Assembly: GCA_016929435.1 (NCBI GenBank)
Contig: JAFGIV010000005.1
Location: forward strand, 23,596 to 87,595
Length of the DNA stretch: 64,000 nt
From: Candidatus Uhrbacteria bacterium
GTDB lineage: Bacteria; Patescibacteriota; Patescibacteriia; SG8-24
Direction: 5' to 3'
Part shown: positions 1 through 64,000 of the stretch, piece by piece
Numbering within the stretch: the first letter of the stretch is position 1
Layout: each line of letters begins with the position of its first letter
Made by a program: the position numbers and the translations under genes
The notes under the pieces: model-generated
The model's database searches: none
Told to the model about the DNA's origin: nothing
Seen by the model: the letters and a program-made list of their open reading frames with translations, nothing else

Positions 1-407
1 CCGGTTTGGGGAACGGGTTCGTGCCGGGCGATCCGGCGCCGTTCAACGAGGGGATGGGGGGACTTTCCGCCCAATCGGCGGGGACCATCAACCTGATGGT
101 AGTAATCAACCGTCCCCTGACGGAAAAGTCCCTGGCCGAAGCCGCCTCGGTGGCGGTCATGTCCAAGACCCACGCCCTGGTCTCGCATGGGGCGGTTAAC
201 GGTTCCGGTCGCGGCCCGATCGCCGGGACGGGAACGGACTGCATAGTGATCGTTTGCCCGAATCCAACGGGGGATAACGGGCCAAAACCGCTCAAATATT
301 CCGGAATGGGGACGGTCCTTGGGGAGGCCGTGGGGAAAACGGTTTCCCAGGCCGTCCTTAGGGCCATCGGCACACAAAACGGGGATGGCATCGCAAGTAA
401 GAACTGA
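1..407 (+). CDS. Conserved hypothetical protein, 5'-truncated at the window edge; weak resemblance to the CbiZ-like adenosylcobinamide amidohydrolase family
   Basis: ORF is open from the window start (the listed start at 6 is a TTG and the frame continues upstream). High-GC coding bias; followed by an intrinsic terminator at 427-454. The family call rests on motif memory only. Confidence 0.45.
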   Translation, partial: GLGNGFVPGDPAPFNEGMGGLSAQSAGTINLMVVINRPLTEKSLAEAASVAVMSKTHALVSHGAVNGSGRGPIAGTGTDCIVIVCPNPTGDNGPKPLKYSGMGTVLGEAVGKTVSQAVLRAIGTQNGDGIASKN

Positions 408-426
408 CCAATCGCTCCAACCAAAA

Positions 427-454
427 CGCACCAGCCGAGCCGGTGCGTTTTTTT
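427..454 (+). terminator. Rho-independent terminator of the upstream + ORF
   Basis: CGCACC...GGTGCG 6-bp GC stem followed by TTTTTTT. Confidence 0.6.
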
Positions 455-460
455 CGTGGA

Positions 461-537
461 TGGTGCGCCCAGGACGATTCGAACGTCCGACCTGCTGCTT
501 AGAAGGCAGCCGCTCTATCCGACTGAGCTATGGGCGC
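461..537 (-). tRNA. tRNA-Arg (anticodon TCT)
   Basis: Reverse complement folds as GCGCCCA-TA-GCTC...GAGC-G-GCTGC-CTTCTAA-GCAGC-...-TTCGAAT-...-TGGGCGC-A-CCA. The anticodon loop CTTCTAA gives UCU. CCA is encoded; total 77 nt. Confidence 0.88.
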
Positions 538-579
538 ACAATTTGGTTTTCCGACCCGTTAATCTTGAACCGAAAGACC

Positions 580-1539
580 CTACCCGTCAACCTTCCCTCC
601 CCTTTTCCTGTCATGGAACGACTCGTATATCTCCTTCAGCCGGCTGTCCGTAACGTGGGTGTAGATCTGGGTGGTGGTGATGGAGGAGTGCCCCAACATG
701 GCCTGGACGCTCCGGATATCCGCCCCGTTGCGCAGCAGGTCCGTGGCGAAGGTGTGGCGCATGGTGTGGGGGGTAATCGGCTTGGTGATGCCGGCCGCCC
801 GGGCATACCGCTCCACCAGACGCTGGACGCTCCGGGGCGTGAGACCGGACGATTCCCGGCCGGAAGCGGCCCGATCGTGGCTGACGAACAGGTGCGGATC
901 CATGTCGCCCCGCCTGTTCAGGTACAGTTTCAGCCAATACCGGGCCTGGTTGGACAGGAACACCACCCGCAGCCTGCTGCCCTTTCCGCGCACGGTGAAT
1001 TCCTCGTTCTTGAGATTAACCTGGCTTTTGGTCAGGCCGGCCAATTCCGAAACTCGCAGGCCGGTCGAGAAAAGCGTCTCCAAAATTGCCTTGTCCCTAA
1101 GCCGAACGATGGGCAAAGCCGATTCCGGCAGGGCGTGCCCCTGGCCGTCCTGCAGCGGCACCCTCAAAATGCGCTCCAACTCGTCGTTTTCCAGGAAAGA
1201 GACGCTCCGTTCCGGCATTTTGGCCAGGTCCACCTTTTCCGTAGCCAGGCTGCGGACGTCGTTCCGGGACAGGTATTTCAGGAAGGACCGCAGGGCAATC
1301 AGGTGGTAATTTTGCGTGCTCTTGCCCAAAAGCTCCCCGTTTGCGCCTTTCAGCCTATTAAGCCAAAGCCGGTATTGCCTGACCTTGTCGTGGGTGATTC
1401 CGGCCGGCGGGGGCCACCCGGCCCACTCGAAAAACCGGCGCAAATAGAAATCATAGTTGCGGACGGTCCGCAGGGACCGGTTCTTCTCTATCTCCAAATG
1501 CTGCAGGTATTCGTTCAGAATCTTCTTGCTGTCCGCCAT
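580..1539 (-). CDS. xerC: Tyrosine site-specific recombinase, XerC/XerD family
   Basis: N-terminal SAM-like core-binding domain (LRTVRNYDFYLRRF). C-terminal catalytic motifs HTMRHTFATDLL...LGHSSITTTQIYTHV with R-H-R-Y residues, typical of XerD/XerC. Confidence 0.85.
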   Translation of the reverse strand: MADSKKILNEYLQHLEIEKNRSLRTVRNYDFYLRRFFEWAGWPPPAGITHDKVRQYRLWLNRLKGANGELLGKSTQNYHLIALRSFLKYLSRNDVRSLATEKVDLAKMPERSVSFLENDELERILRVPLQDGQGHALPESALPIVRLRDKAILETLFSTGLRVSELAGLTKSQVNLKNEEFTVRGKGSRLRVVFLSNQARYWLKLYLNRRGDMDPHLFVSHDRAASGRESSGLTPRSVQRLVERYARAAGITKPITPHTMRHTFATDLLRNGADIRSVQAMLGHSSITTTQIYTHVTDSRLKEIYESFHDRKRGGKVDG

Positions 1540-1708
1540 ATATCTATATTATACGACACAAAGATATTAGAGGCCAGCCCTTGCCACAATAAAGGATAGA
1601 TGCTAATCTCCCTTCGTAACCAATGCGGCCATTTGGCCCGGCCTTCGGACCCGGCTCGATGAACCGTTAACCGCCCCCCATACTACATATGTAAGGGGAC
1701 CGAGAGAT

Positions 1709-1969
1709 ATGCTGGACAAGAACCAAAAGGAGAAGATCATCGCCAAATTCAAGACCCACGAGTCGGATACCGGCTCCCCGCAGGTCCAGATCGCCATCCT
1801 GACGGCCGAAATCAAGGACCTGACCGATCACCTGATCAACCACAAGAAGGACTTCTCATCCCGAAAGGGCCTGTTGCGCAAGGTAAGCGAACGGCGTCGC
1901 CTGATCAAGTACCTGAAGCGCGAGGACCCGTCCGGATACGATGACCTGGCGACAAAACTGAAGATATAA
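1709..1969 (+). CDS. rpsO: 30S ribosomal protein S15
   Basis: 86 aa. The GSPQVQIAILTAEIKDLTDHL...LLRKVSERRRLIKYL motif is a canonical S15 sequence. Confidence 0.93.
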   Translation: MLDKNQKEKIIAKFKTHESDTGSPQVQIAILTAEIKDLTDHLINHKKDFSSRKGLLRKVSERRRLIKYLKREDPSGYDDLATKLKI

Positions 1970-1976
1970 ATCGGTA

Positions 1977-2005
1977 AGGCACCGGGTTTTCTCGGTGCCT
2001 TATTG
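1977..2005 (+). terminator. rpsO terminator/attenuator hairpin (AAGGCACCG...CGGTGCCTT + TT)
   Basis: 9-bp stem immediately after the rpsO stop, as in the classical rpsO-pnp arrangement. Confidence 0.55.
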
Positions 2006-2050
2006 GAATTTCGGACCGGATTCCCATCCTTCCGGAAAAGACAGCGCCAT

Positions 2051-2671
2051 ATGATAAAACACGAACACCAACGGGTAGGCGTCTTCATCGACGTCCAGAA
2101 CATGTACTATACGGCCAAGAAGATATGGAACTCCAGGGTTGACTTCGGAAACATCCTGGAGACGGCCGTGGCCGGACGGCAATACATCCGAGGCATCGCC
2201 TATGTGGTGGAGGCCACCGGCGACGAAAAGCCGTTCTTTGAGGCCCTGCACCAGCGCGGCCTGGAGACCAAGATGCGGGAAGTGACGGTCTTTGCCAGCG
2301 GGGCCAAGAAGGCGGACTGGGACGTCGGCATGGCCGTGGATGCCATCCGAATCGGGGAGATCCTGGACGTGGTGGTGCTGGTCACCGGGGACGGCGATTT
2401 TGTCGAACTGGTCGAGTATCTCCGCCACCACGGCCGCCAGGTGGAGGTGATTGCCTTCAAGGAAACCACCTCGGCCAAGCTGATCGATGCGGCCGACGAC
2501 TACACCAACCTGTCCGACGACCTGGGCCGCTTCCTGATCCGTCCGCATCGCCGACAGAACGCCGAACCGGAAGCCAAGACTTCCGTCGCCGTCCCGCCGG
2601 AAACCGAAAAGGGGCATCCTGCCCAACCGGCCAGGGCGCCCAAGGGGAACCACCCCCGAAACAGCCGTTAG
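2051..2671 (+). CDS. NYN-domain (LabA-like, predicted RNase) protein; an alternative TTG start at 2003 is possible
   Basis: VGVFIDVQNMYY...VVLVTGDGDF is the typical NYN/LabA PIN-like nuclease motif, followed by a low-complexity Pro/Ala/Lys tail. It sits between rpsO and pnp. Confidence 0.75.
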   Translation: MIKHEHQRVGVFIDVQNMYYTAKKIWNSRVDFGNILETAVAGRQYIRGIAYVVEATGDEKPFFEALHQRGLETKMREVTVFASGAKKADWDVGMAVDAIRIGEILDVVVLVTGDGDFVELVEYLRHHGRQVEVIAFKETTSAKLIDAADDYTNLSDDLGRFLIRPHRRQNAEPEAKTSVAVPPETEKGHPAQPARAPKGNHPRNSR

Positions 2672-2835
2672 GAAAAACAAAAGGACAGGCACTATTCACT
2701 GCGGTCGGCATTGCCGTTTCGCCGGAAGACACAAAGACCATCGCCTGAAGGTTCGGGCACCGTGGTCTCAAGCCTTCCTACGACGGGCCACCGGCCGCCT
2801 ATCGTCCCCGATTGCCGCAAGGCCGGGGAAAAACT

Positions 2836-5097
2836 ATGGAAACCAAGAGATTCGAGGCTGACTGGGGCGGCCGCAAGCTGGTCGTCGAGACCGGACTTCT
2901 GGCTCCCCGCGCCAATGCCTCCGTCACCGTCCGCTATGGCGACAGCGTTGTCCTGGCGACCGCGGTCATGTCCAAGCAGGCCAGGGAGAACATCGATTTT
3001 TTTCCCCTGACCGTAGAGTACGAAGAGAGGCTTTACGCCTCGGGAAAGATCAAGAGCTCCCGTTTCATCAAGCGGGAGGGCCGGCCGTCCGACGAGGCGG
3101 TCATGACCGGAAGGATGATCGATCGGGCCATCCGCCCGCTTTTTCCGGCCGATGTCCGGCATGAGGTACAGGTCGTCCTGACCGTACTGTCCGCCGACAT
3201 GGAAAACGACACCGACATCGTCGGCATGATCGGCGCCTCCTGCGTACTGGCCATGTCCGACATCCCCTGGAAAGGGCCGATCGCCGGTGTCCGAATAGGC
3301 CGGGTCAACGGCCAACTCGTCGTCAACCCGACCCTTAGGCAGGTGGACGATGAAAGCGACATTGACATGATCGTCGCCGGAACCACGGAAAGGACCGTCA
3401 TGCTGGAGGCCAACGGCAAGCAGGTTCCGGAGGCGGACATGAAGGCCGCCGTATTTTTCGGCATGGAAAGCCTGAAGGCCCCGATTGACCTCATCAGCCG
3501 CATTGTCGCCGAAATCGGAAAGGCCAAGATCGACCCGTCCAGGCTGACCGGATCGGATCCGGACGAGACCGAGAAGCAGAGGAGGGAAATGGAGGCTAAC
3601 CGGGCCAAGGCCGCCGAGTTCCTCAAGTCCCGCCTGCCGGCCGTACTGTTCGACAACCCCAAGTTCACCAAATCCGAACGGCAGGAAGCCCTGGATCGGC
3701 TGAAACATGAGGCCGACGAATACCTGAAATCCGAACAGTTCGGAAAGGACAGGCGGACCAGGGTACTGGACGGTTTCTATAAGATGATCGGGGCTGCGGC
3801 CACCGAAGCCATCCTGGACGGAGACAGGCGGGTGGACGGCCGATCACTGACCGATGTCCGGCCCCTTTTCGGCCAGGTCGGCCTGCTCCCGCGGACCCAC
3901 GGTTCCGGACTGTTCCAGCGCGGCGAAACCCAGGTCCTTTCCGTCACCACCCTTGGCGGCCCCGGCGACGCCCAGATACTGGACGGCATGGACCAACCGA
4001 ACCTCCGGAAACGCTACATGCACCACTACAACTTTCCGCCGTATTCCTGCGGGGAGACCGGCCGGATCGGCGGCACCGGACGGAGGGAAATCGGGCATGG
4101 GGGCCTGGCTGAAAGGGCCCTGATCCCGGTCCTTCCCCCCAAGGAGGAGTTCCCCTACGTGATCCGGGTCGTTTCCGAGGTCCTTTCCTCCAACGGATCC
4201 AGCTCCCAGGCCTCAATATGCGGATCGACCCTGTCGCTTATGGATGCCGGCGTTCCCATCAGGGAGCCGGTGGCCGGCATTGCCATGGGCCTGGCCTCAA
4301 ACTCCGACATGAGCCGGTGGAAGGTGCTGACTGACATCCAGGACATAGAGGACGGCGACGGCGGGATGGACTTCAAGATCGGCGGCACCAGAAACGGCGT
4401 CTGCACCATCCAGCTGGACACCAAAACCATCGGCCTGACCAGGGAAATAATAGAGAAGACCCTGATACAGGGACGGGAGGCCCTGGACCGAATCCTGGCG
4501 GAGATGTCCAAGACCATCCCTGCCCCGCGTCCGGAACTGGCCCCGCACGCCCCGCGAATCGTCACCGTGAAGATTGCCGTTGACCAGATCAGGGACGTCA
4601 TCGGTCCGGGCGGAAAGATGATCAACGAAATCGTCAGCACCACCGGAGTCAAGATGGACGTGGAGGACGACGGGACGATAACCATCACATCCGCCAACCG
4701 CGAGGGCCTGGAGGCGGCCGTCCGGAGGATCAAGGAGATTACCAGGAAGGTTGAGGTGGGGGAAATGTTCCGCGGCAAGGTGGTCCGGATAATGGATTTC
4801 GGGGCTTTCGTGGAACTGACCCCGGGACAGGACGGGATGGTTCACATCTCTGACCTGGCCCCTTGGCATGTCGGGAAGGTTACTGACCTGGTCAATGTCG
4901 GGGACGTCATTCCGGTTAAGGTCATCAAGATAGACGAGTTGGGACGAATCAACCTTTCCATGAAGGAAGCCAAGAAGGAGTTGGGGGAGGAGCAGGTCCC
5001 GCCGCCGGGATACAACCCGCGACCGCCGATGGGCGGGGGACGGCCTTTCGGCAGCGGTCCCCGTCCAACCGGAGGGCAAGGCGGGTTCCGTCACTAG
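2836..5097 (+). CDS. pnp: Polynucleotide phosphorylase (PNPase)
   Basis: Two RNase PH domains, KH (GPGGKMINEI) and S1 (GKVVRIMDFGAFVEL) domains, and a Gly/Pro-rich C-terminal tail. 754 aa from the ATG at 2836. Confidence 0.95.
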   Translation: METKRFEADWGGRKLVVETGLLAPRANASVTVRYGDSVVLATAVMSKQARENIDFFPLTVEYEERLYASGKIKSSRFIKREGRPSDEAVMTGRMIDRAIRPLFPADVRHEVQVVLTVLSADMENDTDIVGMIGASCVLAMSDIPWKGPIAGVRIGRVNGQLVVNPTLRQVDDESDIDMIVAGTTERTVMLEANGKQVPEADMKAAVFFGMESLKAPIDLISRIVAEIGKAKIDPSRLTGSDPDETEKQRREMEANRAKAAEFLKSRLPAVLFDNPKFTKSERQEALDRLKHEADEYLKSEQFGKDRRTRVLDGFYKMIGAAATEAILDGDRRVDGRSLTDVRPLFGQVGLLPRTHGSGLFQRGETQVLSVTTLGGPGDAQILDGMDQPNLRKRYMHHYNFPPYSCGETGRIGGTGRREIGHGGLAERALIPVLPPKEEFPYVIRVVSEVLSSNGSSSQASICGSTLSLMDAGVPIREPVAGIAMGLASNSDMSRWKVLTDIQDIEDGDGGMDFKIGGTRNGVCTIQLDTKTIGLTREIIEKTLIQGREALDRILAEMSKTIPAPRPELAPHAPRIVTVKIAVDQIRDVIGPGGKMINEIVSTTGVKMDVEDDGTITITSANREGLEAAVRRIKEITRKVEVGEMFRGKVVRIMDFGAFVELTPGQDGMVHISDLAPWHVGKVTDLVNVGDVIPVKVIKIDELGRINLSMKEAKKELGEEQVPPPGYNPRPPMGGGRPFGSGPRPTGGQGGFRH

Positions 5098-5204
5098 GAA
5101 CAAATAACCCGACTGGAACAGGCGGGCATAGGGAAAAACAAGACGGGTTAACGCAGGACAGCCGGGGTTGGAGACCATCTCCGGCCCCGGCTGTCCCTTA
5201 AGCC

Positions 5205-6614
5205 ATGAAAACAGCGCTGAAAAACGGTCCAAAAAACACCTTGACGGAAAGGGTGACGGTACTGAAAAAACGGCTGGCCGCAACCGCAGCCGTCTTTTTG
5301 GCGATCCTTTCGGCCCTATCCGTCTTTATGGTCACCAATGCCGTGATTCTCCCGAAAGACAGCCTTTCCCGGTTCGTGCCCCATGACTCCATCGGTTACC
5401 TCCATGCCGACCTGACCGCCCCGGTTCGTCCCCGATCCCAGGAGACGATCGACGTCCCGTTCGGGATGGGGCCGGACGAGGCTGCCCGTTTTGTGGCCCT
5501 TTCCAACGGCCAACTAGAGTCCGGATGGATTCTGGCCTGGCACAGGCACGGGCCGTCCGTCGCTGAAAGGGAACGGTTGGCGGACGAGGGGGCTGTCCAA
5601 CTGCTCCCCAACGGAACGGCCTGGATAATCGCCCCGCAGGACCTGGTAGACCGGTGCCGGGAATCCCTGTCCCGGGGATCAACACTGGCAAATGACCCGA
5701 AAATGTCCAAAGGCCTTAAGCTTGCCCGTGACCTCTACCCTGTCCAATTCATGCTAAATCCCAACCGCCTCCCAGAAACCGGAAGGGCAGACCCCGTCAT
5801 GGACGATTTCCGGCAAATGGGTCCGATCGTCGGATCCTCCTCTGACCAGGAATTTTCCAGGGGGATTGTCCTTGCGTTTCCCGATTCCGGGCCGCCAGAA
5901 AAAGGAATCCTGTCCCAAAAACCGGACATTTTCTGGGGGGAAGGCGCGGTCTTGGCCTATGCGGGGGAAAACACTGACACCAACTGGATGGCCGTGGTGT
6001 TCGGGCAGATAAACGACTGGCGGATATCCCTTGGCCTGGATCCGGCCGGGATCCCGAACCCGAAAACGATCCATGACGGTCGGGTATCCATGGTCTTTTT
6101 CCCTACGGAAAAAGACCGTCCCGAATTCACCGTTCGCCTGGAGGAAACGGATCTGGAAGAAATTTACGGAAAATTGAGGATTTTCCTGGATAGGGTCGTT
6201 CCCGGCCGGCAAGTTACCAACCTGCCTGACGGGGATCGGGTTATTGAGCTGGTGACCGTCGCCGGCACCGAAGGTTTGGGGACAGGTGAAAGCATACAAT
6301 CGGGCATTACCGTCAACATAACCGCCAAACCGGAATTTTACCTTCACTTGCGGCAGGAGGGCAGGGATGTTGCCATGTATTCCAGTCAGCGCATGATCGA
6401 TTTGCCAAAAAACAGGGTGGATCTTACCGACTGCGGACAGCATAAAGGTAACCGGCTGATAACCCAAAATTCGTATTTCAGTACCCTACTGAATCTATTG
6501 GGTGTCAACAACGGAACAGGGGAAGGTTTTCGTTTATTCATAGAGAAACAATACAATCTGTGGATAACATGCAGGTTATCCACAATCGTGGTGGATAACT
6601 TACAATCAAACTGA
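5205..6614 (+). CDS. Hypothetical protein with an N-terminal transmembrane anchor
   Basis: 469-aa ORF with coding-like composition and one N-terminal TM helix. No recognisable domain. Confidence 0.55.
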   Translation: MKTALKNGPKNTLTERVTVLKKRLAATAAVFLAILSALSVFMVTNAVILPKDSLSRFVPHDSIGYLHADLTAPVRPRSQETIDVPFGMGPDEAARFVALSNGQLESGWILAWHRHGPSVAERERLADEGAVQLLPNGTAWIIAPQDLVDRCRESLSRGSTLANDPKMSKGLKLARDLYPVQFMLNPNRLPETGRADPVMDDFRQMGPIVGSSSDQEFSRGIVLAFPDSGPPEKGILSQKPDIFWGEGAVLAYAGENTDTNWMAVVFGQINDWRISLGLDPAGIPNPKTIHDGRVSMVFFPTEKDRPEFTVRLEETDLEEIYGKLRIFLDRVVPGRQVTNLPDGDRVIELVTVAGTEGLGTGESIQSGITVNITAKPEFYLHLRQEGRDVAMYSSQRMIDLPKNRVDLTDCGQHKGNRLITQNSYFSTLLNLLGVNNGTGEGFRLFIEKQYNLWITCRLSTIVVDNLQSN

Positions 6615-6681
6615 ACAGAAAAAAGGTTCATTGTTTTTTAAAAAAATGTTTTTTACCTAAAACCAGCTAAAATTTACCATA

Positions 6682-6710
6682 TTGACAGTATGCGCCACTG
6701 TTGATATACT
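6682..6710 (+). promoter_or_regulatory. Consensus sigma70 promoter (TTGACA, 17-bp spacer, TATACT)
   Basis: TTGACA at 6682-6687, 17-bp spacer, TATACT at 6705-6710. Predicted transcription start site near 6717. Confidence 0.6.
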
Positions 6711-6716
6711 AAACGT

Positions 6717-7072
6717 GTTGATAGATCATGTTCCTTACACAAAACAAGAAACAAGGGGATCTCTCCCGGAGCACGGTCTCGGAGCGAGTTCCCCCTTCTC
6801 TACTGATTCCGCACACCAACCTTAGAAACCAAAACAAAATTTCTAAAAATCTTGTGCTTGGTATCCTCCCGCTTGGGTGGCCACTACCAAGAATCGGTAA
6901 AGAAGTGCACTTGGGTTAGGGAATCATGTTCAGAGCAGGCGCTTTGCCTGCACCCCCACAGGGGGTATAGACAATGCGCCTGCATGAGCTACTTTCCCAC
7001 AAACCCCACGGCGTAAGATGCCTTTGAGACTACCATTTGGCTACACTTACGCCGTTTTTTTTATCCAAAAAA
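6717..7072 (+). ncRNA. Candidate ~345-nt structured non-coding RNA of unidentified class
   Basis: Strong promoter upstream and an intrinsic terminator at the 3' end (GGCGTAAG...CTTACGCC + TTTTTTTT at ~7024-7072). Multiple internal hairpins (CTTGGTA...TACCAAG; CAGGCGC...GCGCCTG; CCCCCACAGGGGG). Lower GC than neighbouring genes; the only ORF is 63 aa and not protein-like. Confidence 0.45.
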
Positions 7073-7088
7073 TACCTTTCCGCACCTA

Positions 7089-7117
7089 TTGACTGGCGTT
7101 GATTAAACCTATATATT
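7089..7117 (+). promoter_or_regulatory. Sigma70-like promoter (TTGACT, 17-bp spacer, TATATT) for the dksA-like gene
   Basis: Hexamer match with correct spacing. Confidence 0.45.
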
Positions 7118-7181
7118 GTTTACTGTTACCGGCCTGCCTGAAATCGGATCATGGCCGTATTATATAGCGGAAAACACGACT

Positions 7182-7553
7182 ATGAACAAGGACCTAATAA
7201 AGGAAATGGAAAGCCGGCTGAACAGCGAAAGGACCCGCCTTAAGGAAGAGTTGGAATCGTTTGCCAGCCAAAACCCGAAAAACTCCCAAGACTATAACGC
7301 CAACTTCCCCAACCTTGGGGATAAGGAGGACGAGAACGCCGAAGAGGTCGATACCTTCAGCACCAACCTGGCCCTGGAAAGGACCCTGGAATCAAACCTG
7401 AGGGATATTGACGATGCCCTTGACCGAATCGGTAAGGGCATCTACGGCATCTGCAAATACTGCGGAAAGGAGATAGACGAGAAACGCCTGCAGGCCAGAC
7501 CGGCCTCCAGCTCGTGTATAGAATGTAAGAAATCGTTCACTAGGGAAATCTAA
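7182..7553 (+). CDS. DksA/TraR-family C4-type zinc-finger protein
   Basis: N-terminal coiled coil, then CKYCGKEI...CIECK, a CxxC-x17-CxxC zinc finger. A TTG at 7116 is an alternative start. Confidence 0.8.
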   Translation: MNKDLIKEMESRLNSERTRLKEELESFASQNPKNSQDYNANFPNLGDKEDENAEEVDTFSTNLALERTLESNLRDIDDALDRIGKGIYGICKYCGKEIDEKRLQARPASSSCIECKKSFTREI

Positions 7554-7617
7554 CGAATCCCGTAACCGGCCTGACCGTTCCGTCGGTCCCCTTGGGACTT
7601 TCCCGCAGTGATGGGCC

Positions 7618-8121
7618 ATGCCAAACCTGAGCGAGTCCCCGAAAAAACAAGGACGTCCGTGGGCGCTTATCATGTCTGCGGCGGTTCTTTTGTCAGCGGA
7701 CCGCTGGTTCAAGGGGTTGGCAATGGCCACCGGAGCGGAGGGGCTTTGGGAAAATGCCTTCGGCCTGCCGGTTGACTTCCGGCTTTTCCTGAATCCCGGC
7801 ATTGTCTTCAGCCTGCCGCTGCCTGATCTCGTCTTCTGGCCGACAGCGACTTTGGCCGGCGGAGCCCTAATCTGTGCCTTGGCCAAAACCTGGAGACCGC
7901 AGCCGGCCGTGGCTACGGCCCTAATCTTCGTGGTCTTGGGCGGACTGTCCAATGTCGTTGACCGCATGCTGGTCGGTTCGGTAATCGATTACCTGATTTT
8001 CTTCGACTTGTCGGCCGTGAACATCGCCGACGGGATGATCCTGGGCGGGGCGATCGGGGCGTATTGGATAACGCGGAAAGACGGAAAGAACGGCTCTTTC
8101 GCAGCGGGAGGCAGGGGATAA
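7618..8121 (+). CDS. lspA: Lipoprotein signal peptidase (signal peptidase II)
   Basis: Four TM segments; conserved LGGLSNVVDRMLVGSVIDYL and NIADGMILGG motifs. Confidence 0.85.
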   Translation: MPNLSESPKKQGRPWALIMSAAVLLSADRWFKGLAMATGAEGLWENAFGLPVDFRLFLNPGIVFSLPLPDLVFWPTATLAGGALICALAKTWRPQPAVATALIFVVLGGLSNVVDRMLVGSVIDYLIFFDLSAVNIADGMILGGAIGAYWITRKDGKNGSFAAGGRG

Positions 8122-8206
8122 GTGTGGCGGGATAGACATGGAAGGCAGAAAACAAAAGAGGGGACGGATCAATCAGACCCGCCCCCTTTTTACAATCCAA
8201 TCCCTG

Positions 8207-8782
8207 CTAAAGATCCTGCAAGGTCTGCAAGAACTCCTCCTTTTTCCATTCCTCCCATTTCAATTTCACCCGAAAGAGAAAATATCTGTCGAAACCCCTG
8301 TATTTTTCAATATCCTCGACGAATTTTACTTCATCTGGACAAACTTGATCATCGAAAAAAGGCACTATGGGACGGATTACTTTTAGAACCACCATTCCAT
8401 TCCCCAAAAACTCCACCAGCTCGACTAACGATCCAAACCCCAGGGTACACTCCTCTATTTCCTCATTTCCCGAAAGGGATGAAGGGGATTTTGTTTTGTA
8501 CTGTATCACCCCATTCATACATATTCGATCCCCTTTTTGAGGGAGCTCACTTTGACCCTTATGCCCTTGACACAATTTTATATCTATCCCTGTTTCGACT
8601 TCTTTCGACTGATCCTTCGCCTGATTTTCCGTTTTTGACTGACCCTCAACCGCCTTCTCCTGCGCCGTATCCTGAACCTGACATGAATCCAGCCGTTCAG
8701 ACATGACGCTTATCCTGTATTGAAGGCTCACCAGCCACGAAGCGAAAAAAATACCTGTTACCGTCAGAATGATGCTTTTCAT
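8207..8782 (-). CDS. Hypothetical secreted/membrane-anchored protein in a low-GC islet
   Basis: 191 aa with an N-terminal hydrophobic segment and a good RBS (AGGAAGAGGA). The local drop in GC (8.13-8.9 kb) matches this ORF's composition. Confidence 0.55.
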   Translation of the reverse strand: MKSIILTVTGIFFASWLVSLQYRISVMSERLDSCQVQDTAQEKAVEGQSKTENQAKDQSKEVETGIDIKLCQGHKGQSELPQKGDRICMNGVIQYKTKSPSSLSGNEEIEECTLGFGSLVELVEFLGNGMVVLKVIRPIVPFFDDQVCPDEVKFVEDIEKYRGFDRYFLFRVKLKWEEWKKEEFLQTLQDL

Positions 8783-8979
8783 TGCGATATCCTCTTCCTT
8801 TTTCTATGGTCGTCACCTTTTCCGTGACGACATTTTTAAAATGTTCTTTCTCCTGCTCACCAACCTAATGATAGGGATAGCATAAAAACGCAATCCTGTC
8901 AAGCCTTAAACCCCAACGTTTTGACACCGAAAACCGTCTCGTGTAAGAATATCGCGCCTTAAAAAATAACCGCGAAAAA

Positions 8980-10521
8980 ATGCCCGCAAAAACCGTATCC
9001 GCGGCGGTCGTCGGACTGACGGCCGTTCCGGTAGAGGTGGAGTCCTCGGTCAGCCTAGGACTGCCGAAATTCCTGGTCGTCGGCCTGCCGGACGCCTCGG
9101 TCCAGGAATCCCGGGAACGGGTTACGGCCGCCGTGAAGAACAGCGGGCTGCCGTTCCCAAAGAACCGGCTGACCGTCAACTTGGCCCCGGCCGACATCCG
9201 GAAGGAGGGACCGTCCTATGACCTGCCCATCGCCGTCTCCATCCTGCTCAAGGGCGGGGCCCTTAAGCAGAAGGATATCGAGGGACGGCTCTTCCTGGGG
9301 GAACTGGCCCTGGACGGTCAGCTCCGTCCGGTGGCCGGCGTTCTCCCCGTCGTCCTGATGGCAATAGAGCAGGGATTCAGTGAAATATATGTCCCGTCCG
9401 GAAACGCCGCTGAAGCCGGTTTGGCCATTCGCGAGCCGAAAATCGCCGACCGGACCAAAATATACCCGGTCACCGACCTGGCAGGATTGGTCCGTCACCT
9501 AAGGGGAAAGGGGAGGATTGAACCGGTCTCCCCGTCCGAAGGCGACACCGAAACAACGGAAAAGGCCGATTCGGATTTCGATTTCGCCAACATCAAGGGA
9601 CAGCACCAGGCCAAACGGGCCCTGGAGATTGCGGCTGCCGGCGGCCACAATATCCTGCTTTCCGGACCGCCGGGAGCGGGAAAGACACTCCTGGCCCGCT
9701 CCCTTCCCGGAATCCTGCCTAAAATGACCTGGGAGGAAACCCTGGAGGTGACCAAGATATACAGCATCGCCGGACTGACCGGGCAGGGACGGGTGATCAC
9801 CCGCCGTCCTTTCCGTTCACCGCACCATACCGCTTCCGGGGCCTCCCTGATCGGCGGCGGCAGTTGGCCCAAGCCGGGTGAGGTCAGCCTGGCCCACCGG
9901 GGAGTGCTTTTCCTGGATGAGTTCCCGGAATTCACCCGCCAGGTACTGGAAAACCTACGCCAGCCGCTGGAGGACGGGTTTGTCACCATTTCCCGGGCGC
10001 AGTGCCGGCTCCGCTTCCCCACAAAGTTCATCCTGGTGGCGGCCCTGAACCCCTGCCCGTGCGGCTATGCCTCGGATCCCGACAGGGAGTGCACCTGCAG
10101 CCCGATGCAGATCGCCAGCTACGGCAAACGCATCTCCGGACCCATGCTGGACCGGATAGATCTCCATCTGGAGGTGCCCAAACTGGGGACCAAGGACATT
10201 TTTCGCGCACAGCCGGCGGAAAGTTCGGAGACTGTCCGCGGGAGGGTTCAGGCTGCCCGCGACCGCCAACAGGCCAGGTTCAACGACGGAAAGACGTTCA
10301 CCAACTCTGAAATGGGGCAGCAGGCCATCCTTCAGCACTGCGGGCTGGACAGGGAGGGGGAGAGGCTGATCGAATCGGCGGTTACCCGCCTGCATCTCTC
10401 GGCCCGCGCCTATTCCCGAATCCTGAAAATCTCCCGAACCATCGCCGACCTGTCCGGTTCGGAAAGGATAGCGGCGGAAAACGTGGCCGAGGCGCTGCAG
10501 TTCAGGGAACGGGGGAAGTGA
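8980..10521 (+). CDS. YifB/ComM-family Mg-chelatase-like AAA+ ATPase
   Basis: N-terminal Lon-like domain, Walker A (GPPGAGKT), Walker B (LFLDEF), and C-terminal ChlI motifs. Confidence 0.9.
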   Translation: MPAKTVSAAVVGLTAVPVEVESSVSLGLPKFLVVGLPDASVQESRERVTAAVKNSGLPFPKNRLTVNLAPADIRKEGPSYDLPIAVSILLKGGALKQKDIEGRLFLGELALDGQLRPVAGVLPVVLMAIEQGFSEIYVPSGNAAEAGLAIREPKIADRTKIYPVTDLAGLVRHLRGKGRIEPVSPSEGDTETTEKADSDFDFANIKGQHQAKRALEIAAAGGHNILLSGPPGAGKTLLARSLPGILPKMTWEETLEVTKIYSIAGLTGQGRVITRRPFRSPHHTASGASLIGGGSWPKPGEVSLAHRGVLFLDEFPEFTRQVLENLRQPLEDGFVTISRAQCRLRFPTKFILVAALNPCPCGYASDPDRECTCSPMQIASYGKRISGPMLDRIDLHLEVPKLGTKDIFRAQPAESSETVRGRVQAARDRQQARFNDGKTFTNSEMGQQAILQHCGLDREGERLIESAVTRLHLSARAYSRILKISRTIADLSGSERIAAENVAEALQFRERGK

Positions 10522-10583
10522 ACGCCTCTTTTAGCCCCGTCTCCTGAATCTTGATAAAACCTTCAAAACATGTTATGGTCTCA

Positions 10584-10675
10584 GCGGCAATGGTCGACAT
10601 AAGGGAGATGGTCTCGCCCTCCAGGGTGGTGTCGACAACCGAAGGGTTTCGGGTTCGAATCCCCCGTTGCCGCCA
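10584..10675 (+). other. tRNA-like element (degenerate/atypical tRNA or tRNA fragment), about 90 nt
   Basis: An 8-bp acceptor-like stem (GCGGCAAT / GTTGCCGC), then CCA. T-loop GGGTTCGAATCCC, but only a 3-bp T stem. Internal GTCGAC...GTCGAC stem; no canonical D or anticodon arm. Followed by the terminator at 10705-10737. Confidence 0.35.
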
Positions 10676-10704
10676 GGCACATCGACAATCGCCGACCTAA
10701 AAGC

Positions 10705-10737
10705 CCCAGGCTGAACCAGGGGCTTTTTTTTGGCGAG
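10705..10737. terminator. Bidirectional intrinsic terminator (GCCCC..GGGGC flanked by A- and T-runs)
   Basis: aaaaGCCCCaggctgaaccaGGGGCtttttttt. It serves the tRNA-like element (+) and the M23 peptidase gene (-). Confidence 0.7.
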
Positions 10738-10750
10738 TGTCCGGTATAAC

Positions 10751-12133
10751 CTACCGGATGTAGTTAAGCGGGTTGACCCGGTTATAGACCGAGCCGACCG
10801 CCACCTCAAAGTGGATGTGCGGGCCGGTAGACCGGCCGGTTGATCCCATTAGGGCGATGGTGTCCCCGCGATTTACCTGGTCCCCCTTCCGGACCAGCAG
10901 TTGGGTGGCATGGGCATATCGGGTGAAGAGCCCGCCCCCGTGGTCAACCAGGACCATGTTCCCGTATCCGCCGCTGTTCCATCCGGAGAATATTACGGTT
11001 CCGCTTTCCGCGGCATAGAGGGGCGTGCGCATCGGTCCGGCGATATCCAGGCCGTTATGGAGACGCGTGTAGTATTGGGTGATGCGCCTGGCCGATGTCG
11101 GCCAAAGGAGTTTGGTGTCGGGCGAAAGGTCCGGGGCGGAGGCAGTCACCGGACTTGCGCTTACCGAAGCGTATCTGGTGACCGGCTTCGGTGCCGGAGG
11201 GGGGGCCGGCAACTTACCCCCGGGAACGGCCAACACCATCCCAACCGCCAGGTCATTCGGGGAAATCCCGTTGATCTCCGCTATGCTTTCCGGTTCGGCT
11301 CCGTATTTGGCGGCCAAACTGTTGACGGTATCCCCGGACCTGACCGTGTGGATCACCCCATCAACGGGGGGGATCGACATCTTCCGCCCAATCCCCAGAA
11401 CAGACCGGGAACCCAACCCGTTGCATTCCAAAACGGTCTTGGTGGACAGTCCAAACTTTCGGGCAATCGATTCGGCATTGTCCCCCGACTCCACGACATA
11501 CTCGACTATCCTGGTCCTGGTCCTGACCGTCTCGGTTTCAGCGGTCGTCCCGTCAGCTTCCGGAATGTTGCGCAGCGCACTTATGGCCGTGTTGCCGTAT
11601 CCGTAGTAATACCCGGATGCACTGTCTTCTTCGGCAACCAGACCGCCGTCAATACCCTGCCCGGCGTAGAAATCACGGATGTCCACGGCCTGTCCGTCCA
11701 GGTATCCGGCATCGCTGGATATCCCCGGGTCGTAATCGGCCTCCTCCAAAAGCAGCTCATCCTCCAGCCCCACCGTCATCTTCATCATCAGGTTGTGGTG
11801 TTCGTCAACCCCACCGACCGGTTCGGTGACCGCACTGGCGTAGATGTTGGTTCCGGTCACCAGGAACACGAACAGGAATATCACTGTCCCAAACAGGTAC
11901 CTGTGGGAAAAAATCCTGCCCACCTGCCCCTGACCGGACAGGTTATCAAGGAAAATTTTCCTTAACCTTAAGTGAACCTGGTACGCATTAACCAGCAATG
12001 GGCAGAAAAACACTTTCCATAGCCAAAATAACGGATTTTTCAACAAAAGCGCCAAAAGGGTTAACCCCCTCCTTAAGGCAACTAACCCCCCAAAAAACCA
12101 CAGCAGTATCCTTATTCCTATTTTTTTGGCCAA
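10751..12133 (-). CDS. LysM-domain M23-family metallopeptidase (peptidoglycan endopeptidase)
   Basis: Two LysM repeats (YVVESGDNAESIARKFG..; HTVRSGDTVNSLAAKYG..). C-terminal M23 motifs HNGLDIA...GSTGRSTGPHIHFEV. N-terminal TM. Confidence 0.88.
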   Translation of the reverse strand: MAKKIGIRILLWFFGGLVALRRGLTLLALLLKNPLFWLWKVFFCPLLVNAYQVHLRLRKIFLDNLSGQGQVGRIFSHRYLFGTVIFLFVFLVTGTNIYASAVTEPVGGVDEHHNLMMKMTVGLEDELLLEEADYDPGISSDAGYLDGQAVDIRDFYAGQGIDGGLVAEEDSASGYYYGYGNTAISALRNIPEADGTTAETETVRTRTRIVEYVVESGDNAESIARKFGLSTKTVLECNGLGSRSVLGIGRKMSIPPVDGVIHTVRSGDTVNSLAAKYGAEPESIAEINGISPNDLAVGMVLAVPGGKLPAPPPAPKPVTRYASVSASPVTASAPDLSPDTKLLWPTSARRITQYYTRLHNGLDIAGPMRTPLYAAESGTVIFSGWNSGGYGNMVLVDHGGGLFTRYAHATQLLVRKGDQVNRGDTIALMGSTGRSTGPHIHFEVAVGSVYNRVNPLNYIR

Positions 12134-12292
12134 AAGAGGTATATGGTTACCTTAAAATTTAGCTTAACGTAGATAAAATAACCTTTTGCTGATAACCGGC
12201 CCACATGGCTATTGTATCCCCTGCACCGCAATCAGGTCAAAGGAATTATATACATAATAGCGGCAATGTGGCAATATCCCCCTTCCCGGCAA

Positions 12293-12322
12293 TTGACAGA
12301 CCAAACTCCTTACCTTTATATT
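12293..12322 (+). promoter_or_regulatory. Sigma70-like promoter upstream of hppA (TTGACA, 17/18-bp spacer, TATATT)
   Basis: Perfect -35 hexamer at 12293-12298; AT-rich -10 at ~12316-12322. Confidence 0.45.
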
Positions 12323-12374
12323 TCCATTAAGGAACGGGTGGAATTTTTTATTTTTAACGGAAAAAGACTGACGT

Positions 12375-14384
12375 ATGTCCTATCCCCTAACGATAGCGAT
12401 CGTCGCCTCCGGGCTGGCCATCGCCTATGGGGCGCTTCTCATCCGGTGGGTACTGTCGAAACCCCAGGGTGACGAAAAAATGCGCTCCATCGCCAAAGCC
12501 ATCCAGGAAGGCGCCTCCGCCTACCTGATGAGGCAAAACAAGACCGCCGCCGTGGTGGCGGTTGTCCTGTTCCTGCTGATCGGTTGGCAATTGGCCTGGG
12601 TTACGGCCTTCGGCTTCCTTATTGGGGCAATCCTTTCGGGATTGGCCGGATTCATCGGCATGCAGGTTTCGGTCCGGGCCAATGTCCGCACCACGGAAGC
12701 CGCCAAATCCGGTCTTGGCAGTGCCCTGACCATGGCTTTCCGCGGCGGCACCGTAACCGGCATGTTCGTAGTCGGGCTTGGCCTTTTGGGGGTCACGGTT
12801 TTCTATGCGGTAACGAAGGACATCGGCGCCCTGATCGGACTCGGTTTCGGCGGATCCCTGGTCTCCATCTTTGCCCGACTGGGGGGCGGCATCTTCACCA
12901 AGGCCGCCGATGTGGGGGCTGACCTGGTCGGTAAGGTAGAGGCGGGCATTCCGGAGGATGACCCGCGAAACCCGGCCGTCATTGCCGACAACGTCGGGGA
13001 TAACGTCGGCGACTGCGCCGGAATGGCCGCTGACCTGTTCGAAACCTATGCGGTCACGGCCGTAGCCGCAATGCTTCTCGGTTCACTGGTCTTCGTCGGC
13101 AACGAAAACGCCGTCACCTACCCGCTGGCCCTGGGGGGCGTCTCCATCCTGGCTTCCGTTGTGGGCAGCCTGTTCGTCCGGCTGGGAACGAAAAAAAACA
13201 TCATGGGAGCCCTCTACAAGGGGCTGATCGCCGCGGGCATGGTGGCTGCCGTCCTGTTTTACCCGGTGACATCGTGGCTTATGGCCGAAAACGGCCTCTA
13301 TACGGTCACGTCCATCTATCTGGCCTCCCTGGTCGGCATCCTCGTTACGGCCGCCATTGTCCTCATTACCGAATACTACACCGGCACCAAATGGAAGCCG
13401 GTCCGTTCCATTGCCAAGGCCTCTGAAACCGGCCACGGCACCAACATCATAGCCGGACTGGCCGTATCGATGAAATCCACCGCCTGGCCTGTCGTGGCCA
13501 TTGCCGTCGGCATTGCCGCCGCCTATGCCCTGGCAGAGGAGTTCGGCGTGGCCATCGCCTCCATGTCCATGCTTTCCCTTACCGGAATCATCGTGGCCAT
13601 CGACTCCTTCGGCCCGATCACCGACAACGCCGGAGGGATCGCCGAAATGTCCGAATTGCCGGAAAGCGTCCGTAACGTAACCGATCCCCTTGACGCCGTA
13701 GGAAACACCACCAAGGCCGTTACCAAGGGCTATGCCATCGGTTCGGCCGGATTGGCGGCCGTGGTCCTCTTTTCGGACTATACCCATGCCCTATCCGAAA
13801 CCACGGGTAGGAATTTCGTGTTTTCCCTGTCTGACCACAAGGTCCTGATCGGTCTGTTCATCGGCGGGCTGATAACCTACCTGTTCGGGTCAATCGCCAT
13901 GGAATCGGTTGGGAGAGCCGCCGGTTCGGTGGTGGAGGAGGTCCGCCGGCAGTTCCGGGAAATCAAGGGAATCATGGAGGGACAGGCCAAACCCGACTAT
14001 GCCGCCTGCGTGGACATCGTCACCAAGGCGGCCCTCAGGGAAATGGTCGTACCGGCACTCCTGCCTGTAGCCGCCCCGATAGTGGTCGGGGTGATCCTGA
14101 AAAACCAGCTTGGTCCGGAGGCCTTGGGCGGCATGCTGGTCGGCGCCATCGTCACAGGACTGTTCATGGCCATCTCAATGACCACCGGAGGGGCGGCCTG
14201 GGACAACGCCAAAAAGTACATAGAGACGGGTGCCCACGGCGGCAAACGCTCCCTGGCTCACCAGGCTGCCGTTACTGGGGATACGGTCGGCGACCCCTAC
14301 AAGGATACCGCCGGACCGGCCATTAACCCGATGATCAAGATACTGAATATCGTTGCCCTTCTTATAGTCGGGCTGATGGTCTGA
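12375..14384 (+). CDS. hppA: Membrane-bound H+-translocating pyrophosphatase
   Basis: 669 aa, polytopic. Signature [20 protein letters not shown] plus [21 protein letters not shown]. Confidence 0.95.
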
Positions 14385-14407
14385 TTGGAAACTTGGGGAT
14401 TCGGACA

Positions 14408-14443
14408 GGGCACTGCCCCAATGCGGGGCAGTGCCCTTTGTTT
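14408..14443 (+). terminator. hppA intrinsic terminator
   Basis: GGGCACTGCCCC-aat-GCGGGGCAGTGCCC followed by TTTGTTT. Confidence 0.7.
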
Positions 14444-14452
14444 AAAAAAAAC

Positions 14453-14485
14453 GCTTCGGTTGAATCCACCGAAGCGTCACGTGCA
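14453..14485 (-). terminator. Intrinsic terminator of the small minus-strand membrane protein gene
   Basis: ACGCTTCGGT..ACCGAAGCGT hairpin with a T-run on the minus strand. Confidence 0.6.
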
Positions 14486-14490
14486 TTGCG

Positions 14491-14796
14491 TCAGGCCCTC
14501 AGAAAACCCTCGATTTCCGACCTGGCCGATTTGGTAAGCCTATATGAGGCCTCGCAACAGCCCTCCACTTCCTCCACGGCCCCTATGGCATAAAGGGCCC
14601 CAACGGCCACTAACACCCCCAACCTGTCGAGGAAACCCAAGTCACCGATCAGGAAACCCACCCCCACAACCATTTCCGTGATCACCACCGGTCTTGACAG
14701 GGTGAACATGACGGTTGCCACCGCAACGATCACCGGTTCTCCGGAATCGTCCGAAAAAAAACTGCTGAGTATTTTCTTATTTAACCTGTTTCCCAT
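14491..14796 (-). CDS. Small hypothetical membrane protein (101 aa)
   Basis: Start MGNRLNKK with RBS AAGGAAAGGGA. Two hydrophobic helices; own terminator. The longer listed ORF (to 15057) overlaps the tig promoter and is rejected. Confidence 0.55.
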   Translation of the reverse strand: MGNRLNKKILSSFFSDDSGEPVIVAVATVMFTLSRPVVITEMVVGVGFLIGDLGFLDRLGVLVAVGALYAIGAVEEVEGCCEASYRLTKSARSEIEGFLRA

Positions 14797-14878
14797 CCAG
14801 ATCCCTTTCCTTTCCCGTATTCCCAAACGCTTTTCATAAAACCTACCAATTCTTGGCAATATCGTAAAGGGACGGGTT

Positions 14879-14907
14879 TTGACACGGCGGTGGTTTTCGG
14901 CTAAAAT
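14879..14907 (+). promoter_or_regulatory. Sigma70 promoter for tig (TTGACA, 17-bp spacer, TAAAAT)
   Basis: Perfect -35 with correct spacing, ~28 bp upstream of the tig ATG. Confidence 0.5.
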
Positions 14908-14935
14908 CCGAAAACAGTACTCATAAGAGCAAACT

Positions 14936-16222
14936 ATGGAAATCACCGTCAAAAAACTGCCGGGAAGCCTGGTGGAAATATCCGTGGAAATCAACCCGGA
15001 AGACGCCAGGCCCCACCTGGAATCGGCTGCCGCCCGCCTTTCCAAGGAAAGGCCCATCGACGGTTTTCGGCCGGGCCACGCCCCATACGAATCGGTTGTC
15101 CGGGCCTATGGGGACATGGCGATCCACGAAACGGCCCTACAGACGGCTGTCGTCAAGACCTACGCCAAGGCCGTAACGGACAACGGGATCCAGACATACG
15201 GCGAGCCGAAAATCGAGGTGAAAAAACTGGTTCCGGGTGAGGGGATTGCCTTCACGGCCACCGTGGCCGTCGTACCCAAGGTAACGGGTCTGGCTGACCT
15301 GAAAAAGATCAGCGTAAGAAAAGAGCCCAAAAAGGTAGGGGACAGTGACGTGGACAGGGCAATCAACGAACTGTGCCGGATGCGGACCAAGGAATCGGCC
15401 GTCAGCCGTCCGGTCGAGTCCAAGGACAAGGTTGTGGTCGACATGGACATGAAGGTGGACGGTGTCCCGATAGAGGGGGGACAGGCCAGGAACCACGGCA
15501 TCTATCTTGACGAGGAATACTACGTGCCCGGACTGAAGGAAAAACTGATCGGATCCGAACCAGAACAGACCCTGGTTTTTAACCTGCCGTTCCCAAAGGA
15601 CCATTTCCAGAAGACGCTGGCCGGAAAGGATGTCGAGTTTACCGTAACCGTCCGGCAGGTCTTCCGGCTGGAGCCTCCGGCCGCTGATGACGAACTGGCC
15701 AAATCGCTTGGCCAGGAATCGATGTCCAAACTCAGGGAACTGATTGCGGAAAACATGGGAAGGGAGGCGGAAGAGACGGCCCGCAGGCAGGCCCAGGAGA
15801 AGGTTATTGACCTGATGCTGGAAAAAACCGGGTTCGAGGACATCCCCGACATCATGGTCAACCAGGAGGTTCACAACATGATCCACGAGTTGGAACACGA
15901 CCTTTCCCATAGGGGACTGGACATGGATCGGTACCTGGAAAGCATCGGAAGGAGTCTTGGCCAACTCAAGCTGGATTTCGCTGCCAACGCCCTGAAGAGG
16001 GTAAAGGTCGCCCTGATGATGAGGGCGATCGGGGACAGTCAGGGTACGGCGGTCAGCGATGCGGAGGTGCTGGAAGAGCAGGGGAAACTGGTCAACCGTT
16101 ATGCCAATGACCCAGAGGCACAGGAACGGGTCAGGGGTGATGACTTCGCGGATTACCTGAGGGCCAATATCCGCAACCGAAAGATAATGGAATATCTGAC
16201 GGAAAACGCCGTCATTGACTGA
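14936..16222 (+). CDS. tig: Trigger factor
   Basis: N-terminal ribosome-binding domain (GFRPGHAPYESV), FKBP-like PPIase middle domain, C-terminal chaperone domain. Confidence 0.92.
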   Translation: MEITVKKLPGSLVEISVEINPEDARPHLESAAARLSKERPIDGFRPGHAPYESVVRAYGDMAIHETALQTAVVKTYAKAVTDNGIQTYGEPKIEVKKLVPGEGIAFTATVAVVPKVTGLADLKKISVRKEPKKVGDSDVDRAINELCRMRTKESAVSRPVESKDKVVVDMDMKVDGVPIEGGQARNHGIYLDEEYYVPGLKEKLIGSEPEQTLVFNLPFPKDHFQKTLAGKDVEFTVTVRQVFRLEPPAADDELAKSLGQESMSKLRELIAENMGREAEETARRQAQEKVIDLMLEKTGFEDIPDIMVNQEVHNMIHELEHDLSHRGLDMDRYLESIGRSLGQLKLDFAANALKRVKVALMMRAIGDSQGTAVSDAEVLEEQGKLVNRYANDPEAQERVRGDDFADYLRANIRNRKIMEYLTENAVID

Positions 16223-16311
16223 AACGAAAACTTACCCGGGAAGGGCCGTTCCGCTATAATAGGAACGGCTTTTCCGTTGGCCGATCGGGCCGCCCCTAAG
16301 AAGATAAAACC

Positions 16312-17175
16312 ATGCCACTGCTCGGTGCCCACGTCTCCGCCTCCGGCGGCCTTTATAGGGCCGCGGAAGAGGCTGCCGCCCTTAAGCTGGACTCGTTCCA
16401 GTTCTTTACCCGTCCGCCACAGACCGGAAGGGCCCCGGAAATATCCGAACTGGAGGCGGAAAAATTCCTGTCCTCCTGCGGCAAACACGGACTGAAAACC
16501 TGGCATGTCCATGCCCCATACGTCATCAACCTGGCTTCTCCAGAGGGACGGATTCGCGGAAACTCCATACGCCTGCTGCGGGAAGAACTGGAAAGGGCCG
16601 ATAGGCTGAAAAGCCGATCGGTCATTGCCCATGTCGGAAGTGCCGCAGGAAACGACCGGGAAACCGGAATGGGTATGGTTATTGACGGCATCAGGGACAT
16701 TTTGAGAGGTTACGGCGGCAATGCCCTGTTTGCCGTTGAGACGACCGCCGGATCGGGCCACACCCTCTGTTCCTCCTTTGGTGAGATTGCCATGATCCTG
16801 AGGGAAATCGACAGCCAAAAACTGGCGGTTTGCCTGGATACGGCCCATGTGTTTGCGGCCGGATACGGCCTGGAAACCCAAGAGGAGGCCTCAAAGACAC
16901 TGGGGGAGTTTGACGGGACCGTAGGAATAAAAAACCTGATTGCCGTTCACCTCAACGACTCCAGAGTAGGAAGGGGAAGCAGGCGGGACCGCCACGAACA
17001 CCTCGGTTACGGAAAGATAGGTTCGGAAGGGCTTTTTAGCCTGCTGAACCACAGGAGCCTGAAGGATGTTGATTTCATAATGGAGACTCCGAACGATGCA
17101 CGGCGGAAGGAGGACATTGCCACAGCCCGCCGCTGGCTGTCGGGGGAAATGTTTTTCCCTATTAAAAAAACATGA
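16312..17175 (+). CDS. nfo: Endonuclease IV (AP endonuclease, Nfo family)
   Basis: TIM-barrel Xyl-isomerase-like fold. Motifs AHVGS, HLNDS and the HEHLGYGKIG metal ligands. Confidence 0.9.
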   Translation: MPLLGAHVSASGGLYRAAEEAAALKLDSFQFFTRPPQTGRAPEISELEAEKFLSSCGKHGLKTWHVHAPYVINLASPEGRIRGNSIRLLREELERADRLKSRSVIAHVGSAAGNDRETGMGMVIDGIRDILRGYGGNALFAVETTAGSGHTLCSSFGEIAMILREIDSQKLAVCLDTAHVFAAGYGLETQEEASKTLGEFDGTVGIKNLIAVHLNDSRVGRGSRRDRHEHLGYGKIGSEGLFSLLNHRSLKDVDFIMETPNDARRKEDIATARRWLSGEMFFPIKKT

Positions 17176-17405
17176 AATACGTTACCGTTTCCGCCAAAGT
17201 CAAGACCCACGCCAAAACCCGCGGTTTGGAGGTTGACGAGCGGGGAATCTACCAGATAAAGACACCCTTGGCTCCGGATAGGGGAAAGGCCAACGGTGAC
17301 GTCATCGGCATCATAGCCGAACATTTCAAGACCAGTCGGGGATGCGTAACGATCGTCAGCGGCCAGACCAGCAACCGCAAGCTGATAAAGGTGCTGGTGC
17401 CGTAA
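17172..17405 (+). CDS. DUF167/YggU-family protein
   Basis: 77 aa. The KVKTHAKTRGL...PDRGKANGDVIGIIAEHFK...RKLIKVL pattern is typical of UPF0235. Overlaps nfo by 4 nt. Confidence 0.75.
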   Translation: MKYVTVSAKVKTHAKTRGLEVDERGIYQIKTPLAPDRGKANGDVIGIIAEHFKTSRGCVTIVSGQTSNRKLIKVLVP

Positions 17406-17421
17406 CCGCAACCCCAAATCC

Positions 17422-17685
17422 CTAAACCGGGTCGTTTCCGCCCCTGTTCCACGGATTACACCGCAACAGGCGACGAAAACCGAGGTAACATCCCCGCAGG
17501 ATCCCGTGCCTGACTATGGCCTGATATGCGTATTCCGAACAGGTAGGCCTAAAGCGACAGCAACCGAAAGGGAAAAGAAACCGGAAAATTCCGCTATCTG
17601 GGGATAAGACCCGCTGGTATACCCTAATTGTCCACAGGACAGGTTTTTTGGGGATATCCATTAAGTTTTCCAGTTTCTTTTTCAT
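17422..17685 (-). CDS. yidD: Membrane protein insertion efficiency factor YidD
   Basis: The CRFRPTCSEYAYQAI motif; overlaps rnpA by 4 nt. Confidence 0.9.
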   Translation of the reverse strand: MKKKLENLMDIPKKPVLWTIRVYQRVLSPDSGIFRFLFPFGCCRFRPTCSEYAYQAIVRHGILRGCYLGFRRLLRCNPWNRGGNDPV

Positions 17686-18023
17686 ACCAACAGGTTGGCC
17701 TTTTTCAGCAGACCATAAACCAAAACGGATAATTCATCAAAATTTAGCCCTAAAACCTTCTTATCAGCGACAAATACGCAATCAAAACCCTGCCTTATTT
17801 CCCCAACCCTGGCCCTGACCATTTCCCTCATCTGTCTCTGGAGGCGATTGCGGACCACGGCCCTCTTATCCACCTTAGTCCCCACCGTAAACCCAAAACG
17901 GCTGTCACCCAAACCGTTCTGGACAACCACGATCCTAAGCCCGGGGACAAAAAAACGCCTTCCCCTGCGGAAAATTCGACGAAAGTCACGTTCAGCGGTC
18001 AGGCGGTTCTTTCTGTTCAACAT
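17682..18023 (-). CDS. rnpA: Ribonuclease P protein component
   Basis: 113 aa, basic, with the RNR-like motif FGFTVGTKVDKRAVVRNRLQRQMRE. Confidence 0.9.
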   Translation of the reverse strand: MLNRKNRLTAERDFRRIFRRGRRFFVPGLRIVVVQNGLGDSRFGFTVGTKVDKRAVVRNRLQRQMREMVRARVGEIRQGFDCVFVADKKVLGLNFDELSVLVYGLLKKANLLV

Positions 18024-18103
18024 ACCTGTATTTTAACCTAATTTTAGATACAAGAAAAACCGCGTTTCAGTGCGGTTTTCCGACTTCAGGATGATGGATG
18101 GGG

Positions 18104-18253
18104 TTATTCTTCAGAAACGGTCAGTTTCTTGCGTCCCTTCGCCCGCCGCCTTTTCAGAATATTACGCCCGGTTGGGGAACTCATCCGGTTTCGAAAACCA
18201 TGTGTCTTCGCCCTTTTTCTCTTTTTCGGCTGGTATGTTCTCTTGGTGGACAT
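18104..18253 (-). CDS. rpmH: 50S ribosomal protein L34
   Basis: Not in the ORF track (<60 aa). Manual translation gives [49 protein letters not shown], upstream of rnpA as expected. Confidence 0.88.
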
Positions 18254-18501
18254 AATTACGCATAATTAAACCGTGCGGTTGGATTGTGCCACAAACCAAA
18301 ACGAAACGCAACCCCCTTGACGGTTATCGGTGTTTTGGTGTGGTGTAGTCTGTGGGTACCGGGATCGGTTGGGTTTATTCACAAACCTTACACAGGTTAT
18401 GAACAAATTCACCCTTTCCAAATATCCACAGGTGTTTTAAACTACCTGAAGCCTCCATTCGGGGCTGGATATCCGGTTTTATTCCTATAGACTATTGAGG
18501 T
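18254..18501. promoter_or_regulatory. dnaA upstream region / candidate oriC segment with DnaA-box-like 9-mers
   Basis: TTATTCACA and ATATCCACA (one mismatch each from TTATCCACA), plus AT-rich stretches, between rpmH and dnaA. Confidence 0.45.
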
Positions 18502-19914
18502 ATGACCAATCATGAGCTTTGGCAGGCGGTATTGGGTGAGCTTGAGCTGAACCTAAGCAAGGCCAACTTCACGACTTGGTTCAGGAATACCGGAATATCC
18601 TCCTTTGGGGACGAGCAGGTGGTCATTAGCGTCCCCAATACCTTCACCAAGGCCTGGTTGGAGAAAAAATACAATGATTCCATCCTGAAATCCATCAGAA
18701 ACGTCAGCGGCAACCAGATAAGGAACTTATCCTATAGGGTCGATGCGCGCCCTGTATCCAAGCAGGTTTCCGAATCCCAGAACCAACAGTCCAATTACGG
18801 GACGCAGACGTCGACGGCCACCGCCATCCGGACCGACGAGAGGGACTTTCCGGAATGCTTTCCGGACACGGCCGCAAAACGGTCCGGTGAGGGGCGGTTG
18901 AACCCCAAATACACCTTTGATACGTTCGTGGTCGGCAAGGGAAACGAGTTGGCCAACGCGGCGGCGGCGGCCGTAGCCGAAAAGCCGGGGATAAAGTACA
19001 ACCCCCTGTTCGTCTATGGCGGTGTCGGACTGGGAAAGACCCATATCCTTCAGGCCATCGGGAACGAGATGACCCGCCATAACCCGGACACCAAGGTGAT
19101 GTACGTCACCTGCGAAAAGTTCACGAACGATTTCATCAGCGCAATCAAACACGGTCACGGCAAGGAATTCAAGGACAACTACCGTAACGTTGACCTCCTT
19201 CTCATAGACGACATCCAGTTCCTCACCGGAAAAGACGGGACACAGGAGGAATTTTTCCATACCTTCAACACGCTCCACGAGGCCAACAAGCAGGTCGTCC
19301 TGACTTCCGATCGCCCGCCGAAACAGATACCTGCCCTTGAACACCGCCTGGTTTCCCGTTTTGAGTGGGGAATGACCGTAGACATATCCAGCCCTGACCT
19401 GGAGACCAGGATCGCCATCCTGGAGACTAAATGCAAGGAAAGGAATTATGACCTTGACCGGGAGATAATCCACCACATTGCCACGGTCATCCAATCGAAT
19501 GTCAGGGAACTGGAAGGGGCACTGAACAAGATAATCGCCTTCCACCAGTTCAAGAACATACGTCCCACGCTTGAGGCGGCCAAATCTCTCCTTTCCAGTT
19601 TTGGGGCGACCCATTCCAAAAAATCCGTTACCCCAAAAACCGTCCTGGACGCCGTCAGCGGATACTTCGACGTCAGTATCCAGGACATGCTCGGTCCAAG
19701 CAGGGAGAAAAAACTGGCCTTTCCCAGGCAGGTGATAATGTTCCTGATGAGGGAGGAGACCAGCATCTCGTACCCCAACATCGGCAAGGAGCTGGGGAAT
19801 CGCGACCACTCGACGGCCATGCACGCCTGCGACAAGATAAGGAAGCAGCTGGAACACGACACCAAACTGCGGCAGGACATTGAGCTTATCCGACAGAGGA
19901 TGTTCAGTGCTTAG
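18502..19914 (+). CDS. dnaA: Chromosomal replication initiator protein DnaA
   Basis: Walker A GGVGLGKTHIL, sensor motifs and a C-terminal HTH (DHSTAMHA). Confidence 0.96.
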   Translation: MTNHELWQAVLGELELNLSKANFTTWFRNTGISSFGDEQVVISVPNTFTKAWLEKKYNDSILKSIRNVSGNQIRNLSYRVDARPVSKQVSESQNQQSNYGTQTSTATAIRTDERDFPECFPDTAAKRSGEGRLNPKYTFDTFVVGKGNELANAAAAAVAEKPGIKYNPLFVYGGVGLGKTHILQAIGNEMTRHNPDTKVMYVTCEKFTNDFISAIKHGHGKEFKDNYRNVDLLLIDDIQFLTGKDGTQEEFFHTFNTLHEANKQVVLTSDRPPKQIPALEHRLVSRFEWGMTVDISSPDLETRIAILETKCKERNYDLDREIIHHIATVIQSNVRELEGALNKIIAFHQFKNIRPTLEAAKSLLSSFGATHSKKSVTPKTVLDAVSGYFDVSIQDMLGPSREKKLAFPRQVIMFLMREETSISYPNIGKELGNRDHSTAMHACDKIRKQLEHDTKLRQDIELIRQRMFSA

Positions 19915-20205
19915 GGAACAAGGGGTCGGCTGTTGAAAACCTGTTGAAATGCGGATAAGCTGACGGGATATTGTTCGGTGCGGCGGTAAAACCTAGGCAA
20001 AACCGCCTAAACCGCCAACACTGTTTCCACACCCATGAAAGACCGGACAGGATGTTTCCCCAAAAGATCCATAAAGGCATCCCATGATCCGAACAGGGAT
20101 ACCGATGAAAAAACCGCTTGGCTCAGCCTTTTTCCCCGACCTATCCCCACTTTCCACACCCCTACCGTTACCACTACATAAATTACTAACCCTAGTTGAA
20201 CCGCT
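19915..20205. promoter_or_regulatory. dnaA-dnaN intergenic region with weak DnaA-box-like motifs
   Basis: TTTCCACAC appears twice. It is an alternative oriC location, as in many bacteria. Confidence 0.3.
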
Positions 20206-21366
20206 GTGAAATTCTCCTGCACCCAAGAAAACCTGAACCAGGGACTGTCCGTGGTCAGCCACATCGCCGGGAAGAACATCAATCTCCCGATATTGGGCAA
20301 TGTACTGGTTCAGAGCGGTGAGAACCGCATTCTCCGTTTCATGACCACCAACCTGGAGATCGCAATCAACTGCACCGTCCGCGGAAAGGTGGAGGAACCC
20401 GGGGAATTCACCATTCCCTCCAGGCTGTTTTCCGACTACGTTTCCCTGCTTCCCAAGGAAAGGGTGGATGTCGTTCAGGAAGACAATTCGGTAACCGTTT
20501 CCTGCGGGACATACCAGACCAAAATGAATGGGATTCCGGCCTCGGAATTTCCGCTTATCCCGTCCGTCGAAAGGAAACAGAGGTTTCGCCTGAAGGTGGG
20601 GAATTTTCGGCGTTCGGTGGGCCAGGTCCTGTTCGCCGTCGCGCCCAACGAGTCGCGTCCGGAGATTAGCGGTGTCCTTTTCCGTTTTACGTCCGGAAAG
20701 GGAAACCCGAGACTCGTTCTTGCCGCCACGGACAGCTATAGGCTGGCGGAAAAGTCCATTCCCCTTTCCGCGGAAGGTTTTGCGGGCATCGGGGATGACC
20801 TGACGGTCATAGTTCCGTCCCGGACGGTTTCGGAGGTGGTCCGCATCCTGGGCCTTTTCAGGGACGGTATCGGGCTGGATGAGAACCTGGAGATTGGGAT
20901 GGGCGACAACCAGGTGGTTTTCAGCTACGATAACGTCGAGATAACCTCCCGCGTGATTGAGGGCCGTTACCCCGACTATCGCCAGCTGATACCGGAATCG
21001 TGCGAAACAGATTCCGTAATCAGGAAGGATGACCTTCAGAGGGCCGTTAAGACCGCCAGTCTTTTTTCCAAGGTCGGACTGAACGATGTCCGGCTTGAGT
21101 TCAATCAGGACCGGGGAATACACCTCAGTTCGGTCAATTCCCAGACAGGCGAACACGCCGTTGATTTGGAGGGCAAGGTAAAAGGCAAGGATAACGGCGT
21201 TACCCTTAACTTCAAGTATTTTCTTGACGGTATAGGAAACATAGAGAGCGATACGGTCGCCGTTCAGATGGTGGACGGAAACAGCCCGGTGGTTATACGC
21301 CCAGTTTCCGAATCCGGGGATGTTTCCGACGATTACCTTTACATCATCATGCCGATCAGGCAGTAG
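20206..21366 (+). CDS. dnaN: DNA polymerase III beta sliding clamp
   Basis: GTG start; MKFSCTQENL... with three-domain clamp architecture. Confidence 0.93.
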   Translation: MKFSCTQENLNQGLSVVSHIAGKNINLPILGNVLVQSGENRILRFMTTNLEIAINCTVRGKVEEPGEFTIPSRLFSDYVSLLPKERVDVVQEDNSVTVSCGTYQTKMNGIPASEFPLIPSVERKQRFRLKVGNFRRSVGQVLFAVAPNESRPEISGVLFRFTSGKGNPRLVLAATDSYRLAEKSIPLSAEGFAGIGDDLTVIVPSRTVSEVVRILGLFRDGIGLDENLEIGMGDNQVVFSYDNVEITSRVIEGRYPDYRQLIPESCETDSVIRKDDLQRAVKTASLFSKVGLNDVRLEFNQDRGIHLSSVNSQTGEHAVDLEGKVKGKDNGVTLNFKYFLDGIGNIESDTVAVQMVDGNSPVVIRPVSESGDVSDDYLYIIMPIRQ

Positions 21367-21382
21367 GAAAAAATCACAGCGA

Positions 21383-21415
21383 AACAAAACACCCCGATAA
21401 GGGGGTGTTTTGTTT
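21383..21415. terminator. Bidirectional intrinsic terminator between dnaN and the PBP1A gene
   Basis: AAACAAAACACCCC-gataa-GGGGGTGTTTTGTTT. Confidence 0.75.
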
Positions 21416-21438
21416 ATGGTGATTGGGCCTGCCTATCC

Positions 21439-24291
21439 CTAATTCGTGACCCAAACCGACATCTCTTGCATTTGGACAGTCCCGTCGTTTAGGGTAATTT
21501 TGGCCGTTATCCGGTAGGTTCCGGATTGGGTCGGGGGCCTTTTCCAGGTGAAGGTCAGGTTGGGCAATGCGGGGTTCCTGACGGTACCTATCATTTCCAC
21601 TGTCCCACTGCCGTTACTGACGGCCGATAGGCTGAATTCGGATATTGCCCGGTGTTCATCCAGCCTGATCGTTATGGGGTAGGGGAAGTCGCTCGAATGG
21701 AGTCGGGAATTCTGGTTGAGGTTTAGCCAGTATATCCCTATCGGACCAGGATCGGCGACCAGGTTTATGGTTATTGCCCGGGATTCGTTCCGGTTTCCGA
21801 CGTCATCATAGGCCTTGGCGGTCAGTTGCCTGTAGCCCTTACCGAAACGGTTGGGGACAGTGGCTAACCCGCCGAACGGGGAGGAATCGAATGTCGCCAT
21901 TACCTCGCCGTCCAGAAGGTATTCCACGCTCCTGATGCCCCTGGGAGCCGAGGCCTGGACCGAAAGGTAAACTTGCCTGTCTGTCCACGTGGAACCGTTC
22001 TGGGGGGCAGTTATCGATACCGTAGGGGTGTTTTCCGGGGTGTGAACGTCGTCTTTTTCGGTTGGTGGCGGCCTGAGCGTGATTCCCTCCCTTTCTGCCC
22101 ATGCCGTAACCCCTTCCTCCCACCGGTAATATTGCGGGTCAACGGAAGGGTCGGCCGGCGGTTCCCCCCTGGGGTCACCCCTATCGACAAAATGGAGTAT
22201 GGAATGAGGGGATGAGAATTCCATTTCCTCAACCATGTCCTCCGGCGTGTTTTCCGTTGCCAGCTTTCCGCTGACCTTGTCTATCCTGACCGTCATTGAT
22301 GTGGAAGGTTGGCCGTCCAATACCGGTTTTCCGGTTACCGTTGGCTCGGGCGGAACGAATGCCTCTATAGGCGTGCCTTCCAGGGCCGTTTTCATGAAAA
22401 CGTTCCATATCGGGGCGGCCACCCGGCTGGAATCCGCCCCTGGTTTCATTTCCGTCCCGTTCGAGTTTCCTACCCATACTCCGGACAGGAGGGAAGGGGT
22501 ATATCCGACCGTCCAGGCATCCTTGAACCGGTTGGTGGTTCCAGTTTTGGCGGCTACCGGACGGTTACCGAGTGTCAGGTGGTTGTTTTCCCCGAAGATG
22601 TAGGCCCTGGAGGCGTTATCGGACAGTATGGAGGTTATTTGTCTGGCGGTCTGTGCGGAAACCACCCTCCTGGCCGGGACGGTCTCCGAGTCGTCCAGGA
22701 CAGTCTTTCCGTCCGTGTCCTCCACCCTGACTATCAGTTTGGCCGGTCGAAATTCCCCGTCCTGCGGGAATACGGAAAAGGCGTTGATGTGCTCGAACGG
22801 GTAGACTTCCCCCCCGCCCAGGACCAGGGACAGGCCGAGTCGTCCCGGGTCGTTTAGGGTGGTGTACCCGAACCTCTCTGAATATTCGGCGAAAGCCCTC
22901 ATTCCGACAAGGTATAGGGCCTTCACTGCCGGGATGTTCAGGGATCCGGCCAGGGCCTGTCGGATGGTGACAGGTCCGCGTTCCAAGCCGTCGTAGTTGC
23001 TCGGCCGGTATTCCGTTGAGAATTCCGTGTCCACGTCATAAAGCACGGTATCCGGGGTGTACCCCCTTTCGAAGGCAGCGGCGTAGACGATCGGCTTGAT
23101 GGACGATCCTGGTTGGAGATACCCAAATATGTGGTTGAACTTTCCGTTATGCTCGTCATCGAAATAGTCGGCTGATCCGACCATTGCCATAACCTCGCCG
23201 TTTTTGGGGTTCATGGCCATGAGGGCGGCGTTCGACCCCCCCCACTTCTCAATGTTCTCCATGTTGTCCAAAATCGCCCTTTCCGCCTTTTCCTGCATTC
23301 CGGCATCCAGGGTGGTGATGACCTTCAGACCGCCGGATTCGGCCTGGTCACCGAATTTTTCCGCCAGTATTTCCCGGACCAGGAAAACGAAATGGGGGGC
23401 AATGATGTTGTCTATCCTCGGTTGGAGCCTGGAAAGGACATCGTCCGACTTGGCCCCATCCGCCTCATCCCTTGTCGCCATACCCAACTCGACCATGGTT
23501 TCGATCACGAAATGCGACCGGTCAACCAGCTCCTTGCGGTGGTTTCCGAACGGCGCATAGTAGGTCGATGCCTTCGGGATGGAGGCCAGCAGCGCGGCTT
23601 CTGATAGGGTAAGGTCCAGGGACGGTTTTCCGAAATAGCTTTGGGAGGCCGACTCTATCCCGTAGATCACCGAACCGTAGGGAATCTCGTTAAGGTACAT
23701 TTTCAGGATTTCGTCCTTGGTGAACCGCCTTTCCATCTCTATCGACAGCACCAGTTCCTTAGCCTTCCTGGTGTAGGTTTTTTCCTTGGTCAGCATGGAA
23801 AGCTTCACCAGCTGTTGGGTAATGGTCGATCCGCCCTCGCCGCGGATGGTCCTGTTGAGGGTATTTTTCAGCAATGCCCGCAGGAACCCCTTTACGGAAA
23901 AGCCGTTATGGACGTAGAAATTCCTGTCTTCGGCGGCAATGGTGGCGTTTATGAGGTGGGGGGAGATTCTGTCCAGCCCCACAACCGTCCGTTTCTGGTC
24001 ACCGTGGATCTCGTACAGGACGATTTCCCCGGTCCGGTCGAATATGCGGGTTGTCTGGGGCGGGTTTTGGAATTTGATGTTGTTGGGGTCAGGAAGGTCC
24101 TTGGCCAACCAGGCGAACGTTACGGCAGCGGTCACCAGTCCCGCTAAAGTCATTGCCGCCAATACGGTAACGGCCGTAAGCAGGTAATGCCTGGGGCGTC
24201 GCCCACCCTTTCCGTAGCCCCTTAAGGCAAACCTCCGGGAAAACGTCTTCCGCATCCCCCTGTCGATTATGTTATCCAGTCTTTTTTTCAT
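21439..24291 (-). CDS. Class A penicillin-binding protein (PBP1A-type transglycosylase/transpeptidase) with a C-terminal Ig-like extension
   Basis: Transglycosylase motifs EDRNFYVHNGF and GGSTITQQLVK. Transpeptidase motifs SSIKP and KTGTT. About 250 aa of beta-rich C-terminal repeats. Confidence 0.93.
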   Translation of the reverse strand: MKKRLDNIIDRGMRKTFSRRFALRGYGKGGRRPRHYLLTAVTVLAAMTLAGLVTAAVTFAWLAKDLPDPNNIKFQNPPQTTRIFDRTGEIVLYEIHGDQKRTVVGLDRISPHLINATIAAEDRNFYVHNGFSVKGFLRALLKNTLNRTIRGEGGSTITQQLVKLSMLTKEKTYTRKAKELVLSIEMERRFTKDEILKMYLNEIPYGSVIYGIESASQSYFGKPSLDLTLSEAALLASIPKASTYYAPFGNHRKELVDRSHFVIETMVELGMATRDEADGAKSDDVLSRLQPRIDNIIAPHFVFLVREILAEKFGDQAESGGLKVITTLDAGMQEKAERAILDNMENIEKWGGSNAALMAMNPKNGEVMAMVGSADYFDDEHNGKFNHIFGYLQPGSSIKPIVYAAAFERGYTPDTVLYDVDTEFSTEYRPSNYDGLERGPVTIRQALAGSLNIPAVKALYLVGMRAFAEYSERFGYTTLNDPGRLGLSLVLGGGEVYPFEHINAFSVFPQDGEFRPAKLIVRVEDTDGKTVLDDSETVPARRVVSAQTARQITSILSDNASRAYIFGENNHLTLGNRPVAAKTGTTNRFKDAWTVGYTPSLLSGVWVGNSNGTEMKPGADSSRVAAPIWNVFMKTALEGTPIEAFVPPEPTVTGKPVLDGQPSTSMTVRIDKVSGKLATENTPEDMVEEMEFSSPHSILHFVDRGDPRGEPPADPSVDPQYYRWEEGVTAWAEREGITLRPPPTEKDDVHTPENTPTVSITAPQNGSTWTDRQVYLSVQASAPRGIRSVEYLLDGEVMATFDSSPFGGLATVPNRFGKGYRQLTAKAYDDVGNRNESRAITINLVADPGPIGIYWLNLNQNSRLHSSDFPYPITIRLDEHRAISEFSLSAVSNGSGTVEMIGTVRNPALPNLTFTWKRPPTQSGTYRITAKITLNDGTVQMQEMSVWVTN

Positions 24292-24303
24292 CTGGTTTGG
24301 CGT

Positions 24304-25242
24304 TTAGGATGCGTTATCGGAAGCCATAATGGCCGCACCGATTACGTTGGCGTCCGTACCCAGCAATGACCGGGTTATCTTGGTTTTCAGCAGGGGGCGG
24401 TAGGGGACGGCTTTGCGAAATTCTGACTTGGCTTCAGCCAGCAGCCCGTGAACCGAATTCAAACCCCCGCCGACGACAATTATCTCCGGGTTGATGACCT
24501 GGGCGATTGCCGCCAGGCCCATACCCAACCAATACCCCGTCTCCAGGATCGATTCCCTGGCGAAAGGATCCCCCTTCCGGGATTTTTCCGAAATTTCCTT
24601 GGGGGTGTTTTCCTGACCGGTCTTTTCCAGGTAGCGGCGGACAATGGCCCTCCCCGAAACCAGTGATTCCAAATGGCCGTTCATTCCGCACGGGCAGGCC
24701 GGCCCGTTTTTTCCGCTGACCGTCATGTGCCCGATTTCCCCGGCCCCGTTGTCGTGGCCGCGGAAAACCGCACCGTTCAGCACGAGACCGCTTCCGACCC
24801 CTGTCCCTATCGTCAGGCCAACCATGTCCCCCAACCCCTTTCCGGCCCCGTGGCAGTGTTCGCCCAAGGCAAAACAGCGGGCATCGTTATCAACGGTTAC
24901 CGGTCGACCGTACCTTTTCCTTACCATTCCGGCGATGTCCGCATTGTCCCATGACTTGGGCAGGTTGGGCCCCCTAATCAGCTTCCCCTTACGGAAATCG
25001 ACCATTCCGGCGATTCCGACCCCAATGGCCGAAGCTTGCCTGTCCCAAACCGAATCAATGGCCTCAAACATCCTGGAAACGGACATTTTTCCAGTTTTGG
25101 GGTCAACAGTCGGGATGGATATCGATTTTAGGACGGTTCCGCGTGAATTTACCAGTCCGGATTTGATTTTGGTTCCCCCGAAATCAACCCCAATAAACAG
25201 TTTTTTGCCCATATTGCGGCCAAAATTAGATTTCTCCTCCAA
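24304..25242 (-). CDS. ROK-family sugar kinase (glucokinase-like); the start is uncertain between the TTG at 25242 and the ATG at 25212
   Basis: FIGVDFGGTKIKSGLV, zinc-binding CxCGxxGHLE (CPCGMNGHLE) and the ExGH motif. Confidence 0.88.
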   Translation of the reverse strand: MEEKSNFGRNMGKKLFIGVDFGGTKIKSGLVNSRGTVLKSISIPTVDPKTGKMSVSRMFEAIDSVWDRQASAIGVGIAGMVDFRKGKLIRGPNLPKSWDNADIAGMVRKRYGRPVTVDNDARCFALGEHCHGAGKGLGDMVGLTIGTGVGSGLVLNGAVFRGHDNGAGEIGHMTVSGKNGPACPCGMNGHLESLVSGRAIVRRYLEKTGQENTPKEISEKSRKGDPFARESILETGYWLGMGLAAIAQVINPEIIVVGGGLNSVHGLLAEAKSEFRKAVPYRPLLKTKITRSLLGTDANVIGAAIMASDNAS

Positions 25243-25279
25243 GCCTCCCTATATGTCCTATCCTTAATTTATATACAAT

Positions 25280-25366
25280 TTATCCACTATTATCAATAAG
25301 CTTGAATTTGGGGCCTGTTTTGTGGTTTGGGGATAACATGTGGGGCTTATCCATATTTTATCCACA
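25280..25366. promoter_or_regulatory. Cluster of four DnaA-box-like 9-mers
   Basis: TTATCCACT (25280-88), TTATCCCCA on the minus strand (~25326-36), TTATCCATA (25347-55), and a perfect TTATCCACA (25358-66), in an AT-rich stretch. Confidence 0.4.
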
Positions 25367-25471
25367 CCTTATCTGTTGTTTTTCCTTTAGTCATTCCCTC
25401 CGCAACGGTTGGGGTTTTTTGGAAGGGGACTGGAAACGTCCGAAACGGTATCGTGGTATCATTAATACGCT

Positions 25472-26941
25472 ATGACACCTCAAGTTACCAAAGCCGGTTC
25501 GGTCAGGTTTTTCTTGAAACGAAACTGGCAGGTCATCTATGCCGTCATCCTGATCGTCCTGATTCCCGTAACGGTGGTGACGAACACCTTTTTCATAGTC
25601 AGCCGTTTTCGGAAGACGGTCGATGTTGAGCTCCAGCGGACCGCCCTGATCATCGGAAGGATGGTAAACATCACCGTCCAGGAATCGTTCGGGGACACGG
25701 CGGCCCTCCAGGAGAGGCTAATGACGGTGTCTGAGGCCGTTCCGGAGGTCAGGACAATGGACATACTTTCCCGGGAAGGGGATGACTTTAGGGTGGTCGC
25801 CAGTACGGACAGATCGGCGATCGGAAGGCTGGCGCACGGGCAGCAGAACGTGCTTTCCTGGTACGATACCCGACCGATCGCCTACCTGACCCGGAGCGGG
25901 CGATCGGCCGGCATGGACGACAGGCTTACCGCCCAGGAAACGAGGGGCAGCGAAAGGTTTTGGGGCGTGGTCATGCCCCTGACCGATGCGGACGGCGAGC
26001 GCCAATACCTGCTGTCGGCCAAGATGTCTTTGGGGCTGATGGATAGCCTGGTCCGGTCCAACCTTCTCTGGTCCTATATCTGGCTGGCCATCACCGTCCT
26101 GATGATAATACTGGTTTTGGCCTCCAATACCCGACTGTTCGAATACGCCATCCTGTTCCGGAAACTGAAGGAAGTGGACAAGATGAAGGACGACTTCATT
26201 TCCATGGCTTCCCACGAGCTGAGGGCCCCGATCACCGCCATTCGCGGATACCTTTCCCTTTTTCTGGAGGGCGCCTTCGGGAAGATGGAGGAGAAGCCGA
26301 AGGAGGTCATGAACACCACCCTCCACATCGCCAACCACCTGTCCGGATTGGTGGAGGATCTCCTGGACGTTTCCCGCATCGAGCAGGGTAGGATGGGGAT
26401 GGAATACGAGGACGTTCAGGTGGAGGGCCTGATTACGGAAATAGTCGAGCAGCTTCGTTTCGAGGCCGAAAGGAAAGGGCTGTCTTTCGGCTGTGTCCGG
26501 CCGGAAACCCCGCTTCCGCCCATCCGCATCGACCGTTCCCGGATGAAACAGGTCCTCATCAACATATGTTCCAACGCCATAAAGTACACCCCCAAGGGCA
26601 GCGTGACGGTCACCTCGGTCCTGGACGGAAACGGCAGGGTGGAGATCAGGGTGACCGATACTGGTGTGGGCATGTCTTCGGAAGCCAGGGAGAGGCTGTT
26701 CCAGAAGTTCTATCGGGTTAAGACCGAGGAGACCAGGGATATTCCGGGAACTGGGCTGGGGCTATGGATAACCAAGCAGATCGTGGAGATCATGGGAGGG
26801 AAGGTGTTCGTGGATTCCATTGAGGGGATAGGTACCCAGGCCAGCGTGGTCTTTCCTGTTTCCGGTTCGGTCCGGGATTTAGGGCAGGGGGATGTGGGGG
26901 AAACGGATGTCCCGAAAGGGCCGGATGACGACCTGATCTGA
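25472..26941 (+). CDS. Sensor histidine kinase
   Basis: Two TM segments flanking an extracytoplasmic sensor region. HisKA H-box SHELRAPITAIRGY; HATPase N, G1 and G2 boxes (NAIKYT, DTGVGM, GTGLGL). Confidence 0.9.
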   Translation: MTPQVTKAGSVRFFLKRNWQVIYAVILIVLIPVTVVTNTFFIVSRFRKTVDVELQRTALIIGRMVNITVQESFGDTAALQERLMTVSEAVPEVRTMDILSREGDDFRVVASTDRSAIGRLAHGQQNVLSWYDTRPIAYLTRSGRSAGMDDRLTAQETRGSERFWGVVMPLTDADGERQYLLSAKMSLGLMDSLVRSNLLWSYIWLAITVLMIILVLASNTRLFEYAILFRKLKEVDKMKDDFISMASHELRAPITAIRGYLSLFLEGAFGKMEEKPKEVMNTTLHIANHLSGLVEDLLDVSRIEQGRMGMEYEDVQVEGLITEIVEQLRFEAERKGLSFGCVRPETPLPPIRIDRSRMKQVLINICSNAIKYTPKGSVTVTSVLDGNGRVEIRVTDTGVGMSSEARERLFQKFYRVKTEETRDIPGTGLGLWITKQIVEIMGGKVFVDSIEGIGTQASVVFPVSGSVRDLGQGDVGETDVPKGPDDDLI

Positions 26942-27033
26942 TGTTTTGGTATAGGGGCCTGTTTGGCATAAAACGCCCGCCAGCCAAAACGGCTTGCGGG
27001 CACCCTTGTCTTTGTTCCGGCCGGACCGAGGCG

Positions 27034-28092
27034 TCAGCGGGGCGTTTGGGCATGGGGAGCCCTGTCTTTACGCATCAGTTCCCTGGCCGTTTCCCACATC
27101 TCCGGTCGGTCATGCTGCCTTAGCCAGTACCACCACTCCACTCCCCAGAGATAGGCCTCGTCCATACCCATTCTCCTGGCGAACGAGACGTTGGACATTA
27201 GGCGCTTGGGATCCATGATGTCCGTCTGCCTGTCCAGGGGGATGTTCTCGATCGGCCCATCGGTCCACGGTTCGGCCTGGAGCTCGCTGATGATTGTCTT
27301 TCGGACCAGCGGACCGATCGCCTCGGCTCGGTGGCGGTAGGAGTTTGGGGTAACCGGCCAGTACAGGTTACCGAAGTACCGTGACCACACTACCCGGTAG
27401 GTGCTGATCCCAAGGATGTCCGCCAGGCCGGCGGCCCTGACCCAGGTGGAAAGCTCCCCGGATTCCGTGACCATCACCGGGCGGGCGTCAAGGGATTTAA
27501 CCAGCGATATCTCCTGCTTTAGGAAATCGGCATCCGGTTTCGGACATTCCCCGAACGGGAAGAAAGGCTCGTTTTCCACCTGCCAGACTGTGACTGTCGG
27601 GTTGTCGCGGTATCTGATGACCGTAGCCTCCATGGCCTTGAGCAGACGCTGCCGGATCACTTCCTCGGGGAGGTATTTGGCCCATTCCGGAACGTGACAT
27701 TCCGGCCAACGCGGCAGCTTCCGGCCGATCGCCAGGATCACCGTTCCCTGCCGTTTGGATATTTCCTCCAGTTGCCAGTCCAAAACGGAAAAGTCGTAGG
27801 ACCACGGTTCAGGCTCCAGCTCGTCCCAATAGGCCGGTATCCTCCAATGGATTATGCCCAATTCGTCCATCGAGTCGGTAAGGGCGGTTTTCCAGTCCAA
27901 CCCGAGCTGTTCGGCGTAAGGCTTGGAAAAGGTGGCCCCAAAGGTGACCGGCCGCTCCTCCAGACCAAGGTTGAGGGCAATTGCCCTGACCAGCAACAGG
28001 CCAAGGGCCAGGGACAGGAAAAATGCCGTCCAAACCGCTGTCCGCCTCCCTTGCCGAAACCACCCCCTTATTTTTTGTATGGCTCCCCGCAT
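27034..28092 (-). CDS. Membrane-anchored glycoside hydrolase-like TIM-barrel protein (GH5/GH113-like)
   Basis: N-terminal TM; VWQVENEPF is the typical NEP catalytic acid/base motif of clan GH-A enzymes. The family is uncertain. Confidence 0.6.
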   Translation of the reverse strand: MRGAIQKIRGWFRQGRRTAVWTAFFLSLALGLLLVRAIALNLGLEERPVTFGATFSKPYAEQLGLDWKTALTDSMDELGIIHWRIPAYWDELEPEPWSYDFSVLDWQLEEISKRQGTVILAIGRKLPRWPECHVPEWAKYLPEEVIRQRLLKAMEATVIRYRDNPTVTVWQVENEPFFPFGECPKPDADFLKQEISLVKSLDARPVMVTESGELSTWVRAAGLADILGISTYRVVWSRYFGNLYWPVTPNSYRHRAEAIGPLVRKTIISELQAEPWTDGPIENIPLDRQTDIMDPKRLMSNVSFARRMGMDEAYLWGVEWWYWLRQHDRPEMWETARELMRKDRAPHAQTPR

Positions 28093-28143
28093 GTCCTGAT
28101 TATATCACGGCGCTTACGGCAATCGCGCCGCTACCCAAAATTC

Positions 28144-28172
28144 TTGACGGTTTTTCTGGAATCGGGTAACAT
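28144..28172 (+). promoter_or_regulatory. Sigma70-like promoter for rpsT (TTGACG, 17-bp spacer, TAACAT)
   Basis: Hexamer match with correct spacing, ~30 bp upstream of the S20 start. Confidence 0.45.
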
Positions 28173-28201
28173 CCCTATTGTTCGCATAAGTAAGGTATAA
28201 T

Positions 28202-28483
28202 ATGCCAAACAAGAAATCGGCTTCCAAAGCCCTGCGTCAGTCCGAAAAGCGGTCCGTAAGGAACCGCAACGTCAAGGATTCCATCACCTACGGGCGTCGG
28301 ATGCTTCGGAAGGCCATGGAGAGCAATGACATCCCGAAGGCCCAGGAATTGGCCAAAAGTGTCGTTAAGGGAGTGGATAAGGCTGTCCAGAACAAGGTGG
28401 TGAAGAAAAACACCGGCAGCCGAATCAAGTCCCGGACCGTCAAGGCCCTGAATCGCCTGGTTGCGGAACCGAAGGGAAAGTAA
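28202..28483 (+). CDS. rpsT: 30S ribosomal protein S20
   Basis: MPNKKSASKALRQSEKRSVRNR...; 93 aa, basic. Confidence 0.92.
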   Translation: MPNKKSASKALRQSEKRSVRNRNVKDSITYGRRMLRKAMESNDIPKAQELAKSVVKGVDKAVQNKVVKKNTGSRIKSRTVKALNRLVAEPKGK

Positions 28484-28513
28484 GCAAAAGCCGGAATCGG
28501 CGCACGTGCCTGT

Positions 28514-28558
28514 GCCCCGTTGCCGAAAGGCGGCGGGGTTTGCTTTTGGTGTTTTTCG
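28514..28558. terminator. Intrinsic terminator between rpsT and holA
   Basis: CCCCG...CGGGG stem followed by TTTGCTTTTGGTGTTTTT. Confidence 0.6.
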
Positions 28559-28566
28559 TAACCCCC

Positions 28567-29553
28567 CTATCTTTCCCTTGTTTTCAGGGCACAGATCTTG
28601 GCCGTCAGGTTGGCGGTGAACAGGCCAAGGCTTATTTTGGGGAGGGCTGAGCCGGTTTTCAGTCCCCTTTCGATTCTTGCCAGGTCCCGCATCAGTTTTT
28701 CCAGAAGGCGGGAATCGTATCTTTGGGCCGCCTGCCAGGCTTTCTTGGCGGCAAACGGGTGCACACCCAACCGGGTCGCGGCGTTGGCCTGTCCTGTCCC
28801 GTTGGCCATCATGTCCCGGCAGAGCGCAATCAGGCGGAAATGGCGCTGCAGCAGGGAAACAACCTGGATTTCCGGCTCCCCGGCGGCCAGGAGGTTCTCC
28901 AGGGAAGTCATGGCCATGGTCCCGTTCCCGTCCGTGCAGGCATCGATGTACCTGAACACCGATTCCTCTCGGCTGCCGGTCACCAGGGAATCGACGTCCT
29001 GGACCGTTATCCGGTCCCTCTTGCCCGACAGGACCAGGGCCGTCAGCTTGGCGGTCTCTTGGTGGATGCGCCAGGAATCGGATTCAACCGCTTCCGTCAG
29101 CTTCCGCAGGGCCGCGGATTCGAAACAGACCCCACCTTCCGAGGCCGCATCCACGGCTGACCGCCCGGCCTCAAGCGGGGACATTGTCCGGTATTCCCGG
29201 CTGTATTTCTGCCTGAAAATGAGGTTAAACAGGGGTGATTTCGCCAGTTTTTTCGGGTCGGATTCCTCAAAAAAAACAACCACCGTACTTTCCGGCTTCC
29301 GCCCGATTATCCCCGCCAATTCCTCCTGGTCCCCCTTTGGCAGGCTGCAGAACCCCTCCAGGATGAGCATTTTCCTTTCAGCCAGGAAGGGAGAGGCGAA
29401 AATTTCGTTTCTGGCCCTTTCCAGTCCGTTCTGGGATGTCAGGCGGACGGTGTTTAGGCCGGAGGAGTCGCGGTCATGGCAGAACTTGGCCTTGGTCGCC
29501 CGAAGGGCCCGGCGGGACCTGAAGGTATCCTCTCCGTATATCAGGAAGAACAT
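28567..29553 (-). CDS. holA: DNA polymerase III delta subunit
   Basis: MFFLIYGEDTF... N-terminal clamp-loader delta motif; 328 aa. Confidence 0.8.
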   Translation of the reverse strand: MFFLIYGEDTFRSRRALRATKAKFCHDRDSSGLNTVRLTSQNGLERARNEIFASPFLAERKMLILEGFCSLPKGDQEELAGIIGRKPESTVVVFFEESDPKKLAKSPLFNLIFRQKYSREYRTMSPLEAGRSAVDAASEGGVCFESAALRKLTEAVESDSWRIHQETAKLTALVLSGKRDRITVQDVDSLVTGSREESVFRYIDACTDGNGTMAMTSLENLLAAGEPEIQVVSLLQRHFRLIALCRDMMANGTGQANAATRLGVHPFAAKKAWQAAQRYDSRLLEKLMRDLARIERGLKTGSALPKISLGLFTANLTAKICALKTRER

Positions 29554-29562
29554 GCGTTTTCG

Positions 29563-32325
29563 TTAGGTTAATTCCAATTCCCCCATCCTTCCCCAATCCC
29601 GGCCGACCTTAAGCTTTACCTCGATCGGTACGGTCAGGTCGGTTACGGAAGCCATGGTGTCCCGGATGACCGGTCCGGCCCCCCTTTCCAGGCCCTCGTC
29701 CATTTCGAAGATCAGCTCGTCGTGAACCTGGATTATCATCCTGACGCCATCCCCAAAGCCGTCGCGGAGACGGCGGTCCAGGCGGATCATGGCCAGCTTG
29801 ATCATGTCCGCCTCGCTTCCCTGGATCGGTGTGTTGATGGCCTGCCGTTCCGCCTCGGCCCGTTCCCTCTGGTTCATGGCCCAGAAATTCCGGAAGAACC
29901 GCCGGCGTCCGAAGATGGTCTCCACGTACCCGTCCCTGGCGACCTTGGCCTTGGTTTCCGAGATGTAGCGGGCCAGTCCGGGATGGATGGCGAAATACTG
30001 GTCAATGTATTCCTGGGCCTCCGCCCGCCCTATGTTGGCGCTGGCGGCCAGCCGGTTGGCGCCCATTCCGAACAGGATGCCGAAGTTGATGGCCTTGGCC
30101 ACCCTCCGCTTTCCCTCCGCTTCCCCCTCCCCGAACATGGCGGCGGCCGTGCGCCAATGGATATCCTCCCCCCTCCGGAAGGATTCGATCATCATCTCCT
30201 CTTGGGCGATATGGGCGGCAATCCGCAGTTCGATCTGTGAATAGTCCGCGGCCAGGAGAACGGATCCCTTCGGAGCGACGAATCCCCGGCGGACCCGTTC
30301 CGCCCACTGGCTGTCCCGGGTCGGTATGTTCTGGAGGTTGGGGTCGGACGAGGAGAGCCTTCCCGTGGCGGTTACGGCCTGGTTGAACCGGGCGTGGATG
30401 CGCCCGCTGTCCGGATCGGCCATTTCCGGAAGGGTATCGGCATAGGTGGACCGGATCTTGGTCGCCTCCCGGTAGGCCAGTATCGGTTCGATGATCGGGT
30501 GGAGTCCGGCCATTTTTTCCAGTTCGGATGCGGCCGTGGACATCTCCCTGTTCTTTGCCGTCCTCTTCAGTCCGGCTACGTTCAGGGCCAGGCGCCCGAA
30601 CAGGATTTCCTGCAGCTGTTTGGGCGAGTTGATGTTGAATTTCTCCCCGGCCAGCCGGTGTATCTCTCCGGTCAGGGCATCCAGCCGTTCCTTCAGTTCC
30701 GCCGAAAGATTCCGGAAATAGTCCCTGTCCACCATGACCCCAAACCTTTCCATTCCGGAAAGGACCGGCGCCAGGGGAACCTCAATGTCCCGATAGAGCG
30801 GGGTCATGCCCGACTTCTCGATCTGGCCGAGGAACTCGTCTGTCAGGGGGATGAGGTGCGGAAGTTCAGCGGCCAACCTTTCCCTCTTCCCGGCCGAATC
30901 GCGGTTTTTCGGCTCCGGTTCGATGTCCCGGTAATAGGCCAGCAGGGAAGGCAATTCGCTCTTGCGTTCCCCGGCCAGCATCAGGTAGGAGGCCAGCATC
31001 AGGTCATTGACCGTTCCGCCGGTCTTTAGCCCCAGGCTGCCCAAGGCCGTGGTCTCCCTCTTCAGGTCATGGCAATACTTGGTCGATTCGGGCGATGACA
31101 GTATTTTTTTCAGGGCATCCAGGTTTCTTTTGACGGTCGGGAGATCGAGAAAACGGTTTTGTCGGCCGTCGTTGATGCCGATGCCCAGTATTTCCGGGGA
31201 GGACGGACGGTCATCGGCCAGAAGGCACCGGAAGGCCATTTTTTCCGCTTTCCGGAGATTTTCCAGGAAAACGACCAATCCATCCTCTGTTCCGGTTTCC
31301 GGAAATTCCGTTCTTTCCGTCCGGGTGTCGGGTTCCTTCCCTTCCTTTTTTTTGGGGGTGACCGTGGTTTTCCCTTCCTCCCGCTCCTCCCGCGGGGAGG
31401 TAGGGGGAGATTCCTTGCCGTCCGGCCACTGCTCCAGCAGGCGGTTGAACTGCAGTTCCTCAAACAGCGGCTCAATCCTTGATTTGGGGACGGTCCGGTA
31501 TTCGGCGGCCTTCAGGTCCAGGTCAATCGGCACGTCGGTCCTGATCCGGACCAGGTCCAGGGCCTTCAGGGCGTCGTTTTTTCCGTTAATGAGCCTCTCC
31601 CTGACCGATGCCCTCATCTTGTCGGATGGCCCCTTTTCCCCCTCGATCGTTCGGTAGAGTTTTTCGATTGAACCGAATTCCGAAATCAGTTGGCTGGCCG
31701 TCTTTTCCCCGATTCCCCTGACTCCGGGGATGTTGTCGGACGGATCCCCGCGTAGGGCCTTGTAGTCGATCATCTGGGACGGCCGGAGTCCGTAGCGCTC
31801 CTCCACACGGGCCGGGTCGTACGTGACCGTATCGGTCAGGCCGCGACGCATGGTGAAGACATGGACCCGGTCGTTGACCAGTTGGAGGGTGTCCAGGTCA
31901 CCGGTCACGATGACCGTCCGCATCTCCCGGTCGGCTTCGCTGGCCATCCGGGCGACCGTACCGATGACGTCGTCCGCCTCATACCCCTCGGCGGTCAGGA
32001 CCGGCACCCCCATCCGTTCCAGGATGCCTTCGACGATCGGAATCTGGGCGTAGAGCTCATCCGGGTGTTTGGCCCGTCCGGCCTTGTATTCGCCGTATTT
32101 CTCGTGCCGGAAGGTCGGCTGGGCCAGGTCAAAGGTGACTATCAGGTGACTGGGGCTGAATTTCCTGACGGCGGAAAGCATGGTCATCATGAATCCGTAG
32201 GCTCCGGAAATCACCCGCCCGTCCCTGGTGGCGAGCGGCGGCAGGGCATGCCAGGCCCGATGGAGGACGGCATTGCCGTCAATCAGGATCAGCAGCCTTT
32301 TCTGGTCGTTTTTCGGTTCGGTCAT
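29563..32325 (-). CDS. polA: DNA polymerase I
   Basis: 5'-3' exonuclease domain (LLILIDGNAVLHRAWHA), polymerase motifs A (DYSQIELR), B (RRxxKxxNFGxxYG) and C (QVHDEL). Contains a Glu/Lys/Thr-rich low-complexity insertion. Confidence 0.95.
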   Translation of the reverse strand: MTEPKNDQKRLLILIDGNAVLHRAWHALPPLATRDGRVISGAYGFMMTMLSAVRKFSPSHLIVTFDLAQPTFRHEKYGEYKAGRAKHPDELYAQIPIVEGILERMGVPVLTAEGYEADDVIGTVARMASEADREMRTVIVTGDLDTLQLVNDRVHVFTMRRGLTDTVTYDPARVEERYGLRPSQMIDYKALRGDPSDNIPGVRGIGEKTASQLISEFGSIEKLYRTIEGEKGPSDKMRASVRERLINGKNDALKALDLVRIRTDVPIDLDLKAAEYRTVPKSRIEPLFEELQFNRLLEQWPDGKESPPTSPREEREEGKTTVTPKKKEGKEPDTRTERTEFPETGTEDGLVVFLENLRKAEKMAFRCLLADDRPSSPEILGIGINDGRQNRFLDLPTVKRNLDALKKILSSPESTKYCHDLKRETTALGSLGLKTGGTVNDLMLASYLMLAGERKSELPSLLAYYRDIEPEPKNRDSAGKRERLAAELPHLIPLTDEFLGQIEKSGMTPLYRDIEVPLAPVLSGMERFGVMVDRDYFRNLSAELKERLDALTGEIHRLAGEKFNINSPKQLQEILFGRLALNVAGLKRTAKNREMSTAASELEKMAGLHPIIEPILAYREATKIRSTYADTLPEMADPDSGRIHARFNQAVTATGRLSSSDPNLQNIPTRDSQWAERVRRGFVAPKGSVLLAADYSQIELRIAAHIAQEEMMIESFRRGEDIHWRTAAAMFGEGEAEGKRRVAKAINFGILFGMGANRLAASANIGRAEAQEYIDQYFAIHPGLARYISETKAKVARDGYVETIFGRRRFFRNFWAMNQRERAEAERQAINTPIQGSEADMIKLAMIRLDRRLRDGFGDGVRMIIQVHDELIFEMDEGLERGAGPVIRDTMASVTDLTVPIEVKLKVGRDWGRMGELELT

Positions 32326-32453
32326 ACGGCCTTATTCTATCAGATGGGGGACTTGCCGTCTTTCGCCCGAATGTTGCGGGAACCGGAAGGGGACTTGTTT
32401 TTTGGGCGGTTTCCGGTTAAGGTCGAATCAAGTAAAACAAAAAGGAGGAAACC

Positions 32454-33086
32454 TTGACAATCAAGGCCATTTTGTCTGATCTGGGCAATGTCGTCGCCGG
32501 ATTTAAAACGCAGAGATACACTGACTGCTATGCGGACATCCCGTCGGTTCGCCGTCACCTGAACGGCGATCGAGAGGCAGCGGAAGGGCTGGAGGAAAAA
32601 ATTCGGGATGTGCACCGTAGGGTCGAGATCGGTCTCCTGACCGAACCGGAATTCCGAAGGGAAATTTCCTGTTGTCTGGGCCTCAGACGAACCATCAGTT
32701 GGAAAGAGATGTATCGTCGTTTCTACGGCATCTTTACCCTGAACGAACCGATCCGGTACCTGTGGGAGAGATTAAGAAGGTCAGGATTGGTCTTGGTGGC
32801 CGTATCCAATGTCTGTCCAGGACAGGAGGAGGGAATGAGAAGGATCGGGGCCTTGGCCCCGTTCGATCATCTGGTCATGTCTTACAGGGAGGGTATTGTC
32901 AAGCCGTCCACGGAACTGATGGTTCGGGCCCTGGATCGGGCCGGGGCAGCGGCGGAAGAGGCGGTGTTCATCGACGACACGGAAAAAAACCTGGATCCGG
33001 CCATTGAATTGGGAATAAGGACCCATTGTTTCCGTGGATTTACTGGATTGCTCGCCTTTTTAGTGGATTGCGGGTTGGTTTCTTAA
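32454..33086 (+). CDS. HAD-superfamily hydrolase
   Basis: Motif I LSDLGNV (DxG-like), with downstream VAVSN and FIDD motifs. Confidence 0.75.
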   Translation: MTIKAILSDLGNVVAGFKTQRYTDCYADIPSVRRHLNGDREAAEGLEEKIRDVHRRVEIGLLTEPEFRREISCCLGLRRTISWKEMYRRFYGIFTLNEPIRYLWERLRRSGLVLVAVSNVCPGQEEGMRRIGALAPFDHLVMSYREGIVKPSTELMVRALDRAGAAAEEAVFIDDTEKNLDPAIELGIRTHCFRGFTGLLAFLVDCGLVS

Positions 33087-33126
33087 AAGGGGAAATCTCC
33101 GTTCGTAAGGGACGGCATCTTCGTTA

Positions 33127-33165
33127 AAAGACATCCGGGCACACTGTTTCGGATGTCTTTTGTCA
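33127..33165 (+). terminator. Intrinsic terminator of the HAD hydrolase gene
   Basis: AAAAGACATCCG...CGGATGTCTTTT followed by GTCATTT. Confidence 0.6.
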
Positions 33166-33171
33166 TTTCAA

Positions 33172-33198
33172 TTCAAAACACCCCGCCGCCGGGGTGTT
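33172..33198 (-). terminator. Intrinsic terminator downstream of tRNA-Cys
   Basis: AACACCCCGGCGGCGGGGTGTT followed by TTTG on the minus strand. Confidence 0.55.
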
Positions 33199-33208
33199 CG
33201 TTCGTCTC

Positions 33209-33283
33209 TGGAGGCCCGGGCGGGAATTGCACCCGCGCATAAGGGTTTTGCAGACCCGTGCCTTACTGCTTGGCTACCGGGCC
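33209..33283 (-). tRNA. tRNA-Cys (anticodon GCA)
   Basis: Reverse complement: GGCCCGG-TA-GCC..GGC-A-CGGGT-CTGCAAA-ACCCT-...-CCGGGCC-T-CCA. Anticodon loop CTGCAAA; discriminator U73 as in tRNA-Cys. CCA encoded; 75 nt. Confidence 0.85.
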
Positions 33284-33417
33284 GAATGGTAGCGATGTTT
33301 TTTTACCATGTTTTCCGGTCCGGCGCAAATTCCGGGTCAGGGGATTGGGTATTGTGTTGCGGGTAAGGATATCCCAAACAATAAGTCCCCGGTATTGGGA
33401 AATTCGGGAGGAAACCG

Positions 33418-34785
33418 CTATGGCCAGACGTAATTGTCCCAAACCCATGTTACCGCCCGTTCGGTCTCGCTGAAAACCCAATTCTGGGCATCGCTTCCGA
33501 AAATGACGGCAATGACCGGCCTTTTCCTGTGGTCCCTTACCTTAAGGGCCAGGTTCCACTGTGATTCGATCAGGTATCCGGTCTTTCCGCCCAACACATA
33601 CAGTCCGTTGTTCGGATCGGTCAGCAGTTTGTTGGTGTGCTCCAGTTCGCGGATTTCACCGTCCATGGACATTACCGTCTGTTTCGACGTACTGGCGGCC
33701 CTACGAATTTCGTGGTAGTTGTCCATGGCGTAGGCCAGCATGACCGCCACTTCCCTGGCATTGGATACGTTATCCAACTCCAGTCCGGTCGGGTCGGCGA
33801 AGGCGGTTTCGGTCAGTCCGATCTCCTCGGCCTTCCGGTTCATCTCGGCCACGAATTCGGGGATGGACAGGCCGGTGGATCGGGCCAGGGCGTGGGCAGT
33901 GTTGTTGGCCGATCCGATTAGGGTGGCGTAGAGGAGGTTCTGGACCGTCAGCCGGCTGCCGACATCCATCCTTAACCGGGCCCCTCCCACCTCGTCCTGG
34001 GTCTCCAGTGTCATTACCCTGTTCAGGGGAATGCCACTATCAAGCACCACCATGGCCGTCATCAGTTTGGTGATGGACGCGATCGGCCATTGGGCGAGCG
34101 AATTTTTGGACAGCAGAACCTCCCCGCTGGCCGCATCCGCCACCAGCAGGCTGTCGGCCGTAACCAGACTGAACGGAAAGGAGGCCCCGGCTTTCATGGT
34201 CGGACCCCTTCCGTTCGCCCCGGGAAGGTCCAGCGGGGAGAGCGGATCGATTTTTCCCGCCGTGGTTTCCGGTGCGGTCCTGTCCGCGGTCTCGTCGGTG
34301 TCTGACGGTGCGGGAACGTCCTTTTCGGCAATGTCGTCGGGGGAATAGAAATACAGGTCTGACGGGTATTCCCCGTATCCCCACTTCCTTGCCCAATCTT
34401 CCAGATCGGTCAGTTGGTGGGTATCGGCCGCCGGACGGATGTTCCAGGTGGACGGATCAAAGATTTTCTGCAGGTCGGTTCGTTGGTTATAGATGTTTTT
34501 CAGGACTTCCCGGCAGGCCAGGTATTCGGAGCCGGGGGAATAGTCCCGGAGCCGTTCCGGGTATTCCCCGTATCCCCATTTTTTCGCCCAATCCTCCAGA
34601 TCGGTCAGGTCATGCTTGGCGGTTTGGGTGTCCCTGATCCTCCAGTCCGTGTCCCGAAATACCGCCTGCAGGTCTGGTCTTTCGTGATAAACATCCCTAA
34701 GTTCCTCGGTGGGGGCGGCTTGGGAGAGGAATGGAAAAAACAGGATTGCCGAAAAGGCCAAGACCGATAGTGAGTGCCGTTTCAT
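33418..34785 (-). CDS. D-alanyl-D-alanine carboxypeptidase (S11 family) with two N-terminal ~45-aa repeats
   Basis: Signal peptide. Tandem repeats ...HDLTDLEDWAKKWGYGEYP / ...HQLTDLEDWARKWGYGEYP. Catalytic SITKLMT (SxxK), SANN (SxN) and KTG motifs. Confidence 0.88.
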   Translation of the reverse strand: MKRHSLSVLAFSAILFFPFLSQAAPTEELRDVYHERPDLQAVFRDTDWRIRDTQTAKHDLTDLEDWAKKWGYGEYPERLRDYSPGSEYLACREVLKNIYNQRTDLQKIFDPSTWNIRPAADTHQLTDLEDWARKWGYGEYPSDLYFYSPDDIAEKDVPAPSDTDETADRTAPETTAGKIDPLSPLDLPGANGRGPTMKAGASFPFSLVTADSLLVADAASGEVLLSKNSLAQWPIASITKLMTAMVVLDSGIPLNRVMTLETQDEVGGARLRMDVGSRLTVQNLLYATLIGSANNTAHALARSTGLSIPEFVAEMNRKAEEIGLTETAFADPTGLELDNVSNAREVAVMLAYAMDNYHEIRRAASTSKQTVMSMDGEIRELEHTNKLLTDPNNGLYVLGGKTGYLIESQWNLALKVRDHRKRPVIAVIFGSDAQNWVFSETERAVTWVWDNYVWP

Positions 34786-34786
34786 C

Positions 34787-36613
34787 CTAGTACATTGACC
34801 TTATTTCCGCCCCCGTATAGTAGTATTTCAGGATATCGATCCAGTTGGCCCCAAGGTGCTTGGCCCGGCCGTAGGCGTCGTTGGCGCTCATGCCGACCCC
34901 GTGTCCCCACAGGTCCAGGCCCGCATCGTAGGGGGCGGGGACGGAGACCAGCCAGGGGTGGGGGGTTGAGCTCCAGACCTCGGTCCAGGCGCGGGTGCGG
35001 CCGTCCGAGCGGGAGAAATAGGGGGTAACGACGATTTCCCCGCCGTACGTGACCACCTTACCCCGGGTCTCCTCCACGGCTTGCACCACTTGGGGACGGA
35101 TCAGCTCTGAGGTGTAGCCGCGATACACCTGGTCGTTGCCGGTGGTGTCCAGGTCAAAGTATTCCGCCTTGTGCTTTCCGCCGATCAGCTTGACGAACAG
35201 GGCATAGGTTCGGGCCGCGGTGACAAGGGATTTCTGGTATTCCAGCGGCGAGCCGTTCGACGTTTCCGCCAGTCCGCGCATGTAATCCTCCACAGGCAGA
35301 TCCTCCACCACCCACAGCTTGCCGGTGGCGGAGATGAAATGGAAGTCTATCTGCCCGCGGAACCGGTTGTAGTTGACCGTGGTGTCCCACACCGGGCGGT
35401 CCTCGTGGCTGGTGATCTCGAAGATGGTCGTGTCCGGGTTGACCGGCCGGAAATGGACGTGCTTGTGGGACTCGTAGGTGTAGCTGCCGTTGGTGACGGT
35501 GTATTTCCTGGTGGCAAAATCAAAGGTGGCGGTCGTCGTTCCGGAGAGGGTGACGACCGGTTGGTGGTCCCCGTCGATCAGGGTATAGGGGCCTTCGGCC
35601 CGGAGGGTCATCGATCCGGCCGATTCGAACAGGCCGATGCGGATGTTCGGTCCCTTGGGTCCGGAGGCGGACAGTTCCGGCTCGTATACCGTGCCGGACG
35701 AATCGCTGCCGGAACCGGTGGTGTAGCTGGGTGGGGTGGGGGAGAAGCCGTATACCTCGATCGGTACGCTGATTGTCCCGCCGTCCATCGGTTCCCCGTT
35801 GACGGACAGGCTGAAGCTGGCGGTGTACCGGCCGTTAGCGGACGGGGCCCTCAGGTTGATGTCGAAGAAGGATATCTGGCCCGGGCGTATCTCCTCGTCC
35901 TTCAGGGCGGCGGCCACCTCACCGTTCCAGTCCCCGCTTCGGAAGGAATAGGCGTTGCCGGCCTGGGCCATTAGCTGCGGGGTAGGGTTGCCGTTTCTCT
36001 TCCATATCTTCTGCCCGATGTTCTTGAAGGCGATTCGGAAATTTTCCGTTTCCCCCGCCCTGATGGACAGGCTGTCCGCGGAGGTCATCAGCTTGATTGC
36101 CCTGTATCCGGCGGTAGGCTTTCCGGAATCCTCGCTTACCTCGATGTTGACCGTGAACTGTCCCCCCTGGATCCAGGCGGTGTCTTCGGCGGCCAGGCGG
36201 AAGGATTCCCTGTACTGTCCGGGATTGAGCGGGGCCTGGAGCACGAACCTGAACCTTCCCGTTGCGCCGGGTCTGACTTCCGTCTCCTCCAGCCGCGTCG
36301 GCTGTTCCGCGGACATCCAGGAATTGTCCGTGAAGGCGCTGTTGCGGTAGTTCGGATCGGCGGTATAGGCGGAGACGAACCGCCGGTCATCCCGCCGCCA
36401 GGTGGCCTGCCCGGTGTTCTTGAAGACGATGGAGAATTCGGTCGATTCGCCCGGGGCCATGGTGACCGATACGGTTTCCGAACGGAGCATCTCTTGGGCG
36501 GACCAAAGAGGTGCGGCGGCCTTGGTCGAGGCAGGCAGGACCGATGCGAGGACGGAAATGGCCAGGAACGTCGCCGCAGTTTTGAGTGTTGTCTTTGGGC
36601 TTGGTTTTCTCAT
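34787..36613 (-). CDS. SpoIID/LytB-domain protein with N-terminal Ig-like repeats
   Basis: Signal peptide. C-terminal SpoIID motifs VTAARTYA, QVYRGY, ETRGKVVTYGG and WGHGVGMSANDAYGRAKHLGANWIDILKYYYTG. Confidence 0.85.
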   Translation of the reverse strand: MRKPSPKTTLKTAATFLAISVLASVLPASTKAAAPLWSAQEMLRSETVSVTMAPGESTEFSIVFKNTGQATWRRDDRRFVSAYTADPNYRNSAFTDNSWMSAEQPTRLEETEVRPGATGRFRFVLQAPLNPGQYRESFRLAAEDTAWIQGGQFTVNIEVSEDSGKPTAGYRAIKLMTSADSLSIRAGETENFRIAFKNIGQKIWKRNGNPTPQLMAQAGNAYSFRSGDWNGEVAAALKDEEIRPGQISFFDINLRAPSANGRYTASFSLSVNGEPMDGGTISVPIEVYGFSPTPPSYTTGSGSDSSGTVYEPELSASGPKGPNIRIGLFESAGSMTLRAEGPYTLIDGDHQPVVTLSGTTTATFDFATRKYTVTNGSYTYESHKHVHFRPVNPDTTIFEITSHEDRPVWDTTVNYNRFRGQIDFHFISATGKLWVVEDLPVEDYMRGLAETSNGSPLEYQKSLVTAARTYALFVKLIGGKHKAEYFDLDTTGNDQVYRGYTSELIRPQVVQAVEETRGKVVTYGGEIVVTPYFSRSDGRTRAWTEVWSSTPHPWLVSVPAPYDAGLDLWGHGVGMSANDAYGRAKHLGANWIDILKYYYTGAEIRSMY

Positions 36614-36656
36614 ATGCCTTAATTATATCATGGGGGGTGCTATAATTGCCCATGTC

Positions 36657-38084
36657 ATGTCTTTGACCAACCGCATCCTGGGCAATACGGTCATGCAGGT
36701 CGGCGGCAAGTTCGCGGGCACTTTTTTCGGTATCCTGACGGTAATGGTCATGACCCGGCATTTGGGACTGGAGGGTTACGGCCAGTTCACCACCGCCACC
36801 TCCTTCCTGCAGTTTTTCGGCGTTTTGGCGGATTTTGGCCTGACCCTGACCCTGATGCGGATGATCGCCAGGCCCGGGGCGGATGAGACGGGGCTTTCCG
36901 GAAACGTTTTTGGCCTGCGCCTGCTGTCGGCCGTCGCCTGTTTCGGCGGGGCGGCCCTGTTGGGCCTGGCCTTTCCCTACCCGCCGATAGTCAAGCTGTC
37001 CATTGCCGTCGGTTCCCTCTCCTTCCTGTTCATGTCCCTGACGTCGGTCTTGGGAGGGGTCTTCCAGAAACGGCTGGCTACGGCCAGGTTTGCCCTGGCC
37101 GAGGTTTTCGGGCGGCTGTTGCTGTTTATGGGGGTTTTGCTTGTCGGTTGGCTCGGTTACGGTCTCCTGGCGGTCATCCTGATGCTGGTCTTGGGCAATG
37201 CCCTGCAGTTCGCCATGAGTTGGGTCTTTCTCCGCCGCCTTGTTCCGGTCCGGCCCCTTTTCGAGATGTCGGTCTGGCGGGAGATAGTTTCGGAAAGCTG
37301 GCCCATCGGCGTGACCACGGCCCTGAACCTGGTCTATCTCAAGGGTGACGTCATTGTCCTGTCCCTTTTCCGTTCCCAATCCGAGATTGGCGTTTATGGG
37401 GCGGCCTACAAGGTTCTGGACGTCATCACCGTCATCCCCGTGGTCTTCATGGGCCTGGTAATGCCGGTTCTGGCAGCGGCCTGGTCATCCGGGGATAGGT
37501 CTCTTTTTTCCCGCCGGCTGGACCGTTCCTTCGGGTTCATGACCATGCTCGCCCTGCCGCTGGCCGCCGGGGCCTGGGCGGTCAGCGACGACCTCATGGT
37601 CCTGGTCGCCGGAACGGATTTCGTCCGGTCCGGTCCGATCCTGGCGATCCTGATGGTCGGGGCGGCCATGGTCTTTTGGGGCGGGCTGTTCGGCCATGCC
37701 ATCGTGTCCCTGGGCCTGCAGCGAAAGATCATCTGGGCCTATGCCGCCGATGCGGCCGTCTCCTTTGCCCTGTATTTTGCCTTGGTTCCGGACTACGGAA
37801 ACGTGGCGGCGGCCTGGGTGACGGTTTTTTCCGAGGCCTTCATCGCCGTGGCTACGGCGGCCATGGTGTTGGGCAGGAGCAGGGCCCGCCTCTCCCTTTC
37901 CCTGCCTGCGAAGAGTTTCCTGGCCAGCGGATTGATGTATGCCGCCCTTTTGGCCTTGCCGGATTTTCATGTCCTGTTGAGGGTCTTGTCGGGTACGGTC
38001 GTCTATTTCGGCCTGCTGTTCCTGATGGGGGGGTTGAAACGGGAGATGTTGGTGGGGGTGTTGGGGCGTCCCATATCCCCTTGA
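36657..38084 (+). CDS. MOP-superfamily polysaccharide/lipid-linked oligosaccharide flippase (Wzx/MurJ-like)
   Basis: 14 predicted TM segments; typical polysaccharide-biosynthesis-protein N-terminus. The ATG at 36657 lies after the upstream minus-strand gene ends. Confidence 0.85.
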   Translation: MSLTNRILGNTVMQVGGKFAGTFFGILTVMVMTRHLGLEGYGQFTTATSFLQFFGVLADFGLTLTLMRMIARPGADETGLSGNVFGLRLLSAVACFGGAALLGLAFPYPPIVKLSIAVGSLSFLFMSLTSVLGGVFQKRLATARFALAEVFGRLLLFMGVLLVGWLGYGLLAVILMLVLGNALQFAMSWVFLRRLVPVRPLFEMSVWREIVSESWPIGVTTALNLVYLKGDVIVLSLFRSQSEIGVYGAAYKVLDVITVIPVVFMGLVMPVLAAAWSSGDRSLFSRRLDRSFGFMTMLALPLAAGAWAVSDDLMVLVAGTDFVRSGPILAILMVGAAMVFWGGLFGHAIVSLGLQRKIIWAYAADAAVSFALYFALVPDYGNVAAAWVTVFSEAFIAVATAAMVLGRSRARLSLSLPAKSFLASGLMYAALLALPDFHVLLRVLSGTVVYFGLLFLMGGLKREMLVGVLGRPISP

Positions 38085-38244
38085 CAAAACCGTATTTTCG
38101 TGCGATTATTTCCGCAATGTCGGAACCTTAAAAAATCGGGGAAACCCGGCGGAAATGCGGCAGGCCTGGTGTCCGGCAATCGTGCCGGACCGGAAGCGGG
38201 CCGCAAGAACGGCGACCGGAACGGTCGCAGATCGGAGGTGTCTA

Positions 38245-38748
38245 ATGACACACAACCATTACTTGGTCAATGCCAACCTTTCGGAGTTCTCGTCCTGCCC
38301 GACCGAGGAAAATATGAAGAGGTCGGGTGAGTTCAACTGGGCGTCGGACATCTTCGACGGACGGGAGTGGAATGACTCCTACCGTCTGGACGGCAAGGAA
38401 GTCCCCAACCCCGCCAAGGAAGGGGAAGAGAACTTCTTGGTGAAGGTGAAGGATTTCGGAATGGACATCTTGTCCGAGGACGCCATCAGGTGGGGACTGA
38501 ACGAGAAGAGTGAATTCGCCCCGGACGGATCTAGGCCGGCGACCTTGGCGGAGGGCCGGGCATTCGCTAAGGCTCACCCGACCCTTCAGTTGAATTTTCC
38601 AGTCGTTCTTTTGGGCTCGTTCGCCCTGCGCAGCGGCTATCGCCGTGTGGCGGTGCTGGACCGGTGCGGCGGCAGGCGCGGTCTCGGCGGTGGCTGGTTC
38701 GATTACGGCTGGGGCGGTGGCTATCGGTTTCTCTTCGTCCGCAAGTAG
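38245..38748 (+). CDS. Hypothetical protein with a Gly/Trp-rich C-terminus
   Basis: Good RBS (GGAGGTG) before the ATG at 38245. No recognisable domain. Confidence 0.5.
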   Translation: MTHNHYLVNANLSEFSSCPTEENMKRSGEFNWASDIFDGREWNDSYRLDGKEVPNPAKEGEENFLVKVKDFGMDILSEDAIRWGLNEKSEFAPDGSRPATLAEGRAFAKAHPTLQLNFPVVLLGSFALRSGYRRVAVLDRCGGRRGLGGGWFDYGWGGGYRFLFVRK

Positions 38749-38945
38749 CCTTCCGGTTAGGAACTTGGTTCCGTCAGCTCGCATCGTTTCGGTGTGGGTT
38801 GGCGGGACTTTTTTATATTCGGGCCTCTTTAGGCACGGTGACGCTAAAATAACCTGCGGGAAGAGATTGGAATATCCATTGGCTGTCCGGTGAGGGATAG
38901 CCGAACCGTATTTTAAGCGTTTGTTTGCTATAATCAAACAGCCTT

Positions 38946-40223
38946 ATGACCCCAATCGGAATAGCAACATTGGCCATCCCCACCCTCGGCTTCCTGGCCT
39001 TGGGCTATTACCGGCGCAGTTGGGCCATAGCCGTTTTCTGCGCCCTGCTGCCGGTCTATCTGATCCGCCTCAAGCTCGGTTTTCCTGGCTTGCCGGAGAT
39101 CCCCTCGACTTTTCTGGAGGTCCTGTTTGCGGCGATTTTTGTCCCGTGGTTTTTTGGCCGGGGGTTGAGGCCGGAATCGTGGGCCGGACTGCGCCGTTGG
39201 GCCATCCCCATCACCCTGATCCTGACCGGCTCGGCGATCGGAATCCTGGTTTCCCCGGATCGCCTCGGCGGTTTGGGCCTGTGGCGGGCGTATTTTTTGG
39301 AGCCCATCCTCTTTTTCGCCGTTTTTACCGATACCGTCCGCGTTTCCAAAGACCGGGCGGCCGTTTTGGCGGGGATGGCCGTCAGTCTGGCCGCCATTGC
39401 CCTGACCGCCGTTTTCCAGAAGTTCACCGGCTACGGCATCCCTGATCCGTGGTGGACGGCATCGGTCCGGCGGGTCACCTCCTTCTACGGGTTCCCGAAC
39501 GCCATCGGACTGTACCTGGCGCCGATCGTCGTCTTGGTGTCCGCCTGGGCCGCCGACCTGTTTTTCCGTCCCGGCGGCCGCCGTCGGCCGTGGCCGTACC
39601 TGCTGGCCGTCGTCGCTGTCCTGGGTTTCTTGGCCTGCCTGTTTGCGGTCTCTAAAGGCGCCCTGATCGGTATGGCCGTGGCTTTGGCCGTTTATGGGCT
39701 GTCGGTCAGGAGACTCCGACCGCTGGCCCTCACGGCCGTCATCGCCGTCTGTCTGGCCGTCAGCCTATACCGCCCGCTCACCAGCCTGGCCGGAAACATC
39801 TTCGCCGGCCGCGACGCCTCCAGTTCGGTCCGGCTGGTCATCTGGAACGAGACCCTGAACATGCTGTCCGACCGGCCGATATTCGGGGGCGGCCTGTCCG
39901 GCTATCGCCAGTCGGTCGAACCGTATCACCGGGCCGGACACATCGAGCTTTTCATGTATCCGCACAGCCTGCCGCTCAATCTCTGGACCGAAATCGGCCT
40001 GATCGGGCTGGTCGGGTTCGTTTGGCTGTTAGTCCTGTTTTTCGTCCGCAACATCAGGGTCGCCCGGAGAGGCCGATCCTGGTTGCCGACGGCCCTGCTG
40101 TCCGCCATGGTCTGCATCCTTATTCACGGTCTGGTGGATGTCCCGTACTTGAAGAACGACCTGGCCTTTCAGTTCTGGATCCTCGTCGGTTTGGCGGAGA
40201 GTCTGACGGTGTATGAAATATGA
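38946..40223 (+). CDS. O-antigen ligase/polymerase-like (Wzy_C-type) integral membrane protein
   Basis: About 11 TM segments and a large loop with R/H residues (...YHRAGHIELFMYPHSLPLNLWTEIG...) typical of WaaL/Wzy. Confidence 0.75.
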   Translation: MTPIGIATLAIPTLGFLALGYYRRSWAIAVFCALLPVYLIRLKLGFPGLPEIPSTFLEVLFAAIFVPWFFGRGLRPESWAGLRRWAIPITLILTGSAIGILVSPDRLGGLGLWRAYFLEPILFFAVFTDTVRVSKDRAAVLAGMAVSLAAIALTAVFQKFTGYGIPDPWWTASVRRVTSFYGFPNAIGLYLAPIVVLVSAWAADLFFRPGGRRRPWPYLLAVVAVLGFLACLFAVSKGALIGMAVALAVYGLSVRRLRPLALTAVIAVCLAVSLYRPLTSLAGNIFAGRDASSSVRLVIWNETLNMLSDRPIFGGGLSGYRQSVEPYHRAGHIELFMYPHSLPLNLWTEIGLIGLVGFVWLLVLFFVRNIRVARRGRSWLPTALLSAMVCILIHGLVDVPYLKNDLAFQFWILVGLAESLTVYEI

Positions 40224-40786
40224 AAAAAGAAGTTGAGATCCTCTGCCGCTTGGGCGGAACGAAAAGGACGGCCCTGCGGAAACTGTCCGCCCTGGAGCCG
40301 GTGGGCACCAAGCGGACGGTCGATACCTACTATTTTGACCCCAAGCGCCCGGCCCTCCGGCCCAAGAAAGGCCGGCTGACGGAATGTTTCCGCTTGCGCC
40401 GGCAGGGGGACGGGTGCCGTCTGGCCTACAAGGTGGACCATTTCCGCCGGGGGGAGTGGATGTATTCCGACGAGCACGAGACGGCCGTGGCCGAAGCCGA
40501 TGTGATGGAGGCCATTGTCTGCCGTTTGGGGCTGAAGCCGCTTGTTGTGGTGGACATGGTCAAGCACCTGTTCCGTTCCCCGGAATACGAGGTGGCGGTG
40601 GAGGAGGTTCGCAGTTTGGGCCTTTTCATCGAAGTCGAGAGCCGGAGGGCGGTGACGGAGGGGGAAGTGGCGGCCGAACGCCGCCGGATACGCGCCTTCC
40701 TTTCCGGTTTGGGTCTGGCCGTGGGGGAGGAGATGAACTCCGGCAAGCCGGAGCTGCTGCTGGCCCAAAAGCCGGGGAAGGGGTAG
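40220..40786 (+). CDS. CYTH-domain protein (CyaB/thiamine-triphosphatase-like)
   Basis: N-terminal EVEILCRLGG (ExExK-like) and the beta-barrel CYTH pattern. Overlaps the upstream gene by 4 nt. Confidence 0.7.
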   Translation: MKKEVEILCRLGGTKRTALRKLSALEPVGTKRTVDTYYFDPKRPALRPKKGRLTECFRLRRQGDGCRLAYKVDHFRRGEWMYSDEHETAVAEADVMEAIVCRLGLKPLVVVDMVKHLFRSPEYEVAVEEVRSLGLFIEVESRRAVTEGEVAAERRRIRAFLSGLGLAVGEEMNSGKPELLLAQKPGKG

Positions 40787-40842
40787 TTTTGCGGGCTGAA
40801 CCGGGCATGTTCCCGTTTCCCCCGGTCTGGACGATTGGAATT

Positions 40843-40953
40843 GGCCGTGATAGTTTGTTGTAGTCGGTGCGGATCGGCGGTGAAAGTCCCCGTGTGCGCC
40901 TACGCCTATGGCATTACGGACACGGTGAGGGGGGATTTTAGCAATAAAACAAA
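40843..40953 (+). repeat. Copy 1 of a ~110-nt repeated structured element
   Basis: About 85% identical to 46184-46293, with conserved ends GGCCGTGAT..GTTTGTTG and ..GGACACGGTGAGGGGG.ATTTTAGCAATAAAACAAA. Internal stem CCCCGTGT/ACACGG(TGA)GGGG; the variable central hairpin shows partly compensatory changes. Confidence 0.7.
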
Positions 40954-40978
40954 AACGAGATAGGTTTTAGGTTTTCAC

Positions 40979-41068
40979 GGAGGGGTGCCTGAGAGGTCGA
41001 AAGGGACGCACTCGAAATGCGTTGTCCGGGCAACTGGACCGTGGGTTCGAATCCCACCCCCTCCGCCA
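40979..41068 (+). tRNA. tRNA-Ser (anticodon CGA), class II with a long variable arm
   Basis: GGAGGGG...ACGCA-CTCGAAA-TGCGT...long arm...GTGGG-TTCGAAT-CCCAC-CCCCTCC-G-CCA; 90 nt. Confidence 0.85.
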
Positions 41069-41305
41069 GATTTTCATAAATGAGGGGAAGGATCGATCCG
41101 AAAACGGTCATCTATCCGGACGGTTGGGGCGGCCACGGCGGTCTTGTGGAGACGTAGGTTATCACGGACATTTCCGATGTGTTACCATAAAACCGTAAAG
41201 GTTGTCGCATTTAAGTTATTTTGCCCTCGGTATTCAGCGTCTTGAATTGCTTGAAATGCGGCTTGGGAGAATCTCAAACGAAGGTATCGGTAAACCAGCA
41301 AAAAT

Positions 41306-43264
41306 ATGAGAAGAATGGGGCGGGTAAAAGGGTTTAAGAAATTTTTTGCGCTCAGAAAAAATACTCTCGAGAAAGGCCGGTGGTTTTATGGGCCACGGAC
41401 GAGGCGCACCCGTGTTGAAGTTCCGCGGTCGCAAAGGCTGTTTTCCGGCGCCCTAAGGGGCGGACTCACTGTTTTTATCTCTGTTTTGATAGTTTGCGGG
41501 GTTGCTTATGCCGGCACCATAACTCCGCCGAGCGGAACACCCTCGGCCCAATTCTACACTCTTTCGGAAATCTACAACTTTATAACCGACAATACCGCCG
41601 CAACCGAGGGTGACCATGATTTCACCTTTTCAGACGGCCTAGCCGGCACAGGCCGCACCCTAACCGAAATTTACGGCGCCTTGGCCGGTTTGATTTCCGC
41701 CGATCAGGTCAAAAAAGACAGGACTTATCTCGGGGTAACGGGCACCTTAACTCCCGATGGCGGCACGGCCGTTGTCGCCGACCTGTTCAACGGCAAGACC
41801 GCCAACCTGACGGGCGATTGGAATCTGGACGGGGGGACCCTTAGTCTTGCCTGCGATACCGCAACCTTTGATGGTGCGGGAAATTTAGTTTCCGATACCC
41901 ATGACGGAGACGGAGACGGAACGAATAGGTGGTGCATAACGGATACTGATGACGTAACGGCCGCTGATGTGCTATCCGGCAAAATGGCGTGGATTAACGG
42001 CGCTGCCGCAACAGGCACCATGGCCAATAACGGCGCGTTCGCCCTAACCGCCAGCTCAACGGATCAGGAAATCGCCGCCGGCTATTGGGACGCGGGCACT
42101 TTGGCGGGAGACGCGGATTTGGTGGCGGGAAACGTCAGAAACGGCGTCAGCATATTCGGGGTAGTCGGCAACATGGTTGCGGGCTACCTTTTTGGGGACG
42201 GCGATGCTTCGAAAGTGCTTACTTCCGCTGCGGGCAATGACGGGGACAGCTCCTATTTGGCCGACAACCTGACGGCATCAACGGTTAAGAAGGGCGTTGG
42301 TTTCGGGGTGGGTCCGCTTACGGGGCTGTTTTTCGGCGACACCGACGCTTCCAGGGTTTTGACCACCGCGGATGGCGGCGGTGCGGCAAAGGGAACCTAT
42401 GACGCGTCAAATTTGTCGCCGACAACGGTTAGAAAAGGGACGGCTTTCGGGGTTTCCTCAACCGGCGCGTATTCTGGCTATCCGGGGTCTGGATGGGCAG
42501 GGTCAGGCGGTTCGACGGGCGCCTATTCGTGTGAATATTGGGACGATGACGGTAACCCGGGAACGCCTGATGTCGCCACGGGATGGTATTGGTTTGAGGA
42601 CGGTAACGGCGACGGTGACGATGCCGATCCGGATGATCCGGAGGACGGTCTTTGTGTCCAGGCCGCATCACGCGCCGCCGGCTTGTCGTGGAACGGCTAC
42701 GATTACGAAACCAATTACGATGCCACCTACATTGCGGGCTATACGTGTTTCGGCAGCTTCCCCAACGGCACGGTCAGTTCGTATAACGGCCTTGACTCCA
42801 CCGGCGCGCTCGATACGACATGGAATGACGGGGATTGCGCGTTGTGCCAAGCCGATTGTTATGATGGGGTAAAGGACTTGCCCGACCAAGGGTCATACAC
42901 GTGCGAGGGCGGGTGTGTTGCCGGGGCCGACGGCTATAACGGGCCCCTAACGCCGGGGGCTTTGGGCAATTGGAAGGGAACCAGATTGCCGAGTTCCGCC
43001 GAATTTTTCGGATTCTGTAGCACTGGCGGGACTAATTCGGGGGTAGGCGAATACGAGACGGGCTGCTCATCCGATGTTACGGGCGGCACCTATGGCGTAC
43101 AGGTCGGCAGAACGGGTGAATGCATAGACCCCATTGGCTGGGAATGGCTTTCGGAGCAGCACTCCACCACCTCTGCGCGGGTAGCCGGCAGTTACGCCTG
43201 TTCCAACTTCAGTTACGGTTATGTCTACTTTGGCTTCAGGTTCCGTGCCGTCTTCCGCCCGTAG
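41306..43264 (+). CDS. Large Gly/Asp/Thr-rich cell-surface protein with an N-terminal membrane anchor and internal repeats
   Basis: TM segment LTVFISVLIVCGVAYAG. Repeated ~40-aa units (…NVRNGVSIFGVVGNMVAGYLFGDGDASKVLT… / …VKKGVGFGVGPLTGLFFGDTDASRVLT… / …VRKGTAFGVSSTG…). Cys-rich C-terminal region. The start is uncertain (41306 or a downstream M). Confidence 0.65.
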   Translation: MRRMGRVKGFKKFFALRKNTLEKGRWFYGPRTRRTRVEVPRSQRLFSGALRGGLTVFISVLIVCGVAYAGTITPPSGTPSAQFYTLSEIYNFITDNTAATEGDHDFTFSDGLAGTGRTLTEIYGALAGLISADQVKKDRTYLGVTGTLTPDGGTAVVADLFNGKTANLTGDWNLDGGTLSLACDTATFDGAGNLVSDTHDGDGDGTNRWCITDTDDVTAADVLSGKMAWINGAAATGTMANNGAFALTASSTDQEIAAGYWDAGTLAGDADLVAGNVRNGVSIFGVVGNMVAGYLFGDGDASKVLTSAAGNDGDSSYLADNLTASTVKKGVGFGVGPLTGLFFGDTDASRVLTTADGGGAAKGTYDASNLSPTTVRKGTAFGVSSTGAYSGYPGSGWAGSGGSTGAYSCEYWDDDGNPGTPDVATGWYWFEDGNGDGDDADPDDPEDGLCVQAASRAAGLSWNGYDYETNYDATYIAGYTCFGSFPNGTVSSYNGLDSTGALDTTWNDGDCALCQADCYDGVKDLPDQGSYTCEGGCVAGADGYNGPLTPGALGNWKGTRLPSSAEFFGFCSTGGTNSGVGEYETGCSSDVTGGTYGVQVGRTGECIDPIGWEWLSEQHSTTSARVAGSYACSNFSYGYVYFGFRFRAVFRP

Positions 43265-43518
43265 TGATTTCCCGTCTTGACGATTTGGCAATTGGATTGA
43301 TTTGAATATTTGAACCTCGAAATTCATTTGTAAACCTTTCGTCGTCAAAGACGGCAAAGGGGCCATCGAAAACCGTGTCGCAGGCTCGGGACGTGTCGCC
43401 CGGATCGAGTGCCTTCGGGACTTTCTGGCTGAAATGCCACAGTTTGCTTTTGGGTTTTTTCACGGGGTTGCGGCCTATCGCCAAATGGTTATGTGGTATG
43501 ATTATTCCGTAGGCACTT

Positions 43519-45783
43519 ATGGGCAGGGAAATTCCGAATAGAAATTTATTTTTTGCCTTGTTTTTAACGCTTCTCATAGGCGGGTCTTTTTCGCTTTTCG
43601 GTAAATCCGCCCTGGCCTCGTCCACCGACGGCACTGTTGATGGGAGTTTCAAATACGCTTGGGGAGAGAACGTCGGATGGATTAATTTCGGCTGCGATAA
43701 CTGCAGTGTCCACGTTACGGACTCCGCTCTTTCCGGCCATGCTTTGGGCGAAACCGTCGGTTGGATAAATCTGGAAGACGTGGTGAACGACGGCCAGGGC
43801 AGCCTGTCAGGCTACGCTTGGGGAGAGAACGTCGGTTACATAAAATTCAATCCGGCCGGCGGCGGGGTAAACATTGACCCTTCCGGTGAATTTACCGGAT
43901 CGGCTTTGGGGGAAAACGTCGGCTGGGTGGTTTTTGGCGGGGATTACGGGGTCAAGACCGATTGGCGGCCGCAGGGCGCAAGGCCTGCCTGCAACAACTC
44001 CTTGGATGATGACGGCGACGGCAAGATCGATTACCCGGCAGACCCGGGATGTTCTTCCTTGGACGATACGGATGAGACGGATCCCGTTTTTGGCGGAGGC
44101 GGAGGCGGAGGCGGAGGCGGTGGAGGCGGAGGAGGCGGGGGTTTGCCGCCAGAGGCGTACAATCCGCCGACAGCGCCCGAAGGCGGGTTTGGGATTTTAA
44201 TAAACGACAACGCTGCGGAGACCGATTCCCGGAGGGTTACCCTGACCCTAATGGGCGGATCGGATACCAAGACGGTTTGGATTTCCGAAAAATTTCAATT
44301 TCCGGAAGGTTTCCAGGTTTCCTACGATTCTTCCTTGCCGCAAGTCCCGGTTTCTTTTGACCTGTCCTCGGGCGAAGGCACAAAAATCGTTTACGCCAAG
44401 TTCTGCACTCAGTGGGGCCGGTGTTCCGATGTTGTTTTTGACGGCATAATAAGGGTCGGGGAAACGGTGGTTGAAAAGATAGTGGAAGTCCCGAAAAAAA
44501 TCGTTGAGGAAATCAGGAAGGTCCCGGGAGTTATCGCCCCGCTAATTCCCGATTTTTCGAAGCCCAAGCCACCCGAAGTGCCGGATGGGAAATCGGCGCT
44601 CAGGGAAGCCCCCCCGGTCTTTCGGGGCAAATGGCGGCTTCTGCCCTCTGACCCGATCAGGGAGTTTGTCTTGGCTCCCCTGCCCAAAGGAATCAGGAAC
44701 CTGGCCAGAAAATTTCCGGAACTCGAGATAACCCTTAGGGAAGTCGGCGTCAGCAGAATTACGGATGTCGCCAAACTAAAATCCGTAAAACTGACCCTGC
44801 CCGGGATGACGGAAAGAGTCGGATTGCCGACGGCAAGGATTGAACCCGGCAAGTTTGCCCCGCCCCAAGGCGTTCCCGTAGCCAGGCTTTCTCCGGCGGC
44901 TAAACAGCAATTGCCGACGGAAATCGTCTTTGCCAAAACCGGCGGCGAATTAGTTGATTTCAGCATTGCCCTGACGGTTAACGATAGGGGCGAACCGCAG
45001 CAGAGAATTTCCACGATTTCCGGCAAGCCCCTGCAATTGGCGGTGAAACCCGACAGTCCGGTCAGGGGCGTCAGGGGTTACGTGGTGTTCAGGTCCAGGG
45101 CCAGCCAAGCCGCATCCGTTGATGTCCCGCTCGGTTCCTTGTTGGCATCGGTGGTTTTTGCCAACCCGGCTTTTGCCAAGACGCAGGACCAGCCCGTCAG
45201 GGTTGAGGAAAAGCTGGTTTTGCTGGAGTTCGAGTATGCCGATCCAGACGGCGACGGAATCTATACCGCGGAGATTGACGCGCCGTTGGTTGCGGGCGAA
45301 TACGAGATCATCACGGTCATGGATTTCGATGATTCGGGGCTCGGGAAAAAGGAAATCCGTTTGACCGTTGTGGTCGATCCCGAAGGGTACGTTTATGAGC
45401 GGGACGGCGACAGGGAAACCCGCATCCCGGGAGCCGTTGTCTCCATTTATTGGCTGAATCCCGAAACGAAACAATATGAGATGTGGCCGGCAGGGGAATA
45501 CCAGCAGGAAAATCCGCAGACCACCGATGTCAGGGGCACCTACTCGTTTTTGGTGCCAGAGGGCCACTATTACCTTAAGGCCGAGACTCCGGGTTATCTT
45601 GCCTACGACGGCAGGCCGTTTGAGGTCAGGGAAGGCTCCGGCGTCCACATCAATATTGAAATCAAGACTAAATACCGGTGGCTGAAGATCGTCGATTGGA
45701 GAACGATTTTACTGGCCATCGTAATAATTCTGCTGCTCTATAACTTTTATCGTGATAAAGCCAGAGAGCGGTCGGTGAGGTAA
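43519..45783 (+). CDS. Surface protein with four WGENVGWINF repeats, a poly-Gly linker, a CarboxypepD_reg-like domain and a C-terminal TM anchor
   Basis: Signal peptide. Four repeats of (A/Y)(W/L)GE(N/T)VGW(I/V)NF. G17 linker encoded by a (GGCGGA)n tract at 44092-44145. The region DVRGTYSFLVPEGHYYLKAETPGY. C-terminal helix ILLAIVIILLLY. Confidence 0.7.
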   Translation: MGREIPNRNLFFALFLTLLIGGSFSLFGKSALASSTDGTVDGSFKYAWGENVGWINFGCDNCSVHVTDSALSGHALGETVGWINLEDVVNDGQGSLSGYAWGENVGYIKFNPAGGGVNIDPSGEFTGSALGENVGWVVFGGDYGVKTDWRPQGARPACNNSLDDDGDGKIDYPADPGCSSLDDTDETDPVFGGGGGGGGGGGGGGGGGLPPEAYNPPTAPEGGFGILINDNAAETDSRRVTLTLMGGSDTKTVWISEKFQFPEGFQVSYDSSLPQVPVSFDLSSGEGTKIVYAKFCTQWGRCSDVVFDGIIRVGETVVEKIVEVPKKIVEEIRKVPGVIAPLIPDFSKPKPPEVPDGKSALREAPPVFRGKWRLLPSDPIREFVLAPLPKGIRNLARKFPELEITLREVGVSRITDVAKLKSVKLTLPGMTERVGLPTARIEPGKFAPPQGVPVARLSPAAKQQLPTEIVFAKTGGELVDFSIALTVNDRGEPQQRISTISGKPLQLAVKPDSPVRGVRGYVVFRSRASQAASVDVPLGSLLASVVFANPAFAKTQDQPVRVEEKLVLLEFEYADPDGDGIYTAEIDAPLVAGEYEIITVMDFDDSGLGKKEIRLTVVVDPEGYVYERDGDRETRIPGAVVSIYWLNPETKQYEMWPAGEYQQENPQTTDVRGTYSFLVPEGHYYLKAETPGYLAYDGRPFEVREGSGVHINIEIKTKYRWLKIVDWRTILLAIVIILLLYNFYRDKARERSVR

Positions 45784-45791
45784 GGAAATCT

Positions 45792-46154
45792 ATGAATAAA
45801 CCAAAAACAACCCCGGTCCTTGTCGCGGTTCTGCTCGTCGGCACCGTCTTTTTGGGCGTCAGGTACTTTTCCGTCGCCAAGGAGCTTCGTCAGACCCGAA
45901 GCGCACTGCAGACCCAAACGGTTAACGAAAAAGTTCTGGAGTTCACCAAATTCTTCATTGGCGAGGTTTTGAGGGCGGACGGTGAAATTGATTTTGACAC
46001 AAGGTTGAAACTGGAGATTGCCGTCGGAAATCTGGATGATGGGGAAATTTTGAGCCAATGGAAGAGGTTTGTTGGCTCAGAGACCGAAGCCGAAGCGCAG
46101 GAAGAAGTCAAAAATCTCCTGGAATTGCTGGTGGGCAAGGTGAAGGTCAGGTAA
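45792..46154 (+). CDS. Small hypothetical membrane-anchored protein (120 aa)
   Basis: RBS AAGGAAA; N-terminal TM; coiled-coil C-terminus. Confidence 0.5.
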   Translation: MNKPKTTPVLVAVLLVGTVFLGVRYFSVAKELRQTRSALQTQTVNEKVLEFTKFFIGEVLRADGEIDFDTRLKLEIAVGNLDDGEILSQWKRFVGSETEAEAQEEVKNLLELLVGKVKVR

Positions 46155-46183
46155 AAAACCGTGTGTAACGGGAAACAAAACCG

Positions 46184-46293
46184 GCCGTGATGGTTTGTTG
46201 CGGTCGGTGCGGACGTGCGGCAAGAGTCCCCGTGTGCGCCTATGCAAGGGCATGGCGGACACGGTGAGGGGGAATTTTAGCAATAAAACAAAT
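46184..46293 (+). repeat. Copy 2 of the ~110-nt repeated structured element
   Basis: Direct repeat of 40843-40953. Followed at ~46300-46345 by a hairpin + U-run (ACCGTCC..GGGCGGT-TTTTTT), then a low-GC island. Confidence 0.7.
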
Positions 46294-46409
46294 AAGGGTT
46301 TGTCGAGACAAACGCAAGACCGTCCGGAGGGGCGGTTTTTTGATGAAATTGACTATCTTGTGCTTATGCTGTACTGTAGCCTGTCACAGTCTGGTATACT
46401 AAACATAAT

Positions 46410-46949
46410 ATGGGTCAACCAGATAAGCTCCGAAATTTAATCCTATATATCCTGTCCCACCAGGATTATCAGGAGGGCGGCGTAAAGAAGCTGAACAAGC
46501 TGCTTTATTTTATTGATTTTTATTTTTATCGCGATCATGAGCGGTTAATTTCTGATGCAAAATACGCCAAGGCCCCAATGGGGCCAGTCATTGATTCTTA
46601 TCAGGAGGTATTTGCCAAACTTGTTGCGGACGGAGACTTGAGGCTGATTGAAGATGTCAGCACGAAGGTATACAAGCCACTTCGTCAGGCTGAGGTAGGG
46701 ATGTTTACTTCCGAGCAGGTCGATCACATATCCAAGGTGCTTGATCGATACGGAAAATTGTCGGGACGCGATCTCGAGTGGATCTCCCACCAGCAGCAGC
46801 CGTGGGTTCTGACCGAGAATTTTGGCGACATCATTGATCCCGACCTTGCCTTGTTGATTGATGATGAGGTGAGCGATTCCGACACCAGTTTTATAGAAAA
46901 CGAGAATCTTAGGAACGAGCTGCAAAATCTCGCCAACCAGGCCGATTAG
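46410..46949 (+). CDS. Panacea-domain (DUF4065, SocA-like) protein; putative antitoxin
   Basis: KLRNLILYILSH...GGVKKLNKLLYFIDFYFYRDHERLISDAKYAKAPMGPV matches the DUF4065/Panacea N-terminal core. Low-GC gene. Confidence 0.65.
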   Translation: MGQPDKLRNLILYILSHQDYQEGGVKKLNKLLYFIDFYFYRDHERLISDAKYAKAPMGPVIDSYQEVFAKLVADGDLRLIEDVSTKVYKPLRQAEVGMFTSEQVDHISKVLDRYGKLSGRDLEWISHQQQPWVLTENFGDIIDPDLALLIDDEVSDSDTSFIENENLRNELQNLANQAD

Positions 46950-46962
46950 GGAGAGGCTTGCT

Positions 46963-47304
46963 ATGGGAGAAATCGTAATCGAGGTAATTGAGTCGTTGGA
47001 TAGACAGGTCAACGACCTTTCCTCGTCGGATTCAAAAATCAGGAAGCTGTTCAATAAACAGCGGCGGTTCATGTCACTGAACCCGCATTACTCATCGTTA
47101 GGAAGGAAGAAATTGCAGAACGTATTTGATCAGTACGGGAACCAATTGGAGGAAATCAGGCTAAACAGGTACTGGCGGATCGTATTTATCGTCAGGGATG
47201 AGGGGCAGAGGGTGGTTTGGTTGAAGCTTTGCGATCACGATGAAATTGCAAGAAACAACCGACTGTTCATTGATGGCCATCCGGAAGGGCCGCCGGCCAT
47301 TTGA
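46963..47304 (+). CDS. RelE/ParE/HigB-fold putative toxin (113 aa)
   Basis: C-terminal pattern KKLQNVFDQYGNQLEEIRLNRYWRIVFIVRDEGQRVVWLKLCDHDE resembles the RelE/HigB core (YRI.F.v.d...v.iL.i.dHd). It lies 13 nt after the Panacea gene. Confidence 0.5.
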   Translation: MGEIVIEVIESLDRQVNDLSSSDSKIRKLFNKQRRFMSLNPHYSSLGRKKLQNVFDQYGNQLEEIRLNRYWRIVFIVRDEGQRVVWLKLCDHDEIARNNRLFIDGHPEGPPAI

Positions 47305-47313
47305 TTAATTTGA

Positions 47314-47415
47314 GTGGGGAAGCCCCCGGACAAAACCGCCCTTCCGGGCGGTTTTGTCCGGAACCCGTTGGATTATTTGACCCCTTTTTTCAAACCCAAA
47401 AGGGGCTTTTTGGGG
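47314..47415 (+). terminator. Two consecutive terminator hairpins after the putative TA pair
   Basis: GGACAAAACCGCCC-ttcc-GGGCGGTTTTGTCC, then CCCCTTTTTTcaaacccAAAAGGGG + CTTTTT. Confidence 0.55.
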
Positions 47416-47537
47416 AGAGAGCCGGGTCTCCCGAATCTTGACCTATTCGGACAGGAATGCTAAGGTGAGTCCGTTGCGGGCGATGGTGCCCATAAACGGC
47501 ATTCTTTAAAAATTTTAGAACGGAGGAAAAGAGTAAA

Positions 47538-48536
47538 ATGGGTTTTAAAAAAACAAAGAAGATCAAAAGGTTAATGGAAAGATATCCTTTCGTGTCCGAC
47601 ATCCTGTCGGAAGACCTGGAGCCGCTCGACGGCAACGGCGGAACGGAGGTTAACGAACTTGCCGTCAGCGTAGAGACGGCCGACGGGAACCTGATGTTTC
47701 GCCGCGCCAACAATGTCGGCCTCGGCGACTCGTCGTTCGCATTCTGCATCAAGGGGGGCAAACACGAGGGCCAGGTCATGAAAAAACGGGGGGAATATTT
47801 CTTTGCCGTTGACGGCGACGGGAAAATCATAAATCGTCTCAATTGGCCAAGGAATGACGGGGAAAGCAGGCAAATAGGGGACGAGATTTACGCCCACAGT
47901 ATATTTTGGGTGGAAAGGGAATCCGGCCTTGACTCTACGGAAAGCCGGATGCCAATTTGGGACAAGGTCCGGTACCTTGTCTGGGTTACGGTAGAGGCGT
48001 GGCATGCCCATACAAAGGGCGAATTATTCAGTGAAAGTTATTCGCGTTCGGTCAGGGTCACGATCTATCGCGCGCCGGGTCAGGGTTTCAGGCGGTTGTA
48101 TCAGTCATCAAGCCCTTATAGGAATCTCTCGCTCGACAAGCGAATGGTGGAACGCAGCCTGAAAAGGGGGGACTGTTGTGTCGTGGGCATGCTGGGCATG
48201 CTTTACGAGTTGGGTATGTCTTTTCGAGACAAGGTGTGCCCAAACGGGGTGAATCGGAGGCCTAATAGTGGGGGTAGGGTTTTCTGGATTTTCGAAAACT
48301 TTTGGATAGAGCGCGTGGTGCGAGCCGGACACGATCGAATAACGATCGGGGAAGGTCCGGCATATATCACGGGGATGGAGGGTCAAGTCTACGTTGTGTT
48401 TGAGTTTTTCCGGAATTCGGACATGAACGTTCCCGACCAGCGAGGTACCGTTCCCCAAATCCGCAACCTCGTGAGAAAGGCAATGCGTATTTTTGAGGAA
48501 AACCCGAGGATACGCAGGGCTTTCCGGTCCGTGTAG
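47538..48536 (+). CDS. Hypothetical protein (332 aa), no recognisable domain
   Basis: RBS GGAGGAAAAGAG; low-GC codon usage. Rich in W/R/F residues. Confidence 0.55.
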   Translation: MGFKKTKKIKRLMERYPFVSDILSEDLEPLDGNGGTEVNELAVSVETADGNLMFRRANNVGLGDSSFAFCIKGGKHEGQVMKKRGEYFFAVDGDGKIINRLNWPRNDGESRQIGDEIYAHSIFWVERESGLDSTESRMPIWDKVRYLVWVTVEAWHAHTKGELFSESYSRSVRVTIYRAPGQGFRRLYQSSSPYRNLSLDKRMVERSLKRGDCCVVGMLGMLYELGMSFRDKVCPNGVNRRPNSGGRVFWIFENFWIERVVRAGHDRITIGEGPAYITGMEGQVYVVFEFFRNSDMNVPDQRGTVPQIRNLVRKAMRIFEENPRIRRAFRSV

Positions 48537-48689
48537 TATGCAGTAGGTAGGTAACGTGTGGCATAAGGGGTGTGCGTAGGGAAATCCGCGCACCCCCTAT
48601 TTTTTTTGCCGCCCTTTCCCGAATGTGCTATAATAAAAAAATCAAACGTCCCACCGGGACCGCATAACTCAAAGCTAAGCGTAAATCGT

Positions 48690-49307
48690 ATGGGAAACAG
48701 GTTTTTGGCCATTGGCGTCTCCGTGCTCGTTTTTGCCTTTGCGACCGGGGCACATGCCGTTGCCCCGAACGGGGAAAGCGGAACGGGAAACCGCGTTCAG
48801 CAACAGGCCCAAACCGCCAACCGGGGCGAAACAACCCAGCTCCAGAACGGCGAGCGGCAGCAGGCACGGGCACCGGGGAATTCGGACCTGGCCGAACGGA
48901 GAAGGAGTCGGGTGGCTGATGCCGTGCGGGAGATGCTGCAGGTCGCAGACAGGAGCGGCGGAATCGGCCAGCAGGTGCGGGATATTGCCCGGGCCCAAAT
49001 CCAGGGCCATGAGGGACTGGAGGCAAACCTGGAAAGGATCCGGGGCCGAAGCGGTCTTGCCAGGTTTTTTTTCGGTCCGAACTACGGTGAGATAAACAGC
49101 GCCCAAAGGGCACTGGAAACGAACAGGGAACAGGTCAGGGAGCTGAACCGGGCCCAAGGGCAGGTCGTCGATCAGGGTGAAGCGCAGGAATTGGCCCAAC
49201 AGATCCGGGTTTTGGAGGAGGTTAACCTGGAGATCGAAGGTTCCCTGGAGGGGGAACGGAAGGGGTTCAGCCTGTTTGGCTGGATATTCAGGGCCTTTTC
49301 CGACTGA
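48690..49307 (+). CDS. Secreted Gln/Arg/Glu-rich coiled-coil protein
   Basis: Signal peptide MGNRFLAIGVSVLVFAFATGAHA; heptad-like Q/E/R repeats. Confidence 0.55.
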   Translation: MGNRFLAIGVSVLVFAFATGAHAVAPNGESGTGNRVQQQAQTANRGETTQLQNGERQQARAPGNSDLAERRRSRVADAVREMLQVADRSGGIGQQVRDIARAQIQGHEGLEANLERIRGRSGLARFFFGPNYGEINSAQRALETNREQVRELNRAQGQVVDQGEAQELAQQIRVLEEVNLEIEGSLEGERKGFSLFGWIFRAFSD

Positions 49308-49379
49308 CCTGCCTTTTTGGGGCGGGTTTCGGTACGGTTTTGTCGTTATCCCCCCGTTTCCGTGACAAAACGCACGCCT

Positions 49380-50396
49380 ATGAATACCCTAAGGGTCGGC
49401 TTGGCGGAATTTCCCCCGCTGGTATCCGGCGATTACGGCCATTTCCGCGGTTTTGAGGTTGACCTGTGGGAAACGGTCGCCGGAGAGCTTGGTTTTCAGT
49501 TCGAATACCGGAAATACCCGTTCCAGAAACTGATTCCGATGCTGGCCGAGGGGAAGCTGGATGTTGCCATGGCGGGGATCACCATCAACGAGGATAGGGA
49601 AAGGATCATCGATTTCTCCCACCCGACCATGGATTCCGGACTGGTGATTGCGGTGGATCGGGACCGTAACCGGTTGAGGCTGTCCGAAACGGTCAGGGCG
49701 GTCGTTGGTTCGGGGTACCGGACCGTAAGCCTGACCCTGCTTGCCGTCCTTTCCTTCATCTTCGCCCTGGGGAACCTCCTGTGGCTGGCGGAAAGGGGGG
49801 TCGGGACGTTCAGTGAAGGTTATTTTCCCGGCGTTTTCGAGGCCTCCTGGCTGGTGTTCTCTTCCGTTACGACCGTCACGTTCGGGGATTTTTATCCGAA
49901 TACCTGGCTCGGCCGGGCAGTCGTTTTCGTTTCCGTAGTGGGGGGTGTCGGCATCCTGGCGACTTTGGTGGCGCGGTTCACCGCCTTTTTGGCGACCAGG
50001 AAGGTCTGGCGGGAAATCGCCGGGATTTCGGACCTGTCCGGCAGGAAGGTGGCGGCCGTCAGCGGATCCACCAGCGAGCAGGCCCTGACGAGACTGGGCA
50101 CGGATGTCACCGGCACGGAAACGGTCGGTGAGGCCCTCATGCTCCTGGAACGGCGGGAGGTGGAGGCGGTCGTTGCCGATGCCCCTGTCTTGGCGCATCA
50201 CCTCAAGGACAGCAGGGGAGGTCGAGTGGAGACCGTTGGGGATGTTTTTGACGGGCAGAAATACGGCATTGCCCTTCAACAGGGGAGTCCCCTGCGGGAA
50301 AACGTCAACCGGACCCTGCTCCGCCTGATCGAGTCGGGCCGGTACGGCGCGCTTTACCGCCAGTGGTTCGGCCAGGATCCGTCGATGGAGATATAG
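49380..50396 (+). CDS. Ionotropic-glutamate-receptor-like ligand-gated channel (SBP_bac_3 domain interrupted by a K+-channel pore module)
   Basis: N-terminal SBP lobe (RVGLAEFPPL..GFEVDL...KLDVAMAGITINEDR). M1 helix, then a pore helix + TVTFGDFYP filter-like sequence and an M2 helix. Second SBP lobe (KVAAVSGSTSE...VEAVVADAPVL). No obvious signal peptide; a TTG at 49317 is an alternative start. Confidence 0.65.
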   Translation: MNTLRVGLAEFPPLVSGDYGHFRGFEVDLWETVAGELGFQFEYRKYPFQKLIPMLAEGKLDVAMAGITINEDRERIIDFSHPTMDSGLVIAVDRDRNRLRLSETVRAVVGSGYRTVSLTLLAVLSFIFALGNLLWLAERGVGTFSEGYFPGVFEASWLVFSSVTTVTFGDFYPNTWLGRAVVFVSVVGGVGILATLVARFTAFLATRKVWREIAGISDLSGRKVAAVSGSTSEQALTRLGTDVTGTETVGEALMLLERREVEAVVADAPVLAHHLKDSRGGRVETVGDVFDGQKYGIALQQGSPLRENVNRTLLRLIESGRYGALYRQWFGQDPSMEI

Positions 50397-50592
50397 GAGA
50401 GGCTGTTTTGCGTTGCGTTTTGTCCGGTGCCGAAACCATGACGATCCGAAGGCTTCCAAACGCGAAAAGGAAAGGTCCGTTTTTGACGCAGGCGTCTTGG
50501 CGGACGGGATCGCCCGAATCGTCAGGATCGAATCCGATACGGTTTAGGGTGTCTTCCCGGCAGATTGAAAGACCTCGCTTGAGGGGGTATGG

Positions 50593-51186
50593 TTGGCCTG
50601 TATGAGGGAACCCTATTCGGAAAAAATCGGCCAAGGAAACCACGGGGAGGTTTTCGGTGGGGAAAGAACGGTCGTAAAAAGGACCTTTGTCAGCCATTTG
50701 AGTGCCGGTAAGGAAGCGTTGGTAGGCAAGGAAATGCCTAACATAGTCAGGTATTTCAACCTTAAGAAGGGGGACGGCGGGGACATTGAACTGGAGATGG
50801 AAAAGCTGGAGGATCCAGTTTTTTCAGCGGCAGAAAAGGAGGTTATCGGTAGGTTTTTCGGGTTTGTGGAACGCAGAATAGTCGAAATACGGAAAGAACA
50901 CCCGGAGTATCTGGAATTTCTCGATTTTGAGGAGATTTTCGGAAAGCTCAAGGAGCATTATTCCGAAAAAATAAGGGAATTCACAGGTTGTCCAGAGGCA
51001 AAAAATTATTTTCAGGATGCGCTTTCTTGTTTTGGGGCGGACGGGCGCATCCATAAAGTCCTCGGGGACGCATTTATTGGCATCAGATCGCTGTTGACTA
51101 ACGGTGTGGCTCCCGACGATCTTAAGGCTGAACACGTCATGTATTCGGAAAATGAAGATGCCTATAAGCTGATTGACATCATTTAG
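50593..51186 (+). CDS. Small protein-kinase-like fold protein (197 aa), atypical
   Basis: Gly-rich loop-like EKIGQGNHGEVF, VVKRTF (beta3 Lys?), catalytic-loop-like APDDLKAEHVMY (cf. HRDLKPEN) and YKLIDI (DFG-like). Weak; the similarity is Bud32/Rio/KdkA-like in size only. Confidence 0.4.
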   Translation: MACMREPYSEKIGQGNHGEVFGGERTVVKRTFVSHLSAGKEALVGKEMPNIVRYFNLKKGDGGDIELEMEKLEDPVFSAAEKEVIGRFFGFVERRIVEIRKEHPEYLEFLDFEEIFGKLKEHYSEKIREFTGCPEAKNYFQDALSCFGADGRIHKVLGDAFIGIRSLLTNGVAPDDLKAEHVMYSENEDAYKLIDII

Positions 51187-51313
51187 TACGGAATGTTGAA
51201 GGCTTATGGATCGGCTTGCGATAAGCGTCGGTATTTTCCGAAAATTGCCATTTGATGGCCTTTCGTTTTTATGGATACGGCGAATATGTCTCAACCTTTA
51301 AAACCCCGCAAAC

Positions 51314-51571
51314 ATGTCAATTAAGACCCGAATCGCGATCTATTTGGCCGTCCTGCTGCTCGGTCTGGCGGCCTTTGCCTATGTCTCCAAACCGACCTGG
51401 TCGCCTTGGTATTGCGGCCAGTTTTCCGGGTTCCATTCACATGCCTGGAACAACTCCTTCAGCCAATCCAGCCTTTGCGTGAAGAACGGGTGTCGGGTGA
51501 TCAAGCTGCAGGAGATGGACGACCCTGACCTGTTTGATGACGACGGCTACCTTTTCCGCTGCGTGCGGTAA
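51314..51571 (+). CDS. Small secreted Cys-containing protein (85 aa)
   Basis: Signal peptide; four Cys residues; D-rich C-terminus. Confidence 0.45.
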   Translation: MSIKTRIAIYLAVLLLGLAAFAYVSKPTWSPWYCGQFSGFHSHAWNNSFSQSSLCVKNGCRVIKLQEMDDPDLFDDDGYLFRCVR

Positions 51572-51724
51572 CCCGTTCGGCGGCCGAATGTCCCCAACCC
51601 CTAGTTATCGGCCCTTGTTCTCGGTGATGGTCCGTTCGACGGACAACACCGTTTGTTGACGGTATCTGTTTGCTGTGTTAGGTTACGGTTGGTTCGTTAT
51701 TGGTTTCAAGAGCAAGGAGGAAGA

Positions 51725-52228
51725 ATGTCAGTAGAAAAAGTGGAAAAAATCGAGTATCCGTTCCTTCCGGAAGGCCGGGAAATAAGGTATGTCGGCCCGG
51801 ACGACCGGTTCATGGCGATGGCCAAGGATTTCGCCAGGAGCAATTCCCTGGACAGGGTCATGCCTGGGGCGGCGGTGGTGGTGAGGGACGATGTCGTGTT
51901 GGGAATCGGCGCCAACGGCAGCGATTACCACCGGACACACGGATGTAAGAGGGTGGCCTTAGGCTGCCGGACCGGTGAGGGGTATGATCTGTGCGAAGGG
52001 TGTCACCCGAAGAACCACAGTGAAGCAAGCGCCATCCGCGAAGCCCAAAAAAACGGCCACGACACGGCCGGTGCTGACCTTTATCTTTGGGGCCACTGGT
52101 GGTGCTGCCAACCGTGTTGGGAGGCGATGGTAAGGGCGGGGATCAGTCGCGTCTTCCTCTTGGAGGGAAGCGAAATCCTGTTCAACAAGGACCATCCCGG
52201 CAACATCGTCGGGCGGCAATTCGAGTGA
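51725..52228 (+). CDS. CMP/dCMP deaminase zinc-binding family (dCMP deaminase-like)
   Basis: Perfect SD AAGGAGG 5 nt upstream. Zinc motifs HSEASAI (H[AC]E) and WWCCQPCWEA (PCxxC). Confidence 0.8.
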   Translation: MSVEKVEKIEYPFLPEGREIRYVGPDDRFMAMAKDFARSNSLDRVMPGAAVVVRDDVVLGIGANGSDYHRTHGCKRVALGCRTGEGYDLCEGCHPKNHSEASAIREAQKNGHDTAGADLYLWGHWWCCQPCWEAMVRAGISRVFLLEGSEILFNKDHPGNIVGRQFE

Positions 52229-52331
52229 GGGTTTTTCCGTAAGATTTTGATATTTGATTCGTGCCGGGCAAGTGCCCGGCATTTTTTTTCCGTATGGCCA
52301 CCGGTTCCCCGGTCTGGTATCATTGTCTGGT

Positions 52332-53708
52332 ATGAAGAGAGCCCTGTTTCCCCTGGTTATTGTTGCCCTGACCCTGGTCGGGGCCGGTTGCCTGAACGGC
52401 CAGCCCAAGATGACCCCCGTCACCCTGGAATATTGGCGCATGGAGGACGACCCGTCCGACCTGGATCCGGTCATTGCGGCCTACCGGGAGACTCACCCCC
52501 AAGTGACCGTCAATGTCACCCGCTTTCCCAGGGAGGATTACCGGAAAACCCTGCTGACGGCCCTGGCCGAGGGCCGCGGACCGGACATGTTCAACGTTCC
52601 GCACGCCTGGCTGCGGGGTTGGATGAAAAAAATATCCCCAATGCCGGCCGAACGGTCAGTGGTCGAGCGGACGGCGGACGAATCCGGGCAGCCGGTAAAT
52701 GTCGTCCGGAAGAAGCCGGCCATGAGCCTGCTGCAGCTGGACCGGGATTTTGCGGAAGTGGCGGCCAAGGCCGTGGTTTTCGAGGTCATAACGGACGAGA
52801 AGGCCAACACCAGGGAAAGGCAGGTTTTCGCCCTGCCGTTCTCGGCCGATACCCTGGCCATGTACTACAACCGGGACCTCCTCCGCAACGCCAACATCGG
52901 CGAGCCCCCCAAGACCTGGGCCCAGCTCCAGGAACAGGCAGCCATCCTTAGCCGGAAGGGGGAGGACGGGAAACTGGAGCAGTCCGGGGCGGCCTTGGGG
53001 TGGTCGAACGTCGGGCGGAACACCGAACTCCTGGCGGCCTTGATGGCCCAGAACGGCGCGCCCATGAACAACGCCGGACGGCCGTATTTCTGGTCCGCTC
53101 CGGCCAAGTGGGACAGGGGAACCCTTCCCGGGGTGGAGGCCCTGGGCTTTTACCGCAGTTTTTCGGACCCCAATTCCTCCAACCGGTCCTGGGACCGTGA
53201 TTTCAGCAATGACCTGGATACCTTCATCGCCGGGCGGACGGCCTATTATTTCGGGTTGCCGGAAGACGCCAAAAGGATTCGGGCCATGGCCCCGCGGCTC
53301 GATCTCGGCGTTGCCCCGTTGCCCCAGATCAAGGCGGACAGGAGAATAAACATCCCGCTGTTTCCCGTGGAGACCGTCTCGAAGGACTCCAGATACCCGG
53401 GTTATGCCTGGGATTTCCTGGAGTTCGCCGCTTCGGCGGACCAGGTCAGGGGTTTCCTCTCGTCTTCCGGCAGGCCGGCGGCCCTGCGTGACCTGATTGA
53501 GGAACAGAGGGGCGACGCTGCCGTAGGCCCGTTTGTCGGCCAGGTCCTGACCGCCGAGAGCTGGTATTTGGGGTACGACTACGCGAAGACCGAAAGCCTG
53601 TTCCGTGATATGGTGGAAACCGAGCCCAGCCGGGAAAACACCTACGTGAAGATCCTTACCGAATACGGCAGCCAGGTTTCCCGGACCTACGTCGCCCCTA
53701 ACTACTGA
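52332..53708 (+). CDS. Extracellular solute-binding lipoprotein (SBP family 1, sugar-ABC-like), orphan
   Basis: Lipobox LVGAGC; SBP_bac_1-like length and motifs. No adjacent permease or ATPase genes. Confidence 0.7.
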   Translation: MKRALFPLVIVALTLVGAGCLNGQPKMTPVTLEYWRMEDDPSDLDPVIAAYRETHPQVTVNVTRFPREDYRKTLLTALAEGRGPDMFNVPHAWLRGWMKKISPMPAERSVVERTADESGQPVNVVRKKPAMSLLQLDRDFAEVAAKAVVFEVITDEKANTRERQVFALPFSADTLAMYYNRDLLRNANIGEPPKTWAQLQEQAAILSRKGEDGKLEQSGAALGWSNVGRNTELLAALMAQNGAPMNNAGRPYFWSAPAKWDRGTLPGVEALGFYRSFSDPNSSNRSWDRDFSNDLDTFIAGRTAYYFGLPEDAKRIRAMAPRLDLGVAPLPQIKADRRINIPLFPVETVSKDSRYPGYAWDFLEFAASADQVRGFLSSSGRPAALRDLIEEQRGDAAVGPFVGQVLTAESWYLGYDYAKTESLFRDMVETEPSRENTYVKILTEYGSQVSRTYVAPNY

Positions 53709-53714
53709 TACGCT

Positions 53715-54599
53715 ATGAGAAAGATCAGGAAAGCCATCATCCCGGTCGCCGGCTTGGCCACCCGTTTCCTTCCGGCCACCAAGGCCCAACCCAAGACCAT
53801 GATGACCCTGGTGGACAAGCCCATCATCCAGTACATCGTGGAGGAGGCCGTGGCCGCCGGAATTGAGCAGGTGATTTTCGTCACCGGTTCCAACCAGAAC
53901 TCCATCCAGGACCACTTTGACAGCAATTTCGAGCTGGAACACGTCCTTCAGCAGAGGGGAAAGCTCAAGGAACTGGAGGAGGTCGTCCGGACCACCAACA
54001 TGGCCAAGTTCGTCTATACCCGCCAGCATTCCCCGCGCGGCGACGGGCACGCCATCCTGATGGCCAAGGACCTTGTCGAGAACGAGCCGGTGGTCGTCAT
54101 GTACGGGGACGACATCTTCGACGCCCGGGTTCCGGTGACCGCCCAACTGATCGAGACCTACGAGAAATACGGCGAACCGGTGATTGCCCTATACGACGTC
54201 GGGCGGGAGAACGTCTCCAAGTACGGAATTGCCGGGGGGCGGATGCGGGACGATCGGGTCATGGAGGTGGAGGGTTACGTGGAGAAGCCCAATATCGGGG
54301 AGGCGCCGTCGAGCTATGCCGGCGTGGCCCGGTATGTCGTCACCCCGGAGTTGATGGCCGTCCTGGCCAGGCAAAAGGGCGGTTTTGACGGGGAGATCCG
54401 TCTGGCCGATGCCTTTACCGAATACCTGTCCGAAGGCCTGGGGAAGGTCGCCGGAAGGATAGTCGATGCCCGCCGTTACGACTGCGGCGACAAGACCGAG
54501 TTCGTCAAGGCAACCCTGGATTTCGCACTGAAGAACGGGGAGGTAAACCGGGACGGGGTCCTGACCGAATACGTCAGGCACCGGGCGTCCGAACTTTAG
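53715..54599 (+). CDS. galU: UTP-glucose-1-phosphate uridylyltransferase
   Basis: KAIIPVAGLATRFLPATKAQPKTMMTLVDKPIIQYIVEE is the canonical GalU N-terminus. Confidence 0.93.
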   Translation: MRKIRKAIIPVAGLATRFLPATKAQPKTMMTLVDKPIIQYIVEEAVAAGIEQVIFVTGSNQNSIQDHFDSNFELEHVLQQRGKLKELEEVVRTTNMAKFVYTRQHSPRGDGHAILMAKDLVENEPVVVMYGDDIFDARVPVTAQLIETYEKYGEPVIALYDVGRENVSKYGIAGGRMRDDRVMEVEGYVEKPNIGEAPSSYAGVARYVVTPELMAVLARQKGGFDGEIRLADAFTEYLSEGLGKVAGRIVDARRYDCGDKTEFVKATLDFALKNGEVNRDGVLTEYVRHRASEL

Positions 54600-54608
54600 C
54601 CGGAACCT

Positions 54609-56036
54609 ATGGAAGGACCGATTCGTTTGGGAAGGAGGGGAACGGCAACCAGGCTGTTGCCTGCGCTGCTGGCCGCGGCGATCCTGGCCTTCGGCGGTTT
54701 CGGCTGCAAGGTCGAAAGCCGGGAGATAAGGGAGAAGACCCAGCCGGTAACGCTCAGGTGGTGGAGCGTTTTCAGCGACTACAGCGCCCTGGCCCCCGTC
54801 ATCAGGGATTTCAGGGTACGGCACCCGAACGTCAAGGTGGAATACCGCAAGTTCGGGTTCGACGAGTACGAGCAGGCCGTCCTGGACGCCATGGCCGAGG
54901 GCCGCGGACCGGATGTCCTGAGCCTTCACCACACCTGGCTTCGGGAATGGCAGGAACGGTTGGTGCCGTCTCCGGCCACCCTGGAGATGGCTTTCGTCGA
55001 GATACAGGGATCAATCAAGAAGGAACAGGTGACGGTTTTGCGCGAGGTTTCCGGGGCGACTCCCGGGCAGGTAAACAACGATTTCCTGGATGTCGTGTCC
55101 GGGGACGTGATCCTTCCGGTTCCCCAATCCGATCCGCGCCTTCCCCCCGTGTCCAGGGTTTTCGGGCTGCCGCTGTCCGTTGACACCATGGTGATGTACT
55201 ACAACCGGGGAATCCTGGATGCGGCGGAGATACCCAAGCCGGCCCAGGACTGGGGAGAGTTCCAGCAACAGGTCCGCAGCCTGACGAAACTGGACGAGTC
55301 CGGTGGGCTGGTCCAGTCGGCCGTGTCCCTCGGGACGGCCGACAACGTCGAGCGGGCCGCGGACATCCTGTCCCTGCTCATGATCCAGAACGGAACGCCC
55401 ATGTCCGACCAGACCGGCGGGGTTACCTTTGACCGGCATTCGGAGGCGACGGTCGGGCAGCCGATGACCCCCGGAGCCACGGCCCTGGTCTTCTACAACG
55501 ATTTCGCCAATCCCCTGAAGGAGGTCTATACCTGGAACGAGGAACAGCCCGATTCCCTCCAGGCCTTCATGTCCGGAAAGACCGCCTATTTCTTCGGCTA
55601 TTCCTATCACCTGCCGCAGATCCGGGCCCAGGCCCCTGACCTGAACCTGGGGATTGCCGCCATGCCGCAGATTGCCGGGAACCAGCCGGTCAACTACGCC
55701 AACTACTGGGTGGAGACGGTTTCCGGGAAGACGGCCCACCTGGATGAGGCCTGGAGCCTGGTCCGTTTCGTCACCCAGGCCGATAACGCCAAGAAATACC
55801 TCTCTTCAGCCGGGCGGCCCACGGCCCTTCGGCAGCTGGTTAACGGGCAGCTGGAGGAGAGCGACATGTCGGCGTTCGCCTCCCAGCTCCCTTCGGCTCG
55901 GAGCTGGTATCGGGGAAAGGACGGTCAGGCCACGGAGCGGGTGTTCCTGGACATGATATCGGCCATGCTCCAGCCGGAGGCCGATCCCCAAAGGATTCTG
56001 GAGGTGGGGGCGGTCAAGGTCAACCAGACCCTTTAA
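54609..56036 (+). CDS. Extracellular solute-binding lipoprotein (SBP family 1), paralog of 52332-53708
   Basis: Lipobox FGGFGC. Conserved blocks are shared with the upstream paralog (VTL.YW..., AEGRGPD, TWL..W, YYNRD/YYNRG, LD.AW, GRP.ALR). Confidence 0.7.
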   Translation: MEGPIRLGRRGTATRLLPALLAAAILAFGGFGCKVESREIREKTQPVTLRWWSVFSDYSALAPVIRDFRVRHPNVKVEYRKFGFDEYEQAVLDAMAEGRGPDVLSLHHTWLREWQERLVPSPATLEMAFVEIQGSIKKEQVTVLREVSGATPGQVNNDFLDVVSGDVILPVPQSDPRLPPVSRVFGLPLSVDTMVMYYNRGILDAAEIPKPAQDWGEFQQQVRSLTKLDESGGLVQSAVSLGTADNVERAADILSLLMIQNGTPMSDQTGGVTFDRHSEATVGQPMTPGATALVFYNDFANPLKEVYTWNEEQPDSLQAFMSGKTAYFFGYSYHLPQIRAQAPDLNLGIAAMPQIAGNQPVNYANYWVETVSGKTAHLDEAWSLVRFVTQADNAKKYLSSAGRPTALRQLVNGQLEESDMSAFASQLPSARSWYRGKDGQATERVFLDMISAMLQPEADPQRILEVGAVKVNQTL

Positions 56037-56072
56037 TTCGGGACACCGGTTCTTCCCGGAAATACGACGGTT

Positions 56073-56621
56073 ATGACAGGAAAGACAAGACGAACGGCGG
56101 CCGCCTCGGCCCTCATGGCCCTCTCCCTTCTTTTTGGGGCGGCCGTGGCCGGACCGGTCCTGGCCCAGGCGGAGATGGATTTCACGGAACAGGAGGTGGC
56201 GGACTACCAGGCCGCCACGACCCGGAGGGCGTTCGTGATCGTCCCGGAATGCGCCAGGGCCACGCCGGCCAACACCATCCCCCAACTGTCCTGCGTCATG
56301 GAGATGTTCGGCAATGTCGCCACCATGATCCTGGGGGTGACGGGCAGTTTTGCCCTGCTGATGTTCGTATACGGCGGTTTCCTGATGGTGACCTCGGCCG
56401 GAGACTCCTCAAAGGTGTCGGCCGGAAAGAAGGTCCTGACCAACGCCGTAATCGGCATATTCATCATCATGGTTTCCGGCATTGCCCTGCGCTATGCCTT
56501 GGGCATCCTGGTCCGGAACAACAACTTCCGGCTGGTCGGACAGCCCTGTGCCGGGAAGACCGGACAGGTCTACGTGCTCATGCCGGACGGATCGATCGGC
56601 TGTGCCGCCGTTTCCCAGTGA
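56073..56621 (+). CDS. VirB2/TrbC-like (T4SS-pilin family, PF18895-type) small secreted membrane protein, paralog 1
   Basis: Signal peptide, variable Cys-containing mature N-terminus, conserved C-terminal ~70-aa two-helix module (ILGVTGSFALLMFVYGGFLMVTSAGDSSKVSAGKKVLTNAVIGIFIIMVSGIA). Confidence 0.7.
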   Translation: MTGKTRRTAAASALMALSLLFGAAVAGPVLAQAEMDFTEQEVADYQAATTRRAFVIVPECARATPANTIPQLSCVMEMFGNVATMILGVTGSFALLMFVYGGFLMVTSAGDSSKVSAGKKVLTNAVIGIFIIMVSGIALRYALGILVRNNNFRLVGQPCAGKTGQVYVLMPDGSIGCAAVSQ

Positions 56622-56648
56622 CGGGGGCGGATTTTACCCAGAACACCT

Positions 56649-57164
56649 ATGCTTACCGGAAGAACACTGGCGACAGCGGCCCTTCTGGCCACGATCGGCT
56701 GTTACGTGGCCGGCCCGGCCCTGGCGGAGGAGGCCTTTATTTGCGAAGGCACCGACGACAACCCCTACCCCACGGCCGAAGCCTGTGACATGAACTGCCT
56801 GGGGGAATGCACGACCGTCAACCTGACGCCGGAAGGGTCGGTCGATACCACTGTTTCGGGGGGCGCCAAACCAACGGAGGCCACTCCGGCCTTCCAGACC
56901 AGGATCCTGGAAAACCCCCTGGGAAAGGAGGATATGGACATCCCCATGGTCATAGCCCGGGTGATTGAGGTTTTCACGGGAATCGTCGGGTCCTTGGCCC
57001 TGCTGGTTTTCATCTACGGCAGCTTCCTGCTCATGACCTCGGCCGGGGAAAGCAAGAGGGTGGAGTCCGGAAAGCAAGCCATGTTTTGGGCGGTCGGCGG
57101 CCTGGTCGTCATGTTCGCGTCCTACGCCTTCCTGAAGGTCCTGTTGAGGGGGTTGGGAACCTGA
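56649..57164 (+). CDS. T4SS-pilin-like small protein, paralog 2
   Basis: Same architecture. Cys-rich N-terminal region; FTGIVGSLALLVFIYGSFLLMTSAGESKRVESGKQAMFWAVGGLVVMFASYAF. Confidence 0.7.
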   Translation: MLTGRTLATAALLATIGCYVAGPALAEEAFICEGTDDNPYPTAEACDMNCLGECTTVNLTPEGSVDTTVSGGAKPTEATPAFQTRILENPLGKEDMDIPMVIARVIEVFTGIVGSLALLVFIYGSFLLMTSAGESKRVESGKQAMFWAVGGLVVMFASYAFLKVLLRGLGT

Positions 57165-57191
57165 CGGCCCTGAAATAACAAAGACATTGGT

Positions 57192-57572
57192 ATGGCAAAA
57201 AGGCTCAAAAGGCGGTTGGCGGGTTTGGCGGCTGCCGCGGTTGTCGCGCACCAGTCGTTCCTGTCGGCAGGATCGGCCCTGGCCCAGGGTGAGGGGCAGA
57301 GTTCCGGCAACGTCGGCGTGCCGACTCCGGTCGGCGGGGACGTGACCCTGTCCGAATACGTCGGCCGGTTCATCAACGGGGCCTTGGGCCTGACCGGCGT
57401 GGTGGCCCTGGCGGTTTTCGTTTATGCCGGTTTCCTGATGATGACCGCCCGGGGTAACGCCAAGCAGGACGAGAAAGCCAAGCAGACCATGTTTTGGGCC
57501 TCCATCGGCCTTTTGGGGGTGTTCGCCTCCTATGCGGCACTTAGGTTCGTCCTGCAGATGTTGGGGGCCTGA
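57192..57572 (+). CDS. T4SS-pilin-like small protein, paralog 3
   Basis: FINGALGLTGVVALAVFVYAGFLMMTARGNAKQDEKAKQTMFWASIGLLGVFASYAA. Confidence 0.7.
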   Translation: MAKRLKRRLAGLAAAAVVAHQSFLSAGSALAQGEGQSSGNVGVPTPVGGDVTLSEYVGRFINGALGLTGVVALAVFVYAGFLMMTARGNAKQDEKAKQTMFWASIGLLGVFASYAALRFVLQMLGA

Positions 57573-57584
57573 GTTTTGTTTGGC

Positions 57585-57613
57585 TTAACCTTGGCCCGAA
57601 AATGCGGTATAAT
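57585..57613 (+). promoter_or_regulatory. Internal promoter in the pilin array (TTAACC, 17-bp spacer, TATAAT)
   Basis: Perfect -10 TATAAT at 57608-57613; an RBS AAGGGGGTGA precedes the ATG at 57668. Confidence 0.45.
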
Positions 57614-57667
57614 GCACTTAGGCATTTTGTGGATATTTTCCACTGTCTTGAAAGGGGGTGAGCAAAT

Positions 57668-58045
57668 ATGAACAAGTTACTAACCAAGAAGATCGCCGTC
57701 GGTGCGGCCATGGCAGCCGCCATGTTGCCGATCGTGGCCATGGCCCAGGGGCCGGATCTCGGCCTGGAATACGCCACGGCCACCGGGTTGACCTCCACTG
57801 ACGTCCGTACCACGATCTCCATGCTGATCAATGCCTTCATGGGGCTTTTGGGCATCGTGGCGGTGTGTCTAATCCTTTTCGGCGGTTTCAAGTGGATGAT
57901 GGCGGCCGGCAACACGGAAAGGGTGGAAGAGGCCAAGAAACTGATGATTTCCGGCGTCATCGGCCTGATCATCATCATGACCTCCTACTCCATTGCCCAG
58001 TTCGTCATCGGTGCCATCCAGAAGGGAACCTCGGGTGAGATATAG
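57668..58045 (+). CDS. T4SS-pilin-like small protein, paralog 4
   Basis: LINAFMGLLGIVAVCLILFGGFKWMMAAGNTERVEEAKKLMISGVIGLIIIMTSYSIAQFV. Confidence 0.7.
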   Translation: MNKLLTKKIAVGAAMAAAMLPIVAMAQGPDLGLEYATATGLTSTDVRTTISMLINAFMGLLGIVAVCLILFGGFKWMMAAGNTERVEEAKKLMISGVIGLIIIMTSYSIAQFVIGAIQKGTSGEI

Positions 58046-58135
58046 GAAACTGGATAGCAAAGCTTTGCCCCGAATCCTTCCGGATCGGGGAGTGTTGCCT
58101 CCGGCACCGCTCCCCGGTCCGGAAAAAGACCGCCT

Positions 58136-58558
58136 ATGGAAGGGAAAACAGTAAGGAATTTCATCGTTTGCCTGTCGTTCGCCTTCGTGGCGGCGGCTTT
58201 CGGTACCTTCGGTCCGCTGGCTTCCGCCCCGGCCCTGGCCTTGGATACGGGTTTGGAGAGCACGGCCCTGCATGCCGGACTTTCCGAGGGTGATGACGGT
58301 TCCAATGCCGACGTTGCCATAATCGCCGGGCGGGTGATCAACGCCCTTTTGGGGCTGGTTGGGGTGGTTTTCCTGGTCCTGGTGATATTCGCCGGATACA
58401 AGTGGATGATGGCCCGCGGCAACGCCAAGGAAACGGAGGACGCCAAGAACATGCTTGTTCAGGCCGTGATCGGACTGCTCATCATCTTCGCCGCCTATGT
58501 CCTGGTGGATTACCTCCTGGGATTGGCCATCTTTGAGGTGGTGGGGGTGGACCTGTAG
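58136..58558 (+). CDS. T4SS-pilin-like small protein, paralog 5
   Basis: VINALLGLVGVVFLVLVIFAGYKWMMARGNAKETEDAKNMLVQAVIGLLIIFAAYVLVDYL. Confidence 0.7.
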   Translation: MEGKTVRNFIVCLSFAFVAAAFGTFGPLASAPALALDTGLESTALHAGLSEGDDGSNADVAIIAGRVINALLGLVGVVFLVLVIFAGYKWMMARGNAKETEDAKNMLVQAVIGLLIIFAAYVLVDYLLGLAIFEVVGVDL

Positions 58559-58639
58559 TCCTTGCGTTTTTCTCGGATAAGGCCGCATAATAAGGATAAT
58601 TAGACCTAAATCTAAAACCGTTTTAACTAAGCCGTAATT

Positions 58640-59092
58640 ATGAAAAGACTAACCAAGAATCTGGCGGCGTTCGGCCTGACAGTGGCCCTCTGCCTGCCGT
58701 TGGCCGCCATGGCCGTTTCCCCGGTCAGCGGCGATGCCGGCGGGAATGCGGTCAGGTTGGCCCAACAGGGGGATCTGGGGGACATCACCTCCAATTTCGA
58801 GAAGGTCGGCACCAGTTCCGGCCTGTCCGGTTCCGCATCACGGGACCTGCCCACCATCATCGGGGCGATCATCAACGCCTTCCTGGGGCTCTTGGGCATC
58901 GTGCTGGTGGTCATCATCATCTTCGCCGGCTACAAGTGGATGATGGCCCGCGGAAACACCAAGGATGTTGACGATGCCAAGACCATGATCCTCAATGCGG
59001 TCATCGGCATGGTGATCCTGATGGCGGCCTATGCCATTGCCCAGTTCGTCCTGAAGGCCGTGGCCAAGGGCACGACCGGCACTGATTTCTAG
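58640..59092 (+). CDS. T4SS-pilin-like small protein, paralog 6
   Basis: IINAFLGLLGIVLVVIIIFAGYKWMMARGNTKDVDDAKTMILNAVIGMVILMAAYAIAQFV. Confidence 0.7.
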   Translation: MKRLTKNLAAFGLTVALCLPLAAMAVSPVSGDAGGNAVRLAQQGDLGDITSNFEKVGTSSGLSGSASRDLPTIIGAIINAFLGLLGIVLVVIIIFAGYKWMMARGNTKDVDDAKTMILNAVIGMVILMAAYAIAQFVLKAVAKGTTGTDF

Positions 59093-59106
59093 AACCGCCC
59101 GAATCA

Positions 59107-59150
59107 ACAAAAAACCCCTCCGGAAAGCTCCGGAGGGGTTTTGCTTTTTT
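59107..59150. terminator. Bidirectional intrinsic terminator
   Basis: AAAAAACCCCTCCGG-aaagct-CCGGAGGGGTTTTGCTTTTTT. Confidence 0.75.
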
Positions 59151-59169
59151 GGCTTTCTGTCAGACCTTT

Positions 59170-59871
59170 TCAGTGTACCTGGTGGCGTCGAATGAGACGC
59201 CAGTCAAGCCACTCGTGATAGCCCAATTGGGCTTCTCCGGTTTTTATCTCAAAAGAGAACCTTAACATCTCCACGGGGACCGGTTCCCGGACCGTATAGG
59301 CCACGCCGGCCACGACATGCCGGCCCGGTTTGTTGAGGCAAAGGTGGATTACGGATTTTGGGGGCATATAGGGCAATGCGCCCTGTCCGCCCCGGACCTC
59401 AACCGGTTCCCCGTCCAGCATCAGCCGGACGGAGAAATTGGTTGGATTGTGTATCCTCATGTGCAACGGCGTGTTTTGGCACGCCGTTGGTTCACTGTTG
59501 AGCCAGGACATGTTTTGGGGAGGGTTGGGCATGTCATGCCCGTCCCTTGCCTGATTTCGGTCGATCCGTCCGGATCCGGATCCGTATCCGCCGTAGCCGT
59601 AGAAACCGGCTTCGTCGCCCATTCCGTAATGGCCGTAGCCGCGGTCCCCGGGGCAGATTACCCCGGTGTCCCCGTTTTCCCGGGCAGCCCAACATCGGCG
59701 CAGGGATTCTTGTTTTATTTGCGTCTCTCCGATCGTGTAGGCCATACCCTCTGGATTGTGGGCATGGCCGTGGATTTCCGAATCCCCAACCCGAGATTCG
59801 AACCGGGCGTGGCCGCCGCCGCAGCCGATGGCTATGGCCATGACGGCCCAGATCACGGTTGTTCTTTTCAT
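59170..59871 (-). CDS. Hypothetical lipoprotein (Gly/Tyr-rich)
   Basis: Lipobox AIGCGGG; GYGGYGSGSG low-complexity region. No known domain. Confidence 0.55.
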   Translation of the reverse strand: MKRTTVIWAVMAIAIGCGGGHARFESRVGDSEIHGHAHNPEGMAYTIGETQIKQESLRRCWAARENGDTGVICPGDRGYGHYGMGDEAGFYGYGGYGSGSGRIDRNQARDGHDMPNPPQNMSWLNSEPTACQNTPLHMRIHNPTNFSVRLMLDGEPVEVRGGQGALPYMPPKSVIHLCLNKPGRHVVAGVAYTVREPVPVEMLRFSFEIKTGEAQLGYHEWLDWRLIRRHQVH

Positions 59872-60223
59872 TTCTTATCTCTCCTTTTTTGTTGAGAATG
59901 TCCTTAGGCCGAAGATTAGCAAAATTTTTAGGTGGTGTCAACGGTGGCCTTTCTTGTTTCATTTTTGCGGACCGGGCGTCCGTTGGCGACCCCCGTTGGC
60001 CCGCATCAGCTGTCTGATGTCCCTTCGGCCCGACCCCCCTTGCCCCGCACCGGCGGACCGACCCGCCTTCGGCCCCCTCTCCCTTTGGGAGACTGCCGTA
60101 AAGGGGGCCGGACCGACGCATCCGGTCGGGGAATCATTGGGGGAAATATAAAAAATATCCTCCACTTAAGCCCCTGAAGCGTAAGTCTCCCGCGGGGAGG
60201 GGGTTTGGGGGGCAGGACTGGAT

Positions 60224-60256
60224 AAAAAATCACCCCCGTTTTTAGCGGGGGTGAGA
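60224..60256 (-). terminator. Intrinsic terminator of the 512-aa membrane-protein gene
   Basis: TCACCCCCGC-taaaaa-CGGGGGTGA followed by TTTTTT on the minus strand. Confidence 0.65.
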
Positions 60257-60283
60257 GAGAAAGAGCTTTTTGAGACGTGTCAG

Positions 60284-61822
60284 TCAGAATGCCGAGATTA
60301 CCTGAGACGGTATCTCGGCAAGGTTGTTAAGAAGGTGAGGGAAGCTCCCGTGTCGGAGCTTCTTTGGCCGGTCCACCGTTTGGGCGGCGGACGGTTGTCG
60401 TCGGATGGGGGGTGGGGGAGAGAAGGCAACCCCGGCGGCCGTTGTTTCAGGTATGGCCGGAACGGTCATGTCGGCCTGTTCGGTTGCCGCTTTGGTTGTT
60501 GCCGTTTCGGTCTTGTTGGGCCAGAACTGTATAGACAAGGCCACGATCGCGGCCATGGCCGCAATCGTGATGGCGGCCTTGGGCTGCCTGATGATCAGGA
60601 AGACCATCAGGGCGATTCCGCCCACGATAGAGATGATCACCCACCCGGATGGCCCTTTGCCGTTATCCGGGGTAGATATTCCGGCCTGTTGGCGGATAAA
60701 GGTTCCGGCTTTGGCTGCCGGAATTTTTCTCTCAACCAACTCCGCATAGCGGGTCTTGTACTGTTCGCACGGCCCGGCGAACTGGCCGCCGCAATCTACT
60801 ACAACCGCATTCTCGATGGCCGTTTTTTCGGCCACGAGAGCCAATTCCAACCGCTCGTTGACGGCACTTTCCGCAGCCGTCTCCATTCCGAAATCCAGGT
60901 GATTTCGGATTCCGCGGAAGGCACCGGGAAACGCCAGGGACAGCAGGGCGACGGCCGCCCCGACCATCGCCACATTCACGGCCATCTTTTTCATTAGGTC
61001 GGTTTTCGACCAGCCTGCTGAATAGGCCGCTGCCAGGAGCATGATGCAGGTGGCGACGGCTCCCAAAGCCGACAGGCTCCGGTATAGAGGAACCACTTGG
61101 GCGATCAGGCCGAGCAGGGCGGCCCAGGCGCAGTATCCGGACAGCCACCTGAAGAGACTGTCCGTTTTGGTTATCGGGATTTCCGGGATTTTTCCGGAAA
61201 TTGCGTGACTGGCAACGGAAGCCAGCCTGGTGGCCTCGATGCCGAGCATGGCCCGGAACCGGAACAGCGCCGTGAACCCCAAGGCCCCTATTACCGTTGC
61301 CACGGCTATGAGCCCCTGGCCCACCTCTTCCTGGTCAGCCGATAGGTTTTTCGACATGGCGACGGCGATCCCGATAAGGGAAAGCATGAGGATCAGCCTA
61401 GCGCCGATTTTTGACTCAACCAAGGATATCTCATACGTGATGTCCTTGGTTTTCTGGTCGGCGTCGTTTCTGGATCCGCCATTTTTGGTGTTCTTGGTTT
61501 TCCCGGCTTTTTTCAGCCTTTTTCTTAGGCATAGACACGCCCAGATTTTGGGCGCGGCAAATATTAGGGTTACCAGAGCCAAGATTATTGTGACCTTGGT
61601 TCCCGCCATCATACCGAACCGTCCGGTGGCGATTCCGATGGCAAACGTGATTAGGGTCATTATGACGGTTAACTTCACCAGCATCAGGCTGGCCTTGATA
61701 AACCGTTCGGCCGTTTCAGCTACACCCATTGCCTTGTCGGCGACGGAATACCGGATCAGTCTCCCGAACTCCGTCCCGAAGGCGGCGATGCCGCCCACCA
61801 ACATCAGAATTACTTCTTTCAT
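60284..61822 (-). CDS. Polytopic integral membrane protein (512 aa), function unknown
   Basis: About 10-12 TM helices with a central cytoplasmic Cys-containing segment. A VirB6/TrbL-like role is speculative. Confidence 0.6.
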   Translation of the reverse strand: MKEVILMLVGGIAAFGTEFGRLIRYSVADKAMGVAETAERFIKASLMLVKLTVIMTLITFAIGIATGRFGMMAGTKVTIILALVTLIFAAPKIWACLCLRKRLKKAGKTKNTKNGGSRNDADQKTKDITYEISLVESKIGARLILMLSLIGIAVAMSKNLSADQEEVGQGLIAVATVIGALGFTALFRFRAMLGIEATRLASVASHAISGKIPEIPITKTDSLFRWLSGYCAWAALLGLIAQVVPLYRSLSALGAVATCIMLLAAAYSAGWSKTDLMKKMAVNVAMVGAAVALLSLAFPGAFRGIRNHLDFGMETAAESAVNERLELALVAEKTAIENAVVVDCGGQFAGPCEQYKTRYAELVERKIPAAKAGTFIRQQAGISTPDNGKGPSGWVIISIVGGIALMVFLIIRQPKAAITIAAMAAIVALSIQFWPNKTETATTKAATEQADMTVPAIPETTAAGVAFSPPPPIRRQPSAAQTVDRPKKLRHGSFPHLLNNLAEIPSQVISAF

Positions 61823-61846
61823 TTTTTTACTCCGTATTTTTTCAGA

Positions 61847-62704
61847 TCAGAGGCCGAACATGTCCAACGGGCCGACCGGTTTCTTTTTATTCTTCCGGTC
61901 GTTAAATTTTCGTTCGGCCTCATCGGCCTCCTCTCGGTATTTCTCATCCCATTTCTTGAAATGGGATGAGATGGTGGCCTCGCCCTCTTTGGCCGGTTCC
62001 GACACCCTTTTCAGGAACCGGGCGATCGTTCCGCCCAGTCCCCGTTCCTTTTTCGAGGTCACCAGCTTGTCCAAGTGCCTCAGCCGTTTTTTCTCGTCGA
62101 TTGACATGAGGCCGACAAGCTCAAGGACAGAAGATATCGCCCACATCTGCTCTGCGAGCTCGTCATATTCTGTTTCGGAGAGATGGTCTACCCACTCTTT
62201 CATGTCCTCAAAGACATCAGGGCGGTTCTGTTTGAGCCACCCAAGAATCTCGGCGAAGGACATGTCGGCCAGGCCGTCCCTGTAGTTGTTCGACTGTTTC
62301 TCGAAATCGTTGAGGGCCTTTTCGGCCGCTGATTTTGTTGCTTTCGATACCGTTTCTTTTTCGGCGTCTGACATCTGGGAAGGTTTTTTCTTCAACAGCG
62401 CCTCTCCGATCTTGTTGCTTAATTCTCTGGCGAATAGCTCCGCCAACTTTGAGAACCAACCGTCGGATTTTATGCTGTTTAGGGCCACAATTATGGCGTT
62501 TGGCCCGAATTTTCCGACCAGACAGACCATTTCTTTCGGCAGGTTCTCGCGAACCCATCGAAATATTCCGGCCTTTTCGATTTTAGCCACCCATTTGGTG
62601 ACCAGTTGGTCTACTTGCGGCTCGATCACGGCGTGCTGATCGGCGTTTCCGATCAACTTATCCATAAGGCTGGATACCGACCATTCTTTATTGTCGCTAC
62701 TCAT
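61847..62704 (-). CDS. Hypothetical hydrophilic Lys/Glu-rich protein (285 aa)
   Basis: Start MSSDNKEW preceded by RBS GAAGGAG. The first 54 codons of the listed ORF are discounted. Lower GC than the surroundings. Confidence 0.55.
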   Translation of the reverse strand: MSSDNKEWSVSSLMDKLIGNADQHAVIEPQVDQLVTKWVAKIEKAGIFRWVRENLPKEMVCLVGKFGPNAIIVALNSIKSDGWFSKLAELFARELSNKIGEALLKKKPSQMSDAEKETVSKATKSAAEKALNDFEKQSNNYRDGLADMSFAEILGWLKQNRPDVFEDMKEWVDHLSETEYDELAEQMWAISSVLELVGLMSIDEKKRLRHLDKLVTSKKERGLGGTIARFLKRVSEPAKEGEATISSHFKKWDEKYREEADEAERKFNDRKNKKKPVGPLDMFGL

Positions 62705-62846
62705 GTCTACTCCTTCTTTCTGACCCGGTTGGACCGGGTGTTTTTTACGGTTCAGGTTCTGTTGCGGAGAGTCCCCACAACATCGCACCTTACAGTATTT
62801 TGGCGATTTTGTCAACAGTTTTGGGCAAAGAGTGTAGAATGTAAGC

Positions 62847-64000
62847 ATGATTGCCGTCTTGACCAAAAAAACTCTGTCTTGGGCAGGAAAGGCCGGTTCG
62901 TCCGTCTTGGCCCGTCCCCGGACCGCCCTGCTGATCTTGATCGGGATGCATGCCGTTTTTTGGAGTGCGGTTTGCCTATGGAAATACGGTTTTTTCCTGT
63001 ATAACGGTTTTGATCTGGCCTATTTCGGCCAGGTTTTCTGGAACTCCCTGCATGGGGACCTTTTCGCCCAGACCCTCCATCCGCACCTGTCCTTGGGTGA
63101 CCATGCCGAGTTGGCAATTCCCCTCCTCCTTCCGCTTTACGCCGTTTGGGCCGATCCCCGGATGCTGCTCATCCTGCAGCAGGCGGCCTTGGCAGGGGCG
63201 GCCTGGCCGATTTACCTTCTGGCCGTCCGGCGGTTCTCGGCTTCCGGCGCGACTGGCAAGTGGCTCAAGGCCGGCCCCCTGATTTTGGCGGCCTCTTGGC
63301 TTCTATGCCCGTCGGTGCAGAATTTGGGGCTGTTCGAGTTCCATATCCTGCCGTTTGCCCTCCTGCCGCTGTTTTTCTTACTTCTGGAATACGACCGGGG
63401 CCGGCTGAAGCCGTTCCTGTTCTGGACGGTCCTGGCCCTGCTGGTCCGGGAGGACGTGGCTTTGGCGGTTTTCGCTGTCGGGATCCTGGCTTGGATCGAG
63501 GGGAAGCCGAAAATATGGCGCTGGCTGCCGGTCGTTCTGGCCGCCGCCTGGTTTGCCCTGTCCATGCTCGTCATCTCCCGTTTCTCCCTGGGCGGCGGAT
63601 ACAAGTTCATGGTCTATTATTCCTGGCTCGGGGAAACGCCGTGGCAGGCGGCTTGGGGGATCGTTCGCCATCCGGTCGCGGTCCTTCGCCATGTCCTGAC
63701 GGTCTTCAATTTCGAGATGGTCTTGGGGTTCCTGATGCCGATGGCTTTCCTGCCGCTTTTGGCCCCGCGGTTCCTGGTTTTGGCGATCCTGCCCCTGCTC
63801 CAGATAATCCTGGGGGCTCCGGGCGGCGGGGCCCTGGTGGTCAATACGCACTATGCCACCCTGTTTCTTCCGGCGGTATTTTTCGGGGCCGCTGTCGGCC
63901 TGGTCCGGTTGCCGGGCCTTTTGTCCAGGTTGGCGATATTCGGCTCTGGTCAGGTGAATTCCGTGTCCGGCGGCCTCCTGGCCCTGACCGTCACCTATTC
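62847..64000 (+). CDS. DUF2079-family integral membrane protein (GT-C-like), 3'-truncated at the window end
   Basis: The frame is open from the ATG at 62847 to the window end and is absent from the ORF track because there is no stop. YGFFLYNGFDLAYFGQVFWNSLHGDLF...LGDHAELAIPLLLPLYA matches DUF2079. Confidence 0.75.
   Translation, partial: MIAVLTKKTLSWAGKAGSSVLARPRTALLILIGMHAVFWSAVCLWKYGFFLYNGFDLAYFGQVFWNSLHGDLFAQTLHPHLSLGDHAELAIPLLLPLYAVWADPRMLLILQQAALAGAAWPIYLLAVRRFSASGATGKWLKAGPLILAASWLLCPSVQNLGLFEFHILPFALLPLFFLLLEYDRGRLKPFLFWTVLALLVREDVALAVFAVGILAWIEGKPKIWRWLPVVLAAAWFALSMLVISRFSLGGGYKFMVYYSWLGETPWQAAWGIVRHPVAVLRHVLTVFNFEMVLGFLMPMAFLPLLAPRFLVLAILPLLQIILGAPGGGALVVNTHYATLFLPAVFFGAAVGLVRLPGLLSRLAIFGSGQVNSVSGGLLALTVTY

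Follow-up and report, generated by a model that had tools for sequence, protein, structure and literature searches.

What kind of gene lies between the orphan membrane-protein gene and the dksA-like gene in this Candidatus Uhrbacteria genome? A preliminary description had proposed a stand-alone structured RNA of ~345 nt and unknown class, and we asked whether such a gene is real, whether it belongs to a known family and what it might do. The analysis covered the window, by which we mean the whole 64,000-nucleotide stretch of DNA, and related loci. The TTGACA-17-TATACT promoter that had been reported is indeed present, matching the consensus at 11 of 12 positions and carrying the TG of an extended −10 (Table 1). 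It ranked top among the seven promoter-like sites in positions 6000–8000, where shuffled sequences gave 1.6. The transcript start was inferred to lie 7 nt past the −10 and the end inside the T8 tract that follows the terminator stem. That terminator had been called a canonical intrinsic one, a wording that needs correcting, as the hairpin is long and structured, carries a conserved bulge rich in A and departs from the short textbook form; because its 10-bp stem encloses ~28 nt, a simple scan allowing loops of 3–8 nt did not flag it. The drop in GC content relative to the flanks was as described, at 0.375–0.495 over 6600–7099 vs. ~0.55–0.67 in the coding flanks. The predicted fold has a minimum free energy of −134.3 kcal/mol (z = −7.3 in comparison with dinucleotide shuffles, 0 of 100 being equally good), which together with the covarying helices discussed below agrees with the several stable hairpins noticed earlier.

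Table 1. Positions of the features at and around the RNA gene, counted from the first nucleotide of the window
Feature	Position	Strand	Description
Three DnaA boxes	6559..6598	.	TGTGGATAA 6559–6567, TTATCCACA 6576–6584, GGTGGATAA 6590–6598; two perfect, one with a single mismatch
17-bp element GAAC-N9-GTTC	6613..6629	.	Between the DnaA boxes and the RNA promoter
Sigma-70-type RNA promoter	6682..6710	+	−35 TTGACA 6682–6687, 17-nt spacer, TG 6702–6703, −10 TATACT 6705–6710; kept in homologs
Predicted primary transcript, ~345 nt	6717..7063	+	Ends inferred from promoter and terminator signals only
63-aa ORF	6728..6919		ATG start
5′-tail motif GUUCCUUACA	6730..6739	+	Conserved alignment columns
H1, 5′ hairpin	6755..6794	+	GGGGAUCUCUCCCGGA with UCGGAGCGAGUUCCCC; 14 pairs, 8 two-sided, 85% of cells paired
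P2, three-way-junction domain	6795..6905	+	P2 near-invariant; compensatory changes in divergent homologs
P2 closing helix	6795..6809 with 6891..6905	+	CUUCUCUACUGAUUC with GAAUCGGUAAAGAAG
P2a	6810..6859	+	Outer GCACA (6811–6815)/UGUGC (6853–6857); inner UUAGAAA (6822–6828)/UUUCUAA (6840–6846)
P2a A-rich loop	6829..6839	+	CCAAAACAAAA; followed by an A-rich 3′ internal loop
P2b hairpin	6860..6888	+	GGUA-U-CCUCC, variable tip, GGUGG-CCAC-UACC; helices 4 and 5 of the covariation analysis
H3, long irregular hairpin, ~30 bp	6923..6994	+	30 pairs, 25 two-sided, 89% paired
H4, terminator hairpin	7008..7063	+	Outer stem ACGGCGTAAG (7008–7017) with CTTACGCCGT (7046–7055), then T8 (7056–7063)
Promoter of the dksA-like gene	7089..7117		TTGACT-17-TATATT
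rnpA	17682..18023	−	

Homologs were sought through contigs encoding DksA relatives and by motif scans of GTDB genomes and JGI metagenomes, and were confirmed with nhmmer and a covariance model, each locus giving exactly one match. We obtained 26 distinct homologs, all from Patescibacteria metagenome-assembled genomes or metagenomes. The motif scans demanded 25 exact bases, and divergent members of the type of locus L039 would escape them. The TTGAC of the −35, the 17-nt spacing and a TAnnnT −10 were found in 26 of 26 homologs, and a TGn preceding the −10 in 25. The transcripts predicted over the same span measure 316–373 nt, and the homologs show covariation in the terminator stem and a T-run behind it. 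The unit as a whole is kept at 26 distinct loci, more than chance would explain, in line with the stand-alone RNA of ~345 nt that had been claimed. Within the scope of the strict-motif search, the RNA is restricted to one clade of Uhrbacteria-like Patescibacteria (CPR). A motif scan of IMG/VR returned no match on viral contigs, and we rejected a phage origin of the RNA.

The shared gene order is pnp, orphan membrane protein, RNA, dksA-like and lspA, with the RNA immediately upstream of the DksA/TraR zinc-finger gene in 24 of the 26 loci; L012 and L038 have an extra gene between the RNA and dksA, the position of the RNA being unchanged. The gene order is so uniform across the homologs that the neighborhood says little about function.

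The transcript contains a 63-aa open reading frame, and the RNA could in principle be a small-protein gene or a dual-function RNA acting through this frame. The frame begins with an ATG in the window, but in each of the 20 homologs compared it is interrupted by stop codons or shifted by differences in length, and neither it nor a 54-aa frame had a match in Pfam. No open reading frame is common to the homologs in position or frame, and the substitutions in the RNA track base pairing rather than codons, which speaks against a coding reading; we regard this explanation as effectively refuted, in agreement with the earlier remark that no protein-like frame is present. With a conserved promoter, a terminator, no conserved reading frame and a structure backed by covariation, the locus qualifies by its sequence as an independent, intrinsically terminated bacterial noncoding RNA gene.

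Covariation was evaluated mainly in an alignment of 21 sequences. In this alignment the 84 proposed pairs were 91.3% paired, in comparison with 40–48% when the partners were slid, and 52 of the 84 showed two-sided changes; none of 500 shuffles reached the observed values. RNAalifold alone found compensatory changes in 38 of 62 pairs, and the divergent homologs L038, L039, L041 and L042 show such changes in P2 and P2b. Many G·U pairs are conserved, including one U·G present in 24 of 24 sequences; on the opposite strand these would read as A·C, and the RNA is therefore encoded on the plus strand. The alignments show as covariation-supported units the predicted hairpin H1, a three-way-junction domain consisting of P2, P2a and P2b, the hairpin H3, and H4, which also serves as the terminator. 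The supported helices are all local and nested. An all-against-all scan of column pairs gave nothing convincing in the way of a pseudoknot, tertiary contact or long-range covarying helix, the sole non-nested candidate being a weak, G·U-rich pairing of GGGGG with UUCUU. Two observations hint at a tertiary fold: in three elements the unpaired adenines are invariant, and the tips of helices accommodate insertions capped by UUCG.

The individual parts are conserved in different ways. The P2 helix is nearly invariant among the 21 close homologs, and its covariation became visible when divergent homologs were aligned to a covariance model of the P2 domain (R1). On that alignment, 8 of its 13 pairs had two-sided changes and 96.8% were paired, the wobble found in all 24 sequences being among them; a search with R1 gave exactly one copy per locus, the 64-kb window included. 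When the 21 homologs were folded singly, P2a had the same layout of stem, internal loop, stem and A-rich loop with differing stem sequences, and the loop adenines are invariant in the alignments. In P2b the GGUA/UACC pairing is replaced by GGCA/UGCC in L039, and some homologs have UUCG-capped insertions at the tip. H3 is shorter in L012, L038 and L039. The outer stem of H4 is well supported in the homologs (12 pairs, 10 two-sided, 99% paired, with the T-run following), and most of them also have a hairpin inside H4 and, on its 3′ side, the conserved bulge AAAAAC. The 5′-tail motif had no covarying partner of at least 4 bp in the all-against-all column scan and is for this reason probably single-stranded.

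Taking these results together, we consider it nearly certain that positions 6682–7063 of the plus strand hold a single-copy gene, transcribed on its own, whose product is a stable, highly structured noncoding RNA, and that this gene is real, conserved and the representative of a new family, although there are no expression data. With its consensus extended −10 promoter the gene should be strongly expressed, an abundance that is inferred from sequence signals only.

The assignment to a new family rests on comparisons with known RNAs. We searched the whole window and 146 kb of related loci against Rfam 15 at the gathering score, and a 901-nt segment (6400–7300) and seven homolog loci at E ≤ 10. 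In neither search did the RNA match a family, in the window or in the homologs searched; the output consisted of tRNAs and scattered hairpin-type chance matches (AfaR, mir-9195 and snoRNAs), none of which recurred across homologs. We found no description of this RNA in the literature. As far as these searches reach, the RNA matches no catalogued family and is a new one. The preliminary description had called it a structured noncoding RNA of unknown class, possibly an undescribed lineage-specific one, and had proposed an Rfam search and a search for homologs; with the Rfam searches negative, strongly covarying homologs present in related genomes, all of them Patescibacteria, and no conserved reading frame, this view stands.

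Could it nevertheless be a housekeeping RNA that has diverged strongly, above all RNase P RNA or, as lesser possibilities, tmRNA or SRP RNA? The size fits rnpB or ssrA. The protein gene rnpA, whose presence had been pointed out, does lie in the window, yet no RNase P RNA was found by Rfam at the gathering score in the window or in the 146 kb of related loci. Furthermore, CPR RNase P RNAs can evade default Rfam thresholds, as 10 of 35 circular CPR genomes required lowered thresholds for RF00010 (Lui et al. 2021, PMC8172020). On the other hand, RF00010 and RF00011 had no match at the gathering score in the window, nor at E ≤ 10 in the 901-nt segment and the seven homolog loci; neither P1, the pairing of the 5′ and 3′ ends, nor the long-range P4 pseudoknot is among the covarying helices, which are all local and nested; and the GGAAAGUCC and ACAGAA-type core strands of RNase P are not in the alignments. 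The presence of rnpA does not make the new RNA the RNase P RNA, which may simply sit beyond the sequence examined. For tmRNA (RF00023 and relatives), ARAGORN was negative in the window and in 15 homolog loci, there was no Rfam match, and the RNA lacks tRNA-like ends, its 3′ end being a terminator hairpin with a U-tract and not an acceptor stem with CCA; we rejected this candidate. SRP RNA likewise had no Rfam match, and the new RNA has tips of variable length and sequence on H1, H3 and P2b, in contrast to the conserved tetraloop of domain IV (helix 8). The earlier judgment that the RNA is neither RNase P RNA nor tmRNA is thus upheld, and only a very slim chance remains for a diverged housekeeping RNA.

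The position directly upstream of dksA, in the same orientation, allows the RNA to be read as a cis-regulatory leader, similar to a riboswitch or attenuator, that governs dksA–lspA through the H4 terminator, and H4 does have conserved features in its interior for which a plain terminator would have no use. However, the dksA-like gene has a promoter of its own, found where the preliminary description had placed it just after the terminator, and between the RNA terminator and the start codon this promoter is conserved as TTGCC(T/A)-17-TAnAnT; we therefore do not consider the RNA a leader. Several loci have a second terminator just downstream of H4, an extra gene separates the RNA from dksA in L012 and L038, and the covariation scan of column pairs revealed no alternative antiterminator pairing. 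The leader reading is very unlikely.

The same adjacency could point to a regulator directed at RNA polymerase (RNAP), like 6S or Ms1 and functionally paired with the RNAP-binding DksA-like protein whose gene follows in most loci. The size is near that of Ms1 and a strong promoter is typical of abundant RNAs; Ms1 itself was reportedly discovered by synteny (PMC9130861). However, there is no 6S-type Rfam match (RF00013 and relatives) even at E ≤ 10, the 5′ and 3′ ends are unpaired, and a long rod opening into a central bubble is missing; the suggestion that the RNA is 6S-like did not survive these comparisons. Nor is the adjacency to dksA informative, as the entire block is syntenic and the adjacency is broken by the inserted gene in two loci. 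We rejected the 6S/Ms1 architecture, the RNA being a chain of local domains in which H3 is a near-continuous hairpin, and hold a function of this kind to be improbable.

Upstream of the gene, three DnaA boxes lie at the 3′ end of the orphan gene, ~90–125 nt before the −35 of the RNA promoter and outside the transcript. Counting matches to TTATCCACA with at most one mismatch, we found 20 in the whole window, in comparison with 7.7 expected. Boxes occur at the same relative position in all 25 loci whose upstream sequence spans 149 nt or more, and at least two are present in 24 of these, usually 2–5 spaced ~20–22 nt apart, while the chance expectation is ~0.06 boxes per 300 nt. By clustering (three in 40 bp) and conserved position, the array qualifies as a DnaA-box cluster; there are no DnaA binding data. 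The 17-bp element between the boxes and the promoter recurs with fixed spacing as GAAC-N9-(G/A/T)TTC in 18 of the 26 loci.

These features raise the possibility of an RNA coupled to replication or the cell cycle, in which DnaA controls the locus, either as a regulator of the transcript or with the unit modulating a DnaA site in the manner of datA, DARS or an origin. The conservation of the array would favor this, as would two features of the window, an AT-rich tract separating the boxes from the promoter and a dnaA gene only 11.5 kb away. However, the boxes lie 90–170 nt upstream of the −35 across loci, in many of them with the terminator of the upstream gene in between; the first box shares sequence with codons for the conserved C terminus of the upstream protein; and a link to DnaA leaves the elaborate fold of the RNA unexplained. 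We judge it unlikely that such coupling is the main role of the RNA. A replication origin at this locus was rejected, without being excluded, as the local GC skew changes at ~6.6 kb in the sense opposite to that required of an origin, and the skew minimum is better matched by a different DnaA-box cluster at 25.3 kb.

Next to the RNA, on the pnp side, lies the gene of an orphan membrane-anchored protein, which has no Pfam domain and for which a database search returned only the protein itself at the sensitivity used. We considered this protein as a partner of the RNA and set the idea aside. Its homologs from the loci are 15–27% identical by alignment and 23–34% by tblastn, and the gene is fast-evolving. 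These proteins share an N-terminal hydrophobic anchor and two invariant cysteines, which suggest an extracytoplasmic protein. We found no TR/VR-like repeat, and rejected a diversity-generating retroelement (DGR) template or other repeat relation between the RNA and the upstream gene.

What the RNA does can only be inferred. The best overall explanation, to which we assign a probability of roughly 0.45, is a clade-specific structured noncoding RNA gene whose product acts as a folded scaffold. The scaffold mechanism itself is tentative and should be taken as slightly less secure still, no partner protein, ligand or target having been identified; it is drawn by analogy from other large structured RNAs. 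According to this mechanism, the RNA would act in trans, compactly folded, to hold a protein or ligand. Three conserved A-rich unpaired elements, namely the loop of P2a, its 3′ internal loop and the AAAAAC bulge of H4, would dock into helices by A-minor-type contacts, and the protein partner or ligand would recognize P2, a near-invariant helix of 13 bp that contains the invariant U·G wobble, together with the junction that it closes. The conserved unpaired CU-rich motif at the 5′ end might add a contact to RNA or protein, and the upstream DnaA-box array and GAAC-N9-GTTC element may tie expression of the RNA to replication or stress status. The near-invariant sequence of P2 could instead reflect alternative pairing or base pairing in trans.

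The 5′ motif also underlies an alternative in which the RNA is a trans-acting base-pairing regulator, its CU-rich sequence and similar UUCYUU words pairing with purine-rich sites in mRNAs, e.g., ribosome-binding regions, and the structured body merely stabilizing the molecule. The motif is conserved without an intramolecular partner, and the gene has its own promoter and terminator as classical small RNAs do. However, roughly 100 covarying pairs and invariant junction nucleotides far exceed what a seed-carrying small RNA needs. There is no conserved complementary target in the neighboring genes, the 5′ regions of dksA having no match, and the only long complementarity, to lspA, falls in a part of the RNA that varies among homologs. 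We consider regulation by base pairing the less probable explanation, if one that deserves to be kept in mind, and retain the folded scaffold as the preferred reading.

A bolder proposal would join the fold with the upstream array. The RNA might represent a new class of large, tertiary-folded housekeeping RNA confined to one CPR lineage, serving as the RNA subunit of an undescribed ribonucleoprotein, as a ribozyme or as a self-assembling RNA, its gene being hard-wired to a DnaA-box array that couples the level of the RNA or the availability of DnaA to replication. This proposal is speculative and, taken as a whole, unlikely.

Whatever its exact role, the RNA is likely important to the host cells, since its consensus promoter, covarying fold and fixed genomic position are kept clade-wide. 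To our knowledge, large bacterial RNAs with so much conserved structure are rare; RNase P RNA, tmRNA, OLE, ROOL/GOLLD and others each proved to be a machine or an unusual assembly. The CPR bacteria, or Patescibacteria, are minimal, symbiotic cells with tiny genomes and few regulators, and we know of almost nothing that has been established about their RNA biology. The alignment, structure and coordinates make the RNA directly testable, and the conserved DnaA-box array linked to it offers a second lead into the wiring of replication and gene expression in CPR bacteria.

Several known systems resemble the RNA in part. Type A RNase P RNA is alike in its length of ~350 nt, a housekeeping-type promoter, the rnpA gene in the genome and the existence of divergent CPR versions; the new RNA differs in having no P1, no P4 pseudoknot, no CR-I and CR-IV sequences and no RF00010 match. 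6S and Ms1 are, as would be expected of the new RNA, abundant, stable and stand-alone, Ms1 is similar in size, and the neighboring DksA-like gene encodes an RNAP-binding protein; unlike them, the RNA has no rod with a central bubble, no paired ends and no Rfam match. With the Y RNA/Ro–PNPase (RYPER) system it shares the status of a structured RNA encoded near pnp for which a scaffold role is conceivable, but there is no Ro/TROVE gene near it, it is far larger than Y RNAs, and it has neither a tRNA-like module nor an Rfam match. From OLE, the raiA motif, ROOL, GOLLD and HEARO it is set apart by the absence of an Rfam 15 match and by its host lineage, the Patescibacteria. OLE and GOLLD are larger, and GOLLD and ROOL often occur in phages, whereas the new RNA was not found on viral contigs. 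What it shares with these RNAs is a length of several hundred nucleotides, covarying helices, multistem junctions, invariant unpaired nucleotides and a lineage-restricted, independent gene, and it would work as RNAs of their class do, as a folded machine or scaffold and not as a simple antisense RNA.

The stand-alone structured RNA gene proposed in the preliminary description was confirmed by its promoter, terminator, fold and base composition. The claimed TTGACA-17-TATACT promoter is indeed present at 6682–6710, scoring 11 of 12 against the consensus with an extended −10 TG in a promoter scan, and it ranked first among seven promoter-like sites in 6000–8000, where shuffled sequences give 1.6. 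All 26 RNA loci retain it (TTGAC, 17-nt spacer, TAnnnT −10), 25 of them with TGn ahead of the −10. We inferred a 5′ end near 6717 from the sequence, assuming a start 7 nt past the −10 and without transcript data. The canonical intrinsic terminator of the same description stood only in part: a stem with a T8 run does close the 3′ end, but it encloses ~28 nt and is of the structured, not the textbook, type. Because of this enclosed length, a simple terminator scan (loops of 3–8) did not list it. A T-run follows the stem of H4, the 3′ hairpin, in the homologous loci that were read, and several have a second hairpin-plus-T terminator just past it. The reported dip in GC was also recovered (0.375–0.495 over 6600–7099 vs. 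about 0.55–0.67 in the coding flanks). The analysis shows an independent transcription unit on the plus strand, without evidence from transcripts.

Features of the RNA, its neighbors and the replication-associated loci (window coordinates)
Feature	Position	Strand	Remark
PNPase gene	2812–5097		upstream of RNA
Orphan ORF	5205–6614		469 aa, no Pfam domain; upstream of RNA
Promoter −35	6682–6687	+	TTGACA; 17-nt spacer ending TGa
Promoter −10	6705–6710	+	TATACT
5′ tail	to about 6754	+	unpaired; conserved GUUCCUUACA at 6730–6739
H1	6755–6794	+	5′ hairpin
P2 domain	6795–6905	+	three-way junction; P2 closes P2a (6810–6859) and P2b (6860–6888)
Linker, P2 domain to H3	6906–6922	+
H3	6923–6994	+	covariation in 25/30 pairs
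Linker, H3 to H4	6995–7007	+
H4	7008–7055	+	covariation in 10/12 outer pairs; 10-bp terminator stem 7008–7017 with 7046–7055
U-tract	7056–7063	+	T8 of terminator; inferred end of RNA
dksA-like promoter	7089–7117		TTGACT-17-TATATT; downstream of RNA, ahead of DksA/TraR gene
DksA/TraR zinc-finger gene	7182–7553		downstream of RNA
lspA	7618–8121		downstream of DksA/TraR gene
yidD	17422–17685	−	rpmH-rnpA-yidD block (17422–18253)
rnpA	17682–18023	−	same block
rpmH	18104–18253	−	same block
dnaA	18502–19914	+	divergent from rpmH-rnpA-yidD
ROK-family gene	24304–25242	−	borders DnaA box cluster
DnaA box cluster	25280–25366		divergent intergenic region
Histidine kinase gene	25472–26941	+	borders DnaA box cluster

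A protein annotated in Candidatus Uhrbacteria bacterium matches the DksA-like protein at 100% identity. The DksA-like protein has about 350 relatives, with sources including Patescibacteria/Parcubacteria MAGs, and identities were at least 66% among the 120 matches listed. The contigs of twelve relatives share the order pnp, a 424–491-aa protein without Pfam matches, a gap, dksA and lspA. The gap spans about 520–720 bp before dksA, or about 550–600 bp before a His_Phos_1 gene in two loci (L012 and L038), and its sequence aligns to the RNA region of the window. A motif scan requiring exact matches to 25 specified bases from invariant positions identified 10 GTDB species genomes and 10 JGI metagenome contigs, and none in IMG/VR. 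Several GTDB matches are titled "uncultured Gammaproteobacteria" or "Acutalibacteraceae" yet carry the same synteny, and we therefore took these titles as loose MAG labels. Homologs, which the preliminary description had left to be sought, comprise 26 distinct sequences in the same synteny; mean column identity in the RNA alignment is 60–63%. Searches with nhmmer and a covariance model covering the P2 domain, not the full-length RNA, found exactly one copy per locus, the whole 64-kb window included. The true range is probably wider, since members as divergent as L039 would escape motif scans that demand exact matches.

The several hairpins described earlier were borne out by folding and covariation. 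The 356 nt of 6717–7072 fold at −134.3 kcal/mol (z = −7.3); the reverse strand also folds (z = −8.0), so that folding energy gives no strand. The RNA was assigned to the plus strand because its conserved G·U pairs, U·G in P2 in 24/24 sequences and G·U in H4 in 19/21, would read A·C on the opposite strand. RNAalifold gave 62 pairs for 21 sequences, with compensatory changes in 38, and a RIBOSUM-scored consensus 84 pairs in 8 helices. In the homolog alignment scored for pairing, 91.3% of cells were standard pairs, compared with 40–48% when partners were slid by 1–3 columns; two-sided changes affected 52 of the 84 pairs (203 cells), and none of 500 shuffles matched the observed pairing values on any measure.

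MAFFT misaligned P2a, but its layout of outer stem, inner stem, A-rich loop (consensus AAAAAYMAAA) and A-rich 3′ internal loop was identical in 21 homologs folded singly, with differing stem sequences. Among close homologs, P2 and the P2b base hardly vary; in the divergent L038, L039, L041 and L042 they are altered on both sides (e.g., CUUCU/AGAAG to CCUCU/AGAGG, UACU/GGUA to GACU/GGUC, and GGUA/UACC to GGCA/UGCC). In the alignment made with the P2 covariance model, 8 of 13 P2 pairs showed two-sided changes and the helix was 96.8% paired. This alignment was fitted to the model and is biased toward it; the slid controls (38–57% paired) and the independent MFE fold of L039 argue the same way. 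In most homologs, the 3′ strand of H4 has a conserved AAAAAC bulge.

The claim that no protein-like ORF is present also held: the span of the 63-aa ORF contains in-frame stops or has a frame-shifting length in all homologs, the longest ORFs vary in position and frame between loci, and a Pfam search of both window ORFs in the RNA region gave no match. The locus is not a protein gene, and a coding role can practically be dismissed. That the RNA might instead be a leader of dksA we consider very unlikely. The dksA-like gene has its own promoter, as described before, and a separate conserved counterpart (TTGCC(T/A)-17-TAnAnT) lies between terminator and dksA in most loci; in L012 and L038 the His_Phos_1 gene separates RNA and dksA, and the RNA still adjoins the upstream gene.

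This phosphoglycerate-mutase-like insertion (L012 2069–2791, L038 2562–3290), confined to one sub-lineage, is the sole break in an otherwise uniform synteny. The TTGCC(T/A) −35 found in most relatives is unusual, and the dksA-like 5′ UTR usually lacks a Shine–Dalgarno sequence and often has a small hairpin. An N-terminal hydrophobic anchor and two invariant cysteines characterize the orphan protein, which has no Pfam domain and, at the sensitivity used, no database match but itself. Its gene keeps a constant position between pnp and the RNA. Identity to the window proteins is 59–72% for PNPase and 67–80% for DksA, compared with only 23–34% for the orphan protein, which evolves very fast. Between lspA and a comM-like gene, 8122–8979 has low GC (0.40–0.47), strongly negative GC skew and a 191-aa minus-strand ORF (8207–8782) with an N-terminal hydrophobic segment and no Pfam match; the slot after lspA varies among relatives, L003 having small ORFs and a Band_7 gene.

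The 3′ end of the orphan gene contains three DnaA boxes (6559–6598), of which two are perfect. Boxes (TGTGGATAA/TTATCCACA) occupy the equivalent place in 25/25 homologous loci whose upstream sequence extends 149 nt or more, usually as arrays of 2–5, often 20–22 nt apart and in one orientation, against a chance expectation of about 0.06 per 300 nt. In the first box (TGTGGATA-A/T), the same bases specify the Cys-Gly(-Tyr or stop) conserved at the orphan protein's C terminus. Between the boxes and the RNA promoter, 18 of 26 loci carry a 17-bp GAAC-N9-(G/A/T)TTC element with fixed spacing (GAAC-N9-GTTC at 6613–6629 in the window), which looks like a transcription-factor site, without binding data. 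The order in many loci is DnaA boxes, GAAC element, the upstream gene's terminator and RNA promoter. In many loci, genes for a LexA-like protein (Peptidase_S24) and a Y-family polymerase occur a few kb downstream. Coupling of the RNA to DnaA or replication appears improbable to us; the boxes are 90–170 nt from the −35, so control of the promoter by DnaA or another factor is unknown. A local GC-skew change of the wrong sign argues against an origin at ~6.6 kb. A candidate oriC is the cluster of four boxes within 87 bp at 25280–25366, which lies nearer the window's cumulative-skew minimum. The layout of dnaA against rpmH, rnpA and yidD at 17422–19914 is the classical arrangement, with DnaA-like boxes at 18375–18430.

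The RNA is conserved and single-copy, and its promoter is of the consensus extended −10 type. Some 100 base pairs are conserved, as are three unpaired A-rich elements; the junction helix barely varies and its U·G wobble not at all, and insertions are tolerated at helix tips. We infer these features to be hallmarks of abundant RNAs with a defined three-dimensional fold that is recognized by protein or ligand. Our tentative reading, with a probability of roughly 0.4, is that the RNA may act in trans as a scaffold or RNP subunit, in which the P2 junction would be the site recognized by a protein or ligand and the A-rich elements would serve as tertiary docks. A regulator base pairing through the CU-rich 5′ motif is unlikely, if still worth keeping in mind: the motif is conserved and unpaired, while to our knowledge this set of features is not that of a simple antisense regulator. 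Neither a long-range helix nor a pseudoknot emerged convincingly when all column pairs were scanned, and the 5′ motif remained without a partner. A 22-nt, 82% complementarity between the P2b tip (6869–6890) and an lspA-internal site (7717–7738) is probably chance, since homologs vary in this stretch of the RNA. The scaffold reading and its rivals all remain unsettled without expression and binding data.

The unknown class assigned in the preliminary description withstood comparison with Rfam 15 (4227 models): no family matched the RNA, the window or 146 kb of related loci at gathering score, and E ≤ 10 gave only scattered, inconsistent chance matches in the window region and seven homolog loci. 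ARAGORN found no tmRNA, in agreement with that description. A diverged housekeeping RNA (RNase P, tmRNA or SRP) is highly improbable. The case for RNase P is that rnpA lies within the window, as had been stated, that no RNase P RNA was seen in the window or 146 kb of related loci, and that RF00010 thresholds reportedly had to be lowered for 10 of 35 circular CPR genomes (Lui et al. 2021; PMC8172020). Those low-scoring RNAs retained the RNase P core, whereas the RNA described here has unpaired ends (no P1), finishes in a terminator hairpin and has no long-range P4, nor CR-I/CR-IV sequences. The suggested likeness to 6S lacks structural support: the rod with central bubble of 6S/Ms1 is absent, and we give little credence to an RNAP-directed regulator linked to DksA, for which RNAP binding is hypothetical. 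No description of the RNA was found in the searchable literature. Without a counterpart there or in Rfam 15, and lacking the features that define each of the families considered, the RNA is new at the level of RNA families; the large structured bacterial RNAs of unknown function, a loose class, resemble it only in kind.

Follow-up and report, generated by a model that had tools for sequence, protein, structure and literature searches.

A two-copy intergenic repeat beside a native tRNA-Ser gene and a decayed DGR cassette in an Uhrbacteria genome: a candidate minus-strand transcription unit

Introduction

What is the role, if any, of two ~110-nt direct repeats that stand on either side of a tRNA-Ser gene and a short run of protein-coding genes in an uncultured Uhrbacteria genome? 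The original prediction for this locus, which lies in the 64-kb stretch of DNA analysed here (the window), took the pair to be a functional repeated RNA, whether cis-regulatory, riboswitch-like or a small RNA (sRNA) family, with conserved termini, a conserved stem and a covarying inner hairpin. Alternatively, the copies were proposed to be the ancient attL and attR of a ~5.3-kb insertion carrying two giant surface-protein genes.

The significance of the locus as it stands is small, as the repeat is an orphan with two copies in one genome, and its structure shows no sign of conservation. The value of the analysis is mainly corrective: the covariation fails, the bracketed genes are a dead, acquired DGR, and the tRNA gene is native. 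The features discussed are collected in Table 1.

Table 1. Features of the repeat locus, in positions of the window
Feature	Position	Strand	Remarks
Repeat copy 1	40843..40953	+	111 nt; CM 139.6 bits; blastn, alignments
Hairpin of copy 1, imperfect	40886..40933		MFE -16.4 kcal/mol (plus strand), -19.5 kcal/mol (minus strand)
Extended -10 promoter-like box TGCTAAAAT, copy 1	40935..40943	-	predicted minus-strand start near 40928
tRNA-Ser(CGA)	40979..41068	+	native; 88/90 identical to the gene of the nearest relative (L187), same place after Wzy_C
DGR target (variable) protein gene	41306..43264	+	652 aa
Variable repeat (VR)	43139..43264	+	3' end of target gene; differs from relatives' TRs at their adenines (AAC codons)
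DGR reverse transcriptase (RT) remnant	43290..43520	-	77 residues; residues ~300-376 of 420 kept
Membrane or surface protein	43519..45783	+	754 aa; GWINF-type repeats, weak CarboxypepD_reg match
120-aa protein	45792..46154	+	N-terminal hydrophobic segment
Repeat copy 2	46183..46292	+	110 nt; CM 140.4 bits; blastn, alignments
Hairpin of copy 2, near-perfect	46226..46272		MFE -25.5 kcal/mol (plus strand), -22.3 kcal/mol (minus strand)
Extended -10 promoter-like box TGCTAAAAT, copy 2	46274..46282	-	predicted minus-strand start near 46267
Small hairpin, then intrinsic terminator	46298..46341	+	3' of copy 2; hairpin 46298-46313, terminator stem 46319-46336 followed by T run

Results

The repeat pair is real. 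Its copies stand in direct orientation and share 85.6% identity across a 111-nt alignment that includes one indel (blastn E 9e-32), in agreement with the ~110 nt and ~85% identity first described, although copy 2 had been placed one base too high. The CCCCGTGT...ACACGG(TGA)GGGG helix attributed to the pair is found in both copies. The unit has sharp ends: the flanks align no better than shuffled sequence, no homology was found in them beyond the 111 nt, and the bases that frame copy 1 (AATT and AACG) and copy 2 (AACC and TAAG) have nothing in common and form no target-site duplication. Only these two copies occur in the 64-kb window. Both are intergenic and neither lies in the 3' end of an ORF. 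Copy 1 occupies part of the 192-nt gap between the stop of a CYTH gene (40786) and the tRNA-Ser gene (40979), and its end lies 25 nt from the tRNA gene, as predicted. The distance from the last stop of a plus-strand operon is 57 nt for copy 1 and 28 nt for copy 2, the latter being counted from the end of the 120-aa gene (46154). The terminator-like hairpin and low-GC stretch reported after copy 2 are likewise present, with a terminator at 46319-46341 that ends in T6 and a GC content of 0.47-0.52 thereafter. Both contexts reappear in independent Logan contigs of this sample; the proteins of the window are carried by only two short Logan contigs.

When the repeat is placed into genomic context, the position of the tRNA gene proves informative. 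In the nearest relative, L187, the Wzy_C gene is likewise followed by tRNA-Ser, and synteny is conserved while the repeat is absent from this orthologous locus. The tRNA-Ser between the copies is therefore native, and the repeats are not simple insertion scars. Compared with L187, synteny breaks off at this locus, which holds acquired genes, and there are two extra segments, each of which ends in a copy of the repeat: the CYTH gene with copy 1, and the protein-coding cassette with copy 2. The two copies are old paralogues, 14% diverged, that flank a native tRNA-Ser at a locus in which foreign DNA has gathered. The 5' end of the repeat seemed to resemble the promoter region that precedes tRNA-Ser in L187, but the likeness is insignificant (P ~0.4). 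Synteny based on the CYTH gene is not conserved and is uninformative.

The bracketed genes had been described as two giant surface-protein genes. They encode proteins of 652, 754 and 120 aa, none of them giant, the 754-aa product being a membrane or surface protein. The cassette as a whole is a decayed DGR. The VR at the end of the 652-aa target gene aligns with the VRs and TRs of three related cassettes (L034, L035 and L036), and the variable columns are the adenines of the TRs. The 754-aa protein, a conserved partner of this DGR type, is 82% identical to a Doudnabacteria protein, and in the relatives the homologue of the 120-aa protein always follows that of the 754-aa protein. Neither a cognate TR nor an Avd was found in the window, and the RT is reduced to a fragment. 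Judged by these sequences, the bracketed genes are a defunct DGR relic that has lost Avd, the TR and the rest of the RT by deletion. As the same cassette occurs in other CPR phyla, at up to 82% protein identity, it was acquired horizontally, and the foreign homology is limited to 41178-46156.

Three known kinds of paired or palindromic sites come to mind at such a locus. A DGR relic adjoins the repeat, and the TR/VR pairs of related cassettes have a similar length (~110-120 nt) and identity (~85-90%). This reading is rejected because the mismatches are not adenine specific, with A found in copy 1 at 4 of the 16 and in copy 2 at 3 of the 16; in addition, the copies lie outside ORF 3' ends and the true VR is elsewhere, in the target gene. 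An integron attC site, recognized by RYYYAAC...GTTRRRY boxes, an imperfect palindrome spanning the whole site and a nearby IntI, was rejected as well, as the repeat ends in the opposite order (GTT...AAC), is palindromic in its right half only and has no integrase.

The third kind is attL and attR, with an integrated element spanning 40954-46182. As at tRNA islands, direct repeats stand at a tRNA locus bearing foreign DNA; they enclose a cassette whose acquisition by horizontal transfer is borne out here, and relatives of that cassette travel with tyrosine or serine recombinases. The remainder of the att proposal does not hold up. Unlike the att sites of tRNA islands, the repeat lies 5' of the tRNA without overlapping it, the enclosed tRNA-Ser is native by synteny, and the repeats are long, with their 14% divergence spread across the whole 111 nt. 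No direct repeat of the tRNA-Ser 3' end occurs in the window, and no tRNA-Ser stretch of more than 14 nt recurs in it. Pfam searches of the ORFs gave no integrase or integrase remnant, and tblastn with the relatives' integrases matched only a XerC/D-like gene at 607-1482. Furthermore, the foreign homology begins only at 41178, and related cassettes have no such repeat. It is thus quite improbable that the copies are attL and attR.

The claim of a conserved structured RNA depended on the inner hairpin, which was proposed to covary. Of its 16 pairs, 13 are invariant, and the other three are paired in copy 2 and broken in copy 1. None of the 16 changed on both sides, giving a covariation score of 0 in a comparison of two sequences that has little power. 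The copy 1 hairpin moreover resembles a randomly mutated copy 2 hairpin (P = 0.19 for the minus-strand fold and 0.74 for the plus-strand fold). The termini and stem, which had been taken as conserved by constraint, also offer no exception: the 16 differences between the copies, 10 of them transitions, are unclustered and fit random placement (P = 0.15-0.56). A K-turn was rejected by inspection of the bulge.

Searches for relatives of the repeat gave a consistent picture. At the gathering score, Rfam matched only tRNAs in the window and left the repeat unmatched, and at E<=10 the two repeat regions gave only chance fragments of frameshift and leader families, located outside or beside the repeat. 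A scan of 185,579 species genomes with the helix pattern gave five chance matches with no likeness beyond the pattern, the 5' block gave five chance matches from one soil lineage in the JGI metagenomes, and six blocks gave chance matches only in IMG/VR; exact-pattern scans of this kind are insensitive to diverged copies, and the genome collection does not contain the window's own MAG. No third copy was found by nhmmer and a calibrated CM (R1) in the window, in 227 kb of CPR loci, relatives' loci included, or in 1.2 Mb of viral loci, and the repeat is absent from the same cassette in seven other lineages. A stable hairpin in both copies is what speaks for a conserved structured-RNA family of the riboswitch-like or cis-regulatory kind. 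With no Rfam match, compensatory change or further copy in these searches, with the repeat missing from the orthologous locus, and with nothing downstream of copy 2 to regulate before the terminator, such a family is largely refuted, and we regard it as very improbable.

Another role on the plus strand would be that of a 3' element, with the hairpin and the following AUUUU acting as a terminator or 3'-UTR stabiliser of the upstream operon, or else that of a leader or sRNA transcribed with tRNA-Ser. The short distance of both copies from the last stop of a plus-strand operon would suit such an element, other terminators in the window likewise have only ~4 U, and the 5' GCCGUG of the repeat could instead form pairs with the 3' side of the stem. 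The copy 1 hairpin is degraded, however, with three pairs lost and an MFE of -16.4 kcal/mol against -25.5 kcal/mol in copy 2, and behind copy 2 stands a second terminator of much greater strength. As that terminator lies beyond copy 2, a plus-strand transcript of the cassette would read through the copy. The repeat has no plus-strand promoter, a terminator scan calls neither site, and the region preceding the orthologous tRNA-Ser lacks the element. Accordingly, a plus-strand function seems improbable.

On the minus strand, both copies carry the box TGCTAAAAT, which resembles an extended -10 promoter and lies within a 19-nt block free of differences. The general form TGNTAWAAT occurs seven times in the window, where 1.69 occurrences are expected. 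The five that lie outside the repeat are all directed towards an ORF, and four of them are found 6-11 nt before the ATG of ORFs of 352-608 aa, as leaderless promoters do. The two sites within the repeat are intact, are on the minus strand and have no conserved ORF after them; because the copies derive from each other, their boxes count as one independent event. The repeat unit starts 10 nt upstream of TGCTAAAAT, and the duplicated unit would therefore comprise a promoter and ~86 nt of transcribed sequence. The minus strand also keeps the hairpin better, with -19.5 kcal/mol in copy 1 against -16.4 kcal/mol on the plus strand: the two stem transitions of copy 1 leave G.U pairs in the minus-strand fold, which correspond to A.C in the plus-strand one. 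A scan for minus-strand terminators called none at either copy and showed none that was convincing; by inspection, a weak 4-bp stem with U6 lies 28 nt past the unit at copy 2, with nothing comparable at copy 1. When the C/A-rich tail was scanned for duplexes with the window, no trans target stood out, the best non-self match having a z of about -4.4 among ~6,400 windows.

Discussion

Taken together, the promoter motif and the strand preference of the hairpin suggest, tentatively, that each copy is a self-contained intergenic module, restricted to one lineage, and a candidate for a short non-coding minus-strand transcription unit. The sRNA of the original prediction could in this way survive only in altered form, on the other strand and grounded in a promoter motif instead of in structure. 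The points against it are plain: the comparison has two sequences in which no pair changed on both sides, the differences are unclustered and the copy 1 hairpin looks like a random mutation of that of copy 2, and no homologue occurs in any collection searched or in the nearest relative.

These same points are what would be expected if a ~111-bp stretch had been duplicated, through single-crossover or illegitimate recombination for instance, in the course of the rearrangements by which foreign DNA reached the tRNA-Ser locus, and were now functionless and decaying neutrally with its hairpin and box eroding. Randomly spread differences, 10 of 16 being transitions, a copy 1 hairpin that looks like a mutated copy 2, the lack of compensatory change, of relatives in the collections searched and of a counterpart in L187, and the position at a synteny break with acquired genes would all follow from such a duplication. 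Yet CPR genomes are compact, and 111 nt have been kept twice with both boxes intact in the invariant block. The unit also ends sharply on both sides, and, with a native tRNA gene standing between the left copy and the insertion, there is no mechanism to connect the two. Such a neutral origin is doubtful in its own right, and it and the minus-strand unit are nearly equal in likelihood; we retain the latter as our best guess, with low confidence.

A third possibility is that the repeat is a small dispersed or mobile element, similar to a MITE or REP and perhaps with an outward promoter, of which more copies would exist elsewhere in the ~1-Mb genome and of which two happen to flank the island by chance or local hopping. 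Correia/NEMIS-type MITEs are promoter-bearing miniature repeats, and like them the repeat is a discrete intergenic unit of the ~100-150-bp class, found in one lineage, with a promoter-like box and a hairpin. Its sharp ends, its absence from the L187 site and the position of a copy at the end of both extra segments would also fit. In contrast to these MITEs, it has neither terminal inverted repeats nor a target duplication and was seen in two copies only. The ends, GGCCGTGAT... and ...AAAACAAA, show no complementarity at their termini apart from an internal 6-bp UUUGUU/AACAAA, by which a MITE proper was rejected. By inspection there is no common target motif, and the 64 kb examined hold no transposase near the copies. 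A mobile origin is therefore unlikely.

Should the minus-strand unit be real, its mode of action can be sketched. The AT-rich stretch that closes the repeat on its right would act as an extended -10 promoter, with transcription starting ~7 nt downstream of TGCTAAAAT and giving an RNA that begins with a long stem-loop and continues into a C/A-rich, G-poor, unstructured tail. From copy 1, this RNA would be convergent with the plus-strand Wzy_C-CYTH operon and enter its 3' end; from copy 2, it would enter that of the acquired DGR-relic operon in the same way. As the cassette operon has its plus-strand terminator on the far side of copy 2, the RNA from this copy would be fully complementary to the 3' UTR of the operon, and it is conceivable that it exerts cis-antisense or transcriptional-interference control of the DGR-relic operon. 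Promoter firing, the length of the RNA and a regulatory effect of any kind are all predictions from sequence. If correct, they would describe a lineage-specific antisense RNA located where a surface-protein operon ends in CPR bacteria, for which, to our knowledge, very few regulatory RNAs have been described.

Paralogous intergenic sRNA genes are known from other bacteria, with OmrA/OmrB and AbcR1/2 as examples. The present pair resembles them in having two ~100-nt copies in the same orientation, each with a conserved stem-loop and a variable part, and a promoter that would lie inside the unit. As expected of an sRNA gene, each copy would thereby have a promoter of its own, as judged by the TGCTAAAAT motif. 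The pair differs in that the copies are 5.3 kb apart and not adjacent, in that it is confined to one genome and has no recognisable terminator, and in that its promoter is a predicted one.

A convergent sRNA gene at this position would have a precedent in LOOT (RF03000), a minus-strand gene of ~121 nt that follows directly after the 120-aa gene in related cassettes (L036/L037 and L182/L184; 86-88 bits). It occupies the same slot as copy 2 on the same predicted strand, convergent with the 120-aa gene. LOOT differs in structure, with four hairpins and GNRA loops where the repeat has one long hairpin. Homology between the two was rejected, as LOOT matched neither 46120-46360 at E<=10 nor any part of the window at the gathering score, and direct repeats derived from LOOT are absent from L036 and L182. 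It could be speculated, as a long shot, that the repeat is a new sRNA gene that has replaced LOOT in a fixed slot beside a mobile, DGR-associated surface-protein module. Such a replacement would imply a CPR module functionally coupled to a convergent sRNA, with the RNA serving as an antisense regulator of the operon 3' end or as a chromosomal or island recombination site, and would supply the first functional context for the orphan RNA LOOT. The recurrent placement of LOOT in related cassettes is in itself a clue to what this RNA family, which has no assigned function, might do.

A repeat pair with sharp edges

The locus is reinterpreted here as a native tRNA-Ser gene, a horizontally acquired, dead diversity-generating retroelement (DGR) and an orphan repeat. 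The two direct copies of about 110 nt and roughly 85% identity that had been predicted are borne out by alignment (85.6% identity, one indel; blastn E 9e-32). Copy 1 lies at the expected distance of 25 nt from the start of tRNA-Ser, and past copy 2 come a small hairpin, then a strong hairpin with a T6 terminator, and finally a drop in GC, in agreement with the terminator-like hairpin and low-GC DNA anticipated there. Both contexts are reproduced in independent Logan contigs from a single sequencing run, which excludes an assembly artefact in the window.

Coordinates of the repeat copies and associated features (window positions, unless another locus is named)
Feature	Position	Strand	Remark
Repeat copy 1	40843-40953		direct orientation with copy 2; by alignment
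Repeat copy 2	46183-46292		direct orientation with copy 1; by alignment
tRNA-Ser(CGA)	40979-41068		25 nt 3' of copy 1
652-aa target gene (DGR)	41306-43264		variable repeat (VR) at 3' end
VR	43139-43264		3' end of 652-aa ORF; aligns with relatives' VRs and template repeats (TRs)
Reverse transcriptase (RT) remnant	43290-43520	-	residues ~300-376 survive
754-aa ORF	43519-45783		70-82% identical homologues in other CPR MAGs
120-aa gene	45792-46154		partner of 754-aa gene in cassette
Extended -10 boxes (TGNTATAAT) near long ORFs	28099-28107, 36622-36630	-	
	36638-36646, 38926-38934, 48626-48634	+	
LOOT RNA	L036 12787-12908; L037 10817-10938; L182 12235-12355; L184 4140-4260	-	

The edges of the repeat are sharp, in that the flanks of both copies align no better than shuffled sequence, and neither repeat finding, pattern search, blastn, nhmmer nor a covariance model detected a third copy within the window. 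A pattern of the helix and variable loop, run against one genome for each of 185,579 species, and exact patterns of the 5' block against JGI metagenomes and of six repeat blocks against IMG/VR gave matches that stop at the pattern edges; the window was not itself among the matches of the species scan, so the source MAG is missing from those genomes. Across 227 kb of related CPR loci, an HMM built from the two copies and a calibrated covariance model likewise detected no copy; all these searches would miss strongly diverged relatives. A dispersed mobile repeat is an unlikely description of the pair. Rfam matches in the window at the gathering score are confined to three tRNAs, and each repeat region searched alone at E<=10 returned nothing relevant. 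The proposal of a conserved, riboswitch-like RNA family is unsupported by Rfam, covariation or further copies, and we consider it highly improbable. The element is a new, single-genome instance of something familiar, whether a small transcription unit present as two paralogues or a repeat of intergenic DNA.

Structure and divergence of the copies

The predicted helix CCCCGUGU...ACACGG(UGA)GGGG, with its inner stem-loop, is present in both copies. An explicit count of the 16 hairpin pairs gives 13 that are invariant, three that are paired in copy 2 and unpaired in copy 1, and none in which both partners differ; from these two sequences the covariation score is zero. The inner-hairpin difference that had been read as covariation (GCC-tat-GGC versus ATGC-aagg-GCAT) is consequently a one-sided change together with a loop change. 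Ten of the 16 differences between the copies are transitions, and their spacing is within random expectation (longest clean run, P = 0.56; three longest summed, P = 0.15; gap dispersion, P = 0.17), so that the conserved termini and stem provide no evidence of the constraint once ascribed to them.

To approach the direction of decay, the hairpin of one copy was randomly given as many changes, and of the same kinds, as separate the two copies, and stabilities were compared. Mutated in this way, the copy 2 hairpin is about as stable as that of copy 1 (plus strand, P = 0.74) or slightly less stable (minus strand, P = 0.19). In the reverse simulation, the copy 1 hairpin is unlikely to yield that of copy 2 (P = 0.002 and 0.03). 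Copy 1 thus looks like an eroded form of a copy-2-like ancestor. That the repeat is a neutrally decaying duplication is less likely than not, but nearly as probable as the minus-strand unit described below.

A dead DGR between the copies

The mechanism of DGRs has been reviewed (PMC3240598), as have DGRs in CPR (PMC8144416). Related loci share the gene order target, bAvd (accessory protein), a gap of ~350 nt holding the TR, an opposite-strand RT, and homologues of the 754-aa and 120-aa genes, with VR/TR pairs of 117-118 nt that are 86-91% identical. Homology of the window cassette to these loci is confined to 41178-46156, and its VR departs from the relatives' TRs at TR adenines (AAC codons), the signature of a DGR. 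Neither TR nor Avd was found in the window; the decayed element retains an intact VR but has lost the TR, Avd and ~80% of the RT gene. As the three remaining cassette ORFs are still open, the target protein can be described as "frozen", and we reinterpret the "two giant surface-protein genes" of the original prediction as what is left of a dead DGR, namely this frozen target and its accessory gene pair. Homologues of the 754-aa protein occur in MAGs labelled Doudnabacteria, Portnoybacteria, Brennerbacteria, Pacebacteria and others at identities well above those of window core proteins to the nearest relative found (51-65% at most), from which we take the cassette to be horizontally mobile. The host itself is a Candidatus Uhrbacteria bacterium (CPR), to judge by the name attached to its CYTH protein.

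The repeat copies themselves were rejected as a TR/VR pair: their mismatches are not adenine-specific and both are intergenic. In three related loci (L034 6858-9025, L035 2842-5015, L036 7822-9992) the RT gene is opposite in strand to VR, TR and target, so that template RNA and RT mRNA must be separate, convergent transcripts. An identical 792-aa protein with a 120-aa gene is found in two assemblies (L185 8194-10931, L186 5385-12738), but a DGR (Lcl_C target, Avd, RT) adjoins them in just one; the gene pair is thus constant while the neighbouring DGR may be present or absent.

The tRNA-Ser locus

The nearest relative by its SpoIID-like protein (65% identity), L187 on a 1.5-Mb JGI contig of GC 0.595, keeps the order S20, HolA, PolA, tRNA-Cys, S11 peptidase, SpoIID, flippase, Wzy_C, tRNA-Ser(CGA). 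This synteny, with tRNA-Ser genes identical at 88/90 positions, identifies the tRNA-Ser between the copies as native. In L187 it lies 40 nt 3' of Wzy_C with its own terminator. Both the CYTH gene and the repeat element are absent there, and the genes downstream of tRNA-Ser have no homologue in the window. The window thus carries CYTH and copy 1 as extra sequence 5' of tRNA-Ser, and synteny is lost directly after it, with the cassette, copy 2 and all beyond unlike L187.

It had also been suggested that the copies are the attL and attR of an ancient insertion of ~5.3 kb. In its simple form this fails, and we judge it very unlikely, as the enclosed tRNA-Ser is native, no tRNA segment is repeated within the window, no integrase or integrase remnant lies nearby, and the same cassette occurs in seven other lineages without tRNA and without repeat. 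The sole tyrosine-recombinase gene in the window, encoding a XerC/D-like C-terminus (607-1482, minus strand) next to tRNA-Arg (461-537, minus strand), is 40 kb from the repeat and 23-24% identical to cassette-linked integrases.

The L187 sequence 71-107 nt past tRNA-Ser resembles window 41144-41177, which adjoins the left start of foreign cassette homology, and one 11-mer of this L187 stretch is found again in the terminator that follows copy 2 (46320-46330); both similarities are marginal (P ~0.06-0.07). Together, the two window segments may represent the original tRNA-Ser trailer, now in two pieces, and if the similarity is real, the cassette and copy 2 were inserted into that trailer.

A candidate minus-strand transcription unit

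On the minus strand, the repeat's terminal AT-rich block reads TGCTAAAAT, an extended -10 box. The window holds seven TGNTAWAAT sites where 1.69 would be expected; all five outside the repeat face an ORF, and in four cases the ATG of an ORF of 352-608 aa follows 6-11 nt later, a distance that indicates leaderless promoters and suggests that the host genome uses leaderless mRNAs widely. The box at 48626 implies that a 245-aa ORF call (GTG at 48570) begins too early. A TGGTAAAAA box precedes tRNA-Cys. In the repeat, both -10 boxes are intact, with no conserved ORF downstream, and since the duplicated unit begins 10 nt upstream of the box, it looks like a promoter plus a transcript of ~86 nt.

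The copy 1 stem-loop is better formed on the minus strand, where two G.U pairs correspond to A.C mismatches of the plus strand. It is improbable that the repeat serves as a terminator or 3'-UTR element on the plus strand. The predicted minus-strand RNA would consist of a 5' stem-loop and a C/A-rich tail and, as an antisense transcript, would reach into a convergent operon at its 3' end. Because the plus-strand terminator lies past copy 2, the copy 2 RNA would be complementary to the 3' UTR of the cassette operon. A minus-strand transcription unit is our best functional lead, but a tentative one of low confidence: the two -10 boxes arose by duplication and count as a single event, neither copy has a convincing terminator on that strand, covariation is lacking and no trans target stands out.

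It is relevant here that LOOT RNA (RF03000, 86-88 bits), an orphan sRNA family, lies directly after the 120-aa gene, and convergent with it, in two lineages with related cassettes (L036/L037 and L182/L184), where a tyrosine integrase comes next. Copy 2 shares this slot and the predicted strand but has no match to LOOT in an Rfam search of the region, and no LOOT-derived direct repeats occur on the LOOT-bearing contigs. The parallel makes a convergent small-RNA gene at the copy 2 position more likely a priori and offers a lead on LOOT as well. A possible degraded LOOT-like stretch, seen by eye and below the Rfam threshold, occupies the same place on a Brennerbacteria contig (L188, ~12470-12560).

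Other features of the window

Directly after copy 2, the lower-GC stretch opens with a SocA/Panacea-domain antitoxin gene, which has its own promoter-like site (46381-46409), followed by a weak ParE-like toxin match; the two (46410-47304) are likely a toxin-antitoxin pair. Farther on, tandem families of short paralogous genes and two diverged copies of a solute-binding-protein-like gene (56332-58957 and 52533-55216) form the repeat families D1, D2, D5 and D9; the short genes share a hydrophobic motif of FxGxKWMMA type, pilin/VirB2-like by eye.

Follow-up and report, generated by a model that had tools for sequence, protein, structure and literature searches.

A 64,000-nucleotide stretch of DNA from a Candidatus Uhrbacteria bacterium (GCA_016929435.1, JAFGIV010000005.1:23596-87595), the whole of which we call the window, contains two adjacent genes, here named panA and panT, that are separated by a gap of 13 nt. 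Both had been delimited in a first-pass annotation of the sequence with exactly these coordinates and spacing. The features of the locus are the following, with positions counted from the first nucleotide of the window.

46349..46377, + strand: promoter-like site of the cassette, read from the sequence
46410-46949, + strand: panA ORF, 179 aa
46950..46956, + strand: Shine-Dalgarno-like GGAGAGG, 6 nt 5′ of the toxin ATG, read from the sequence
46963-47304, + strand: panT ORF, 113 aa
47326..47361, + strand: stem-loop 3′ of the toxin gene, with a perfect 16-bp stem and no U-tract
47382..47415, + strand: second, terminator-like hairpin (47382-47405) followed by a T-run, found by a terminator scan

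The promoter-like site consists of a −35 element TTGACT (46349-46354), a 17-nt spacer, and a −10 element TACTGT (46372-46377), and in 5/5 close loci aligned the region 5′ of panA carries a TTGAC-N17/18-TAnnnT pattern at the matching position. Judged from these motifs, the site may serve as the promoter of the cassette. An operator-like inverted repeat was looked for 5′ of panA, and only short and weak palindromes were found. The two hairpins 3′ of the pair correspond to the double terminators described earlier; the second was not conserved across the other loci. The segment 47305-47425, which contains the first stem-loop, folds at −53.1 kcal/mol (z −3.4), and this stem-loop is likely to be the end of the transcript or a stabiliser. 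DNA homology to the closest relative covers 46348-47287 only, i.e., the promoter and both genes. We consider it probable that the cassette is a self-contained, two-gene unit of ~1 kb, spanning 46349-47361.

The panA product matched the Pfam family SocA_Panacea (PF13274) with an E value of 2.5e-16 and 61 bits (gathering score, 25.7) over model positions 1-112 of 113, which bears out the DUF4065/Panacea assignment previously given to 46410-46949. PanA is a standalone Panacea/DUF4065 domain (residues ~28-132) without a DNA-binding domain, and the domain leads into a conserved motif, IDPDLALLI, after which come an acidic linker that varies and a C-terminal helix with the conserved motif L-x-x-E-L-x-x-L-A-N. 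About 100 homologues were found, for the most part in Patescibacteria. The two proteins contrast in charge, PanA being acidic (pI 4.64) and PanT basic (pI 8.85), and we regard PanA as the antitoxin candidate of the pair.

PanT had no curated family match at or above threshold, scoring 22.8 bits against Pfam ParE_like (PF24732; cut-off, 24.4), 12.8 bits against Gp49 (threshold, 23.9), and 13.5 bits against YafQ TIGR00053 (E 0.08; threshold, 87). The sub-threshold ParE_like match recurred in 14/14 toxin homologues. PADLOC and PHROGs returned nothing for PanT, nor for the remaining unknown ORFs. When PDB sequences were searched with profiles built from toxin alignments of 14 and 28 sequences, chance matches only and no toxin came up, and comparisons by hhalign were not significant with E. 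coli YoeB (identical in sequence to 2a6q) or with provisional sequences of RelE and YafQ. The AlphaFold (AF2) model of PanT (pLDDT 85.5, pTM 0.77), however, has the topology b-a-a-b-b-b-b-a (E5-8, H10-22, H24-39, E49-56, E61-66, E71-78, E83-91, and H92-97), with the N-terminal strand, alpha-hairpin, and antiparallel sheet that are characteristic of the RelE/ParE fold. All of the Foldseek PDB matches listed for this model (50/50) were RelE/YoeB/YafQ/HigB/ParE toxins; the best was 7v6w_F (Sa2YoeB; E 3.8e-5, TM 0.77 normalised to the target), with T. thermophilus RelE, an archaeal RelE, and YafQ near the top of the matches listed and ParE2 first at rank 20. The model thus points to PanT as a RelE/ParE-fold toxin candidate, and the earlier RelE/HigB-like call on 46963-47304 holds at the level of the predicted fold (AF2 and Foldseek) and not at that of the sequence, where matches were sub-threshold only. 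Clustered at 50% identity, 1.84 billion proteins contain 8 representatives of the toxin family, which is thus tiny, and its sequence is distinct; the Panacea-partnered toxin is annotated as a hypothetical protein, JW899_00745.

Among 30 distinct homologues, K28, K32, Q33, D56, E64, R66, H92, and D93 of PanT were invariant (H92 and D93 in 30/30), and R72 (kept in 28/30) and K88 were near-invariant; position 52 is Q here and E in only 15/30. The catalytic residues of YoeB are E46, R65, H83, and Y84. In the hhalign alignment with YoeB, itself insignificant (probability 0.1), R72 of PanT lies opposite R65 and Q52 opposite E46, and a manual C-terminal extension of that insignificant alignment places H92-D93 opposite Y82-H83. 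Because hhalign to YoeB, RelE, and YafQ was not significant, this mapping of the active site rests on topology and an insignificant alignment. The active site would lie on a face of the beta-sheet and be formed by the invariant E64, R66, H92, and D93 together with the near-invariant R72 and K88. Sets of E, R, H, and D residues on or near sheet strands typify the RNase branch of RelE/ParE, and we know of no conserved or invariant catalytic-looking residues in ParE toxins. Most likely, PanT cleaves mRNA in a ribosome-dependent manner, as RelE/YoeB-type endonucleases do, and we give this activity an even chance.

A toxin of the ParE type in the same cassette would instead poison gyrase, trapping gyrase-DNA cleavage complexes and blocking replication, and a fold by itself cannot tell RNase toxins from gyrase poisons (PMC10440598). 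PF24732 provides the sole sequence-level family signal of the toxin, the Foldseek matches listed include structures of ParE2 and PfiT, and ParE appears among the CDD matches of Panacea partners in Kurata et al. 2022 (PMC8832971). However, the ParE_like match falls short of its cut-off in score, the top structural matches are the RNases YoeB, RelE, and YafQ, and invariant E, R, H, and D residues lie on the sheet strands of the toxin family or adjacent to them, which makes gyrase poisoning rather unlikely. We hold it to be more doubtful still that PanT is the first member of a RelE/ParE-fold branch confined to Patescibacteria, with a target or chemistry unlike A-site mRNA cleavage or gyrase poisoning and with PanA sensing phage or host contact. 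The differing target or chemistry would then be based on its own constellation of K28, K32, Q33, D56, E64, R66, and H92-D93, and the cassette, if this were true, would give ultra-small episymbiotic bacteria a widespread means of abortive infection.

The panA-panT pair is a conserved unit that recurs across Patescibacteria in unrelated neighbourhoods, and its two genes are obligate neighbours. On the PanA side, the next ORF downstream was a toxin homologue in 18/18 genome loci with a close PanA, mostly at a distance of −4 to +13 nt. Larger overlaps were called at two loci, probably due to over-extended starts. On the toxin side, PanA lay directly upstream in 19 of the 22 metagenome loci, the three exceptions being two contig ends and one 5′-truncated remnant. 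The 47 loci of the pair represent 26 unrelated neighbourhoods, across which no conserved third gene was found, and the only flanking ORF family common to independent loci was clpB, a housekeeping gene, within a single lineage. Four more distant Panacea loci (L028-L031), from Methanobrevibacter and Bacilli/Tenericutes, were set aside, since their neighbouring ORFs differ. The identity matrices of PanA and the toxin co-diverge (r 0.74; Mantel, 0 of 2000), a relationship that may reflect a complex of the two proteins, with which it is compatible without proving one. Both genes are under strong purifying selection, with a dN/dS of 0.036 for panA (against L007) and 0.072 for panT.

Purifying selection of this strength, and the persistence of the pair near clpB in one lineage, might also be expected if the RelE-fold protein were a non-toxic, domesticated partner, e.g., a regulator or ribosome-associated factor, that needs the Panacea protein for a housekeeping role. 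An accessory mobile module is nevertheless favoured over housekeeping genes because of the patchy distribution of the pair over the 26 contexts, its GC content, its neighbours, and its decayed toxin copies, and we regard domestication as very unlikely. The GC content of the pair was below that of its flanks in almost all loci, in hosts with a GC content of 0.31 to 0.60, and some loci adjoin serine recombinases, a ParE/Phd pair, Fic, or KAP NTPase. One locus is an insertion between tsaD and tsaE. The toxin gene is frameshifted beside an intact PanA gene in one genome (L024), as would be expected of a TA system in decay, and truncated and without PanA at another locus (L036). A tblastn search of phage and plasmid collections with the toxin gave no match, and PanA had only a distant protein there (28% identity), in a Methanobacteriales virus. 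Horizontal mobility of the cassette among Patescibacteria/CPR genomes is, in our judgment, likely.

The cassette had initially been placed in a larger, low-GC island at 46294-51600, taken to be an apparently horizontally acquired block in which a 332-aa protein could be a TA-associated effector. Relative to the window (mean GC, 0.58; sd, 0.04), the clear outliers were the TA pair (PanA, 0.469; toxin, 0.474) and the 197-aa gene (0.466) only; the genes for the 332-aa protein (0.529), the 245-aa protein (0.589), the channel (0.605), and the 85-aa protein (0.554) were not, and those at 48.6-50.4 kb (0.59-0.61) were typical of the window. A single island could draw on the 197-aa gene being as GC-poor as the pair and on GC3, which was at or below about the window mean in all genes from 41.3 to 52.2 kb (0.53-0.74), with higher values in the flanking blocks (~0.77-0.83). 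However, the ORFs scanned contained neither an integrase nor a transposase domain, the stretch shared with the nearest relative extends no further than 46348 and 47287, the flanks are not common to other loci, and a homologue of the 332-aa protein is absent from the conserved flanks of other PanA-toxin loci. The single-island reading is therefore contradicted by composition, gene content, borders, and co-transfer, and we consider it extremely unlikely.

The 332-aa protein belongs to a Patescibacteria-wide family and had no match in Pfam, PADLOC, or PHROGs; its AF2 model (pLDDT 70.9) had no meaningful fold match in the PDB (TM about 0.2). Two homologues were examined, and both occur elsewhere without a Panacea neighbour. 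With neither a Panacea neighbour of its homologues nor a domain or fold match, its proposed role as an effector was rejected. Among the other downstream ORFs, the 359-aa ORF encodes an SBP_bac_3 plus ion-channel (GluR0/iGluR-like) protein, in agreement with the channel proposed earlier, and the 245-aa and 85-aa ORFs have N-termini that resemble signal peptides by eye, as expected of the secreted proteins suggested there. The supposed mini-kinase was not substantiated, having a Pkinase match of E 0.1 only and no PDB sequence match. These downstream genes (332-aa, 245-aa, GluR0-like channel, 197-aa, and 85-aa) are unrelated neighbours outside the system. Upstream, a 110-nt repeat was found as already noted, in copies at 40843-40953 and 46183-46292 that are 84-93% identical, the second ending just 5′ of the region. 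It was found in this genome only, has no Rfam family, and gave 0 matches to its exact two-core pattern in metagenome contigs. The repeat was rejected as an island border or att site and kept out of the module, because it is genome-specific and the cassette begins ~55 nt downstream of it, past a terminator.

Together, the domain, fold, adjacency, variable context, and co-divergence support the earlier suggestion of an addiction or defence module built from a Panacea antitoxin and a RelE-fold toxin, and 46349-47361 is most probably a self-contained, mobile, bicistronic PanAT-type TA cassette on the chromosome of this Candidatus Uhrbacteria (Patescibacteria/CPR) bacterium. Its own promoter would drive panA and then, 13 nt on, the toxin gene behind a strong ribosome-binding site. 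PanA would bind the toxin directly and hold it inactive in type II fashion, with the Panacea core, the conserved helix at the C-terminus, or the two together making the contact. Upon loss or triggering of PanA, e.g., by cassette loss, stress, or phage infection, free toxin would arrest growth. We infer from these features that PanT is toxic and that PanA neutralises it by binding, as well as the target of the toxin and the biological role of the pair. Counting against the PanAT reading are the failure of the toxin to reach any curated sequence threshold, the variability of the position equivalent to YoeB E46, and the want of a DNA-binding domain in PanA, which gives no explanation of autoregulation.

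A different use of PanA, in which it acted as a proteolytic adaptor and the toxin it delivered were constantly degraded by ClpXP, would make the pair similar to SocAB, the type VI TA system of Caulobacter. The antitoxins share the SocA/Panacea domain, and PanA matched NCBIfam SocA_antitoxin weakly (E 3.2e-5). However, this match reached 23.7 bits versus the equivalog cut-off of 190, and the predicted RelE/ParE fold of the partner is unlike SocB, which is another kind of toxin and acts on the DnaN sliding clamp; the pair thus has neither a SocA equivalog nor a SocB-type toxin. Moreover, PanA proteins are experimentally established as direct neutralisers of diverse toxins, and those tested form complexes with their own toxins (PMC8832971, PMC10440598). 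We regard a SocAB-like mechanism as highly improbable.

With the PanAT reading, the catalogue of Panacea partners gains a Patescibacteria-wide, sequence-distinct toxin family of the RelE/ParE fold, and JW899_00745 can be reannotated as a putative PanT toxin of the RelE/ParE fold. Streamlined CPR genomes would appear to exchange a compact TA cassette that carries its own promoter and has entered even the tsaD-tsaE gene pair. Patescibacteria/CPR have been hypothesised to be without classical defence and addiction modules, and the general view is that ultra-small episymbiotic bacteria have lost defences of this sort (PMC12455944); the cassette was found there. The result extends published PanAT surveys incrementally and adds no new principle.

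Among known toxins, ParE proteins, including PF24732 ParE_like, share the superfamily fold with PanT and provide its only recurrent, sub-threshold match at the sequence level; PanT scores below the gathering cut-off of that family, and ParE members rank lower in structure than RNase members. With the best structural matches, YoeB, RelE, and YafQ, PanT has in common its small size, its basic charge, and conserved Arg, Lys, His, and acidic residues that lie on the sheet strands or follow them. Unlike these, PanT has 113 aa versus 84-95, shows no significant sequence similarity to them, has an H92-D93 dyad where YoeB has Y82-H83 in the topological alignment, and is paired with Panacea instead of YefM, RelB, or DinJ. 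A Panacea and RelE/ParE-fold pairing is already catalogued and hence not new: Dataset S1 of Kurata et al. 2022 (PMC8832971) includes, among its entries, Panacea partners that are HHpred-predicted as HigB/RelE/YoeB/ParE-like, such as pT15/T14 of Methanobrevibacter and pT31/T28 of Taylorella, with RelE-fold PanT entries marked untested, and no Patescibacteria term was found in the part of its text that was covered. The cassette shares with PanAT systems a Panacea/DUF4065 antitoxin without an extra N-terminal domain (Kurata et al. 2022, PMC8832971; Ernits et al. 2023, PMC10440598), a tight bicistron of antitoxin and then toxin, adjacency to one partner family in unrelated neighbourhoods, a patchy, mobile distribution, and a partner with a classical toxin fold. 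It differs from the catalogued ones in its tiny, sequence-distinct toxin family and in the conserved acidic C-terminal tail of its PanA.

All of the ORFs reported in the first-pass annotation were present at their coordinates in the window, whose source is a Candidatus Uhrbacteria (Patescibacteria/CPR) metagenome-assembled genome, and a 6-kb Logan contig was identical to the region. The assignment of the 179-aa product of 46410-46949 (+), which we call PanA, to the Panacea/DUF4065 family was borne out (Pfam E 2.5e-16, 61 bits versus a cut-off of 25.7). NCBI labels it 'SocA family protein' and the 113-aa ORF downstream (46963-47304, +), the candidate toxin, 'hypothetical protein JW899_00745'.

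The 113-aa protein is nearly an orphan in sequence: a set of 5.8 billion proteins yielded 14 clusters (90% identity), and a profile search of 1.84 billion yielded 8 representatives (50% identity). Its family signals were all sub-threshold (ParE_like, 22.8 versus 24.4 bits; Gp49, E 0.13; YafQ, E 0.08), and the sub-threshold ParE_like signal was repeated in 14 of 14 homologues. The AlphaFold2 model, for which a 14-sequence alignment served as input, was confident (pLDDT 85.5, pTM 0.77), with the element order strand, helix, helix, four strands, and short helix. When it was compared with the PDB by Foldseek, RelE/ParE-superfamily toxins accounted for 50/50 among the matches listed, spanning YoeB, RelE, YafQ/HP0894, HigB, ParE2, PfiT, and the Cami1 RelE domain, with 7v6w_F at the top (E 3.8e-5, target-normalised TM 0.77). 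The confident model and these matches therefore confirm the proposed RelE fold at the level of the fold, but not at that of the sequence family.

The two genes travel together. Around close PanA homologues (51-68% identity, one genome per species), a homologue of the 113-aa protein was the next downstream ORF in 18/18 loci, mostly with a spacing between a 4-nt overlap and a 13-nt gap. In a metagenome scan centered on the toxin, PanA lay directly upstream in 19/22 loci; two of the other three start at a contig end, and the third is L036 (2417-3022), where the toxin is missing ~15 residues at its N-terminus and comes directly after a MazG-like 99-aa ORF, PanA being absent. In L024 (4500-4900), from another Ca. 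Uhrbacteria genome, an intact PanA gene is followed by a frameshifted toxin gene. We read both loci as decay forms of the cassette. The 47 two-gene loci fell into 26 groups without a common flanking ORF, the largest being held together solely by the housekeeping gene clpB. Pairwise-identity matrices of PanA and toxin were correlated (r 0.74; Mantel, 0 of 2000), and both genes are under strong purifying selection (dN/dS versus the closest relative, 0.036 for PanA and 0.072 for the toxin). Adjacency, fold, unrelated contexts, and co-variation together make the putative toxin-antitoxin (TA) pair a well-supported part of the finding.

The GC content of the pair was below that of its flanks in almost all loci, at host GC of 0.31-0.60. 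Neighbors include a ParE/Phd pair and a KAP NTPase in L005, and Fic proteins in L021 and L038. In L002 (4269-6779), a groundwater Patescibacteria contig, the pair sits between tsaD and tsaE, with a 4-nt overlap between the toxin stop and the tsaE start; the cassette is thus inserted within a pair of housekeeping genes. Two unrelated loci carry, no more than 3 kb from the cassette, ORFs that by eye resemble large serine recombinases (6-1490 in L022 and 5717-6280 in L054), a hint that such putative recombinases may be vehicles moving it.

The borders of the cassette are narrow. When the nearest other locus (L007-L009, 80% identical in nucleotide sequence) was compared by blastn, only 46348-47287 of the window aligned, a stretch that ends near the toxin stop codon. 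The promoter-like arrangement at its start was kept in 5/5 close loci aligned. The elements around the two genes are the following.

About 46316-46345: terminator upstream of the cassette, closing the preceding unit
46349-46377, + strand: promoter-like TTGACT-N17-TACTGT at the start of the aligned stretch
46950-46956, + strand: GGAGAGG ribosome-binding site before the toxin gene, read from the sequence
47326-47361, + strand: perfect 16-bp hairpin 3' of the toxin gene
47382-47415, + strand: second hairpin with a T-run, after the 16-bp hairpin

The terminator, of the intrinsic type, also follows, after a small hairpin, the second copy of an imperfect direct repeat of ~110 nt (40843-40953 and 46183-46292, 84-93% identity). 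Copy 1 is separated by 25 nt from tRNA-Ser(CGA) downstream of it (40979-41068), copy 2 lies within the 3' region of a 120-aa gene, and a CCCCGUGUGCGCC...GGCGGACACGG hairpin is common to both. Rfam had no match for the repeat, no genome but this one carried it among the loci compared, and the metagenome contigs had 0 matches to an exact two-core pattern; candidate explanations are an sRNA, a leader element, and an old duplication.

The pair had been placed in a low-GC acquired island at 46294-51600, with the 332-aa protein as a possible effector; neither reading was supported. Against a length-weighted window mean GC of 0.58 (sd 0.04), the genes of the claimed block are heterogeneous (0.466-0.605): PanA 0.469, toxin 0.474, and the 332-aa, 245-aa, channel, 197-aa, and 85-aa genes 0.529, 0.589, 0.605, 0.466, and 0.554, respectively. 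Low-GC genes also occur elsewhere, e.g., 8138-8386 at 0.42. All genes of 41306-52228, a stretch beginning directly after tRNA-Ser, have a GC3 of 0.53-0.74, roughly equal to the window mean or lower, and adjoining genes have ~0.77-0.83. Given this pattern and the uneven per-gene GC, there may at most be a broader variable region that is heterogeneous and exceeds the claimed island in size. It holds two large proteins of 652 and 754 aa, one without a Pfam match and the other with only a sub-threshold CarboxypepD_reg signal. A second low-GC patch (0.46-0.53) at 6000-9000 contains a DksA/TraR-type zinc-finger protein (7116-7553) and the 82-aa ORF at 8138-8386, which had no family match.

The 332-aa protein (47538-48536) is one of a conserved family of ~334-aa proteins that have no Pfam domain and occur across Patescibacteria (Giovannonibacteria, Azambacteria, Paceibacterota, and WWE3). 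Among the flanking genes conserved at other PanA-toxin loci, none was a homologue of it, and the two homologues examined sat in ordinary neighborhoods without Panacea. Its model (pLDDT 70.9) had no meaningful fold match in the PDB; residues ~236-300 depart from the family consensus and have very low model confidence. Pfam gave no significant family for the 332-aa, 245-aa, 197-aa, and 85-aa ORFs, and placed two other genes.

49317-50396: GluR-like channel, Ion_trans_2/Lig_chan pore interrupting an SBP_bac_3 ligand-binding domain
51653-52228: dCMP-deaminase-type protein

The former matches the proposed iGluR-like channel, joining a periplasmic-binding domain to an ion channel (GluR0/iGluR-like), and is a prokaryotic glutamate-receptor-like channel of GluR0-type architecture in a CPR genome. 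The 'mini-kinase' reading of the 197-aa ORF (50593-51186) was not upheld, with a Pkinase signal at only E 0.1 and no PDB sequence match. Its glycine-rich GQGNHGEV...VVKR motif and its DLKAEH motif recall the N-lobe and the catalytic loop of protein kinases. The ORF ends directly after 'LIDII', and none of the frames continues it.

PanA is an acidic protein with a pI of 4.64, and the toxin, at pI 8.85, is basic. After the standalone Panacea domain of PanA come a conserved IDPDLALLI motif, an acidic linker that varies, and, at the C-terminus, a conserved L-x-x-E-L-x-x-L-A-N motif. Standalone Panacea antitoxins neutralize by direct contact (PMC10440598), and by analogy PanA would neutralize its toxin directly, type II-style, through its core or its tail. 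Other PanA proteins neutralize through terminal elements appended to Panacea, which may itself act as a sensor (PMC10440598). Across 30 distinct toxin homologues, K28, K32, Q33, D56, E64, R66, H92, and D93 are invariant and R72 and K88 nearly so. An hhalign alignment with E. coli YoeB, consistent in topology and not statistically significant, set R72 opposite R65 and Q52 opposite E46, a position not conserved in the toxin; manual extension of this insignificant alignment to the C-terminus set H92-D93 opposite Y82-H83. The RelE/ParE fold itself cannot separate an RNase from a gyrase poison (PMC10440598); on the ranking of structural matches, together with the conserved residues and the YoeB alignment, we favor a RelE/YoeB-like ribosome-dependent RNase, to which we give about an even chance, and consider a ParE-like gyrase poison rather improbable.

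PanAT systems were defined by Kurata et al. 2022 with at least 88 toxin-Panacea domain combinations, including mRNA interferases and ParE (PMC8832971). In the part of its Dataset S1 covered here, which contains no Patescibacteria term, Panacea partners from Methanobrevibacter and Taylorella with HHpred matches to HigB, RelE, YoeB, and ParE are marked untested; on these entries, the combination of Panacea with a RelE fold was already known. The novelty lies in this particular toxin family, in how it is spread across Patescibacteria, and in the delimited cassette. The finding has some context value in view of the hypothesis, noted in a paper on Patescibacteria, that reduced genomes largely lack TA systems (PMC12455944).
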